From positions 40,588,788 through 40,652,787 of the forward strand of contig CM120640.1 of assembly GCA_051362555.1 (NCBI GenBank): a DNA stretch of 64,000 nt, written 5' to 3'. The position numbers and the translations under genes were made by a program. Below are positions 1-64,000 of the stretch, one piece after another; positions within the stretch are counted from its first letter, which is position 1, and each line of letters begins with the position of its first letter. The stretch comes from Lingula anatina (taxonomy: Eukaryota > Animalia > Brachiopoda). The notes under the pieces are model-generated. The model made no database searches. It was not told the origin of the DNA and saw only the letters and a program-made list of their open reading frames with translations.

Positions 1-28
1 CTTATTACCATATATTGTCATTACTTAC

Positions 29-119
29 GTCTGTGTAAACTCCCGTGCCCCACACTGAGGCAGTGGAAGCAGAACATCCAGATGGACATTGGAATCTGGA
101 ACAGACAACACAGTATGCT
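29..119 (-). other. Exon encoding the N-terminal part of an LCCL domain
   Basis: Translates AYCVVCSRFQCPSGCSASTASVWGTGVYTD, matching the LCCL consensus CPxGC...VxGTxxYxD; ends at a GTAAGT donor, so the gene continues beyond the window. Confidence 0.8.
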
Positions 120-3100
120 CTAAATTAATGCTACAGAATGCAATAAATTAATTATTATTTTCAGTTTCTTTAAGTAATAGCTATATTGTTCAACCAATGT
201 CTTTGGTGATCTATAGTTACTACCAATGTTGATATAGTCTTTACATAAAGCTTTTTAGTCAGCATGAAACTGTATTATTTGTCAATAATAAATAAAACAA
301 AAGATGAAATAATTTAATGACCACATATAGTCAAGGTTTTTTTACTGACTAAGACATCAAGTTTTTCTTTTTCATTTAAATCAACTTTTTGAAAGAGCTG
401 TGTATTTTAATTGGTGTCTCAATCTTCTCCAATAACTGAATATGAAAAATACCAGTTTCAACAACTGATCTATGACATATCCTTCATTTGTAATTAATAC
501 TATGCTACCATTAATAAACCAAAAGTCACTTCAAAAGCATATTTGTCTACTTTTTCAACAATAAGCATGTCATCACTATTGATGTATGTGTACACTTAAA
601 AGGTTCTACATTTAAATTACATGTTTAAACCACATCTACAAGCTTTAAACTGTACAATGTGATACTGCTGAGAAAGATAAATAGTTCAAACTCTCCAACT
701 TACGAACAGATGGCACTGGAGCAGGCTTTGTCTGCTGTGTTGGCACACGTGGCTGGTACAGTAGCACCTTAATATCAGGACAAAAATATACAAATGAAAT
801 AAAATTTCAGTTATCGGTCACTTTTCCTAATATATATACAAAGTTTAGTTTTTCATATATAATACATTTTTGGAATAATGCTATCATCTTGAGAAGAGTG
901 ACATTGTCCAATTCACAGTATTCTTTTTCTTTTTGCAATAATATACATGCTGCTGTACTAAATCAGATGATGTAGTATATGTGTAATGAAATAAATCAAG
1001 TACTATTACCTTATAACATTTGGAGTACTTTATGATTTCATAAGTCCATCCTCATTACAATCAAACATGGCCGTTTGCTCACCTGTACTCTTGCATACAA
1101 AACTGAGCTGTTGGTTGCAGGCAACATCACTCCACTTGCCACTGTTATTGAACATGACACAGCCCTCAGTAGGAGTCTTTTCAGATGGCTCATTGGTATC
1201 CCAGTTGGTGTAGAGTACAGGACGCTGATCAGCCCAGGAATAACGCTAAAAAAAATAAAGTTCTCCTTCAAATATAAGATTTGTTCACACTCTTTAATAT
1301 TTCATTTGCCTTCAATCATATCCCAATTTCAATGAAGATCAAAGACTACTATTGCAAATTTTCAGTTCACAAATGAAAATGTCAATTGATATTTAAGAGT
1401 TGTCCTTCTTATGAGGTACACCTCATTATTTACATATCCAGCGTAAATTAAAACATGAAAGTAGGAATACTTACATGGTCCAGTCTCCCTACATGTAAGC
1501 CAAGCCACAAGGGCCTAGAATACTTGACAATACTGTTTTTGTAGCTATAAATGAATCCCTGCTCAAATATGCTGGTAATTGAAGTCAGAGTTCCTTGGCG
1601 GTTTTTACACTCAGCATTGGCCTGGTCCCATCCCATTGCCTGCTGGACCACAAGATAGCAACTCTGGCCGTAAGGGTACCAGCCATCAGCACATGCCTTC
1701 TGGGAGGGTGTAGACACAGGCCATTTTGAATCTGAAGTATGGTAGTGATTAAAATGTATGGGTATCATCTGTACACCATTACGTAGAGATTTTCTCAAAA
1801 ACTGTAAAGTTAATTAATCAAACAAAACCCTTGCAAAAAAAAAAAGAAAAAACTGTAAAACTTTTTTTCTAAATGGCTTATAGATGAAAAAAGTTCAAAA
1901 TGAGCTAGGAATATACTTTTCATTAATTTTGTTATTTTGTTTTATGCTTTTTTTCACATCTATTGCCATCTTTTCTTTAATTTTATATATTCTGTAATAA
2001 AAAATCTTCAGAGAACTTACTCCGCCTAGTGGAGCACATAAAAGATCTGGCAGGGCTGCAGGCTTTGTCATTCCAGCGGCCAGCACGGGCCTCATCAATA
2101 TACATCTCAACACATGGTTCCTATGGAACACAATGAAGTATGAAGGTTCATGTATTCACTGCCAATGACTGTTGTGTTAAAATACCATTATATTTTCAGA
2201 ACCTCATCAATTCATCAAGCAATTCTGCTTACTAACTTTGTCAGCTTTTGAACCAGTATCTGAACAATTTATAATTCTTCTCTACATGTTGCACATCACA
2301 CTTAAAAGTAGAGAAAATTATAAGTAATTGATTTACCTTTTCTTGCCCATTAGGCTCTCCTTTATCCCAGTAGGTGAATCTAAGTGGGGAATTATCAGAC
2401 CAATAGTACTGCTTTTGTCTTTGACCATTTGTCCCTTCATAACTCAGTCCAATCCAGACATGGGAGATTTTACCCTTGTAGTTCTTCAGCAAACTGGTTA
2501 CAGCCACTGTAAATATTAATGAACATATTACAAAATCCTTGTCTAAATGAGTCCAAATTGTATATATTGCTTATTATTAATTTCAAATGCTCATTGGTAG
2601 TAACATCACATTATTACTAACAGGTAATGCTGTAAATAATAATAAATTTCTCTCTTATTAGTATGCACAAATACATGCATACACACACACACACACAAAC
2701 ACACACAGAGGCTGTATCTTAATGTATGCAATGTACTAATGTGATAATCACTTACTTTGCTCATCAAAATCAGCAATGGATACCAAATCAAAATGAATAT
2801 TATTGACACTTTGGCCTTGGCAGAAGGATTTGGCTGCAGTCCAGTTCATGTTGTTATCAGTGAAGATCTTGTAGCACTTGTTGCCAAAGCTTGAGTAGCC
2901 AACAGGACAACCCCAGCTGGCAGGAATTGGAGGAGTGGGTGGCTGGGTGGCAACAACACCATTCTCTGGTTTCTTACAGATAAATCCCTTTCTGACTCCA
3001 CATCTGGCATCATTCCATTCACCTGATATGAGAGGCACCATATTTTATGAAAAATATTATAACATACATTCACGCTCAGAATCAGTTGATTCCTATACAA

Positions 3101-5895
3101 AAAATGTATGCATATAATAAAAACAAAAAAAGTGTCATTAACAGTGATTTAGCATTCCTTTTAAGTATATGACAGACAAAAACCCAACTCCAAAAATTTC
3201 TTAACTGGCCACAAGACCATATAAAAAAACACCACACAAATGAATTGAATTGAATCAAAATATACCTCTCCCAAGAAAACCACCAGTGCCAGTGTTTTGA
3301 ATATAGAAGGCAACACACTTTTCTTCACCACCATAATCATTAGGCTCATTAGGTCCCCAGTTGAAGTAATTTGCCGCAGAACCATCAGCCCACCTGGATA
3401 ATAACATGTACTAATAAATGTGACCGTAATGTTAAAAAAATAAAAGTTCAGCATTTGAGATGAACAATATTTCATGGAAAGCATAAAATTGTTTTGTAGG
3501 ATATCTGCACAGATTGCATGTGCATCAGATATTCAGTTTATTACTCTATGAGGAGAGGGAGTAATTGGCAATTGAGGCTATTCAAAAAGAGGTCACCATA
3601 ATTTGATCTCACTCCTTGCACACCAGCCAAGTAAAACTGATCAAGAAAACTATGAAAAAGGCTTTACAAGAAGAAACTTGTTTTTCATTTGATCTTGCTA
3701 ATGAATCTCATGCTTCTTAGCAAGGTGTAGATATAAAATGTATAGACTGAGAACCTTACTTCTGACGTATTCCTCTTGCTAACATAAATATGGGAATCAA
3801 CCTACTTGTATCCATCTGTACTGTCCAGCTCATTTAGACCAATCCACATGTACTGCCGACTGGTGTTGAAAAGCTGAGAAGGAATGAAAAACACAATGTA
3901 AATATATTTCATATATGCTTGTTTTTCATTATCTTCAATCCAAATCTTACCTCCAGTGTTTGTTTAGTTTTCGGAATATGGATGAAACTTCAACAATTTG
4001 GACATTTTTGGTCCAGTATTAGATTAGTAACCATGAAGTCTACTACAAATGGATGATTCCCTAACATTTATACTTTCAACAAAAATTTTACCTCTTATTG
4101 CAAATATTTTTAAGATCCTTAAAATTTTGTTTGCCAGTACATGATATATGGTGATATTTTTGTCAGAATTTTACCTGTCCCTGAAGGAAGTTCTGCTCAT
4201 CTTGATTGTGTATTGTTGCCAAGTCTGCTCCCTGAGCTTTACAGAAATCTCTGGAATCATACCAGTCCTTACTGCCATCATTCACTCCACTGCTGAAGTA
4301 GTAGCACTGTCCTTTATACTTGATCCAGTCATTGGAGCCACATATTCCCTCTGTTCAAATATTACATATAACTGAATTTAACATTCTTTTATTTTGAAAA
4401 TATTAATCATATAAATTGTTAAAATTAAACAGTAACATGTTATTTTCAATAGTAGACACTATCTTGGTAGTATACAAAATAATGTGATGTATGGTTATAA
4501 TACAATTGTGCACAAGTCATAATTTTATAAAAAATTAATATAAGCTAGATCAGTTATTTCTTATTCCTTACCTGGTTGTGGAGCAGGAGTTGTGATAACT
4601 ACTTTTGGAGTAACACCTAGAAACAAATGAGCACATTCTTCATCAGAGAGTTCCTGTGTCAGGCTATGCTAGTTTTCATCATGTACAATAATGCCTTTCT
4701 AATTCTTTATTCATTCCAATGCAGTGCAACCAAAATGGACAAACATCACTTTTTAAAAAGATGCTTCCACACATTATAAAACTCCTTTGCACAGTACATA
4801 ACCAATGTCAAGCCAGGCCCATAGGCAAAAAATGGGGGTGGGGGTAGGATTTGGAAGGTTGGAATGACTGAATGTCATTTTGGCTAGAAAATTGAATAAA
4901 AATCCGTCTAGGATCTATAACAGCACTGACGCATGTATAGGTTTCACAGTAAAAAGGTCCAATTTTTCAGAAAAAGAACCCCCTTTGAAAGTGCTGGCTA
5001 CATCCAAATCCATGCTAAATCCAACCACTGCCTATTGGCTTCACCTTTTTTCAGCTTGCAAACCCAGTTCCTGGTAGCATCACAGCGTCTGTCATTCCAC
5101 AATCCAGTGGCTTTGTTCATCTCCACACAATTCTCTGTGCCCTGCCAGTTGTTGGGCTCGCCTTTGTTCCAGCGGGTGTACTGCAGGGCTGTTCCATCAC
5201 TCCAGATGTAGCCTTGAAAAAAGGAAGTTAAATACATGTAGCTTTTAAACAGTGGGAATGCTATCAAAAACTTGCTTATGAAATTGCATTATGGGAAAGT
5301 AATAATGATCCAGATGAAAAACATTTTAACTGTTGCATGACATACAATCTCATATAAAACATTTCCAATATATTGTTAATTGTTGTATGCTCAGAGATTT
5401 TGTAAAAAAACTAAAACTACCATAGTTCCACCTACAGTACCTTTGTTAGTATCTCTGTTATTAAGACCAATCCAGAAGTTATAGTTGCCAGGTTCTGCCC
5501 TGAAAAATGGACAAATGTGTGCTTTCAGATTTGCTACAGTGTATATATTTAAATGAAATGTTATCAGGTGAAATTTTTAGAAGTATAGAGTGATTCCTGT
5601 TTTATTCAACACATGCTTGTCTATGCACAAAAAAAAAAAAAAAAAAAAAAACACACTCAGTTTCCAGTTTCAAGTGCTATTTTATTCTTCCATGCTCTGT
5701 CATCAATGCTATTACTAATTTGTAAATCTAGAACAATTACAACACTCTGACATCTACTTACACCATATACTGTCTCCACAACTGCTCCACCTGGGTGGCA
5801 TTATGAAAACTGGCCAGATCTCCTCCCTTGTCCACACAGTCATCTCTGGCCTCTGGCCAGCGCTTCTGGTAGGTGACAGGCTGGACATTCAACTA

Positions 5896-5947
<52 letters not shown>

Positions 5948-8900
5948 GAAAAACATGCTAAAGATTCATAGTAGTTTTCAGTTTAAATCCAACCACTTCC
6001 GTGATTTTTGTCACCATTCAAATTAAATAGCCATTATTGGTCCTGTCAAAATTTTGGTATGCTAGCTAATTCATAGAAGTAAAGGCTCAATAGGCAGAAA
6101 GTTCTGACTACTCTTTATGTCATGTGCCCACACACCAGTATTTCAGTTTTCACTGAATTCTTAAAAAGAACACAGTAAATGCATCTCCAAAAATAATAAA
6201 TAGCAATTATTAATTCATAATTCATAGATAAGTACAGGAAAACATTTCCAGAGAAAATAATAATAATATATGTCACACGAGAAACTTTAATATAAACTTG
6301 AAAATCTCTGATCTTAACCTGGTAGCAATAGATATCCCCAATGTCACTCCAGCCTGCTGGACACGAGCCCTGGTACAGAGGGGTGGTGGGTGGTTTGGGT
6401 GTGGTCCAGCCTTTCCTGGTCTTCTCACATATAAAGTTACGACTGTACCTACACAAACGGTCATACCATAACCCAGCATTAAGTTTGGTTCCCATAACAA
6501 CACATTGGCCCTGGCGGTCATCTGGAAAAAGGATTTGGAAAATTCTACCATTATTTTAGAGAAAATTACAATTAAGCTAGTTGAGGCTATATAAAGTCCA
6601 TGCAGTTCTTATAGGTAGCAACTTAATTATTGCAGTGTTTTTAACACTGAGAAGCAACCCTGTAAAGAAGCTTTAGAGGACAATTCAAATGAGGGCTGCA
6701 ATGCAGGTTCATGGCCCAATCATGCTTTTGCTTTGCGTGTCAGCACAGGTTTTGAACACTATATCAGACAAAGATGTTTTCATTGCAGTCACTACATGTA
6801 GACTTTAAGTATATGTATATGTGTGTCTCTTTATACTCACCAGGTTGGTTCTTTGCCCAATTTGTATATGGAATGGAAGAATAGCCATCACTCCACTTAT
6901 ATGTCCCAGGGGTGGCACTGTCACTAAGATCTGTCCATACTTCACCAGTACTAAAAGAACTTCCTAACTGACTGGTCAGGTAAGCCTGCTCATTGCTGAA
7001 AAGAAAATTTATCAATTTTACATACATGCTCATTCCACACATGAAATTATGAAAAATAAGGAACTCCTCCTCACATGTATCATTAAAACATCCAAACAGG
7101 AGGATTAAGATGTTTTGTAACATAACTTGAAATGAAACTGGTTGCTAGAGAGTAATTACCATAGTGAAAAAAGAAAAAATACAAGCTTACTTGTCATTTA
7201 CTCTAACTAAAGTAGCACCAAAATTCTTGCAGTATCTTTGGGCATTGGCCCAGTTCCTCAGGAATGGTACAAAGTAGTAACAAGAGTATGAGTATGCCTT
7301 CCAACCCTAAAATACATGTTCAACATAAATAAAGCAATTAATTAATACCAAATGTATTCACACATACAGAATGTGTTACTAATATCCTCTATCTTTATTT
7401 GCTGAAAGACTGTATACAAATGCAATGCTAAAGACCTTATTAAAGCGATCTTAAGGAAACAAAATTCATCATAGCCTACATCATCACAACCCTTTGGTGT
7501 GGGCGTGGTCCTAGGTGAGTCAAACACTTCCTTGCCTTTCTCACACACATAACCTGCATTTGGCACATCACAAACCACATCATCCCAAGAACCATCCTGA
7601 AGAAAAATGGTGAAAAGTTCTCATTATGTTGATTAAATAAATAACAAAACTGAAAAAAAAATTCAGTTTAAATGACATCAAATTAATGCATACAAAGGTC
7701 TACACACCAGTCTCTGAATTTAAGGCTTCCTCAACAATACCCATGTTCCACATTTTCTAACAATATCAACATTCATAATAACTATTTTTTATTTTAAAAA
7801 ATCAGTATATATCATGTGTGGTCTTTTGAACAAAAACAAACAAATGAATACTTATCTCATAATATAACAGAAAAAAACAAACAAAAAAATCAAACATACT
7901 AAGAAGAAAAATAAAAAAATCTACATACCTTTACAACCATCAAAACACAATCTTGTTTCCGTCCTCTGTTGTTGTCTGGTTGGTTGGTGTTCCACAGTGT
8001 ATAGGTGACAGGAGCACTGCTGGACCACTCAAAGTTCATCTGCTGCTGGAGGTCATTGAAGCCATTCCACATTGGTACTTTTGCTAAATTAAAGTAATAA
8101 TAATGACAAATAACAAGCTGTTTTTATCTTAATTTAGAGTTTTTAGGGGGCGGAGGGGGAGAATTCACATGGATTACACTTTGCAATTTAGTTCATCTGT
8201 TTTAATTTGTATCTCTCTGGATTATTTAAAACACCCTTCGTATATCCACATACCAGACAGTCACTACCATAATAATAATAATAGATTTATAGTGGAAAAT
8301 AGAGTGTAAACATAAAACATCAAAGCAATCCACGTATCAAAGCTATAGACAATAATCAGGGCACAAAATACTATACAACATACACATATAACAAATATAT
8401 TAATTACCATTTCTGACAAAGATTGAGACAAAAGCCTGTTCAGCAGCATTCTGTATAGACACTAGTTCACCACCTAGTTTCTGGCAGGCAGCCCTGGCAT
8501 CTGGCCAGGTGACCTTGGTAGTGCTGGCCTGGTAGCAGCTGTCACCAAACTCTGTCCAGCCGTCACCACAGCGCTCAGCATGAGGTGCTGGAAAAAGAGA
8601 TCATATGATAATTTCAAAGAAATTCGACTGAAACAGATATTAAGTCAATTCATTTCATTCCAAGTTGGTTGTAATAATTTTTTCACTCTGAACCAGGTTG
8701 GTATAGATTGTTATATATGCACACTTAATGCATGGGTACATTTGAAACCTTGGTGCTTAATATGTAAGTACAATTCAGAACAAGTCCTCTATACTGGTTG
8801 TCTATAAAAATAAACAGACAATTGATGAAAAACTGGTAATTACCTAAACCAGTGGACCACACAGAATTTACATAGCTGCCACCGCACATGTCCTTGTTGT

Positions 8901-11628
8901 TGGAACATTTCTTATTACACATGGCGCTGGGGCCATGTTTACCATACGAGTTACCACATAGACACATATTTCCTCCTTGGAGAGCAGCATATACATAGCC
9001 CTACCAGATGAAAATCAAAAGTAAGATTTAGGACCAATTTTTTTTTCTGTCACCATCTCATAAAAAATGGTCATAACAAAGATATGTATATATATATATT
9101 TTTTGCCTGGCACATCATACAAGATTGCCAGAGTTATTAATCAATTGATATCAGATTTTAAAAAAAGACCATCAGGTAGGCAAATGGCAACAATATAACA
9201 CTTACAGTCTCATAACAGTGCCTGGTGCAGAACCATGTACCGACATAACGACCCTTCAGAATGCCATTAGCCAGATCTCTGTCTGTCTGCTTGTCATTGA
9301 AGCATCCCATATACTGCGAGGCACTGGGACCTAAGTAAAGGTAACAGATAAGTGTTATAATACATGTATTCACTATCTAAAGATGACCCAGCCAACATGC
9401 AGCTGCATGCTTTTCAAAGTTGCACTGTGAAGACCGTATGAATAAAAGTCATTCATGGCATATTTGTTAAATGCTGAAAACACCATTTCCAAAATATCCA
9501 TTTAAGCTTTTTATCAGTTAGTTATAAGGGGATTTTATAGTAATAAAAAATCAGGTTTTTCCATACTTGGACATCCATAAACTTCCCAGCGCAAAGACAT
9601 ATGCCCCTGCCATGTAGCTGGGTAGAGACGGACATAGCGAGCTATGGGATACCATTTGAAGTAGTTCTTCACCAGTGTATTCCTGTCTCTGTTGCCAGTG
9701 AACACCTTGCAAATAAAATTTAAATACAAAATATGTATTACAAACTTTACATACAAAATGTGTCACTTTTTGCATTATTTTGCAGTGCAGATAAGCAATG
9801 CAGTAAAGACATATTAAACATTTCAATTTTCAAAGCTACAAAACAGGGACCTAGTTTCAGCCCCACTTGCATCACTGACATACAGCGCAAGAGCTAAATG
9901 TTCAGACTCATATCTAGTAAGTTTCAGGTAAAACTGTATAGCTGGCAGTGTAGTAGGTTATAATTAGTTGCACTCACCTTCTTTTTGCCCCCTTCACCAT
10001 AGTTGACCCACTTGGTGCCATTAAAGCTGTAGGCCACACTGTATGTTTTTACCCACTGATTATAATCCTGACGTCCTTGAGTGCCCACACCTGTGATTCT
10101 GGATGGAATTCCTAAGTCAACCTATGGGGAAGATATATTTTAAATACATTACATGAAGTTTTATGTCTGACACTAAATAATTATGTACTTTCCTGTACAT
10201 AAAATGTATACATCTGAACAACTGAAGATGTTTTTTATGTAACATGATGATTTCTATGCAACTTTTGTTTTGTTTGAAGTAAGTTTATGAGGTAAGCAGT
10301 GTTGAAAAGAAGGGAACTTAAGAACATGCAAGCTTCTATTATTGTATCTAAAAATCATGAATTTCTAGCACTAACCTGAATCCAATGTCCAACAGCATTC
10401 ACTTTGCTGGCCCATGCTCCTACCTTCCCTCCCTGTCTGACTGTATTGAGCAGAGAGCGTGAAGGTCCATGGTTACTGTTCCAGCTAGAGGATGCCCTGA
10501 GCCTGTTAATAGGGACAGGGTGGGGTCCATTGATCAATGCTACTGGCTGACAGTCTCCTAAAATATAGAAATTTATGAAATGCATATATGCATGCATGAT
10601 ATGTGCTACTATGTATTTCAGATCAGCAATACTGACATAACGTACAAAAGACATTATACAGCAATTACAGGGAAAAGGGAGGAACTTGTGAGTGAAATGG
10701 CATCGATGTAGACTGAAGAAGTCTGACACTGTAATGTTTCTTTGAGAGCATCTGCTACCAAAGAAAGGGAGAACATACTATTATGCCTGAATACTCCGAA
10801 TCTAACTTTTTTCTATAATCTTAGTAAAGCAAATTATGCCATTTACAAGAAGTAGAAGGCAAAAAAGACGCATGACACAAACATAACACAGAAACAGAAA
10901 AAGTAAACAAGAAAACAGCTCTGTGCTGAACTTACCCGGTAAACAACCCAGGATATCAAACCTGAGCCCTACTGCTACCTGGGCTGTCCCCCTTGGATAG
11001 AGACGCACTGCTGGGCCAACAAACGGAGATTTGAGCCAGTTGGACACCCTGGTATTCTTGTCCTTGTTTGCTGTGAACACCTGTTAGTATTGCAACATCA
11101 TATGAATCAAAGAGACATCAAATAGCAATGCTTATATTACTTTTCAAAAAGATTTCTGCAGTGAGTTGATGCAGAAAAATACTGAGGTTATTAATATGTT
11201 TGTGTTTGTATTCACATGCATGTGTACCTTAGTTGTGCCATATGGTTCCTGGTAAAATTGCCAAGTTTTTCCATCCTCAGTGAACTGCAGTCTAAATGAT
11301 GATGCCCAAGCATTCACGTCTTTCCTCCCCTGGGTTACAATTCCTCTTACCCTGTAGTTGCGGTCTGAAAAAGACAACTTTTCATTAATTTTTGATAAGT
11401 GCTTATTAATATATGCAACTTCATCAGCAAAATAATTGATGATTCATGGGCCAACATCTGACGAAGTTGTATTTAATGTTTAATTACTTAACTAACTAAT
11501 CAATTAATTAATTATTTTCTCTCATGTCTTGATCAGCTCCTGGGGAAACACCCGGACTAAACTGCAGAGCCAGCGATCCCATCAGGATTTCACCTTGTAC
11601 AGTGTCTAATCCAACTGATTTGAGTGTG

Positions 11629-11676
<48 letters not shown>

Positions 11677-14600
11677 AAGTTGCCTATCTCTCATACATAC
11701 ACTCTGAATCACCACAGTATGTCAGAAAACAAATTTTGACTTGAGCCATATAGTTATTACAAGAAGGACACTATTTTCTTACTAAAATTGATCTGAATGT
11801 ACTCTGTATCTGCACTGGAAGATGGTGACCACCCAGTGTTGGAGTTGAGACGTGCATTAAATGGCTGGTGGTTGTTGTCTATCTTGGATGAAGCTGTCAG
11901 AGCAGAGTTAGCGGAGTATATTGGTCCACTCACCAGCCCCTCTGGGTTGCACTCCTCTGTAATAAGGATCATCAGAAAATGTATTATCACATTTTCTAAA
12001 CTCACCCTTTCATATAATCTGCTGTGTATTGATAATCAAATATAGGGCAACACAGCAACTAGTATGAAAGGGTAGTACAGTTTCCATGTCTGATCAACCT
12101 TCACAGTCTTTTATCTTTTGGTTAAAGGGATAATAACTTTTCTTATGAGATCTATATTTCACAATTAATACATTGTAAGCAACTCTAGAATAATATAAGA
12201 TATTCTTTTTTGCCACTAAAACGGCAGTTGTAGCAATAAATGTGAAATTTATGCTTGCCATCAGACCACGTGACCTCCATAGATGACTGTACTCTGTAAT
12301 AATCTCTTATGAGATCATTACAAAAAAAAAAAAAAAAACAAACTTTTTAGAAAAAACCAGGGACTAACTTTGAATGTAGAAATGGATTCATTAACCATTG
12401 GCAAGTATGGGAAAATTGCTGTTTATCCCAGGAAAATTCATTTTTTGGCCAAAATGAACAGTTGTTATCCCTTTAAGAAATTGATGTATAAAAATTAACT
12501 AACTTCATTTCACTCTAACACAGAACCAATGTCTTACTATTTTTTAATTGTTTATTAAAATAAACATTGTTAAAGAAAATGAATATTTACCATAACTGCA
12601 CCCCAAAATTTCCCATCTCATAGAAATATGCCCATTCCATGCTACAGGGATCAAGCGTACATATCTGGCCTTCAGTGGATAGGTCAGGGTGTTGGTCACC
12701 TTGGTGTTCTGGTCCTTGTTAGCAGTGAAGGTCTACAAATGCATAGGTGACATCTGCATTTTATACCTGTATTTGTTGTCCATGGTTTAGACACTTAACC
12801 ATGCTCAATTATAGGTGGCTGTCAGTTAATGGTAATAATTGTATGTAGCACAGGTAAATATAATAGTGCTGTACATGTTAGGCAATTTGAAAAGGTTGAA
12901 AATTGAAAACAATAAACCAGGTGTATTCAGTGCATTTTGTATTGTGGAAAACATCAATTTTCAGGTTTCCCCAAACAAACAAAAATGAAAAACACTCAAA
13001 GCTTAATCAATAAGATGCCTTACCTTGAGAGTTGCAGGGGGATCATAGTACCACCTCCAAGGAGAATCATCATCATATCTGTATAATATCCTGTACCTCG
13101 TGACCCACTGCCTGTAGTCAGATCTGCCCTGGGTGACTATAGCATTCACTGTGATTGGCACCAAGAAGTCGGCCTGGATCCACTGGTTAGCATTGTTTGA
13201 TCTGGCAGACCAGGCTCCTTTTCTGCCACCTAGAATGTGACCAGATGGGTTATATAGGGCATTGTTTATTGATATTTCACCAAATATTTTATGTGCACCT
13301 TCTTTTAAAAAAACATGAAACAATTAAACTGAATAAATCACTGTGCATAAACTTAACATTTAACTGATCTAGAGGTGAAAAACAACACTGCTAACAACAT
13401 TATCAACATAAAAAGTCACTCTCTGTAGAAACATTTGAAGACCAGTAAAGAGAAGTTGTACATCTGTACCTAACACATAGTGTTTAAAAACATTACATAT
13501 TTCATTTTGTTAATATCTTTCATTCCCTACCATATGGATTGCTGATTTGCCACTGTCCAGTTCCCCCAGTGGTCATCACTGACAAAGTGGACACAGAATA
13601 TGGACTTGGGTCAGCATAGTCCACCAAGACATTTTGACCCACAGTCGTCCCACTACCAAGCTTAATGTGACCGCCATCCCAACTTAGCCAGAAAGCCTGG
13701 AAAGTGTTACAATTGAGGACTGTAGGTGTCAGCTTGGTGCCAAGGTTGCGGCCATTTGCCTGCTCCCTGATCACTGTAGTTGACCCGGCACTGCCACTGA
13801 AAAAGATTGAAGACATCCAGTCTGTTAAAATAGTACTCACTGCTATTATGACATATTTCTCTCTCCATTACTATTTGCACCGCCTTAAATTCATCTGTGA
13901 ACTGGGTGAAAAGAATACATCCCAGTTAAAAATAAAAACGAAAACTAAGCTTTAGAAAAGCTCAAGGCTTACATTATTATTGATAAGTAAATGTAACAAT
14001 ATACCTGTTGATTACAATTTCATATTTGTTTCTATCTTTGCTGTTTGTGGTCGGTGAAAGTGCCACATAGGCAGCCCTGCACGTTTTCACTTTGAAGGTA
14101 ACAGACAGAGATCCCATCAGGTTCAGTCCAGGGACATTCACATAGGCATTCGCTTTGTTTGGGGTGTTCAATGGAATCATGGTTCCTGAGATATTGGAAA
14201 TGAATGAATATAAATTTTATTTTCTATACTTCCTTTAAAACTACAGTATGCCTGGTTTTTACACATTTTTTATAAAAATACACCTGACATGCAGTAATTG
14301 ACTTCTGTTCTTTGGAAAATTTGAAAAATAATCAACAGTTATCAAATAAAGGGCAACTGCAGACTTTATGATAGGCTTGCCAACTAGACACCATTCTTCA
14401 AAGTTACAAAACATCACACAATTTGATACTGGATTCAATTTGTACACTGCCCAGTATAAATATGTCAATGAGTCTACTTCTTACGTTTTTTTTTACATAT
14501 TTGTAGTTACGAATTGTTAAATTAGTTTAACTTTTCAACCTACTTCCTGCCTGGAAGTCCAGTCTAGCATTGTTAGGTCCATGGTTGGCATCATACTGAG

Positions 14601-17600
14601 AGGAGGCAGTTATTTCTCTATCTGGTATGTAATGGTCACCAGAGATCATAGGCCCTGGGCTGGAACAGTCCACTGGAAAAAATTGTCATTCTTGTGTCAT
14701 GTCATGTACTGTTTTAAATATTTCAGTTAATTCATTCATACGTAGATGTGCTCCAGCTGTTATTATTATATGTCACTTCAAAATAATTTATTAGGAAGTA
14801 AAAATACAAAGACATTACTTTCTGAACTTTAAATCAACAATACAGCACATCAGAAGTGAGATTTACTAAAGACCATATTGTATAGGCCTACAGTTCTGTC
14901 ACCTTTCCCTTACCTGGAGCTGGGGTAGTGGCAAGAGCAGGACGTGGGGTGGTTTGAAGAACTGGAAAAAGTTTAAGAAGATATTCAGATTATCCAATTT
15001 TTTTTACCTTGCACTAAATCATTCAATATTGAACTTCAACATGACTACTAGTATTAGTATCATCTAATGTTTAATAGAATTATTTTAATGCACGTTTATT
15101 TTGAACTGTAGCTGCCATAGTTAAAATTTCATCTACTAACCACTTTTTTTGCACAAGGATCTACTCCTGGAGTTACAATTGTAGTCGTTCCATTTCCCTC
15201 CTTCCTTAGTCAGAATAATAGCACAGTCTTCTCTACTTCTGAAATTATTTGGCTCCCCTGCAAGAAAAAATAGTGTGAAGAGTCATATACTGGGTATATC
15301 ATAACTTTAAATCTAAAATCTCAGTCACTGCATACTGTGAGACAGATGATGCATTTATCACTCTTAATATTATCACTACTAGTTTCCATCTGTTTGACAA
15401 AATTACTTAAGCATTTATGAATCATGAAATGTTTCATTCAGAAATAAAGCATTTTTCCATCCAAAAGTGCATGAACTGTCTAATCACTAAAATTATTTTA
15501 AGTTTACTATATGCAGATATTGAAAATAAACCAGCGACAAAAATTGACTTCATGAAATTTTAATAAACTGAGGAAACTGCCAGTATTATCAGAATAAACA
15601 CTGCTGCCACCTACCAGAATTCCAGTTGAAGTACCTAAAAGGAGAGCCATCAGACCACTCCCAGCCACCCTCTCTGTTCACATCATTGGCACCAAGCCAA
15701 AAATCGGTGCCCGTCTGCTGCGATATCAGAGCTGGAAAAGACATTTAAATTAAACAAACTGAGAACTTTTCTTTAACAAATGGACCCCTTTTTAAGTTTA
15801 AACTTCCTATTAATGACACTTGTGACTGTGATCTACAATATTTGCTTTTCAAAATGCAAAACTTGCACTGATAAAGTCAGTTGAGGACTCATCTGAATAC
15901 AGTCTTAAGTAACATCTCAATTAAACTTTCAAAGAAACTTATCAGTAATTACCTGAACAATAAATACTTGGATGAAAAAAGACAACAAGAAAACAAAATA
16001 ACATTTAAAATTTTCACTTTTCACAAATTCTAGTACATGAATACTTTCATGGATTACAAACCTGAAACATATGTCTGTTCTGTCACACTACCAATACTTA
16101 ACAGGTCACCTCCCAATGCAATACACTTTGATCGGGCCTGTGCATAGTTCTGGAGGTCATAGTTGAATTGATAGCAAAAATTCAGGTTGGATTCATAAAA
16201 CCAGCCTGCTCCACACAATGGACTCCATGGTCCTGGAGAAAATTTGATTATATTTTAATAAAATATCTTAATGCTATGAAATATAATAGTAAGTGGTCAT
16301 GACTGATTTTTCATATCATTATGATAAATATGTACATTGACTAAAATGTGTAGTATATATAAAAGCAAAATAAAAAAAATGAATGAATTACTTTAACAAA
16401 ATTTTTAAAAAGTACACAGATTACATACCTATCGAAATTATCATGGTAATGTAAAGAATAAAATGATCTACGAATTTTTCATGAAGAAGATAAATTTTCA
16501 CAATATGAGAGAAATGAATTTTTATTGAATAGAAGGCTAATGCTTACTTGTGGGTGGTGGTGTGGTGGGAGCACCAACATCTGAAAAATAACAAAGTTAA
16601 CTCAGATAAATACAATTATAAAAACAAATGTATCACTAGCTACAGGGTACTTACTAGAGAAGTAATCATTTTTCATTGTTTTTATCAAGCAGTGAAAAAT
16701 GCAAGCTATGCTTTCGTTGAGATCAAATCAAATCAATAACATTGACATACATGCTTGAGATTTGCAAATAAAGTCTCTCTTTATAGCACAGGTCTTGTCA
16801 TTCCAGGCTCCACTTTTCCCAAAAGCATTTGGTCCCAGTAGTTCAGCACAGTCTTCATTGTTCTGATTGTTGGGTTCACTCGGTGTCCACCAGTTAGTAA
16901 ATGTGGTTGTCTGTGTAGTAGAGGCAAAATACACATTTTATTATTAAACAGACTGGTTCTCTAACATTGAGATGGATTTTTAAAAGTCCATTCATTCTTT
17001 AAAATATGGTGTCAACATCAAAATATGCCAACCTCAGTGGCAAACAATTTATTCTTTATTATGTAAAGCTTGCATAAAACTTTAATTAGCTTCTATCAAA
17101 GTTAGTATATCAAACCAAATGATCCAATTTGTTGGGTCACTATGAAAGATATATCTATACTAAATCATGTTTTCTGCAAAAATAAAGGTTGCATTTTTGA
17201 TTATTTATGTTCATCAGGATTGACAGACAGACAGACAGACAGACAGACAGGCAGAACCATGGAATATACTTACTGCAGTTCCATCAACCCATTGCCATTT
17301 CTTCTCAGTCTTTATATCATCATACCCAATCCAGCTGTAACCAGTCAGATAGTCTGAAATACAATACAATACAGGAACAACTCATAAACAGTGACCCAAT
17401 CTACATAGAATTTAACAGATAATATGAACAAATTACTATTTTGGGGAGAGGTTTTAAAAAAGACCAAAAAAGGTCTGTTCAGAATCAAAATTCAATCTAT
17501 GTTCTATGCTATTTATCAATTTGGTTCATTTTTTTCAAAGACAAAGAACCCCCAACTTGAAATTGTTGGCTGTAGGCCACTGAACTAAAAAAAGGCAACC

Positions 17601-20600
17601 AAATATATATATATATATAACATATAACATTGCGACCTTATTTCCAGAATTCATCTTGTGTTTTGCTTTTCTCTCCATCAGGTTTGAATGAAAATGTGCC
17701 ATTTCCACAAATTTAAGCTTAAATTAAACTACTCACTACTGATAAATCCCTGCTCTTCTTCATCCAAGATTGAGGTCAGTGTAGCCCGCGTGCCATCTGG
17801 TGTCCTCTGGCAGTACGCGACAGCATCCTTGTAAACCTTCTCCTGCGTGACAAACAGGTAACAGTTGCCCTTGAACAGTCGCCAGTTGGGAGCACATGTC
17901 ACGTTCACTGTAACAGTGTGTATATATATAAATGTTAATTTCATTTATATTTCATGTTAAGAGTTGATCATTTAACTTTCGATCAATACATTTTATGTAT
18001 CTATTTAGTGTCTAAAAGGCACAAGTGCCTAAAAATAATTTCAATTTCTGGGAAATATTTACAGCAGCTGGGAAAAATTGCTCTGTTTAAGAAGTTATTT
18101 TAAGATACTATGGCTTATACTTATTATTCTTCTAATTTTTCTGCTTTAATTTTCCTCTAACATCAAATCAAGAGTAAAGCTATTTAGATTCTCAAATGGA
18201 TAAACTCAGTAAAATTTCAATCTGGTACATGAGAAAGAGACTATTACCTGGAGTAGCTACCAATTTTCTTGAAATTGGAATCTCACAGATGAAAGCTTTC
18301 TTATTGTAGCAATATCCAGCCGTCCACTGTGCAAATCTATTAGCTGTAAAAAATTTATTGTGAAATCTTTACCATGGGCAAATACCCAGAATACAAGTGC
18401 CTCATTGCAACTCATATGAACAGTCAAATAACAGCATTCAACAATTAATTCAAGGGATAGAACTTTTAACATATATACATATAATAATCATAAAGATTCA
18501 AGGAATTTTTTTCATTAATAGCTCAGCCATTTTAACCTCAGATCAAGTTACAATGAAAATATCCTAACCTATTCGTATGTAGGCACAGTCCTTCAAGTTT
18601 GCCACTGGCTTTGGCTGGCCATTTTCCCAGTATGGTTTATACACTGCAGCTGTCTGACTCAAGAGTGTGCCATCAGACCATTTCATTGTACTGTCAGCAG
18701 TTGTATCTAAAAAGATATCATGAAACACAACACTGATTAAATGTAATAACAAATCTAGGAATAAACATCACTTAAATTTCATAGGCAGATGATAGAAATG
18801 AGTGCCAAGACAAGAGACACTCAAGAGCTTCACATTAGGTAAACATACCAGAGAGGCCAATCCAGTAATCAGTCACCCTGGCCGTTCGCATTGGTCCAAT
18901 TAAACTCCTCATATAATTCCTTTCATTGGCACTGCAAAAGTAATAAGTAAGAAGCAATTAAGTTACCATGTCTGTTATTATGTTTACAAAGCTACCATGC
19001 ATTCTAAAACTTCTTCAGACAACTAAAAAAACAGGATAACTTATGCAATCATCCAATCAAGCCAATAAGCAAACATTAATCCATATCTTAGGCTTCGTTC
19101 ACATGCAATGTCTATTTTCTAAATTCTATTTTCTATTCGCAGCATGTCTTATGATCACGGTCTGTGCCCTTAATATCCTGCGGCGTAATTACTGGCAGCG
19201 CGAGCCAGTTACTATAAGTTACTATAAGTAACTGGCTCGCGCTGCCAGTAATTACGCGGCGGGATATTCAGGGCACAGACAGTGATCATAAGATAGCGCG
19301 AATAGAAAATAGAATTTAGAAAATAGACATTGCATGTGAACGAAGCCTTAGACTATGAGATTAAAGCAAAACAGTGAAACTTTTTTCAGTGGATGGTGTT
19401 AACAAAATTAAAGAAAATACAAACCAACACACAGACTACAGCAATACTAAATGTACATGAACCAGTGTTTAAGTAAAATAAGAGTTAATTTGATGTAGAT
19501 GTATGTTTTCCTTACGTTTCAATCTGGATAAGGGTGGAACCCTGAGCTTTGCAGAACCTATCAGCTTCTGTCCATGTCATCTGTTTTGATGTAGCAGTGT
19601 TCAGTTGGTAGCAATTACCATTCCAGCTTCTCCATCCCTTGGGACATGACCCTGAACAAGAGTGATAAACAATATGAATCACTGATTTCATATAATAGTA
19701 TGTGCAGGTACACATCTTTTCTCAAATTGTTTCGCCAATTTTTCTCAAAATGTTTCACCACACAAATATATATTAATCCTGCAAGTGACTCACATTAACA
19801 AATACAGATGATAAGGCATAAAACTTCCTCCAGTAACGAACACCTTAAAAATGTATAATTTTATCTGAGGTGGCATAACATAAAGAACCATGGTTAGGTC
19901 TATTACCTCTGGGCCGCTCACAGATGTAAGACCTTTCTACACCACAGGCATCTGTCCTCCATTTGTAATTTGATGTTCCCAGAACAAAGACACAATTGTT
20001 GCCAAGGGACCTAGTTATGTTACAAAAAGATCTGTGATTTACATAGAGCTTAAACCATATTCTGTGAGTAAGAATTATAATCATAGGACACACCAAAGAA
20101 AAGACTACACAAAGTCACACAGCTTAGTTTGACTTTTCTGAAATGTTTATGCAATGATTGCCATATTGAGAGAAGTCACCGACACCACGTACATTACTGT
20201 AAGCTGTATCAATCTATCTCAGTTCATCACTCAGCATTGTTTACTATTCCAAATTTGGGATAATTAGATTATTTCAAAACCATTCAACTTACACATTTGA
20301 AGGCTGGTTTGTATCCCACTGTCCTCTGAAAGCATTGTTGAATCCTGCTTTGTTCACCCATTTGAAAGTCATGGGTTGGGCCTGAAACTTTAAAAAAAAA
20401 TTGCCTTGAAAATAAAGTTAATCACACAACAACCATTACTAAATTTCCAAAACACGTCTTTGCACAGAATCTTATTGTAATATTGTCATGTTTTAAGTCA
20501 TACTTTTGCAACTATACAGGGTAAAAAAAGGAATAAGTGGAAATACATTTAGTGTTTACCTCCATTTTAAGTAAAAAATACTACCCCTAAGTTAAAGCAC

Positions 20601-23600
20601 ATTCTTAAAATATACACTGTCTACAACGATAACAATTTGACCTACTGAAACATATAGTGGAAATTGTTCATTCGGAAGAAGTCAGAAGAAAAGGAGAACA
20701 TGAAGAAAAAAATAGATTACATCTATGACTTATAGACCTGCTAAACTCCACCACAGGTAAAAATCAACCAATATTCCCAAGTTTACAGCTTACTTCTTTT
20801 CTATCCGAAAGCCCAAGCCAAATATTGTCATGAAGTCCACAAGAGATAGAATCAGATATAAACTTGATCTCGTTAGTGTTCTGGACCACCATCAGGTCGC
20901 CATCTTGATCCTGGCAATCCTGTCGCGCACCGTCCCAGGTTTTTGGATCTGAGAACAGTTTGTAGCACATGTTGTTGAGGAAATGCCACCCATCTTCAAT
21001 ATCACAAAACTCAACAAGATCTGAAAAAATAATGTCAAATAAGAAAGGTATATGATTTTTTTTAACATCATAAACATAAATAATAAAAATATAACATGAA
21101 TAGCTTTCTGACGAATAATCTATGCTCCTAGACCAAGTTTATTATCTTCAACTAAAAAAAGGTGCTGATTGCACAACTATTAAGAGGTTTAACAGTGACT
21201 ACAATTAGTACATTCAACTTACTGTTTTTCCTTTTGCAAATATATGGCATATTTGCATTGCAATTGCCATCATTCAACTTGCTACCACCAGTACGGTACC
21301 AATTGTGTACACAATCTTCACTCTTTTTATAGTCATCTGGCTGTCCATTTGACCACAGAGTATTTCTATAAAGACAAGTTAAAATTTGAATTTATCTTAA
21401 TTAAGACTGCTTAAACTAAGAATGACATTTGTATTGAAATGTTTAAAAAAATCAATCAAACCACTTTTGAAATAAAAGCAGTACATAAAAAAGAATACAT
21501 GGAATGAGAAAAGCTATGTTTTAAATTTAAACATGAAAGGACCAAACTTTTACTTGTGATGCACTATTTAGCTGAAAGCTGCCCGTTTACTTACAACAGA
21601 GTCTGATTGACCTTTGTCCTATCGCTCCAGACAAATGTGCCTTCCTTAGCCTTGTCATTGAGACCGAACCAGTACTCCCTTCTTTTAATGTTCAGTTGGC
21701 TGTCTATAAATGCCTGCAAAATAATAATAATAATTACATAATGGTTATACACTACGGTAATTACTCAATCTTTTCAATGGGCATTTTTTTATGATCACAA
21801 AAATAATATATCTACATAGCTGTTACTGTACAAAAAAGATTTACAGAGTAGCCTGTTTTTAAATATTTAATATACCACTCAATAGGAATGTTATAACTTT
21901 GAGAAACTATATGACTTAAAAAAATACAGTATCTCTAAATTAGAAATTTCCCACCAATGAAAAGAGTTGTGTATACAAGTACAGAATTGGTAAAAGTTAA
22001 AGAGACAATTATGGCAGTCAAAGTTACATTTTAGCCCTCCCACAATTTTTTTTCTACAGAAAAATAAGTAAAAGAGTTTATAAACAATACAACTCCCTTC
22101 TGAATTGCAAAAACACTGATCCACCATTTCAAGGAGTTTTAATGATTGTACAGTATACCAATATTGACTGGCAAAGGCCACCTAACACTTAATTAGCTTG
22201 TTATAACCAGAAGCTGGAATAGTTGAGGATGCTGTAGTTTACTACAGCAATGACAAAAAGACATATTTTAGTGAAACTACTAGTCTTCTCTTTATAACAT
22301 CATCTGTAGTTCACGTGTAGTTTATCTGTAGTTCTTAAAACATTGCTGAAATCACATAGGAATAGTAGTCTTGGTCAGTCTGCTGTCATTCATAGGGACT
22401 GCAGCCTGTTCCAAAGAAGGATCATTTTAAGTTTTACTTCTAATTAGATTGAAAAGGCCGTCCAAGCCGTGTCTTCGTACTGATGTTGATTCCCTTCCGC
22501 AGGGCATTTAGTGGTGCAAACTCCACTCCAAGAAATGCCTTTGAACTCCATAATTGGAGAACTAGTGTCACACTTGCCATGTAGTTCAAAACACCGTACT
22601 CCTGAACAGTTATCAAAACACTATACTAAGTGCTGAATAAATGTTTTAAAATAGGCCTACTAGTAGTATTGTATGCTGCGCGAATTTCAAATATTGGCTA
22701 AATATTTGGGAGAAAAATAAAGGCAAATTAACGGCGCATTTCAACGTCTATGTCTAGCACGAAAATTCATGCGTTAGCACTCCTATTGACGATTCTGATA
22801 TGTACTGTCTGTGCTAACAGTAGGCCTACATATCAGAATCGTCAATAGGAGTGCTAACGCATGAATTTTTGTTCTACGTCTATGTCGTGCGCATGCCCAG
22901 CAACTTCATCAGGAAACGATAAACCATACCCACGTGCCACAAAATTCTAAAAATATATTAATTATTAAGAACGTCTCTGTATGTTGCCATTTGTAGTTAT
23001 ACAAGTAGAATTGAAATGGTTTAGAACTAACATACTTCGTCCAGATAAAAATTAAGTCAACGCCACAGAATAGGGATTTTGAAATCGTTTTCGATACTTT
23101 CTTTGATACCACATCAATGTCACCTTCACACTTTCCGTTAAAACAGATTAAAATGTATTGGCCTAAAACTACATCAGGTTTTAAAACTGTTATCATTATG
23201 TGCGTGATAGCGACAATTTCGACAACTAATCACAGTGTTTTAAAGATGGCACAGTCAAATATTTTAGATGATAATCAGCCGAGCTCTATTTCTTAAACAA
23301 AAAATAATAAAATAAAATAAAATAAATTAAATTAAATAATAATCCCGTTAACTATCGAAGTTTTACAGGCCTACTTCATATTGATAGATTTACTGTAAAC
23401 ATTGAGCGTGAGTTTTGTTTATCATAGGTAGTTGCCCATATCTTCGTAATTATGAAAAAATAAGCAGTAAATGACAGTATTTCAGTTAAGATAAATGACT
23501 CAAAAATCCATAAAGAAATCAACTTTCACAAATTTGAAGTCCATTGATACAGTAGGCCTCTGTAGGCCTCTAGATGTGCAGGTTTTGCGTATAATAAGGC

Positions 23601-25660
23601 ATACTCTCTAAAATATCTGTCATGAATTTATTTAAAGTATTTGAAATTAAAACAAAATTCAACAATGATGTACAATATCACCCGTCTGTAAACATTGGTT
23701 TTGGATAATAGTGACAATGGCACTGTTACATTCAGTGTAAATACTGGCCTGTACAGGAATGTAGACACTTGATAACCCCCCTCCCTCCCCCCACAGTGAT
23801 AACAACGCGGTCATTAATTAATACCAACTTGGATGTTCATGAAGTTAATATATAACAACCTACAAATATGCTTTCACGTTTCATTTCCCGTTTTTAATCG
23901 CATTATCGTTTCGTAAGGGGGCAACTAGAACCCCGAGTTTTAGCGTCCCAAAGGTCACCGTTTCAGTTCTAGTACGGAGCAGGTGTGTTGAAAATATTCC
24001 ACGGACTAAACAAAGAAAAACACCCAAATAACATTGCAGTCACAGATATCTTCGCCAAGAAAAATATCAAACATGATCGCACAAGACGATACAGTAGTCT
24101 TTCATATTGTTTTCATCGACAGCCTTATTCTTGATATTATCGTGCAAATGTAATAGAAGCCAACTTACCCACTCGTCCGCGTTTGCAACACTGGCCAAGT
24201 TGCCTTGCCTTCCCCTGCATACAGCGTTCGCATCATTCCAGTTCCACACAGCGTCACTGAAGTAGTAGCAGAATCTGCCGTAGCCGACCCATCCCTTCGG
24301 ACATTTGAAGTCCTGAGCGGATGCTTAAAATGTCATTCATAAGACGTAAAATCATTGTGGTGTTCATAAATTATAAGCGGCTGTTATATTTCACTGCTTT
24401 GGGGAAAAATGGAAATAAAAACATTATGATAAAAAATTATGGACAAAAAATTACACACTATATTCAGTCAACTTATCTTGTTTTTGTGATCAGACCATGA
24501 CCTGTAAGTCAGTCGCTGAATTAAGTGGGAGGAAACCCTGTACATACTGAACTGATATTGATAGATAAAATTAAACAGACAGGTGAATGATACAAGGGAG
24601 GGGGAGGGGGTGAGACTGGACGCCTTGATATCTGTTCGAACAATAGCACGAAATTATCATTTGGGGGTTAAAAATGAAGAAGTGATTATTTTAAGGCATT
24701 TTAAACCTCTTTGAAAGAATTGGAGGACGATTGTCAACACAAGCAAGTTGTCATATGTAGAGCTACAGTATTGGGGATTAAATTCGGAATAATTATTTCA
24801 CGCCCGACCCTTTGAATTTCATTCTCCCTGTCCTTTAAGTAAGCAATTAATTACTTGTGTTTGTGAACATCACTTTTCTTGCCATACATAATTCTAAACA
24901 TTGGACGAAAGTTTGTTCTTAACTATCAGGACGAAGAGTCGCTCTTTTATTTAGAAATTTCAAGCCGTTTTATAGACATCACAAAAATATTGATGTTTTA
25001 TAAGGTAATGTTCGTCTAAGAAGTTAAGACAAAAGAGTTTAAATAGCTAACGCCGCACAAGTTATTTTGTTTGACATATTCGGGGCTAATATAAAATAAA
25101 ATATAAGTAATGGATATTTTAATAAACTTAAAAGTTTAGAGATACCGAACGCACAAAAGAAGGAAGAAATAAGAAGTGACTATCAAAATAATAACAAAAA
25201 TTATAATAATACTATTTTGTGAAGCCTATGGAAAAAGTTTTGCATATGGTCAAATGTGTGTGAAATACATATTGCTGAATATATTTTGCCCCCTTTTAAG
25301 GCTATAGAGAAATCTGCAGGAAACACTCGTCTTGGCCGAGGGGAAACAGCTGTAAGCGCTAATTGCCAAAAGTATTTACAGAAGCAATTTCCAATAAATC
25401 ATTTTAAAACTCGTGTTATGTATTAGTATAGGCGCACTGGTGTATATATTGTCTTTTCGTTGAAAATCATTTGTAAACATATGTAAAACTCGACAGATTG
25501 CATTACATCACCCGCATATACTAATTCGCTAGCGGTTTTTCCATGTTGCAATGCGCTCGCAGAGCATATTCAACTATTCTAGTCTTATCATTCTTAAAAC
25601 AAGTAAAAATATCAGAAACTCACCTGCGCTGATCAGCAGAACAGCTAAGAGAAACTTCAT
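29..25660 (-). CDS. Giant multi-domain C-type lectin (mannose-receptor-like mosaic: SP, 5xCTLD, 3xF5/8C with nested FAMeT, WSC, 6xCTLD, LCCL); 3' end lies beyond the left edge
   Basis: 52 phase-consistent GT-AG exons in transcript order: 25624-25660, 24169-24323, 21595-21713, 21223-21365, 20794-21020, 20293-20381, 19907-20010, 19516-19651, 18849-18931, 18569-18706, 18248-18343, 17737-17907, 17274-17353, 16751-16910, 16548-16580, 16062-16232, 15615-15731, 15141-15257, 14914-14961, 14544-14672, 14005-14185, 13531-13796, 13024-13229, 12591-12732, 11783-11956, 11228-11364, 10936-11080, 10376-10557, 9978-10121, 9567-9705, 9206-9330, 8844-9000, 8408-8587, 7929-8083, 7480-7596, 7191-7306, 6841-6995, 6319-6521, 5762-5892, 5441-5499, 5045-5212, 4572-4616, 4175-4350, 3806-3873, 3266-3393, 2756-3022, 2337-2506, 2021-2120, 1475-1731, 1083-1245, 704-767, 29-119. 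Sum 7164 nt = 2388 codons. N-terminus MKFLLAVLLISAASA-QDFKCPKGW is a signal peptide. Repeated CTLD motifs (CY, WIGL, W.DG, EPN/QPD, WND..C). Confidence 0.9.
1083..8587 (-). other. Second CTLD array (CTLD6-11)
   Basis: Six CTLDs with site motifs QPD/WDD, QPD/WYD, EPN/WND, EPN/WND, EPN/WND, EPS/WSD, several separated by Pro/Thr-rich linkers. Confidence 0.88.
5896..5946. repeat. (AAT)17 microsatellite
   Basis: Direct read; abuts the splice acceptor at 5893-5895. Confidence 0.95.
8844..9330 (-). other. WSC carbohydrate-binding domain (2 exons)
   Basis: YMGCFNDKQTDRDL...C...C..GYVYAALQGGNMCLCGNSY...C...C......CGG....SVW follows the WSC cysteine pattern. Confidence 0.88.
11629..11673. repeat. (ATT)15 microsatellite
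   Basis: Direct read, intronic. Confidence 0.95.
12126..12472. mobile_element. Non-autonomous DNA transposon with TTAA TSD (Kolobok-like MITE)
   Basis: TTAA(12122-12125)-AGGGATAATAACT ... AGTTGTTATCCCT-TTAA(12473-12476): 13-bp TIR with one mismatch. TTAA TSD with purine-purine termini is the Kolobok signature. Confidence 0.65.
13531..14185 (-). other. FAMeT-like (Methyltransf_FA) domain, 2 exons
   Basis: F.VKTCRAAYVALS...YEIVI.......TVIR.....TPTVLNCNTFQAFWLSWDGGHIKLGSG....(YADP) matches the FAMeT-domain pattern (F.V.A..DA...L, YE..IG, IR, L...E...FWI.W..G.I.VG). Confidence 0.75.
17222..17249. repeat. (GACA)7 microsatellite
   Basis: Direct read, intronic. Confidence 0.95.
19091..19347. mobile_element. 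PIF/Harbinger-type MITE, near-perfect 257-bp palindrome
   Basis: TTA(19088-19090)-GGCTTCGTTCACATGCAATG ... CATTGCATGTGAACGAAGCC-TTA(19348-19350). Arms about 120 bp with a 13-nt loop. 3-bp TTA TSD and GGC termini fit PIF/Harbinger. Confidence 0.85.
22755..22876. mobile_element. 122-bp foldback MITE with 10-bp TSD (Mutator-like)
   Basis: Perfect 43-bp inverted arms 22762-22804 / 22827-22869 extend with two mismatches to TAG...CTA termini. CGTCTATGTC is repeated directly at 22745-22754 and 22877-22886. Confidence 0.75.
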
Positions 25661-27846
25661 GTTCGGCAAAAAATGATATCCCCCTTTTTTCTGTGCCCAC
25701 TTTTAAGCCGGTCTTATTCAGTGAAGGGGCGTATCATGACTGAACTGAGAAACTATCGAGCAGAGGCCGGGTCCCGTACCAGGCTGGGCTAAGTACACAA
25801 GAAGACGAGATAATGAAGATACTTTATACATAACCCATTGATATCTCCTCTTGTCTTAAAACAAATAATCTTCAGTTAGCGGGGTTAAGATGTTCTGCTC
25901 TTGCGTTCTGACTCTTCAGCTTCTAAGGATGCTGTAATCCGTTCAAAAGGAAATATTAAAACGAAATCGACGGAGTCGCTGCTTTCGTACCCAACGGGTT
26001 TTAAAATAACCTTTGCCCAAGTTATTTCTGTCATAACTTACTTTTTTCATCAAATACCTTTTATTATCATTAGTGGATGTGTATTACTGACAACGCTAGT
26101 AAAACTTTTTTCATTTTTTTAAGATGTGCCGCGTCACTATCTAATAATTCTAATTATTCAACCATCTGGAATAAATTGAAGTTTTTTTCCAGTTTTGAAA
26201 TGCGTATAACTTTAATTAAGTAATCCCATTAACCTACTGGAAAAGTGTTATGAAACGCTGACCGGATTATAAGCTAATAGCACGTGAAACGTATCTAAAC
26301 TATCTGTTTGTCAACACAAGATGCGTTCTGATAAAAGTCGGGTGAATTGAAAAGATAGACGCATGTACTTATATTACTATTCTGCTTCAATTCTTACGCA
26401 ATATGTTGGTCATATGTACGGAGTAAAATGGCATTAGATTGGGTGGGGATGGATGTTACGAGAGCATTCTTACCACACAGCAATAAAATATATTAAAAAC
26501 GATGAACATTATCAACCAATTGTATTAATTTTCTTTAGAAACGACCGTAACAGGACGGGCTTTCTTGAGAAAACCTCGTTAACATACCCAGTTTCAGTTA
26601 TTACGCAAAGTGTCGGTCACTTAAAGATAACAGAATGTCCGAGGAAAGACACGATCACACCTTATGCAAGCAGGTTAAATAACTGACAGTTTCAAATTAT
26701 TATTTTTGAAGATTTATAAAACAATATACACGCACCATTTAGTGACTCTTCCGTATCAGGAAAACACTCAATACAATCACTTAATAAATAACACTTAATA
26801 TGTTATCTTTTTGATGCTGTAGTGCTGTCTGCGACAAGAACGGCCTGGCATACATGTACATGTTGATTAATCATTAACAACCGACCCATCTCTTGTTCGT
26901 CTTCAGCATTCTGGGTCGAATCCCTGCAATGCACTAGTAGACTTTGATATGTCATATAACATGAGTGAAGTCCATGATATGTTTATGTAAACCCAACTAA
27001 ATCCACAAAATAAATAAAAGTAAAAAGAAAATTCGGATTTTGCCACTTGCACTAGTTACGTAAGTTGTTATTTTTCATTATTATTACTATTGTCAATCAT
27101 GCTGCTCTAAACTATTATAACTGACTCAAAATACCTAGAGATAGAGTCATAATTGGCAAAGGAACCATGGAGTGCGTACCCTGAATGACCTGCGGGACGA
27201 CACCAGCAAGTCTTCTGGTTCGTTTCTGTCACATCGCTGGTACTGACAATATCCCCGAGATAATAGATGATAAATTCCTCAGCTCTTATGCTCACAACTC
27301 CTGTAGCAGTTACTGCAGAATAATAATACTTCGAGGGAATCTTCAATAACACCTGTGCTTTTATTCCAGGCGATTTGAAAACCGCTAGCTTTTGTTTTAA
27401 AGAAACTATTACAGCAACTTATAAAGATACTTTTAAGTTACAATTTAAAAACATCTTAAATGGTGATATCACAATTGTTTACTTTCTACACAATTAATCA
27501 AATATCAACAAGACGCAATAGCGCAAATCTTCTTTTGAAAATATGTGATGGATATGTCCATTTTTGTCTGCCAGGGCAATATTTTTTAAGCTGGAGTCCT
27601 CTGAAAAGCACTAGCAACTTGATCTTTCTTTTGCGTATATTTAGTGGAATTCTGCATTGTCTCTCAAAATCACAATTCTTTTATAAACGCCGATTTTTTA
27701 AGAAAAGAAAGATACGTAATATAATATTGTTCCTCATAACGTCTCATTCAATTGGTCTCTTTATACCCTTTTTAAAAGCAATGTATTTGGATCGAGTTTA
27801 ATATGAGGCTGTTGTAATGGCTTTGATCAAATGCCTGGAATGATCC

Positions 27847-31390
<3,544 letters not shown>

Positions 31391-31445
31391 CGTTTCTACA
31401 AGAACTGGATCTGGCCAGCTTGCAAACAGCTTACACAATGATCTT

Positions 31446-31477
31446 TGCGCATGCGTAGTGTGGGATAGAGGGCGCTA
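31446..31477. promoter_or_regulatory. ETFA proximal promoter: NRF-1-type palindrome plus partial CTCF-like motif
   Basis: TGCGCATGCG at 31446-31455 (NRF-1 consensus YGCGCAYGCGCR), about 55 bp upstream of the ATG; TAGAGGGCGCTA at 31466-31477. Confidence 0.55.
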
Positions 31478-34400
31478 AAAACCAAGTGAGAACATTAGAT
31501 GGCTGTGAAACAGAAAGTCATCATGTTTAATCGTAAGGATAGATTACGCTAACATAAAATTACATCTTAAGACTCAAACAAATCAATTTCATATACAAAG
31601 CATTCTGTGAAAAAAAATATATAAAAATAATATAACGTTAGGATATTTGGTGCAAGATTAGATAAACTAAAATTTACGTTAGGAGCTAGGAAGGTGGAGG
31701 AAAAGCCGATTTCCTAAAATAAAATGAGAAAAACGGAGTGGAGATCGCTTAATCTGTTTCATGTAAGTAATACCTTTTATGCATACTAGGGTACACGTGG
31801 GGTTAAGCAGCTTGCTTCCACGTCTACAACGATTTTCGAGTCGCCGCAATTCCTAGCTGGTAAGATCGCAATAATGGCCTAATTACTTTTAAATAAGAAC
31901 TAGAAATGGCTATTTGTATTTCTCTTGTTGGTACATGATCATTCGGCTAAACCAGAAACGGAAATAGTCGACTTGGCTCTCATGGGACGACAATAACTTT
32001 GCCTATAACTACTACTCAATGGTAAAATAAACCCGGGAAAATGAAATTATTATGTCTGTGATCAGAGTGGGCATGATATCAACTTAATGAATGTTTTGGT
32101 TCTAAGTCATTGCTCGGGTTAATAGTAAGTACATGTGTACATATCAAAATCTCAATCTTCTAACATCGTTACCGAATCAAGAGAATAAATAGGAACATAA
32201 CAATCACAACGCAATAATTGGAGGATTTCATGTTAATATTTTCTCCTAATCATGATAGATGTAAGCTACCTGAAATTTGTACAAATGATGAATTAACCCG
32301 CTGTGGTATTGGAGTAGGTACTACATTATATCTAAATAACGTAACACAAATGTAAGCCCTATCTACTGAGCCTCCTTTTTTTCAAAAATGTTTATTATTA
32401 TTATTGTTATTATTATTGTTATTATTATTATTATTATCATTTAAAGGAAAAAAGTGTTAGAATAGGAAAAGGTTGTGTGTGTGAGAGTGAAAAAGAGAGA
32501 GAATTTTCAGTGTGCTACGCTTACCAGGGGTCTGTATTTGGGAAGAAGAAAACTCGGACAGAACTTAAAACTGCTGCGCTTCAGTCAAAACACATGGCAC
32601 CCGTTTTTTAATAATTACTTATCCGTAGTATCATGTCATGAATTGCAAGTCAATTTAGTAAAACCTCTGATAAAGAAAATATGGTAAAACATGCTAAAAG
32701 ATGTATAAAAATCTCTCAGTGACGACCCATTCAAATGGTAAAGTGCCCCACCTGCAATACCCTATATATGAAGGACATGTTATGTTGCAAATAACAGCAA
32801 CAAATGGACAAATTAAGGACCAAATACCTACGTCTATACAGGTTGCTCTTTCGAGACTCATATCTTATATACGATATGTGTCACTAGGTCTGTGATCAGT
32901 TATATTGTCAGTGTTGTGTTAATTAGTGGTCTGTCTCGTCTTTGCTCTCACATTTACATTGTAACGATTTTTCTCGTGTTTGCTGATCATTTAGCAATCG
33001 TCAAGGTTATTTTTGTATGATTTTTCCATTCTTAGAGATTGTATTCTGATGTGTATTCATCTTTCATCCCGGAAATACGGTGATTATTCTTGCTGGAGGC
33101 TCCACATAACGAGGCAAATCCATCTTAGTTCCTTTAGAAAACGCGATATGCTGATGTCTATGTCAGCGGCATTTGTCTTTGCAATGATTACGATAGGTGT
33201 ATGTGTGTGTGGGTGAAACAATATGTAGTGTACTTAACTCTCGTCTAATTAAGAAATATTGTTAAGTATTTGCAAATGGGTACGAGACAAACGTCAAATA
33301 GTACCTCATCGTATTATATCTTTGATCTTTGAATATACCCTAAAATAGAATTCCATTTTTAAAACAATTACTGCAATTAATATGCTATATTTACTCAATT
33401 TTAAAACACCATAGATGACCTCTCAACTCTTCTAATTGATAAATATCGGCACCGTGTCTTCCCGTGCCTCTTTTTGAGATGACAGCGCATATTGAAACAT
33501 GATCAATTGACGGCTGCTTCCTTTAATAGACGGTGCAGGTGCGAGTACTCAAAATGTCATTTCCAGCCAGAGACATTTTCTCACAAATAAAAAGGCAAAT
33601 GTTTATTGAATCCTGTACAGTTAACATTGGATTTACGGAGAAGTATTGAAAAGAATAAGTGATAAATTTGATGTGTTTGAAGAAATTACGGCCTGTGATG
33701 AGTGATGCGCTTAGAGCTGAGATCATGTTATTTGAGCGTTTTTAATAGAGAGCTGAAGGTGCTTTGAAACTAGATCCATTTTCAACTGTGTCACATTGTA
33801 TTTTTCGCTCTCACGAGCTAAAAATTTCCAGGAAAAGCACCACTTTTTTCTCTCTGATAGCTTTGGATAGTTCATTTTACTGTTTTCCCGTTTGATGACT
33901 TACTTCGACGTTTTAGTCTTTACTTTTTGATCGTTTCCTGAAACGATCACGAAAGCGGCCAATATTTTATCCGGGATGAAATAGCTTCGTACTAAAATAC
34001 TAAAACAAGTAAATATATTTTAATGTTCATAATGTTTGACCGCCCAATAATATATAATATCCGTTTGATTGCAAAAAAAGTCTGTCAACTAATTCTAAAG
34101 TAGTTTTATGTTCTAGTTATAATCTTAATTCTGGACTTGAAAACTGATTAAATAAGAAAACATATACAAATGTATGCCCATGTAGGGCGATTTTTATATA
34201 TCTACTTGATATTAACTTAACGTTTACACATACTACTCTATATAAGCACGGTGATAAAAAAATAAACGTTATTTGTCACTTTATCTCTTTCTTTATATGA
34301 AAAAGAAGTAAAATAGTATTGAAAGAAGCATGTGCAGGACACTTCAGTGAAAACGGAAATAAGAGAATTCATAAATCAAATAATCAAAATGAAGAAATAA

Positions 34401-34530
34401 CTGAATAAAACCGAAAAGAAAAATTCCAGAAATGACACATTGACAATATTTTTACCCTTATAACTATTCATTTTTGTTTATTCAAATATCTGATAAGACA
34501 GATTAAAAATGGAGTAAAATAACATAAATA

Positions 34531-34556
34531 GGGTGGGGGTGGGGGGGGGGGGGGGG
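34531..34556 (+). repeat. G-rich tract (potential G-quadruplex)
   Basis: GGGTGGGGGT followed by G16. Confidence 0.7.
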
Positions 34557-37500
34557 CTCTTGAAGTGCATATTATTCTATTAACTAAAAGGAGGGGAAAT
34601 AAAGAACAGAAATTTTCTTTTTTTCTCGTGTTTTCGACCACAAGACCACCAAAGGCAATGGCACGACGATGCACTTAAGAAAAGCCAAAGTAAACTATAC
34701 GAAGTAATACATAAATTTTGGTGAGTAATCCAATAAAAAGATAACTTTGTCAACAAGCTCCATTGAGATCGCACGTTCTGCTGCAATGAATTTGACAAAT
34801 GTTGGCGATTTAATTACAGTAACGCGCATGTCCTGACGAGCTGGGTGATATACAGAGGGATTACAAAACTTGATGTCTACCACCGTGCGCTTCCATTAAG
34901 TGAGTTGATATCCCTGAATATATATGCTCCATAGAATAGAATCCTATAATAAAAATGTTGTTTCCAAAAAATTGTCGATAAATGATCAATTACAGCCTTT
35001 GACAAATCTTGGACGACAAACCGTTTTATTCGTCCAATGATGAATGAATGGATAAATAATATTAGTTATGTTAAAGATCATTGACAACCGAATACAGAGA
35101 GAGAGAGAGAGAGAAAACGCTCGAATTTCTAAACATCTAAATGACCAGGTTATCACTAAAATACACCAAGCGATCTGTTAATTGTAAATGTCACCACTGA
35201 CAAAGAAACCTATCCAGCTTTTGTGGCTTTCAGATGAATAGAAACTCTCATATGCGATAAAACTGAACGTCATTAAAAGACAGCGAATTTTTGCAACACT
35301 ACGTAATTGTTGTTTCTCCTTTGGTGTGGTTAAAGTAGCGCTTCTTGTTCGTATTCTTCATTTCTGGCATCAGGGAGCGAGTTCTGTATCCGTTTTATGG
35401 TAAATATTGAACAATCTGCAACACATAGGGCTTTTCTCGACCTTCATTACATGAGACGCTCATTTGATTAATGCTCGTTAGGCGTGGAAAATTGTTATGT
35501 GTAAGCACGAAACCCGACAACAAAAGCAAACGGATTTATTTTCAACTTAATACTTGCTCCCATTCAGTATTTCCTTCCGTCTAAGCTTAAAAATCGGTTG
35601 TACGAGGCAATTCAAAACTGGGACAGCGTTGGGGCCTAAAATTTACCATGTAAATATCAGTTCCTGAAATCGTTATTAGCAGGAAACGGAAAGGGGAAAG
35701 ATTTACATATGCATTATCATGTCTATGGGAGGAAAAAAGCCATTTTGATGTAACATGATCGCGTCTGCGTTGTCTTTTCAAATATTCGATTTGTAGCGTA
35801 TTGTACTGTGTTGCCAAAGAAAAAAAGAAGTCCGCCGGCTGTGTATAAAAACATGTCTCATTTCAAAAGAAGATTTATCGAGTAAGTAGGGAATCACTAT
35901 CTTCGTTGATGTACCTGACAACTAACTTGTATTATTTCCTTTGACACTAGCATTTAAAAGTTTAAATAGCAACCCAGATTGTTTTGGGCAACAAGTCAAA
36001 GTCACGCTGTGTTCTTCATAAAGCACTTGCCTGTGGTAATGAAGTTTTTGATAAATCAAAAGATTGAAAAACATAACCACACAGTCATTTTAATGTATTT
36101 AATAATGACACCATATCGTCGCCGCTTATGACAATCTTCGAAAAAAAGGAGAGAGAGGGAGAGAGAGAGAGACTTGGGAAGTAGAGAGAGAGACTTGCTC
36201 CATATTTTGTATTGCATATGGGAGTTTCGGCTGCAGCTAATTTCATTTTATAAAAGCATACAATTTTCACCAGGTGCAAGTTTATATTGCACCCACCATA
36301 TCATGAACCTACCACGCACTTGCTGTCTCTTGTGGTGACATTAATTGATAAATGAAGTGAGATGAAAAATAACTTTTTTAAGGCGTGAAAGTTTGTCAAT
36401 GATGCGTTGACAAGCTTAAATCAAGTCATAGCGTCTTTCGGTCTAATGAGTTAATCAAACGCAAGTCAGAAACACACTTCATTCCACCTAAAACCCACCA
36501 GACAACAGGATAGGAAAAGCGGGATGTTTCCGAGATTGTAGGAAAGGACAAAAGGTTAACGGCTTGTGTTTTTTGTCTTGGTCTCCCAGTTGTGGTAATG
36601 ATCCTTTGTCCCCTTCTTTTTAATGTGGTAATCTGTGTTTATTTTATTCTTATTTATGGTCTTTTTAATTTCCTAATTTAGGCAATTTGCTTTTCGTTCT
36701 TTTTGTTGCACAATATTCATCTTTTCAAAAGATTTCAGGAAAATAATATGATGATTTTGTGCAGCGCTTTATGCTATTGTTTGTAACATTATTTACTGCC
36801 CCCACTCGTTTCATGCTCACCTCAATTATCAATACCACATGGTATTTGGAACTATTCTATGTCTATCACCAGATCTGCTAGGCTGTGTCACTGACAAATT
36901 TATAACTTTATGATAGAAATTTAGGCATCTATTCTTTGTATGAGGCATTAAAAAGTCTAGGAATGAATTCCTGTGCAAAAATTAAAAAAAAAGGAAAAAA
37001 GAAACGGACATTTGACAAAAAATTGTCGTTCTTATATATTTTCCTGTGAATGTTGATAATTCTCATTAAATCACGTGCCTAGTAATAACTTTCTCCTATG
37101 AGACACAATCGGGAATTTTTTGTCATTTCATTAATCTAATGATTGATATTTACTTATTAATTTTAAAACCATTTTGTTTACTCAAACGCTCAGGCATCTA
37201 GCCACCAATTGCTGTACTTCATTTTTAGTTAAGGTTGTCATGTATTATATATGCATTCCATCTGGTGAAAAATCTTCCTTTAACTAGAAAACTAGGATCC
37301 TGTTGGGAGTGTTCTAGCTAAAAACTTTAATTAAATTCAATATTTAAATACCCTATATTATGCAAACGGGGTTTTATTATTAACTTGAAAGAGTTATGTG
37401 CATTAAAATCATGAAATAATTCTTAAGTGTAAAGCAAAGCACGTCTAAGCTTATCACATCAGAGATCATAATGACATTGATTACGAATTGTGTGAATATT

Positions 37501-40500
37501 TGATTTTTTTCTAATTGACACAAAATATAATTACATGACATTATCATTATAAGTCTAAGACTGAAATTACAGGGCAACGGGTATTTATCCAGCGCTCTAG
37601 CTCGTCATTAGCGCTCCGATCGTCACACATCAAACTCATAATTATGCCTTGGAGTTAAATAAACTAGCCTTGATTGATATTGCAAACACACAGCAGGCCT
37701 TGCAATTTTTGACGCTGCAGGACTGCCGAGTGCTCATTCATGAAACTCCGTACAGCTCCAACAGAACTCTCGATTTTTTTACAACCGAGAAACTTTGAAA
37801 GGGCCGAATGAGAGAAAACGCTGCGCTAACCGTAGATGTCTTATATACAACTATTGTTACGGCGGCTTCCGAAATTCATTGGTTTGAGATATAGGATATG
37901 TTTGATCTGGTCTTATTGTGAAGATGCTCTATTTAGTATAGTGGGGCTCTGTTTCACTTTGAAGACGTCTCTTCATTTTAACCCGAGGCTACTTACTCTG
38001 TTATAGGGATCCTTTATCCATCAGTGATGTATATTACTGAAGATAAATCATCAACTCGTACACCTTTCCTCATTGATTGTTATTTACACGTGTGGACGCG
38101 TCGGCGTTCGTTTGCCTTAATGCGCGCGTGTGTGTGTGCACATGTGTGTGTTTACTTGTCTTACTTAATTCTAATTCTTTGAAAGCCTCTTTATTAAATT
38201 TCTTACCAAAATTGGCAAAGGCATCATCCTAGCTGAAATCGCCCTAATGTGGTCTTTTCAATATTCCTTATTATTGTGGAGCTGAACAAGCGAACAATCC
38301 GCTTCGTCACGGTGCGTGAATCTACTATAAATCTGAACGAATCGAGATAGTAAGATTTCATCGAATTTCTTCCCAGTCTTACTACCAATACTACGTTAGC
38401 GTAAAAGAAATTACTACGAACACACGCATAGTAAGATCCAATCTTGACTACCAGTGAATTATAGAGGATCGTAGCTTTAATTTACTTTGAAGTTCACAGT
38501 CGGATCACTGCCGTTGTACGATTTGATTTTCTATTCGTGGGGAGATTGAAAAAGATCAACTCCGCGTGTGTTTAGTGACACGCCGTGGTCCCGTATTGAT
38601 TAATGCTCAGTGGAGTAGATTCTGCTTATTTTTCCCCCGTCTTGTCTCTCTGGGAATTGGACAGATCGGTCCTTATTTTGTCCTCAGCGCTCATGATTTT
38701 CTTATTTCATGCGGTAGCTTTGACTAAGATTTATCTGGTGGCCTGCATTTTGGAATCAGTGATGCTAATTGTGCTGTCTGGAAAAAAGGTGAATTGTGTT
38801 CATCTAAAGGAAAAATAATGAGCGATTATAACAAAGCTGCATGTGATACTTGCTTTTGCTGACAAATTGAGATTTGCAAAAGTCCCTTTGTAATTATAGT
38901 ATTCGAGTCAAAAGAATGATGTTGATCTCCTTTTTGAAGTGCTATTAATAAGCAGCGGCGGATATATATCTGGGACTAATTTTCGATTGTAATTTCATTT
39001 ACGAAAAAAATTAAAGAATTCTTAAGAGATACTCATCGCGTATATTGAGACCCCTTCATCAAAGAGCTTCGTCTTATTTCTTTCATTCCGAGACTCACTT
39101 TACTCACATGAAACGGCGGCAACTGGCAAGTGGATCTCCGATCGATGTGTTATCGTTTTCTTACAACATCAAGTTGCTTGTGCGAATGACAAAAGAATCA
39201 GATAATTTAGTTTTTTAATATCCCGCATGCTGAAAAATCAATATTGAAATAAATTGGCCACAGGAATGATAGAGCAAATAGTGTAACGGAGAGACCAGCT
39301 TTCTATTCACTTTGTAACCTCTGTCATATTTCTGTACGATTGTCAATCAAAACCGCGCGATAAAACTTCTTCGTGTCAAGCGCTTCACAGTCTCGGGTCA
39401 TTTACGGCATTAATGTGGTAGCACGACCACTGAAACAAATCGGCTCGTCAATTTCATTTCCTTCAGTTGCGTCAGTAATTCTAAGACAACTTCAAAGTTA
39501 CTCAAACTTTTTCATAAGTACCTAGATAACTGTAAATGAACTACATCATCATCAATGCGGCTTCAAGTAGTAGTAATGTTTTCAAAGTGGGAGACATATT
39601 TAGTCAAGTTGATGTAAAGTGTTAGTCAGGCTTTGGATTAAAAAAAAATGAAAATAAATTAACAGTAACCTGTTGCCTTGATCAAAAATTTTAGTTACTG
39701 CCATTTGGCTAAAATATTGACACTGTTCATACACACGCAAAAAAAGTTAAACGTTAATTCTACCTTAAGTACCTGATTGAACAAAATCAAACGGATGAGT
39801 ATTTTCTTATTATCATTCTTAAACTCCAAGCTAATAAAAGATTTTTTTCTGTCTTTTGTCAGTGAGTGATATTTCAATGTATGTTTTATTACAAATCTAA
39901 GACTATTTGAAACACCATCCTGTTTCACAATGTTTCCCACGTGAGTCATCAACTATTTTTCTGCCGCCCTACCTCGATATGACAGAAAGAAGAGAAATTG
40001 ACCGAAAAAGGACCTGCTTTAAGTCGGGAATGCAACAAGAACTTCAAGAAATCTTTAACACCTGTGAACTATCAAGTCCCCTACGATTAAAATCCCGCCA
40101 TTGATTTCTTTATCAAGTCTTTGTGGAGGTAAAATGAATTTTTATGTCCGGGTGGTTTCACTGAAAGGTGTGCTCATGCCTCAACACCGCTGTTTGCCGG
40201 CCGCTGTAAAACAGTATTGTAATTCGGATGCTCCGATGCACGTGTTTCTGGAGAGAGTTGTTTGCGCTGTATCTATATCCTTTTACTTTACCCCGAAATT
40301 AAATCAAAATAGCGGGTTCGGTCGCTACATACAAACCCATGATGAATGGGCTAACAAAGGAGTTCTTCTGATCTATTTGACTTGGAAGAGATTAGGGGTT
40401 TATTGGATACAATACTCATATGAGACGCAAACCTGTATGACGGCACGAAAACGAACTTTTAATGAATGAGCACCAGACGCGGGCACATTGTGCCTTCTGT

Positions 40501-40640
40501 CTATTGTGGCCCTCGGATGTGCAGCGCACCACTTGTGTCAATACATCGCCTGCGGAACTTGTAACTTGACTAATATTGATACTGTGATCTTCTAGTAACT
40601 GGAGGGCATTGTTTCTGTGAGAATTACGCCCGGACCTACA

Positions 40641-40641
<1 letters not shown>

Positions 40642-40673
<32 letters not shown>
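40642..40673. repeat. (CA)16 microsatellite
   Basis: Direct read. Confidence 0.95.
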
Positions 40674-40675
<2 letters not shown>

Positions 40676-40810
40676 TACACACTCACACGACTTTCAACAA
40701 CCAAGCTTTCAGTCAGCAAATTTATCTTCCTCCTAAGATTTATCACTGAGGTGTATTTGTGCGCGCAGAAAAGCCTTAATGTAAACGAGAATAAAAAATA
40801 TGGCTGAGTT

Positions 40811-40927
40811 CTAATTAATCCGATCCAACCGTGCCGCCCCGTCCGTTTGATTGACAGCTGTTAATCAGTTTAAGTCACCGGCCCCATGGGAGCGTTACTA
40901 CTCTACTCGCGATCAAATACTATAAGG
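40811..40927 (+). promoter_or_regulatory. Candidate FoxB core promoter
   Basis: CTAATTAATC (40811), GC box GCCGCCCC (40833), exact PBX-MEIS/PREP decamer TGATTGACAG (40848-40857) and TATAAGG (40921), about 1 kb upstream of the ATG. Confidence 0.4.
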
Positions 40928-41923
40928 AGACTGAACTAAAGAATGAGAAGATCGTATGCTTGCTGTATTTTAAAGTAGCACTTCTCAGTGAACCGACTGT
41001 GAGCTGTTTTTATCATGCATTTGAAGATTTGCATTTGTTATTTACGTACCTGTCACGATCAAATGAAGCCGCGTGTTTGTGACGTGTGAAGGCCTCTGCC
41101 TTTTTTTCCACGCTGACTAGATACACAATTCGTGCGGCTCCGGATCGCGGCTAGATATACACAAGTATGGTGCTCTGTCAACAGCAGAAACGACACGCAT
41201 TGATGACGGTCGGTAATGAAGTCTGCAGTTATGGTTGGGAATTATAGAGCGTTGACAGTTAACTCCTGTACAGATTTCTAACGGGGCTGTAACATTTCGT
41301 CTGGGGCCTGGTGCAGTCAGACCACTAACATTAGAATTGTCTCCACAGTTTCCAGGGAGAAAGAGTTGCTGCAAGGACAGTTTAATTCTTAATGGTCCCA
41401 TACCAACTGACTTAATAGTGTGTTAGATTTCCTGAAGTGGAATGCTTGTTAGTGAGGCCGTGCAGCTGAAAAGGAAAGAGGACCATTTACAATAGGTAAG
41501 GAATAATGGTAATTTCATTTCCTTTTACAAAACTTTAAAGATTACATTTTGTTTACTTTTTCTTTTTTTAAACCTTCATTGAAAAGTATCATAAATTGCA
41601 TGATTATTTATCATATTTTTTACTCCGTTTTGATAATTGTACAATTCATTACATGTATTTATTTATTATTCAGTGAACATGTCGTGTGAATGAGATAATT
41701 CAACATTTTTGTACTTTGACATATAAGACTATTTTTTATAATAAAATTTGTACGTTTTTCAAGGTGTGCACAATCTAAGCGAAGATACGTAGAGTGAAGC
41801 AGAAAAAATACCGAAAAGGGGAAAAGGGTGAGTTGTAAATTAAGGATCATTTCTAGTTCAACCGCATTGCTGACTGCTTTTCACAATTTGAAAAAAAAAA
41901 TTCGAACTATAAGCTAAGAAAAG

Positions 41924-42889
41924 ATGCCTCGGCCAGGAAGAAACAGTTACAGCGATCAAAAGCCGCCGTATTCCTACATTGCCCTCACTGCCATGGCAAT
42001 ACAGAGCTCTGCCGAGAAAATGCTTCCTCTGAGCGATATCTACAAATTCATCATGGACAAATTCCCATTTTATCGGGAGAACACTCAAAGATGGCAGAAC
42101 TCCTTAAGACATAATTTGTCGTTCAATGACTGCTTCATCAAAATCCCACGCCGGCCGGATCGCCCGGGCAAGGGGAGTTACTGGGCTCTACATCCAATGT
42201 GCGGAGATATGTTCGAAAACGGGAGCTTTCTACGTAGGAGAAAGAGGTTCAAACTTCAGCTAAGGCAGCTAGCCGGGTTAGCTGCGCAGGCGGGGTCGGC
42301 CGAACAGGAACAAATGAAGCATCGAATGGAGCAAGCCTTGTTTCTACCACACCACCCAAAATATGGAATACATCCCTACGCCGCGGCACACCTGGCACCT
42401 TTTCTAAACCAACCAATGAAGCATCCTTTCACCATAGAGCACCTTATGGCTCCAGATTATAAGCGACCAACTTTCATGGCACCCCACACTTTACTTCCCC
42501 CGGGCATCGCAATCCCAAGGGCACTGGTGGCTCCTTTCGGACTGAGCCCATCGATAAATACTTGCCCTTCTTGCGGCGAAAGTGGCAACGCTGGGAACAT
42601 GCTCTGCAACTCCTGTCGAGTTTCAGTCCACAAAGAGGGGCTTGCGTATTCTGTTAATCAGCTAAATGAGGAGCTTCGACTTCTTAAGAGTCAAACTACT
42701 CCACGAGACGTCACAGGACCCTCGGTGCCCCTGCCGATCAAGCCAACGCCAATCTCTAGCTTTCCTCTTGCCATTCTGCCGCCAAGAACGAGCGGGCTCG
42801 CGTTCTCGTCAACAGCTACGCCGAGATCAGCGGAAGTGGCCTTGAATCTGTCAACCCACTCACCACCGTCGTCAAAAGGTAGTAGATAA
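41924..42889 (+). CDS. FoxB: Forkhead box B transcription factor (321 aa, single coding exon)
   Basis: [106 protein letters not shown] is the diagnostic FoxB forkhead domain. An eh1-like motif HPFTIEHLM lies at 42422-42448. Confidence 0.97.
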
Positions 42890-43428
42890 TTTGTGTGGTA
42901 AATCTACAGTTTCAGGTGAACACCGTTAAAATGTGTACTTTTGTGACACTTCAACAATCATACAATAACTTTCAAAAGCAACATTAACCGGTAGTGGTAG
43001 GCCTGCAGTTTCCAAATAAATGCCGCAAAGTGCACCAGGAACTTCTCAAATCCAAAATGTAATAGTAGAATTTTCCATTTTTTTTTGTTATTGTTTAATT
43101 TGGTGATTATATTTGCAATATGAGAAAAAAATAAATGGGGTTGCTGTAGTCGTGTTGAAATAAGAAATAATTGATCTTTCTAAAAAGCTCGTTGTATGCA
43201 TCTTGTAAATAATAGCTTTCCGGCGTTGTTAGAAATTATTTTTGGCAGATCATTGTCCACTCCTTTAGTGAGTGTAACATCAATGTCATGAATGTTTTAC
43301 ATGTAAATCAGATTAAGTCTGAGAATATGTTGACATCAATGTCCATTGATTTTGTTTAAAAGAAAAAAAACCTGTTTGCATAACGGGTAAATGTTCAATC
43401 TGTTATTTACATTGATTTTAAACAAAGA

Positions 43429-43434
43429 AATAAA
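43429..43434 (+). other. Candidate FoxB polyadenylation signal
   Basis: AATAAA followed by U/GU-rich sequence; an alternative AATAAA is at 43015-43020. Confidence 0.4.
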
Positions 43435-45381
43435 TTTATTTGAATTGAGTTTAAATTCTTGTTGGTGCACTTCTCCAGTGGATAGCGTTTTAGACAAATA
43501 TGCAACAAACAGGGCTGGTATAAAATGTTCAAAATGTTTTAATTATATGTGTATTTTAATTTAGTTTTAATTTCATCTGCCAAAAATATTGCAATTTTTG
43601 CTTTGCTCATTTTGGCCTTGAAAGGTTTTTGTATTTGTGATCGACTTTAATATGCTTTTCTTGGAGATAATTGTGAAATGCCCCTTACCTCAATCAAGAT
43701 GTTTAATAATATTTTGTTGGCGTCATTAAATTATGAATGAAACAAACTGCATTTTTTGTACCCCTGAAAGATAAAATCCACACTTTTCAACATCGGAACT
43801 AAAAAAAAAACATAATAAGAAGCAACTTTTTCACCTGACTTCTTTTTATATAAGGAGTCAGGTAAAAAGTTGTTTCCTAATATTTAAAAAGTCAAGGTAG
43901 TGAACATGATTGTGTCAGAAATTTATAGCTAGATTTAAAAATTAATGTTTGAAATATGAAAAGTACTGGTGGCAAATTATTTTACTATCTATCCAATTGC
44001 CTTGTGGATTTTCAACATATTAATGTGCGAGATACAGAAAGAGATACAGGAACGTTTTTACACGTTTGTAGCAATGCAGTATGTTATTGCAACTAATTCA
44101 AAATTGTTTTCTGAATTGAAGTAACAATCAAAAACGGATTAGTCACCACGCAATAAGAACTTGGCTGTTGACACAATCAATGAATTTGACATTCTGTTAA
44201 CGTTTTATTGCTTGTAATAGCTTTGGTTCAACTCCAATGACACTCAGTAAACGCCGTCATGGTCAATATTCCTTAAATAAATACTTTTTCATGAGGCGGA
44301 ACTGTAAAACATCTTGGCGAACATGATACCGAAGTGTTGACTTTGCTAATTGTTTTAAAATGTTGACATTATGCATTCTTTAAAAGCAAATGTCTATGTA
44401 AAAAGTCTGACAATTTTTTTTTAAAACGACCGTGATACCTGAAATACAGAGCGATTTTGTTCTTACGTTTAACTTTGTGCGAATTTAATAGTGTTTGATC
44501 AATACTATGCGAGGACTTTAACCGTACTGATTAATGCAATTAATCTTTAACCAATTTTCTAACAATTTTTATATATGTATAAAGCAGAAACAATTGCCAT
44601 TATTCAAAAGATAAGTTTTTAATAGCCGCCACTTTTCACTCTCTTAAAAAGAACAAATATATTTATTTTCACAAAAATGAATAAATGAATTGTGTTGACA
44701 AAACCCAAAATGAAATGGCGTTGTGATATATCTATTTTTGTGGAAAAACGCAAGGAATATTAATAGCGAGTGAAGTCATTTATTGACTCCAACACACTGC
44801 AAAAGGTGTGCAAAATTTTAGGAAGTCTAAATTAACAAATGAATAAGTCCAGAAACTGCTCATGAAAAAAGGAGAGAAGTGGACTGAAACTCCAACATTT
44901 ATAAAATATATGAAACGAAAAAAAGAGAAAACACACAATATTTAACAAAAAGAAATCACAAAAGTATATTCAATCAAGATCTAAAGTAAAAGGTTTGTTC
45001 CCAATGTTAGCCACGTCGATAAAGTCATCGCTTGTAAGGAGTCTAATGAATTGTAAATGAGGTATCATAATTAAAAAAATGAAAAGACCTTTCTTTGATA
45101 ATGAGACGCTGGAGTTGGGAGATCTATACCCACAACAAAGTGAACAATAATTTCATTAAGAAGGAAATAAGTCGCATAATCAAGGCATCAAAAAGTTTAG
45201 CATTCACAAAACTAATTTGAGCTGACAGTTACCAATCTTGCTTTTGTTGTAGATCGTCTTATCGAAATAGGAGCACTTTATTTTCTCGAGAGATGGCCTA
45301 CTTCACACGAGCGGGATCTTAAAAATAACAGATGAAAACAGGAGGACAATATTTGCTTCTTCTTGTACACGATGTTAATTT

Positions 45382-45413
<32 letters not shown>

Positions 45414-47622
45414 TTTTTTTGTCTTAAAAATATTTTTCAATAGTTATGATTGAATACAGCATTTAGCTGAATCAAAACCATTCTTTCACTCGAAACATTC
45501 TGCGGGAAACTCGCACGATTTGTAAATATTGTGAATTGACATTGAGATATAGAAATAAACGGCATAAAACATACTAACACTTCTTGGCTCAATTCTAGGC
45601 AAACAACTTCCTTTGTATTGGCCAAACTGTGTAATTAAATTTCATGGCTGTCCAGGCTGGAATTGTAATGAATACGGGCGACAAAGTTAATGGCGTTAGA
45701 TTGATTTTTATTTGTGTGTGTAATTCTGTGTTGTCTTTATTCTAATGCGTCGCCCGTCGAGTCATGGTTAAATTTGAATAAGTCAGCGGAGTTAGGGACG
45801 GAAGGTGACACAACGCGACACTTTCCTTTCAAGAGAACGCCGAACCGATCGATGGCTAGATTTTCTGTGTGTTATGGAGCGTTGCGGGGTCTATTTGATT
45901 GTTGATACATTGAAGATGATGTGCTCATTAATTTCTAGGAAAGTGTATAGCGATCATCGCAGCCATCGTGATGGGTGAATGGTGTGATGACAGCACAGTT
46001 GTTTAAGCAGTGAATGGGCGGCGGTAACGGTCAGTTCTTGTCCAATTTGACCTGGACTGATCACTATAAACTGATGTGATGGTAAATCCAATATCAGTAC
46101 AATAATAATATTTACCTTACAGCATTTACTCCCTGATTTATCGTATTTGTTTTACCGTGGCTCGACATAATGAAAAATATAAATTGAATCAGCTCAGCGC
46201 AAATAGACTGCCCGCGTGGGGGTTGTATCTTTCTAATTCACTCACATCCTGTGGGAAATTTCTACAGTCGTGATCAATTTTACTATATTCATTTCAAATT
46301 ACAGACTTTACGCTGAATGACGTGTCACTGAGAGAAGAGCGGATGTCATTTTCATTTCGATTTTTTCTCATTTTTTTCTTTCGCTGTTTTAAGCAATAAT
46401 AGCTGCATGAAGATTGTTGTAGAATTATGATGAGTAAATGACGTACTAGAAGATTCATTCACCAGCTGCCTGCTGAGTTTCCTGAGTTTTATTAAGGAGA
46501 GCCTTACGAACAACGAGCCAAGCTAACAGGTCGTAGAAAAGGAAGACAAATATTTAGAGAGAGCCCACCCTATGGATGAATTGTAGCCTATAACAAACCC
46601 TTTTCTTTGAAGCAACTCTAGGGGTATTATGAAACCGCAGAACGCACCTTTAATCTGACACAGCCACGGCTCTCAAACCACAGTGGTGTCACTTTAATTC
46701 CTTTATCTCTCGACATGCAATTTTTTCATTAAGGAAAACAAGATGATTAGAGCTTTGTTTAATTAAAGTTTGATTGGTAAAAGCACGTCGCGGTGACAGG
46801 CCTGAGTACTGATACGTTGATCGCTTTTGATGCGGGCGATAGATCAGGGCACACAGGATATACCCTTGTTACCCGACCAGACTTTCAATAAGAGGCAAAT
46901 ACATTAGTAGGTTTGGAAACGTAATGGAACTCCGCCTGGGTTGAGCTTTGTCTAGCGATACACATGAAAATATTAACAAGCAAAGTGCCAGTACATTCCT
47001 TTGATACAAAGCCACAGAGAGTAGGAAATCTCGCCCGGATGAGATATTTCGATATAGGTTTTAGGATCAAGGGAACATTCAATTAATTTGATGTAGCGAT
47101 AGTCGTTTGTTGTAGCGGCCCATTAACCGAGGCTAGGACTGCCATTTGACATTGATGTGACGACGTAACCCACTGCAGTGACAGGCGGGCCGCGACCGCC
47201 AGGCAAGAAATTATTTTAATAGAACATAAGTCGAGTTTGATCATATCGCTTGGTTGTTTGATTTGTATTTTCTTTTGATGTCAGAGTAAACAAACAAAGT
47301 GAGCATAACTGAACACTTAATACAGAAACATGAGAAAATATGAGGCATCTAATATTATTGACATGTGTGCGTGCATTTGTGTGTGAGTGTGAGAGAGAAA
47401 AAATATATATAGAGAGAGATTTTACCGCAGATGACAATACGAATTCTACAAAAAAAACTGATTCATATTTGTTATTTGAGCTTTTCGTAGTTAAATGTCA
47501 CTTTCATAACACAAACTAGATTAAATTCGATAAAGACACAGGTTTGATCTGCAATTATTTGTTTTTGTAAAATATTAGGAGATCACATGAAATTTTTTTT
47601 CAATTTTCGAACTCTAGTGGCC

Positions 47623-47624
<2 letters not shown>

Positions 47625-47670
<46 letters not shown>
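47625..47670. repeat. (GT)23 microsatellite
   Basis: Direct read. Confidence 0.95.
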
Positions 47671-47673
<3 letters not shown>

Positions 47674-50600
47674 GGCGCGCGATCGTGATCTATCACCTTT
47701 GTATGGAAAAAATAAATAAAACGCCCCCTTTTGCGTTTTAGGTCTACTTGTTTCATCTTTCCATCTAGCCACTTTGTAACACTCCCGATCTCCCAACCGT
47801 AAAAGATATCGCTATAATAATCTTAATGTTAATGTCGCACGAAACTTTCAGGTACAGATAACCAACAAAAGAACTCATCAAGAAATTAAATGAGAAAAAT
47901 TTTAAGTCCAAAGGAGAAAAACAGACGCTAGCACCCCGAGAATTGACTGGACTAGATGTATGTGTGTATGTGCGTGCCAATGAATGACACAGTCTCGAGC
48001 GCGTTCATCTCCAGTTGACTCTTGATCAAACACAACCCGGCTAATGGGTGCTTAGGAGACAAGCAAATGGACATTAACTATCCGGGGTTGGTTTAAGCTG
48101 ACACTTGGTTTTTCACTCGCTGCAGAAATTCTATACATTTCTCGTAATGTAATGGACAGCGGGAAATAAACGAAGAAAAGGAAGGCCAATAAAGTCATTG
48201 AAACTGCTGAATGGGCTGATTAGACAACAGAAAGTTAAGAATGATGAGGCTGTTCGCTATATTAAGGCGAGACAAACCGACCACACATTACGTTACTTTT
48301 CAGACGTCCCTGTGAAATCATCTATCTGCTCTGTCATCTCGTGTATGTTTATCACTATAAACAATTACGTAGATTTGCTCCCGAAGCTCTGTCCGTTGAT
48401 GCCACTGCTTCTCATTGCTCTGACCGCTTTTGATAGAGTGAAAGAATTTTCTAACAGTGTCACGTTAGCATGGCTCCCATATAGATCTACAGTCAAAATA
48501 TGTAGTCATAACTTATTGTACAGTCATATGAGTGTTCATCGAAGTTACGAACTAAGTTTTTCAGACAGTACACGTACCCGAAGGAACAATTTTAATTAAA
48601 AGGTGGAAAATAAACTACAGAAATTATAAGCAATTATATGTTTATATAGTTCGTTGTTCCATACCGACTGATGGCATTTTATTCATTTGGAAATAGTCCT
48701 CCTTTGAATGGAAAAAATCCCTAATCCCCAGTTGGTGCTCGTGTGTTCTGACTCAACACCCAATGATCTGAAAAATATTTGAAAAATTTCAACGCAAAAT
48801 TGTATATTTAAAAGTCCATTTAAAAACCCCAAGATTGCCCTTATTGAATATTTTGTCAAGTTTGATTCAATCACAGTAGTTAGCATAAAAGAAACCCGTT
48901 GTTCAACCATTTTACAAAATCAATAAAACACTGTTTATTCACACCTGTTTCCGTTAAAAAGTTTCAGAGGCGAAAAAAAAAAAAACAATTAAGCTGGGGA
49001 GGACGAGTGTAAGGTTTCCTTGATCGCTCATTTTCAACCCCGCACTTGGTCAACTTAACTCATCTTTTCTTCACGCAAGATAACAATTATCAAGCAAAGA
49101 ATGCCGTGAATAGAAATTTCCCAATCTCGCCACCAGAAGCACGTTGTCGCATTCGGGGTGCGTAAGTGAGCCTCTGCGCACCTGTGTTAACTGCGGGATG
49201 TCAATTTAGTAAACACCGGGTGCATTTAGAAAGCAAGGAATGGGCGCAGCAAGGCGAATAATCCCAGCTTTCAGCCATTGTCCTCGAACAGCGCTATGAC
49301 TTTATAAAGAGTGATAAATACGACACTTGATATACAAATATTTTTATTGGGAAAAGTAATAGATTCGCCTGTCTCAATAACTATGTAAATTACAGGTATC
49401 GACTTTGCGGAGAGATGAAAGGAAGGGTCACCCACCAGAAGTTAAGGACGGTGGGAGGTGAAGACGTCAACTGAACGGTGACAGGGTGCGTTTTCCCGTC
49501 TTCCAATTACATATTATAGTTAATTAGCTCTTCAATTAATGACGACAGTTATCAACCGCCAATCATTTTAAAAGTGAAAAGCTGTTTATGAGGGTTCAGG
49601 TTTATTAATCAAGGAAACGTGTCAACGCAAGTAGCACGGGGAATGCGGTGATACCCACCCAGTAGTCTTTTTGCACTTGCGTCACCGCACTTATTGGGAG
49701 GAGTGTTTTTCATATACAGTTTCAATAACATTACAATGTCATTTTGTACGATCCGCTTTAAATTTGCCAAAAACGTAAAATGAAGATAGATATAAATTCT
49801 TGGAAAATAAGTGCCTTGAAATGATTCAAAAACGTCTATTTTCATCTAAATGGCAGTTTAAGCATCCGATGAAAATAGCACACTGTTCAACTGTAACATT
49901 TGGTAATTTAAAAGTACTCATCTTTATTGATATTTTATTAACACGTAGTACTATAAGACATGGGCTCACGTATTTCGGGATTGCTTGTTGTGACATTGAA
50001 AAGTCCAAGAGTGTTTATACGTGTGTAAAGAAATAAAAAAAAAAAGAAAACACATTTGCACATTTTTATGAGTAAATCAACAAGCATAGTACACGAATCG
50101 TTGGCTGGAGGTAATCTATTTGAAAGCACTTTTATCACTCTTTTGATAACTTTCAACATTAAGGGCTGGGTTAAACGGTTTCAAGGTAAATTTTGGTCTA
50201 GCCATTATATGTGCCTCCGTGCGTGATCTCGTCATTGGTCATTCCTTTTGCACAACCCGTTTTTTTCATGTTTTATTCAAAGCATGAAATATTTAAGTAT
50301 GCCTTTTAAAATACAGATGAACTTAATTGGTTGTATTTTGGACCCCCCCATTCCCATCCCCCGCAAAGCCATATGAAGGTCGTTCCTCCGCACGTCCATA
50401 GTACTGCCTCCACACCCTCGCTGTCACAGTGTGTTAGAGGTGAAGTCCAAATCCACGCCCGTAGTAGAGTGAGCATACAATGTGGCAGTGCGATTCCTGA
50501 AACATCACTGACATATAGGGGTTCTCACTGTCATATAGGGGTTCGTTTTGTCTGAAAAAAGGGGAGAATCAACTTTGGAGATCCCAGTTAATGGGTAGGA

Positions 50601-51135
50601 CCCCCCTATCCGAACCAAACTTGCCTTGTTACATAAAACCGTAAAAATAAAGAAACGGTTGTTACACTACACGGGTAGAGAATTACACAAGTCATTTTTT
50701 ATTCTCTTAACAACACAGTTGATTGTTATTGTGTTAGGAGAGTAGGTCAAGCCAATGAATTACAGGAAGTGGTTCACGAAAACCTTTCACAGAATGTGTT
50801 AGTTGCGAAAAGGCACATTGAGTTAATCTGCCATGTGGTTGTGTGTAAATGCATGTATACCTAATGCACCCCCTACGAGCCTAATGAGCATGTATGTGGT
50901 CGGTTACTGGAAATCTTTTTGCACATTAGGAAGAGGGGACACGGCTCCACAGGCACGCAGCACAAAATTTATTCATTGTCCAAATCATTTACATTTACCT
51001 TCGTCCTGGATATATATTGGCAAAGGATATCTGTATTTTATACATTCATCAAGTGTCATTTGTCATCAGTTTTGATATAAAAACTTAACAACTGCAGATT
51101 TCAGACTGGCTTCATTTCGCCTTCTCAAACAAACA

Positions 51136-51138
<3 letters not shown>

Positions 51139-51182
<44 letters not shown>
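51139..51182. repeat. (TA)22 microsatellite
   Basis: Direct read. Confidence 0.95.
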
Positions 51183-51186
<4 letters not shown>

Positions 51187-51513
51187 CGAGAAATTCAAAA
51201 TCAAATGGAAATATGACCTCATAGCTCAAGAAAAGATGCGCTCGACCTTCTTAAATTAGCCATACTACGTATTACAAATGTTCACAATTAAAAGAATTGA
51301 GAGAAAAGAGTATGTGCACCCCACCTTGCCCCTTGTTATGAACAAGAAGACGGGCAAAATTTCATAGTAAGGTGCTATTACTGGAAAGTGCTGTATTGTT
51401 TGTTTCTTTGTCGTGGACATGCGTTCAACATTACAGTTTCATTAATTTTGCTATCAGTTAAATGTTTTCAATCTCACGCAAGACCTTATAATAAGAGTAC
51501 CGTTAGGTTATTA

Positions 51514-54500
51514 TCATTTACTTGTGATCGTAGCTTGTTCTCGAGGATCATTATCACGCTTGGGTTCACGTTCCAAAGCGCTGGCCAGACTCACTACTGA
51601 CACCTCCGGGGGAAGTGGGAATACTGCTGACCGCCTGGTGGCGCTCGGAAAAGAAGGTCTGGCGGAAATAGAACGCATAAAAACAACTGGGTCGTTCCAG
51701 TTTCCAATGTTGTGTTCTACCAGGTCGGCGCCAAGCATTTCCTCCTCAGGTGTCATCCGCAGTCCAATGGTTTTGTGGATCGCCTTTAGAAAGAGGGGGA
51801 AGGATAAAGGCTATTGTCAAAGCATATGCCTTAATCAAAAGAACAGAAAATAAAGACGGACAGAAAGCAAAATAAATGAATAAAAACTTAAATAGCCAAT
51901 TATTTACACGACAAAAGACCCCACATATAAATATATGTAAGCTATTATTAGATTTTATCAATCATATATGTATACTAAACATGCATATAGGTTGATATAA
52001 TGTAATAACTTATCGTTTCCTATGGGAATCATCATCTCGCAATTGAACTTACATAAAGCATCAGCACAGACAATGCTGCTGACCACACAATAATACAAAT
52101 GACAGCCAGTGATTGGACGCCTAGCAGATACATTCCTCCACCCTTGAACAGTCCTGCATGTCCCTTGGTCATATCTTCCAGGTAATCAATCTCCACGAAA
52201 AGGCCAACTGCCAGCAACCCCTGAAACAAGAATGGCACGGTTGCTATGATGCCTTGAAGCCCGTGTTATGCATGTGCCTATCTTGTCCCTTCATGATTTA
52301 CCATTAAAATTATTGGTAAGCGACATGGACGCAAACGGAAATAATCTCAGTACAGGTTCTCTATTCATCCATTATTGATATAAGTCTTAACATATTAGAA
52401 AAAAACACAATGAAAAGCTAAACCTGTCGCAGCTGAAAGTGGCATCACGAGTTCAGAAATGAACGGTGGGTGTTAATGTTTCATATTTGAGAAGTGATCA
52501 TTGATCAGTCTGTTAGACCATACAGGCAGACAGGCCTTACGTCATACAGTGAAAGGAGTCATTTGTCATGATTGCAAGTGTTAAGACGGTCTTGTTGTCA
52601 ATGTATTGCATTACATGACTACTAACTATTTCAATCACGTTTAAGCCCCCAGAGTAGGTTTATGCTTTAACAGGAAGTAATATACAAAGAAATTAACCCC
52701 GACTTGTTCTGGAGTGATATTTGAGTATTATATTGGGAATTCAGTTTGTCGAATTAAAATAATACTGGCATCATTCGTTTTCATAAACAATGAAGGACCT
52801 GTGCAGTCCTAGTGAGGCGAACAGTTACAATTGAGGGTCCCCTTCTTTCATCATTATCATGGGGTCAATCAGTGTATGTTTATGGGTCAATGGGTACTTG
52901 TTCACCAACGCGTTTCACATTACATGTGCACATAACCAAGTCTATATCTTTATATCTATAAATGTTGCATTTGCAACCTTTTGTAGAGGAAACCAAGCAA
53001 ATGAGACAATTTAACCTTTTTTTTTAATAAAAAATCAAGAAGTACATGTAACACCACTACAGCGATCACAATTTACCCGATCGTTTTTTTATGTAATCAA
53101 GTTTAGGTGCCTTTACACAAAAGAAATAAATGTCATCAACGTTGGATATTATAGGTGAAGTTGCTAAACCTTACCTTGTTCTTGATCTTTGGCTATTTTG
53201 CTAAGTTGCCTAACTGAATATTTTGGGTTTATGTTTTTAAAAATACGTTAAAATATATTACTAATTGTAAGGCTGGATCACCTACTCAAGTCAAGTGGCA
53301 AGTAATACAAAGCTTACATATATAACCTTGATCTTGGCATGTTTTCAAGCTTTTGTATTTTAGAAATGATTAGTTTTATATTACAAGTGCTCTTTTAGGA
53401 CACGCACACAAAAATCTGAAATACTTTAAAATGGGTATGCATCTCTCGTCGTCTACTTATAAAATTTAAGATGACTTTTTAAGTACATTTATAATTTCAA
53501 TCAAAATTTGTTTTGTATCCTTGTTAAAAAAATGCTCTTTTGTGATATTACCCAAAACTAGTGTCCAAGCAAACTGGTGCCACTTGACCAAAAAAGCGAG
53601 ACAGTGGTATTCACAAAAGTTGTTAATGTTAGTTTGTTTCGAAACAAATTTGCTGATGCTGATACAGTGATGTTAGCAGTCCAAAAGTTCTCGAGTTCTA
53701 CAATTGATGACAGTGCACGTACCTGCCCAATAAACGTAGGCCTACTGGTACAGTGTCACTGACAGAAGGAAACCGATTTTATACCTGCTATTAAACCAAA
53801 ACCTACCCACACAGCTGCGCTCCCATGGATTGCGAATGTTGACACCGGATCATCGATTTTAATTCTGTCCATAAGCGACACCGTGGCTATGGTTATAACG
53901 CCCCCCAACGCTCCTATAACCAAAGCCTCCCAAGGACGCACCACAGCGCACGAGGCTGAAATGATAAAGCACCGTTTCCTGTTCACATGTACGTACCCAC
54001 GTGCCACCAATGCCATGCACAGCCACGGCACCAACAGGGTCATCTATTTTCAGTCTATTCATCAAACAAACGCCTGCATTGACCAGTAAGGAACCCGCTG
54101 TTCCAATTACAATAGCTTCCCAAGGTCGGACAACCATGCAGCTTGCTGGAAGTATATTTTATCATGGTTTTCGCAGGGTATGGTATCAGACAAGTGCTGT
54201 ACCTGTAGTTACAAGGTATGAGTGCATATAATTTGAAACAATTGGAAAATTCCTGTTCCATGACTTAACGGTCAACCATGGAAGCAATATACATACAGGT
54301 AGATTACACTAATCATATGTTATCCACTCAATTTTTTTCTTTTGAAATAGTATTTTGTATTGGCAATAAATACAAAAACATGACTGCCTACATACCAGTT
54401 ATTGACACCAAGGAGCCTAGGATTCCATTCACTAAGTCAGAGACGCCATATTTCCGTTTGTTCTTTATGTAGCTACAAATATGACAAAAGCAATACATTA

Positions 54501-54828
54501 GAATATATCGATGAACTGGACCGTAATGATGAATGGTTATTCCAATATACCATCTTTTTTTTTCAAGAGAGCCAAAGAAAAATAAAGCACAGCAGAAGCA
54601 AAAAGGAATTTGCATAGAGAAAATTTAACGGATGAAAATATTCAAAGTAAAAAAAAGAAGTAACAACTCAATTGTTCATAGACAAACACGGTAAATTTAC
54701 CTAAAGATAACGGCAGCAATGCCTCCCCCAATTGAAGCATTAATGGTTGTTGCAGCAGATCTGAAATTTCAAAGAACTCATCATTCATTCATAAAAAAAG
54801 CCAAGCTGTGTTGTTTTCCTTTCTTTTA

Positions 54829-54862
<34 letters not shown>

Positions 54863-57800
54863 ACAACGCAGGTGTATTTACTAGCTTATGTGTAGATGAG
54901 TAGAACAAAAAATATTGGATCGAATAGAGCAAAATTTCCACTGCTTTTGTTGTCACGTATATCTTTTTCAAGTATAAGAGTCGGCTTTGACAACTTCAAT
55001 AATCAAATTGAAACGTTTTGTTGCGAATTTGAAAACAATTTAAAAACAATTGCCACAGGAGGGAGTTGGTGGCTTTCAGGAGGCTAAGACAGAAGTAACT
55101 AAAAATACTAACAAATGTAATTACAGGTGAAGGGAGGTGACGCGGACGAAACCAGATATTTCCGGTGTTATAGCAACCGATTCTGTCTAAGATGATTACG
55201 TCTGATTTAATTTACTTAATTATTTTACCAATTTATCTAATTTTGGATCTTGTTGCGCCTTTTCCGTAAGCAATGCATCGATTGCCATTTACCCAAAAAT
55301 TTATAAGGCATTTATCTAGTTATTCAATAAAAGTTACATACTTTGCCGCCAGTTTCCACTTGCCTCCAGAAATACCGAACGTGCTTCCACAGTTGAAACC
55401 AAGCCAACCCCACCTAAGACATTTAAAAAAAAAGTAGTATCAAGTTGCAGTCTAACAGATTTTCTTCTAATAATCTTTCTTTTTTTTTCAAAAATTGCCT
55501 CACGTCTTAGTTTAAACCGTGAAATTATCTAGGAATACATAGAATAAAAGCTTTGTGTTGCAAAACGTCATAAGTATAAATATACATGTAGATTAAAAAA
55601 AAACTAATGTCAAGAAGCTCAAAATAATATGAAAACAATGCACAGACTTCAGAAGGCTAGCGCTTTTACACAAACACAAGCACTCACCACAACATAAACA
55701 TGCCCACTATGGCATTAGTCGGATTACCAAGAGGCAATTCGTTGGGACCGTCGTCGTATCTTCCAGACCGTGGTTTCAGTAAAATGGCCGCCACCAAACC
55801 TGTCACAGCACCACACAGGTGCACAACCCCGGAACCAGCTATATCAATAGCACCCAACGTATTAAGAAACCCATTTCTTCCCCAAATCCAGTGTGCTGGG
55901 AAGCTGTAAACAATCGTGTTGAGAAAACTAAACAATATATACGCCGTCAATCGGGTTCGTTCAGCCATTGCCCCAGAGACAATTGTCGTGGCTGTAGTAG
56001 CGAAGGATAGCTGAAAAATGTAGCTTGAGTAAACAACGCCCATTTCGGCATCTGGTACATCGACTGCCCAGTAGCCAACCCCCATGAACGGATTGGAGCC
56101 TGGAGCTTCTCCAAAGCTTATGCCATAACCGAAGAGCCAGTATGTTATGCCACCGAAGAGAACATCCATGGTGTTCTTAACCATTATGTTAACTTCGTTC
56201 TTGTGGGAGACAGCACCAGACTCGAGGAGGCCAAATCCTACAAAACAAGGCAGTTAAATTTGACTTGGTTTATTTAGACTAAAAGTTTATTCACTTACAA
56301 TATAAGATATAAATGCTGTTGTTATGAATGAGACGAACTATGTCAACTTCGAATTAATTGGTGGGTATTTAGAAACTTAGGTAAATCAATTCGTTAGGAT
56401 AAGTACTTTTTGTGATATAATTGTAACAAAAACGATTTGCGCTAAATTACTTTTCTGTATAAGATGCCAGTTCCAATAGATAAGTTACCTTACAAAGGTA
56501 ATTGAAAATTAAATAATGGAAAAATGCTAAATGAAATGAACTCAAACGTACTTTACTTTCCATTGTCGTTGAAAAACTCGTTAAAATCAGGAAATGAGGA
56601 AACTGAAACAAATGCAGTAAGCTGAATATCCCATATCTTATGGAAATGGAAATTAACCTTTACCTTGCCTTGGATGATTTTTTTCATTGTAAAAATTGTC
56701 CAGTGTTTTTACTGCGTTTGTGTTTGTAAAATCAATAATGCTACGTAAAGTGAGCTTCAGCTACTTGATGGGTATACTATCTTGTCATTTACAGGGGTAG
56801 TCAACAAGGATCAATCAAGTTTCTCTGAAATTCAACATTTGTCCTCATGCATCCAGGGGTGGGTACCCAGGCAACACAGAACGTTATTATAACGTTACCA
56901 TTACGTAATGTAAACGTTACGTTTATTTGACCAATAACATTATGGCAACGTTATGGTAACGTTATAAAATATCTGGGGTTTGTTGGGTACTCAGCATGGC
57001 AACATTCGAATAGAATTTTGGAACATCACTCGCCGATAACAGTCATCAGAAGTGGTCAAAGGAGTAGGAATAAAGGTTTCTGGATTTGCTTGGCACATTT
57101 CTATACATAAAAAAATGACATATGACATCTCGTTTGAGCGAGGGAAGAAACCGCTTATGGATGCGGATATCATGCAATCCCATTCCAATGGTTAACTCAA
57201 TTTTCCCTGTCACCTATTTTTGTCAATAATTGCTTTTTTGCTTGGTTAATTCAATTAATTCTTTATGGATACATGCCAGGATTACCTATAATTTGCGTCT
57301 TTATTTATACGCCAAGTTCCCTTGAGTTTGTTATGAATACAGCAATTAACGTAACCAGTAGTGATCCCTTCTTGGATGCCATCTATTTGCTTAATTCATC
57401 CATTCATCTATGATAGGTACGAGTACGAAATGCTGCATTCAGCACAGTAGTAAGCAATAACCAAAATTTGACCATCCGCTACGTAATCCAGGAAACAAAA
57501 CACTAGACACTCATTTCAGAGCCACGTATTAATGGTAACGCCGAAAACGTTGGGATAACATAGATTCCCCATTCAGACATTATTAAAACTGGCCCTATAC
57601 GTTATAATTAAATAAGATTGGTTCAAGGTGATCTAACCAGCAGAAGGCACGCATGCGTTTGACCACAGAAGTAAATTCTCTGCACACTCAACCCTTCTGG
57701 CAGAGCTGGGATTGGGAGGGGGGTTACAAAGTGCAGATCTTGAATGTTTACAGAAAATGTCTAATAGTGACCTAAAAAAAACAATGTTGCCTCAACTCTA

Positions 57801-58473
57801 AAAAGATAGACATTATGTTTAAACAGTTTTTTTTTTCATTTTTGAGAATCTTGTGTGTGATTTTACCTTCGAATTCTTAAGTTAATATTTCCTTCTGAAA
57901 TGTCCAGGAAGGTCTTGCGGTCATAGTGCCTGGTCAGTCATTTAGAACTCAATTGACCATATAGAAAAAGGTATACTACATCAAAGCCAAGTGCAGTGGC
58001 GGATCTAGCAACGATTACTGAGTTGAAGAATAAACTGTTTTAGAAGAGAATTAAATTCTGCAGAATTCTTGGAAAGGATACCTTTGACTGAGCTTACTCG
58101 CAATACTAAGGACAAAATACATGTATAATCAACTAAGGTGCATTAGTGCACAAAGTGTGTGTTTTCATTCTTTTGACATAATGGACGTACAAGATTCTTT
58201 AAATCTTATGCATATGGGTTTTTGTTCAGAGAGATTTCATATTAAATATTGTGAGTTTAAATGTGCCTTTTTAATGCTATGGAAGCAAATTTGTTTCAGA
58301 CGTATGTAATTTTAATGAGCAACTCCATGGGATTTACCCGCCAAAACGGATTTTCCCAGAAAAAATAATTTCTCGATCTCGTGAATCATTTATCTATCTC
58401 TTCATTTTAACTGGACTTTTAATTGAATTTACAAAGGTTGGTTTAGTTTAAAATGGCTCGTTGTGTTTTGCAG

Positions 58474-58519
<46 letters not shown>

Positions 58520-58990
58520 CACTTGCATAAATGGTTGCCGTTTGTTTTGGAATTGACATGTATATATTAGTGATATTATACCCTCTACCAGGGCCACAGA
58601 TTGATTTTTCACAAGATATTCACAGGTAAGTCTGTAAATAAATAGACGGTCATTTTACTATCTTTGGTAGAGGGTAGTGATATTTATATTTACAGTGTCT
58701 TAATAAATGGTCAGTAATGCAGTTTTCTTAAGTTTCAATGTAAAGTACAGATAAACAGAGCATACCAAGACCACCGAAATCTAACAACCCGCCGCTGCTA
58801 GTTTATCAATAGGTAAGATATAACTATTTAACGCACAGTAATACGCACCTGACTGCATTGTGAAAATGATGAAAGAACTGGTGAGAATCCATGTGGCGTC
58901 ATCCCAAGTCATGTCTTTTTCCGAGGCCTCTGTGGAGTTCAGGGACGAATCCGACAACAGTTCATCATCTAAGAATGAAGTATCGTTCAT
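51514..58990 (-). CDS. amt: Ammonium transporter (Amt/Mep family) paralog 1, about 495 aa, with alternative exons 6A/6B
   Basis: Exons: 58849-58990, 55688-56237, 55342-55413, 54701-54760, 54396-54472, [53997-54145 or 53807-53955], 52053-52220, 51514-51783 (1488 nt with one exon 6). Motifs FTMQSGFGLLESG, FQLSFATTATTIVSGAMAER, AHWIW, DIAGSGVVH, WWGWLGFNCGS, NGILGSLVSIT, KIDDPV...HG, GLR...EEE..GAD..EH. Confidence 0.93.
53807..53955 (-). other. Amt paralog 1 exon 6B (149 nt)
   Basis: Acceptor TTTCAG, donor GTAGGT; encodes (A)SCAVVRPWEALVIGALGGVITIATVSLMDRIKIDDPVSTFAIHGSAAVW. Confidence 0.9.
53997..54145 (-). other. Amt paralog 1 exon 6A (149 nt)
   Basis: Acceptor TCCAG, donor GTACGT; encodes (A)SCMVVRPWEAIVIGTAGSLLVNAGVCLMNRLKIDDPVGAVAVHGIGGTW. 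Confidence 0.9.
54832..54859. repeat. (TG)14 microsatellite
   Basis: Direct read, intronic. Confidence 0.95.
56866..56987. mobile_element. 122-bp MITE-like element, CCCA...TGGG termini, TA TSD, internal AACGTT repeats
   Basis: TA-CCCAGGCAACACAGAACGTTATTATAACGTTACCAT ... ATGGTAACGTTATAAAATATCTGGGGTTTGTTGGG-TA; imperfect foldback in Amt intron 1. Confidence 0.6.
58477..58518. repeat. (AG)21 microsatellite
   Basis: Direct read. Confidence 0.95.
58581..58674. mobile_element. 94-bp MITE-like element with 10-bp TIR and TA flanks
   Basis: TA-CCCTCTACCA ... TGGTAGAGGG-TA. Confidence 0.5.
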
Positions 58991-59174
58991 CCTCACAGCG
59001 GTTAAAATCGGTCTCTTCTGTTACTGGACTAATAGGCTGTAATTTCAAAATTCACATCGCTGATTGAAGAAAGGGCATTGACTAAGACAATCATGCATGT
59101 AACAAAAACTACACAAATTTAGCCAGGGTACATATTGCACTTAAAACTTATTTTCACATTTTAAAGACTCGCTG

Positions 59175-59182
59175 TATTTATA
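59175..59182 (-). promoter_or_regulatory. Candidate TATA box of Amt paralog 1
   Basis: TATAAATA on the minus strand, 185 bp upstream of the ATG. Confidence 0.45.
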
Positions 59183-60961
59183 TCGGTATTACATAGGTGA
59201 TGTCCTCTGAAAGTAGTGCGCGGGGCAAGCATTAGAATTGGGTCTCCTAATTTAAATAAATAGCTTACCCTCGATGCCGTTAATCGTTTGATTTACAAAA
59301 AATGGCATTAAATGACAATTACAACTCCCCAAAATTGATTTTAAAAAACTTACAAAGGTGCCCCCTTTAAGTGGCCCCAAAGACACAGTGGCCTTTCTGT
59401 TGTACATGTACCTTACAAATGCCACTGACATTATAATGATAACATTAATAACGATATATCAATTGTCATCTTACTGTGTTAAAAGAAATAGGATATTCGA
59501 AGGAAATCTATTCTTCAGATCACTACCTACAATAACAAACTTCTTCTGCATGGTGATACATGTATATCATTATTTTTATATCGTGACGTCTCTTGACTTG
59601 TCTCACCTTTCAGAAACTGAATCTTGGGTTTCGTCTTGGATATCTTGTTATGATGATGCCGTGAATATATGGCAAATAACCAAGTTTCAGAATAACCGCT
59701 ATCAGGTTTACATTAATAAAGCATTGTACCTCGTCTTAGATCAATACGCAGGAGGGCAGGTCCATTTTATAGAGGGGTTGGAGCTCAACTGAAAATCTTG
59801 TATCAAACATTTAGAAAGCTGAAGATTATATTACTTTGCATGGCCTAACAATATTCATGTATATTTGATATTTTGTTGTTTTTTTTATTACTTGCTTAAC
59901 ATATTCTTCATTAGTCATGCATGGAATAGAAATAATGTAGATTTTTTTCTAAAAAAATTGATGGTTTTCGTGAGCCTCGGTTCTACAGATCAGCAAATAC
60001 CAGTACATATTATGAGTAGGTAGAAGAGCGACTCTAACGCTTTCGTTTAAAGTAAAAGCCAGCAAAGTTTAAATGTGACATGCAAGAACGTGAGATATTT
60101 AGGACAAATAAAATATTTTGTACGGTAATTTTGTTTGAGTGAGCAAACAGCATAAGTAAATACTATTCTTGTTTTTAAAATGCCCTGCATTTAAAAATAC
60201 CTTTTTCTTGAGTATAGGATTAACCTAAGCGTTCAAAGCGAATACGACAGGGCCGTCACTATTCCTATTAGCCAGATAGATGTGCTGTATTCAGGAAGCA
60301 AATATTACACTCAACTTGTTATATTGATTTCAGGTAGAATCAATCAGGCAATTAATTAAGCACTGACAGCACTGTCGCCTACATCGTGCGACGAACATAT
60401 TTTGACCTCAATGCTGTCAACGCAGGTACGAAATCCATGTCATCATATTTGCGCCTACTTTTATGTAACAAATCACGGCGTTCTTCGTTGGTTCCATGAG
60501 AAATTAGGAAGTTTCATAGAGAGTCCAATTTTTAAAATCTGTCACAGACGGACAGCATTTTATTTTACCTTATCGTAGAGTGGTGTGAGTTGCTTACCTG
60601 AAAATATTTCTGTAATTTATCTAAATTTCAAAATTTGGTGTTAATTTTTGCAAACACGGAAAAAATCCAAACACCCCAGTTGAACACCGTTTTTATTTTT
60701 GAAGTGAGACCATGGCTGTAATTATCGAAAGCAAGATTTGACCTTTCATCTTTTCGTCATATTGGACGTCATCACCCTAACGTGTAAAAGATAACATTTG
60801 TCGTACAAGAGAAACCATTATGCGTAAATCAGAATACGGCACAAGAATCACCGGGTGTAGCTTTCTTCGATCAATCATGCGATAAATTCATTTTGCTGAA
60901 GTGGAAACGTGTGTCACAGACTTTGGTAACGATAATGTAACCTCATTATGGTGAAGAAGAA

Positions 60962-63775
60962 ATGGCGGGATTTAACAAGACCTTAGCAGCGGACGAAAAT
61001 CTGTCATATTTTCGAAGAGGAAGTTTACAAGAAATTGAGCAAATCACCTGGGACGATGCTACGTGGATCCTCACCAGTTCCTTTATTATTTTCACGATGC
61101 AGTCAGGTACGGCTCAAACCGAAACCATCTTTTCGTTCGGCAGTCTTAAAATTGTTTTCTATAATATGGTTAGAGGTCAATATAAAAAAAAGAAGAAAGA
61201 GATTTAGAATTGGTTGGTGCTTATTGATAAAAAGTATTTTAATATTTTTTTTTAAATTCCCAATATTCTGTTAGCAATTCCAGTACGTATGGATATATGA
61301 CAGCATTTAATAATTTCAGGGTTTGGGTTGCTTGAGTCGGGAGCAGTTCATGGAAAGAATGAAGTGAATATAATGGTGAAAAATGCAGTGGATGTCATAT
61401 TTGGCGGAATAACATTTTGGATGGTGGGCTTTGGACTCGCCTTTGGCGATGGACCCTGGGCAAACCCATTCTGTGGAATTGGATATTTCTTGGTGGATTC
61501 GGATGAAAGCAAAATGGGGTGGACATTTGCCTGGTTCACTTTCCAGATGTCTTTTGCGACTACCTCTACAACCATCGTTTCCGGAGCCATGGCGGAAAGA
61601 ACCAAGCTGCTTTCGTACATTGTGTTTTCAACTTTCAATACCTTCATTTACTGTTTTCCGGCTCACTGGTTGTGGTCTCCTGTGGGCTTCTTGCAGCAGT
61701 TGGGCGCGATAGATTTCGCGGGTTCTGGCGTTGTCCATTTGGTAGGGGGAACGACCGGATTGGTGGCAACTCTCATGCTAAAACCGCGTATAGGGCGTTA
61801 TGAGCCAGACTACAAAAATGATATGGCTAATCCGACAAACGCACTGCTTGGCTTGTTCATGCTTTGGTACGCTCAATAGATACACAGCGTTCTTTAGACC
61901 AATTTAAAAATAGCAATATGGTGACAGTGTTGCAATCAACTAATGAATTTGTCTTAAAATGGATGAATCATTCTCAATGCTATTCCTTTTGCAGATTAGG
62001 ATAGTTCAAATCGTAAACAACTCAAAACATCACGCTACAGCGGTTTCTTGAAGTATAACCTGGTTTCCTTTTAGGTGGGGTTGGTTAGGCTTCAACTGTG
62101 GCAGTACCTTCGGTATATCAGGTGGGAAATGGAAACTAGCGGCAAGGTAGGCGGGAAAATATATATTTGATGGAAACTATGCAATTAATGACGATTAACA
62201 AAATAAACCATAGGATGTTAGAACATATGCTATGATAAGAAATAAGAATGATCTTAATGGTATAATAATTTGTGCGAGGTTCAAAACATTGTAGACTATA
62301 AGAGATACTACATAAACATGTACTTAGCTTTGGGCTTTTCTGCACGAACAGAAAACCAAGTCATCTTCTATATTTGATGTCAGGTCTGCCGTTGTCACTG
62401 TCAATGGATCGGCAGGCGGGGGCGCAGTGGGCATCTTTTTGAGGTAAGAAAAATCATATTTTGGTAAAAGATTCCATGAACGATTTAAAACCAAGTACAG
62501 CATATCCCAATGTAATATTTGTTGCTCCCTGATACCTGATGTAGAAGGTTAATTCAATCAACCTGTAAATTCAATTATTCAAATATATCTCGACAACGAT
62601 ACTATTGTCATTTAAGCCTAAGCCAGCGTTCAATTCACGACATTTTAAAACCTATTTATTTATTCTCTCACGACATTTGTAACACAGCTCCGGATGTTTT
62701 TTATGTGTCTGTGGATATTCCCAAAATGAATAACTGTTTTCTCTTTGGCAATATTACAAAGCTCGCATTGTTGACATTCTTTTTTTCTTTATTTTCATTG
62801 ATTTAACATTAATTTGTACTGAAAATTCTATGATTAATTTTATTTGCAGCCTTTGCAATTGTGTGTCGCCCGTCTCAGTAAAAACTGATTTAGATATTTT
62901 ACAAATGCCTTTTGCCGTCATCAAAGTTTTCTTGAATATCCGCGTGCCTTTTTTTTTTGTTACTTTTCTTGAAATTTTTTCTTGGAGTTCTTGGGATTAT
63001 TATAATAGAAATATCTATAAAGCTCATAAATGCTGTTAGTCATATTGCTATTGATTACATAGTTATATTAATCTGCCATATATTTTGTAAAGGTTTGCCA
63101 TTGGCCAAAATAGACTCTCACCACTATTTCACACACTGAAATTGTCTAAGAAATTGACATTAAGTTAAAATTTTTCACTGAGGCCTTCTGGTGAAAAGAA
63201 TCTTCAGTGGCCGTCAATTATTTCAACAATAACCGCCGCCTTTTCCAAATCAAATAATCAATACAGGAATGTGTGACTAGCACAAAGCCTATATCCAAAC
63301 TACATGTATTAATTCCAGTACTTGACAAAGGAGCATGTTCTTGCTTTGGTCTGAACTGTGAATGTATACGTTAAACTGACATTAAAGGTAATGCGTGCGA
63401 TGCAAGAGAAGTAAAGATGATGTTTTCTTCACTTTTAGCTACATCTTTCGACAACGTAAACTTGACATTGGCGATCTTGTAAATTCTGTGCTTGGTGCGT
63501 TAGTGTCAGTGACAGGTATGTGATTGTCAAGACTCTTTTTGAACAAATATTCCGTTACAGGATTATTTCCCCTTATGTACGGCAGTGTGCAATGCAGTTT
63601 TTTTACTGCTTACGTCACAATTTTCATGAAAGTCGGATATCACTGTAATCTTTTCCTCATTTAAGTTATCTAATTTTTTAAAGACAAATTGATACATACA
63701 GGTTAAACACAAACTACTAAACTGTGGTTTACAGTGGTCAATATTGTAGGCATCCCCCCAGCTTCTGTGTCCATG

Positions 63776-63813
<38 letters not shown>

Positions 63814-64000
63814 TTATACAGTATGTAATCTACATTTTGTTATCTTCAGCTATTTGTGGCCTTGCTCGCCCATGGGAGGGTTTGATAATAGGCATGCTAG
63901 GCGGTGGGATATCAGTACTGTTGCCTAAAGCCTTGGACAAGATGAAAATAGATGATCCCGTCGGTGTAGTGTCCGTCCATGGCGTATGCGGTGTATGGGG
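60962..64000 (+). CDS. amt: Ammonium transporter (Amt/Mep family) paralog 2; 3' end lies beyond the right edge
   Basis: Exons: 60962-61106, 61320-61866, 62075-62146, 62384-62443, 63439-63515, 63850-64000+. First five intron positions and phases match paralog 1. Motifs FTMQSGFGLLESG, FQMSFATTSTTIVSGAMAER, DFAGSGVVH, WWGWLGFNCGS, KIDDPVGVVSVHG. Confidence 0.93.
63777..63810. repeat. (CA)17 microsatellite
   Basis: Direct read, intronic. Confidence 0.95.

What the first reader, a model, noticed from the sequence alone, without database searches (positions are those of the whole stretch)
13024..14672. FAMeT-like domain nested inside a discoidin (F5/8C) domain as a skippable two-exon cassette
Seen: the first F5/8C domain is split. 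Exon 14544-14672 ends ...ITASSQYDANHGPNNARLDFQAG and exon 13024-13229 resumes GRKGAWSARSNNANQWIQAD. Between them lie two exons (181+266 = 447 nt = 149 codons, phase 1 at both ends) encoding a whole FAMeT-like domain. In the third F5/8C domain the same segment is contiguous in one exon (RSLLNTVRQGGKVGAW). Known: the ARL-x-AW segment is one of the ligand-facing spike loops of coagulation-factor C2-type domains, and catalytic activity of FAMeT-like domains is disputed. Inference: a domain grafted onto the binding face of another; skipping both exons restores an intact discoidin domain in frame, a possible splicing switch. An extracellular position also argues for a binding rather than methyltransferase role.
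Basis: partly seen in the sequence, partly recalled or inferred. Interest (0 to 1): 0.75.

Follow-up and report, generated by a model that had tools for sequence, protein, structure and literature searches.

The report
Lectin-like module nested inside discoidin domain
In a large animal lectin-type receptor gene, two exons splice a whole so-called farnesoic acid methyltransferase domain into the middle of a discoidin domain, and RNA reads show it is included; it is predicted to be a galectin-like module that likely binds sugar from the discoidin's ligand-facing loop, and the proposed on/off splicing switch was not seen in the few samples covered.

Summary
The nesting is real. On the minus strand, exons 14185-14005 and 13796-13531 (149 codons) encode a complete PF12248 domain inside the first F5/8C domain of a receptor gene of at least 52 exons: signal peptide, 5 C-type lectin domains, 3 F5/8C, WSC, 6 more lectin domains, start of LCCL. 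RNA reads join both borders (11 and 10 reads). Without the insert, the host scores best of the gene's three discoidin domains and its loop has the commonest family length, so the insertion is clean. It sits about two residues before the position that aligns with the spike-2 tip of factor V C2. A 37%-identical relative folds as an all-beta, CBM66/galectin-like sandwich, which favours binding over methylation. The switch is not supported: no skip junction was listed, the cassette's splice sites are average, and all 12 domain-boundary introns checked are phase 1, so in-frame skippability is generic here. None of 193 fetched relatives has this nesting, and no paper searched describes it. The spliced protein could not be folded, and the insert lacks four family-conserved residues, so binding is inferred. 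Verdict: new variant of a known kind.

The parts
14544..14672 (-). Exon 20: N-terminal part of F5/8C domain 1, up to the spike-2 loop; ends in phase 1
   Evidence: 28.9 bits vs max 5.1 in 500 shuffles; RNA joints at both ends
14005..14185 (-). Exon 21: first part of the inserted PF12248 (FAMeT-like) domain, phase 1 to 2
   Evidence: PF12248 3-52, E 4e-5; joint 14544>14185 in 11 reads
13531..13796 (-). Exon 22: second part of the inserted PF12248 domain, phase 2 to 1
   Evidence: PF12248 58-139, E 1.6e-12; joint 13531>13229 in 10 reads
13024..13229 (-). Exon 23: F5/8C domain 1 resumes at the spike-2 tip
   Evidence: joint 13024>12732 in 10 reads
12591..12732 (-). Exon 24: C-terminal strands of F5/8C domain 1
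   Evidence: PF00754 86-127, E 1e-8
10936..11956 (-). F5/8C domain 2, uninterrupted (exons 11956-11783, 11364-11228, 11080-10936)
   Evidence: 136.7 bits; joint 11228>11080 in 4 reads
9567..10557 (-). F5/8C domain 3, uninterrupted (exons 10557-10376, 10121-9978, 9705-9567)
   Evidence: 167.2 bits; joint 10376>10121 in 6 reads
8850..9330 (-). WSC domain (two exons)
   Evidence: PF01822 38-82, E 1e-6, second exon; first exon no hit
25624..25660 (-). First coding exon: ATG and signal-peptide-like hydrophobic leader
   Evidence: judged by eye, no predictor run, not covered by the RNA lays
15141..24323 (-). Five N-terminal C-type lectin-like domains (exons 2-18)
   Evidence: 5 hits, 78-99 bits; most exon ends modelled, not read-confirmed
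14914..14961 (-). Pro/Thr-rich linker exon before F5/8C domain 1
   Evidence: joints at both ends
1083..8587 (-). Six further C-type lectin-like domains
   Evidence: 6 hits, 92-119 bits; exon ends modelled
29..767 (-). Start of an LCCL-like domain; the gene runs off the window
   Evidence: 39% over 38 aa to the LCCL of P0164, pairwise E 1e-8

Best explanation
A 149-codon PF12248 module is spliced into the spike-2 loop of the first discoidin domain of a large multi-lectin gene, and it likely folds there as a separate galectin/CBM66-like sandwich that would act as a likely constitutive sugar-binding-type cap on a receptor, not as an enzyme or a switch. Shown: the exons, the frames, both border junctions in RNA, intact host halves, and an insertion point that aligns just before the spike-2 tip of factor V C2. 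Predicted from a 37%-identical relative: the all-beta lectin-type fold. Inferred: (1) the module arrived by exon shuffling as a phase-1/phase-1 unit; (2) its two ends lie close enough for the host barrel to close around the graft; (3) it projects from the face where discoidin domains bind ligand, so it would extend or replace that site; (4) the protein is a membrane lectin receptor of the DEC-205-FUSE / amphioxus LY75-like type, used for recognition and uptake of glycans; (5) the insert's specificity has likely shifted, because four family-conserved residues differ.
For: Splice sites and open frames. Split Pfam pattern. 21 inclusion-joint reads in 3 runs, with no skip joint listed. The insert-free domain scores 177.4 bits against an outside profile, above domain 3 (167.2) and domain 2 (136.7). 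Its Arg-to-Trp loop is 12 residues, the mode among anchored domains (47 of 107; 117 aligned). The resuming exon aligns with factor V C2 at the GRVNAW segment, whose Arg43 is the spike-2 tip (PMC11098723, passages). The spliced insert matches a profile of 47 outside PF12248 proteins over positions 7-147 of 159 at 148.9 bits. The relative P0052 model has pLDDT 91.9, 12 strands and one 4-residue helix; it matches CBM66 (Z 13.0, rmsd 3.1, 136 aligned), the galactocerebrosidase C-terminal region (Z 12.3) and galectins (Z 11.9). [quoted passage not shown] The closest architecture relatives P0164 and P0162 end in a hydrophobic segment and a short tail (read by eye).
Against: The spliced domain itself was not folded, and the fold comes from a relative. 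A shared fold shows no function. The insert differs from the family consensus at D37 (67% of occupied rows), H39 (52%), G59 (88%) and N64 (83%) among 214 domains from 112 proteins, so it may bind nothing. No relative with the same nesting was found in 193 proteins, so conservation is unshown. RNA depth is low, and the junction reads come from 3 samples of one study. Run X4 had a few reads on the two insert exons and none on the flanking host exons. The internal joint 14005>13796 was not listed. The C-terminus is outside the window, so a membrane anchor is not shown.
Confidence: 0.6

Rival explanations
1. The insert is a tolerated passenger or spacer: it folds but binds nothing, and only blocks or distances the first discoidin site, with domains 2 and 3 covering the function.
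For: Four family-conserved residues are changed in this copy. Two uninterrupted F5/8C domains follow in tandem. No relative keeps this nesting among 193 examined.
Against: The insert keeps the core residues and two cysteines and scores 148.9 bits. The host halves have not decayed and score best of the three domains.
Confidence: 0.2
2. The two exons are a regulated cassette: skipping restores a plain discoidin domain and switches ligand specificity in some tissue or stage.
For: Skipping both exons gives an open frame and a loop of modal length. Insects vary their pfam12248 copy number by conserved alternative splicing (PMC10015273, passages). The acceptor at 13229 is weak, rank 36 of 37. Sampling is shallow: with 0 skip against 10 inclusion reads the 95% upper bound is 26%.
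Against: No skip joint was listed, where no joint rows were marked as hidden; listing needs 3 reads from 2 starts. Depth at the exon ends leaves room for about 2 unexplained reads in X1, none in X2 and about 1 in X3. The cassette's acceptor ranks 23 of 37 and its donor 19 of 38. Phase-1 borders are generic: 12 of 12 domain boundaries and 22 of 37 introns.
Confidence: 0.12
3. The arrangement is not a true nesting: the host halves do not refold together, or the FAMeT exons mostly belong to a separate transcript.
For: No model of the spliced domain was obtained. Run X4 showed depth near 1 on the insert exons only.
Against: Both border junctions are read directly. The halves cover complementary profile ranges, 8-38 and 40-150, and join to 177.4 bits.
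Confidence: 0.05
4. The insert is an active farnesoic acid O-methyltransferase displayed on a receptor.
For: Only the family name.
Against: The relative's model is all-beta. The insert has no GxGxG motif. It lies behind a signal-peptide-like leader among extracellular domains. Activity has never been reliably shown for the family (PMC10015273).
Confidence: 0.03

Closest known systems
Fugu DEC-205-FUSE (PMC514892, passages)
   Same: A large predicted protein with 5 N-terminal C-type lectin domains, a central FA58C and LCCL block and 7-10 further lectin domains.
   Different: It has one FA58C and the LCCL in the middle. Here there are three FA58C plus WSC in the middle, the LCCL comes after lectin domain 11, and a PF12248 insert is present; the passages read mention no such insert.
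Branchiostoma 'lymphocyte antigen 75-like' proteins P0164 and P0167
   Same: C-type lectin arrays with F5/8C and LCCL; 35.8% identity over 1184 columns to the window protein from domain 3 onward.
   Different: Two separated, uninterrupted F5/8C domains and a SUEL lectin domain; no PF12248. Orthology was not established.
EukProt protein P0162
   Same: A run of C-type lectin domains followed by three tandem F5/8C domains (24% over 1244 columns).
   Different: All four of its F5/8C domains are uninterrupted; it carries kringle, LamG and SEA domains instead of WSC and LCCL.
PF12248 (Methyltransf_FA) modules in extracellular proteins: sea star Sfp adhesive proteins, CPAMD8, mollusc shell proteins, and P0036/P0151
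   Same: The same domain in secreted mosaic proteins, with unknown function in the sea star paper (PMC9382459, PMC9363628, PMC8194122; passages). P0036 and P0151 hold it in tandem with F5/8C.
   Different: In the proteins I mapped it lies beside F5/8C, not inside it. The passages read do not describe nesting.
Coagulation factor V C2, lactadherin and retinoschisin discoidin domains
   Same: Sequence match of the resuming exon (E 2e-10 to 1e-5); the insertion site aligns with spike 2.
   Different: In factor V C2 spike 2 is the short spike (PMC11098723); here 149 residues are grafted at it. The ligand of the window's domain is unknown.
CBM66, galectins and related concanavalin-A-like sandwiches
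   Same: Fold of the insert's relative: Z 11.6-13.0, rmsd about 3, 121-138 residues aligned.
   Different: Sequence identity is 3-16%. The galectin His-x-Asn-x-Arg signature (recalled) is absent from the insert by reading.

Membership tests
F5/8 type C (discoidin, PF00754) | Profile match along the whole domain | tested here: met
   Halves match profile positions 8-38 and 40-150 of 151; the insert-free form scores 177.4 bits. Pfam 23-82 and 86-127.
F5/8 type C (discoidin, PF00754) | Cysteines at both ends of the domain (disulfide recalled) and Arg-Leu...Ala-Trp loop of usual length | tested here: met
   A cysteine at each end; loop of 12 residues, the mode in 47 of 107 domains.
F5/8 type C (discoidin, PF00754) | Eight-stranded beta-barrel formed by both halves | not testable with these tools
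F5/8 type C (discoidin, PF00754) | Ligand binding at the spike face | not testable with these tools
   Needs a binding assay.
Methyltransf_FA (PF12248) | Profile match over the whole domain | tested here: met
   Pfam 3-52 and 58-139 of 140; 148.9 bits over positions 7-147 of 159 of an outside profile; Atlas feature score 0.97, with recognition below the Atlas threshold.
Methyltransf_FA (PF12248) | Conserved core aromatic and glycine residues | tested here: met
   W96, W99, G107, G109, W142, Y54, E55, R70 and both cysteines are kept.
Methyltransf_FA (PF12248) | Consensus Asp, His, Gly and Asn at insert positions 37, 39, 59 and 64 (my alignment, not a published signature) | tested here: not met
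   The insert has Ala, Tyr, Asn and Gly; family frequencies are 67, 52, 88 and 83%.
Class I SAM-dependent methyltransferase | Glycine-rich SAM-binding motif I (recalled) | tested here: not met
   No GxGxG in the 148-residue insert.
Class I SAM-dependent methyltransferase | Alpha/beta Rossmann-type fold | tested here: not met
   The model of a 37%-identical relative has 12 strands and one 4-residue helix, pLDDT 91.9. Tested on the relative, not on the insert.
Galectins | Beta-sandwich fold | tested here: met
   Relative's model: Z 11.9, rmsd 2.8, 126 aligned to galectin-9N; CBM66 is slightly higher at Z 13.0.
Galectins | His-x-Asn-x-Arg galactoside-binding signature (recalled) | tested here: not met
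   The insert's single His is not followed by this pattern (read from the translation).
Mannose receptor family (group VI: MRC1, DEC-205) | Tandem array of C-type lectin domains | tested here: met
   11 domains in the window; 5 carry EPN with a downstream WND.
Mannose receptor family (group VI: MRC1, DEC-205) | N-terminal cysteine-rich and fibronectin type II domains (recalled) | tested here: not met
   The first lectin domain starts at residue 27 of the gene model, right after the leader. The 5' model is not read-confirmed.
DEC-205-FUSE / amphioxus LY75-like mosaic lectins | Two lectin clusters with FA58C between them, plus LCCL | tested here: met
   5 + 6 lectin domains around three FA58C; an LCCL start at the window edge, in a different position.
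DEC-205-FUSE / amphioxus LY75-like mosaic lectins | Transmembrane segment and cytoplasmic tail | not testable with these tools
   The gene runs off the window and no genome is held.
Alternatively spliced cassette | Skip junction present in RNA | tested here: inconclusive
   Not listed against 21 inclusion-joint reads in 3 samples of one study; low depth and a 3-read listing threshold.
Alternatively spliced cassette | Weak splice sites at the cassette borders | tested here: not met
   Acceptor 14185 ranks 23 of 37 and donor 13531 ranks 19 of 38 under a rough matrix made from this gene.

The most novel reading that the evidence does not exclude
The misnamed FAMeT domain is a mobile lectin-fold plug-in that is repeatedly grafted into loops of other beta-sandwich binding domains: F5/8C spike 2 here, apparently MAM domains in Owenia P0155 and in a receptor phosphatase, and a discoidin-like domain in P0035. 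Here it builds a composite two-domain binding head on the discoidin's ligand face, which skipping of both exons could revert in tissues not sampled.
Probability: 0.2. Interest if true: 0.75.

Novelty: new variant of a known kind. Interest (0 to 1): 0.5.

Why it matters
PF12248 is still annotated as a methyltransferase although activity has never been reliably shown (PMC10015273), and its role in sea star adhesive proteins is called unknown (PMC9382459). An expressed copy grafted at the ligand-facing loop of a discoidin domain, in an array of eleven lectin domains, argues for a binding role. It also gives a ready three-way test: host with insert, host without it, and insert alone. It shows that spike 2 of a discoidin domain can probably carry a whole domain. 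The surprise is limited: insertions occur in about 20% of multidomain proteins (PMC13114784), conservation is not shown, and the switch was not seen.

Tried and rejected
No whole genome is held, so the 3' end of the gene and paralogues could not be read. Word-based homologue searches with exon 22 and exon 23 among proteins up to 2000 aa found nothing (weak evidence). The representative search gave 1090 hits at E<=0.001, of which only the best 150 were listed and examined; an orthologue could be among the other 940. The third search gave 43 proteins of 2439-5000 aa. Of these 193 proteins, five carry both domains by my profiles (P0036, P0151, P0166, P0168, P0175), all side by side. P0181 has both by its Pfam list, but my F5/8 profile did not locate its domain. 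PDB sequence searches for the insert found nothing significant. No methyltransferase appeared among the listed fold matches; the wide VIA search never ran, and absence from a list excludes nothing. The complex predictor was not available, so nothing was folded there. The model of the P0035 segment left the host part at pLDDT under 50, so nesting there is undecided. The Owenia P0155 MAM N-terminal pieces scored weakly: 5.2 bits (0 of 200 shuffles, maximum 5.0) and 1.1 bits (10 of 200); the first piece got no Pfam hit. RNA: no indexed RNA holder was listed. 7 of the 9 raw-read runs were laid (X6 and X8 were not). X5 had no reads on 12520-15400, X7 had essentially none on the cassette, X4 and X9 had depth near 1 with no listed joints there, and hid 5 joint rows. 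Nine literature searches listed no title or abstract on this nesting; one search read the term as 'methyltransffa'. A term search of the three held supplements of PMC13114784 found neither family name; other supplements were not searched and could hold a listing. The look-up of earlier findings for look-alike stretches was empty. Rejected: phase symmetry as evidence for a switch, and membership of the canonical mannose receptor family.
Full report
Observation. The full splice is open. Dropping both middle exons (447 nt) is also open, and dropping either one alone is not. Pfam places PF12248 positions 3-52 and 58-139 on the two middle exons, and PF00754 positions 23-82 and 86-127 on the next two; the first exon has no Pfam hit alone. 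A profile from 114 outside F5/8 domains scores that first exon at 28.9 bits on positions 8-38, and the part after the insert at 136 bits on positions 40-150. The best of 500 shuffles of the first exon reached 5.1 bits. The split is therefore not chance.

The gene. A model with nearest AG/GT ends gives 52 exons and 2374 codons without a stop, running off the window. The order is: signal-peptide-like leader, five C-type lectin domains, a Pro/Thr linker, three F5/8C domains, WSC, six more lectin domains and the start of an LCCL domain. Five lectin domains carry EPN with a downstream WND; that this pair marks mannose-type calcium-dependent binding is recalled. Seven introns are read-confirmed and the rest are modelled. 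The insert is residues 787-935 inside domain 1 (745-1051). No genome is held, and I did not identify the organism.

RNA. No indexed RNA holder was listed; nine raw-read runs of the same species label were offered and seven were laid. Reads join 14544>14185 (X1 4, X3 7) and 13531>13229 (X1 5, X2 5), and also the neighbouring host and linker junctions. The skip junction 14544>13229 was not listed; listing needs 3 reads from 2 starts. Depth at the exon ends leaves about 2 reads unexplained in X1, none in X2 and about 1 in X3. With 0 skip against 10 inclusion reads the 95% upper bound on skipping is 26%, and with 2 it is 44%. The internal junction 14005>13796 was not listed. X4 had depth near 1 on the insert exons and none on the flanking host exons, X9 had depth near 1, and X5 and X7 were uninformative. 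About 6% of X1-X5 was read, and the junction reads all come from one study. Inclusion is shown; skipping is not seen but cannot be excluded.

The host is intact and the graft is clean. The insert-free domain scores 177.4 bits, above the uninterrupted domains 3 (167.2) and 2 (136.7). Its Arg-to-Trp loop is 12 residues, the commonest length (47 of 107 domains with both anchors, of 117 aligned). The resuming exon aligns with the GRVNAWQ segment of factor V C2. PMC11098723 (passages) defines Arg43 as the tip of spike 2 and Gln48 as part of the lipid pocket; the five-residue spacing fits this segment. The insert thus sits about two residues before the spike-2 tip.

The insert. It matches a profile of 47 outside PF12248 proteins over positions 7-147 of 159 at 148.9 bits and has no GxGxG motif. 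A 37%-identical single-domain relative, P0052, folds with pLDDT 91.9 into 12 strands and one short helix. Its listed Foldseek matches are galectins, legume-type lectins, glucanases and carbohydrate-binding modules (best E 2e-5). The second aligner ranks CBM66 (Z 13.0, rmsd 3.1, 136 aligned), the galactocerebrosidase C-terminal region (Z 12.3) and galectins (Z 11.9) first. [quoted passage not shown] Against a simple lectin reading, this copy keeps the core but differs at four consensus positions, D37, H39, G59 and N64 (67, 52, 88 and 83% in 214 domains from 112 proteins). Whether these residues form a ligand site is not known.

The switch idea. Phase symmetry carries little weight here: 12 of 12 introns at domain or linker boundaries in exons 1-33 are phase 1, as are 22 of the first 37 introns. 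Any whole module of this gene is skippable in frame. The cassette's acceptor ranks 23 of 37 and its donor 19 of 38 under a rough matrix from this gene; the downstream acceptor at 13229 is weak, rank 36 of 37. In favour, insects do vary pfam12248 copy number by alternative splicing. Symmetric phases are a recognised sign of insertion into an intron: 28 of 49 middle gains in PMC2926785 (passages), which also says this route explains under 10% of domain gains. Domains 2 and 3 have no intron at this loop, so a pre-existing intron there is not shown.

Relatives. Two word-based searches were blank. The representative search listed 150 of 1090 hits, and the long-protein search gave 43. None of the 193 shows this nesting; five carry both domains side by side. 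The closest architectures are amphioxus LY75-like P0164 and P0167 (35.8% over 1184 columns for P0164) and P0162; all their F5/8C domains are uninterrupted, and P0164 and P0162 end in a hydrophobic segment and short tail. Fugu DEC-205-FUSE has the same overall plan (PMC514892, passages), and clam mannose receptors include FA58C domains (PMC12321717, passages). Two hits hint that nesting recurs. In Owenia P0155, two arrays of eight PF12248 domains each precede a MAM domain that lacks about its first 45 positions, but the N-terminal pieces score weakly. In P0035 the module follows Pfam position 83 of a discoidin-like domain, but the model of that host failed. An earlier AI note, e1-7709290, reports nesting in a MAM-like domain; I did not test it.

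Mechanism, most likely. A PF12248 exon pair was shuffled into the spike-2 loop (inferred). The host still folds (inferred from intact halves), and the insert forms a lectin-type sandwich (predicted from a relative) on the ligand face, extending or replacing that site in a large glycan-recognition receptor (inferred from architecture and relatives). I put this at 0.6, a folded but inert passenger at 0.2, a regulated switch at 0.12, no true nesting at 0.05 and an active methyltransferase at 0.03.

Novelty. Nine searches listed nothing on PF12248 inside an F5/8C domain. I read passages of nine papers and no whole text: PMC9382459, PMC12321717, PMC9363628, PMC11098723, PMC10015273, PMC8194122, PMC13114784, PMC2926785 and PMC514892. 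Domain insertion as such is common, at 20% of multidomain proteins, and inserts tend to be 50-200 residues with close ends (PMC13114784, passages); its three held supplements contain neither family name. Most subscription journals and database annotations were not searched. The pairing and the site appear undescribed, while both parts and the receptor type are known. Verdict: new variant of a known kind, interest 0.5.

Noticed in passing
window 12113-12485: MITE-like element in the intron between F5/8C domains 1 and 2: 30-nt terminal inverted repeats, 80% complementary, with high read depth on both strands and loose ends at both borders in all four runs, so a multicopy repeat.
   Followed up: partly
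P0155 (Owenia fusiformis, 2943 aa), residues about 63-1256 and 1446-2642: Two arrays of eight PF12248 domains, each followed by a MAM domain lacking its first part, with a MAM-like start in front of each array: possible nesting of whole arrays. The N-terminal pieces score weakly.
   Followed up: partly
P0035 (912 aa), residues about 578-829: A PF12248 domain follows Pfam position 83 of a discoidin-like domain, so it may be nested at a different loop; the model of the host failed.
   Followed up: partly
window 28165-29889, minus strand: Exons that read like electron transfer flavoprotein alpha, just upstream of the lectin gene (name recalled from the translation, no family search).
   Followed up: no
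window 41918-42886, plus strand: Single long ORF with a forkhead domain, FoxB-like (name recalled).
   Followed up: no
window about 51500-59020 (minus) and 60940-64000 (plus): Two divergently oriented ammonium-transporter-like genes; at 53759-54158 two overlapping frames each encode a similar stretch, which may be duplicated or mutually exclusive exons (names recalled).
   Followed up: no
window exons 9500-15400: Reads differ from the window at many single exon positions, with two alleles at several sites, which suggests a highly polymorphic species.
   Followed up: no
window 13229: The acceptor of the exon where the host resumes is among the weakest of the gene, rank 36 of 37, yet it is used in 10 reads.
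   Followed up: partly

What the first reader, a model, noticed from the sequence alone, without database searches (positions are those of the whole stretch)
53807..54145. Mutually exclusive tandem exons swap the pore-histidine segment of an ammonium transporter
Seen: two homologous exons of exactly 149 nt (6A 53997-54145; 6B 53807-53955), 29/50 identical residues by my count. Both are stop-free, have canonical AG/GT sites, and start in phase 1 and end in phase 0. They are 41 nt apart, whereas the shortest other intron I found in the window is 142 nt. Joining both, retaining the spacer or skipping both each shifts the frame, so only one-of-two gives a full protein. Known: this segment is TM9-TM10 with DDP and the second histidine of the twin-His pore motif (E. 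coli AmtB D309/D310...H318); steric exclusion plus frameshift/NMD is a classic mutually-exclusive-exon mechanism. The variants differ beside the His (DDPVGAVAVHGIGG versus DDPVSTFAIHGSAA). Inference: one gene makes two channels with different pore exits, possibly mixing in trimers. I am not aware of this being described for Amt genes.
Basis: partly seen in the sequence, partly recalled or inferred. Interest (0 to 1): 0.9.

Follow-up and report, generated by a model that had tools for sequence, protein, structure and literature searches.

The report
Swappable pore exons in ammonium channel
A lamp-shell (Lingula) ammonium-channel gene carries two old copies of one exon, RNA reads show each copy spliced to the next exon, and the gene therefore likely makes two full-length channels that are predicted to differ at the inner exit of the pore.

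Summary
Confirmed. The gene is the Lingula anatina Amt annotated as XP_013397780.1. Exons 6A and 6B are each 149 nt, 41 nt apart, in the same phases; either alone gives a 495-aa protein, both or neither give early stops. RNA reads join 6A to exon 7 (12 reads, 3 runs), 6B to exon 7 (24 reads, 4 runs) and exon 5 to 6B (11 reads); no 6A-6B or 5-7 joint was listed. The exon 5-6A joint was not listed either, and 6A's 5' half is thinly covered, so a full-length 6A mRNA is inferred, not shown. Synonymous sites are saturated (pS 0.76, pN 0.33): both copies are old and under selection. RefSeq has only 6B. 6A keeps the family motif; 6B puts Thr at the AmtB V314 exit position (3 of 487 homolog motifs). 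The splicing mechanism is textbook and NKCC2 is a functional precedent; ten literature searches found no such case in Amt genes. This scan noted a similar Amt exon pair in another genome (e1-8074829, untested here). A transport difference is untested.

The parts
58849..58990 (-). Amt coding exon 1 (from the first in-frame ATG)
   Evidence: joint to exon 2 in 5 reads of X1
55688..56237 (-). Exon 2 (TM1 end to TM6)
   Evidence: 100% to P0002; joint to exon 3 in 7 reads
55342..55413 (-). Exon 3
   Evidence: joint to exon 4, 6 reads
54701..54760 (-). Exon 4
   Evidence: joint to exon 5, 2 + 3 reads
54396..54472 (-). Exon 5, common upstream exon, ends in phase 1
   Evidence: joint to 6B in 4/2/5/0 reads of X1/X2/X3/X9
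53997..54145 (-). Alternative exon 6A: TM9, loop, first half of TM10; consensus exit motif (Gly-Ala at AmtB 313-314); most purine-rich acceptor of the gene; absent from RefSeq
   Evidence: joint to exon 7 in 2/2/8/0 reads; joint from exon 5 not listed; acceptor 9 pyrimidines of 18 versus 11-16 for the other seven
53956..53996 (-). 41-nt GT-AG spacer, likely too short to be spliced out
   Evidence: no 6A-6B joint listed in 4 of 4 runs
53807..53955 (-). Alternative exon 6B: same segment, deviant exit motif (Ser-Thr-Phe at AmtB 313-315); used by RefSeq XP_013397780.1
   Evidence: joint to exon 7 in 11/7/5/1 reads
52053..52220 (-). Exon 7, common downstream exon (second half of TM10, TM11), starts in phase 0
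51514..51783 (-). Last coding exon 8 to the stop codon
   Evidence: loose read ends at 52052 match its start

Best explanation
An old tandem duplication of the exon for helix 9 and the first half of helix 10 left this Amt gene with two alternative exons; each is spliced to exon 7 in RNA reads, they are likely used one at a time, and they likely yield two full-length 495-residue channels that are predicted to differ at the cytoplasmic pore exit. Shown: equal length and phase, reading frames, three of the four expected joints, saturation of silent sites with conserved protein. Inferred: the exon 5-6A joint; exclusion by a 41-nt spacer too short for the spliceosome, backed by decay of out-of-frame products; a transport difference caused mainly by Ala (6A) versus Thr (6B) at the position of AmtB V314, with Gly/Ser at 313 and Val/Phe at 315. 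Odds: about 0.85 for two full-length mutually exclusive forms, about 0.55 for that plus a real difference at the pore exit.
For: Joints: 6A-7 12 reads in 3 of 4 runs, 6B-7 24 reads in 4 of 4, 5-6B 11 reads in 3 of 4, all CT..AC on the + strand, all on the strand expected for this gene; no 6A-6B, 5-7 joint listed. pS 0.76 (95% bootstrap 0.61-0.91) versus pN 0.33 (0.22-0.45), pN below pS in 2000 of 2000 resamples; 11 of 14 fourfold sites differ; under neutral drift of 0.5 changes per site, 0 of 20000 simulated copies of 6A kept frame, both splice sites and seven near-invariant residues. The 6A acceptor sits at exactly the homologous offset and the Ser-Cys after it is kept with a different Ser codon. 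Residues mapped to AmtB; V314 and F31 form the exit constriction and V314/F315 neighbour H318 (PMC3647058, passages); D313 binds ammonium at a cytoplasmic site in simulation (PMC1796661, passages). The 6B motif 313-323 scores below 77 of 79 non-redundant homologs, 6A above 63 of 79; 13 of the last 16... see full report: identity is 20 of 33 in TM9 and 8 of 16 in the motif part.
Against: The exon 5-6A joint was listed in 0 of 4 runs (listing needs 3 reads); the 5' half of 6A holds 124 of 849 read letters on 6A (15%) against 38% for 6B; a smooth-coverage simulation tuned to 6B gives p 0.003-0.02, though it ignores clumping. 41 nt is at, not clearly below, the roughly 40-nt minimum reported for C. 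elegans (PMC4165533, passages), and the Lingula minimum was not measured. The two exons differ no more than this segment does between species (mean 24 of 49 among homologs), so divergence alone does not show a new function. No second species with the pair was found in my searches. No transport data.
Confidence: 0.55

Rival explanations
1. Two full-length mutually exclusive channels are made, but they conduct alike; what is selected is something else (TM9 lipid face, stability, trafficking, tissue-specific dosage), or nothing distinguishes them.
For: 13 of the 21 differences lie in TM9 and its loop, 8 in the motif part. This segment is the variable part between orthologues with 90% identical flanks. 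Both exons keep both Asp, Pro, His and Trp.
Against: The 6B motif is an outlier (z -2.5); Thr at the exit position occurs in 0 of 115 named-set homologs and 3 of 487 motif hits overall, always with the following Phe as in 6B. Two fully redundant exons would not be expected to survive to silent-site saturation (inference).
Confidence: 0.3
2. 6A transcripts are not full length: they begin inside or just before 6A (internal start or cleavage product), so only 6B makes a channel and 6A at most gives a short TM9-TM11 fragment from its own ATG.
For: No exon 5-6A joint listed and thin 5' coverage; all 849 read letters on 6A could come from the 12 junction reads (71 each). Codon 3 of 6A is ATG; 0 of 116 homologs have Met there. 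Weakest acceptor of the gene.
Against: Only about 5-7 fragments underlie the 6A counts; with one unlisted read the deficit is not significant (Fisher p 0.14; 0.04 with none). Coverage is uneven also on common exons (zero on 54701-54719 in X3). In-phase AG and the Ser-Cys upstream of the Met are conserved. Public model P0121 uses the exon 5-6A joint, though its basis is unknown.
Confidence: 0.12
3. Assembly error, haplotype duplication or a dead exon.
For: RefSeq annotates only 6B; no protein with the whole of 6A was found.
Against: 56% DNA identity is far beyond allelic; both exons are spliced to the same exon 7 in three independent samples; P0121, which differs from the window at one residue and so rests on another haplotype or assembly, shows the same order 6A then 6B; neutral decay is excluded.
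Confidence: 0.02

Closest known systems
Homologous mutually exclusive exon pairs with a short intervening intron (C. elegans let-2 9/10, egl-15 5B/5A, gly-5, bet-2; ABC transporter mrp-1 13A-D; vertebrate OGDH 4a/4b)
   Same: Duplicated exons of equal length, one used at a time, spacer under the roughly 50-nt donor-to-branch-point limit; non-3n length so that double inclusion or skipping is out of frame (PMC4165533, PMC7969005; passages).
   Different: The worm clusters with too-short introns are all 3n long and under 40 nt apart; here a 41-nt spacer and a non-3n exon coincide. No amt or ammonium gene is mentioned in that paper's main text (0 hits).
NKCC2 (SLC12A1) exon 4 variants
   Same: Alternative versions of one exon for a transmembrane segment give transporters with different ion affinity (second-hand passage in PMC6873903).
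   Different: Different family and fold; function measured there, untested here.
Animal Amt2/3-type ammonium transporters (Pfam PF00909; structures AmtB, Amt-1, Mep2)
   Same: 11-helix Amt fold (TM-score 0.77-0.78 to AmtB and Amt-1), twin-His pore, same exon end after the Trp in many animals (49 of 132 hits read through into Val, as a GT donor would give).
   Different: No pair with identical flanks and a swapped segment among 219 proteins; no tandem copy of the segment in 347 proteins except this gene's own chimeric model and one fused double Amt.
Anopheles AgRh50a/b splice forms
   Same: Alternative splicing in the Amt/Mep/Rh superfamily with tissue bias (PMC4216128, passages).
   Different: Rh branch; forms differ only in the C-terminal tail; AgAmt itself has one transcript.

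Membership tests
Homologous mutually exclusive exons | Tandem homologous exons of the same length and phase | tested here: met
   149/149 nt, phase 1 to 0, 28 of 49 aa
Homologous mutually exclusive exons | Each exon spliced to the common downstream exon | tested here: met
   12 and 24 reads
Homologous mutually exclusive exons | Each exon spliced from the common upstream exon | tested here: inconclusive
   5-6B 11 reads; 5-6A under the 3-read listing limit in 4 of 4 runs
Homologous mutually exclusive exons | No stable double inclusion or double skipping | tested here: inconclusive
   Neither joint listed, but depth is 5-15 and up to 2 reads per run would not show
Sterically enforced exclusion | Donor to branch point under about 50 nt and spacer below the species' minimal intron | tested here: inconclusive
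   Whole spacer is 41 nt, other mapped introns 208 nt or more; branch point not mapped, genome-wide minimum not available
NMD-enforced exclusion | Both/neither products carry a stop well upstream of the last junction and rise when NMD is blocked | tested here: inconclusive
   Stops 278 and 136 nt upstream; NMD block not testable here
Amt/Mep/Rh family (PF00909) | Family profile and 11-helix fold | tested here: met
   394 bits; model pLDDT 89, 11 helices, matches to AmtB/Amt-1/Mep2; only the 6B form was modelled
Amt/Mep/Rh family (PF00909) | Second pore His and preceding Asp-Asp in both exons | tested here: met
   Aligned to AmtB D309, D310, H318
Amt/Mep/Rh family (PF00909) | Ammonium transport; trimer | not testable with these tools
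   No assay

The most novel reading that the evidence does not exclude
Probability: 0.18. Interest if true: 0.78.

Novelty: new variant of a known kind. Interest (0 to 1): 0.55.

Why it matters
Animal Amt proteins are poorly characterised and usually diversify by whole-gene copies. Here one gene likely supplies two channels identical in 474 of 495 residues and differing in one helix pair that includes the exit constriction beside the second pore His. That is a natural matched pair for asking what the exit residues do to affinity, charge movement and direction, a debated point for Amt/Mep/Rh proteins. It also corrects the annotation: RefSeq lacks 6A and another public model fuses half of 6A to 6B. 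The splicing device itself is well known.

Tried and rejected
No whole genome was held, so no genome-wide intron sizes. No indexed RNA holder listed; 7 of the 9 raw-read runs were laid, X6 and X8 were not; X4, X5 and X7 gave no depth on 51300-56105. Search for a protein with the whole of 6A: none among 7 hits of 135 candidates or the best 120 of 2922. Metagenome scan: 80 loci, nearly all intronless in this segment, none with a tandem exon; uninformative. Thirty protein clusters listed: no same-flank, swapped-segment isoform pair in 219 proteins. Tree of the 49-residue segment, 43 hand-picked rows: unresolved; 6A nearest an annelid, 6B nearest Priapulus, a 6A+6B clade not rejected (p-AU 0.38); age cannot be set. 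Inverted repeats in 52200-54500: 20 short pairs, none convincing as docking/selector pairing. Junction folding energy and GC do not explain the thin 5' half of 6A. Single-sequence fold failed (pLDDT 38). No complex prediction was sent. Look-ups of earlier findings by sequence and place were blank. Literature searches without a report of mutually exclusive exons in an Amt gene: (listings only, except the papers cited); some searches were for background. The library lacks most subscription papers; supplements were not read, including exon tables of PMC4165533 and splicing databases such as MetazExp (listing only), which may hold this event.

Full report
Identity. Exon 2 of the gene is 100% identical to RefSeq XP_013397780.1, 'putative ammonium transporter 3' of Lingula anatina (P0002). 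The eight-exon model built from the window with 6B matches P0002 except for one residue and 26 extra N-terminal residues. It is a Pfam Ammonium_transp protein (394 bits); the model from an 87-sequence alignment has pLDDT 89 and 11 long helices and matches Amt-1, AmtB and Mep2 (TM-score 0.72-0.78).

Observation. 6A (54145-53997) and 6B (53955-53807) are 149 nt each, AG-GT bounded, 41 nt apart, phase 1 to phase 0. They share 28 of 49 whole-codon residues and 83 of 149 bases. Either alone gives 495 aa; both stop after 363 aa, neither after 311 aa, spacer retained after 395 aa. The segment is residues 276-324 of P0002: helix 282-305 (ninth), a loop, and the first eleven residues of helix 314-332 (tenth).

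RNA. Nine raw-read runs of the same species label were offered; seven were laid. X4, X5 and X7 had no depth over 51300-56105. In X1, X2, X3 and X9 (about 6, 6, 6 and 30% of each run read) the joints were: 6B-7 11/7/5/1 reads, 6A-7 2/2/8/0, 5-6B 4/2/5/0. So 6A is spliced to exon 7 over 6B, and exon 5 to 6B over 6A. Joints 6A-6B, 5-7, the cryptic 6A-6B of model P0121, and 5-6A were not listed; a joint needs 3 reads in a run to be listed. The last gap matters. The 5' half of 6A holds 124 of 849 read letters on that exon (15%; 6B 38%). If no 5-6A read exists the deficit has Fisher p 0.04, with one read 0.14; a smooth simulation tuned to the 6B gradient gives p 0.003-0.02 for the thin half but a 9-22% chance of no 5-6A read. 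Real coverage is clumped (8 of 10 molecules begin at one place in X3), and about 5-7 fragments are involved. I treat this as unexplained and give an internal start 0.12. The 6A share differs between samples (X3 versus X1+X2: p 0.024 on reads, 0.11 on distinct starts, grouping chosen after seeing the data); regulation is not shown.

Selection. Between the copies pS is 0.76 (saturated, as against the neighbouring paralogue, 0.78) and pN 0.33; pN was below pS in all 2000 resamples. With 0.5 neutral changes per site on 6A alone, 4% of 20000 copies kept frame and splice sites and none also kept seven near-invariant residues; at 0.1, 45% and 10% did, so a very recent loss of function is not excluded by this test alone, but the reads argue against it. 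The duplication is old; a 49-column tree cannot date it. The exon end after the Trp is shared with many animals: 49 of 132 hits with that Trp continue with Val, as read-through into a GT donor gives (inference).

What differs. By alignment to AmtB the motif part maps to 309-324. 6A has G313 A314 V315 V317 G322, the commonest residues among 79 non-redundant homologs (69, 48, 38, 71, 54 of 79); 6B has S313 T314 F315 I317 S320 A322 (7, 0, 7, 2, 2, 13 of 79) (115 homologs before collapsing, after dropping P0002, three without the motif and one mis-picked row). Over 313-323 only 2 of 79 score lower than 6B; in TM9, by contrast, 6B is closer to consensus than 6A (76 versus 27 of 79 below). Over the whole exon both are ordinary. 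In all 487 motif hits gathered, bacterial ones and near-duplicates included, Thr at 314 occurs 3 times, each followed by Phe as in 6B, in unnamed proteins; so the 6B type is rare but natural. In AmtB, V314 and F31 form the exit constriction and V314/F315 flank H318 (PMC3647058, three passages); D313 binds ammonium at a cytoplasmic site in simulation (PMC1796661, passages). A hydroxyl at 314 would make the exit more polar; that this changes transport is a prediction.

How exclusion likely works. The whole spacer is shorter than the roughly 50-nt donor-to-branch-point limit (PMC7969005, passages), but only at the roughly 40-nt minimal intron of C. elegans (PMC4165533, passages). The other 12 introns mapped here are 208 nt or more. 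Out-of-frame products have stops 278 and 136 nt before the last junction and would be NMD targets (established rule, recalled). The 6A acceptor is the most purine-rich in the gene, which fits a minor or regulated choice. No convincing competing RNA pairing was found.

Artefact check. The copies are too unlike to be alleles, both join the same exon 7 in three samples, and P0121, which differs from the window at one residue, has the first 26 codons of 6A followed by 6B.

Comparison with what is known. The device is textbook, and swapping a transmembrane exon to tune a transporter is known from NKCC2 (second-hand passage, PMC6873903). In the superfamily I found only C-terminal splice forms of mosquito Rh50 (PMC4216128, passages); passages of PMC4238959 and PMC6687202 said nothing on Amt splicing, the latter placing animal amt genes in excretion and neural contexts. 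Searches listed no report of this in an Amt gene; the library is incomplete. No other species with the pair appeared. If its exons were also 149 nt its spacer would be 57 nt; that is arithmetic, not a finding.

Verdict. A real, expressed, unannotated alternative exon pair in the pore of a brachiopod Amt; new variant of a known kind; interest 0.55.

Noticed in passing
window 60962-64000 (+): A second Amt gene (P0101) lies head to head with this one, about 2 kb away, with introns at the same five positions. After the Trp that ends exon 6 it reads GG, not GT, so that intron is absent or shifted; the window ends there, so a second exon 6 cannot be excluded.
   Followed up: partly
window 54068-54145 and 53807-53955: Public model P0121 (UPI00078A60FF) fuses the first 78 nt of 6A, through a cryptic donor at 54067, to 6B in frame, duplicating half of TM9; no reads listed for that joint.
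   Followed up: yes
window 54137-54139 (-): Codon 3 of 6A is ATG; 0 of 116 homologs have Met there, most have Ala.
   Followed up: partly
window 52108 and 53828: Read variants: 52108 changes Leu to Gln at the start of TM11 in 3 of 6 and 5 of 13 reads of X2 and X3; 53828 in 6B is silent. Probably alleles.
   Followed up: partly
window 41918-42889 (+): Single open frame with a Forkhead domain; FoxB-like by recall.
   Followed up: no
window about 1400-27400 (-): Many-exon gene with C-type lectin, F5/8 type C and farnesoic acid O-methyltransferase-like domains.
   Followed up: no
window 58320-58650: Short repeat elements in intron 1 draw hundreds of partly matching reads in all four runs.
   Followed up: no
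P0159, P0505, P0511: Unnamed Amt proteins with Asn-Thr-Phe at AmtB 313-315, the only other carriers of the 6B-type Thr.
   Followed up: partly
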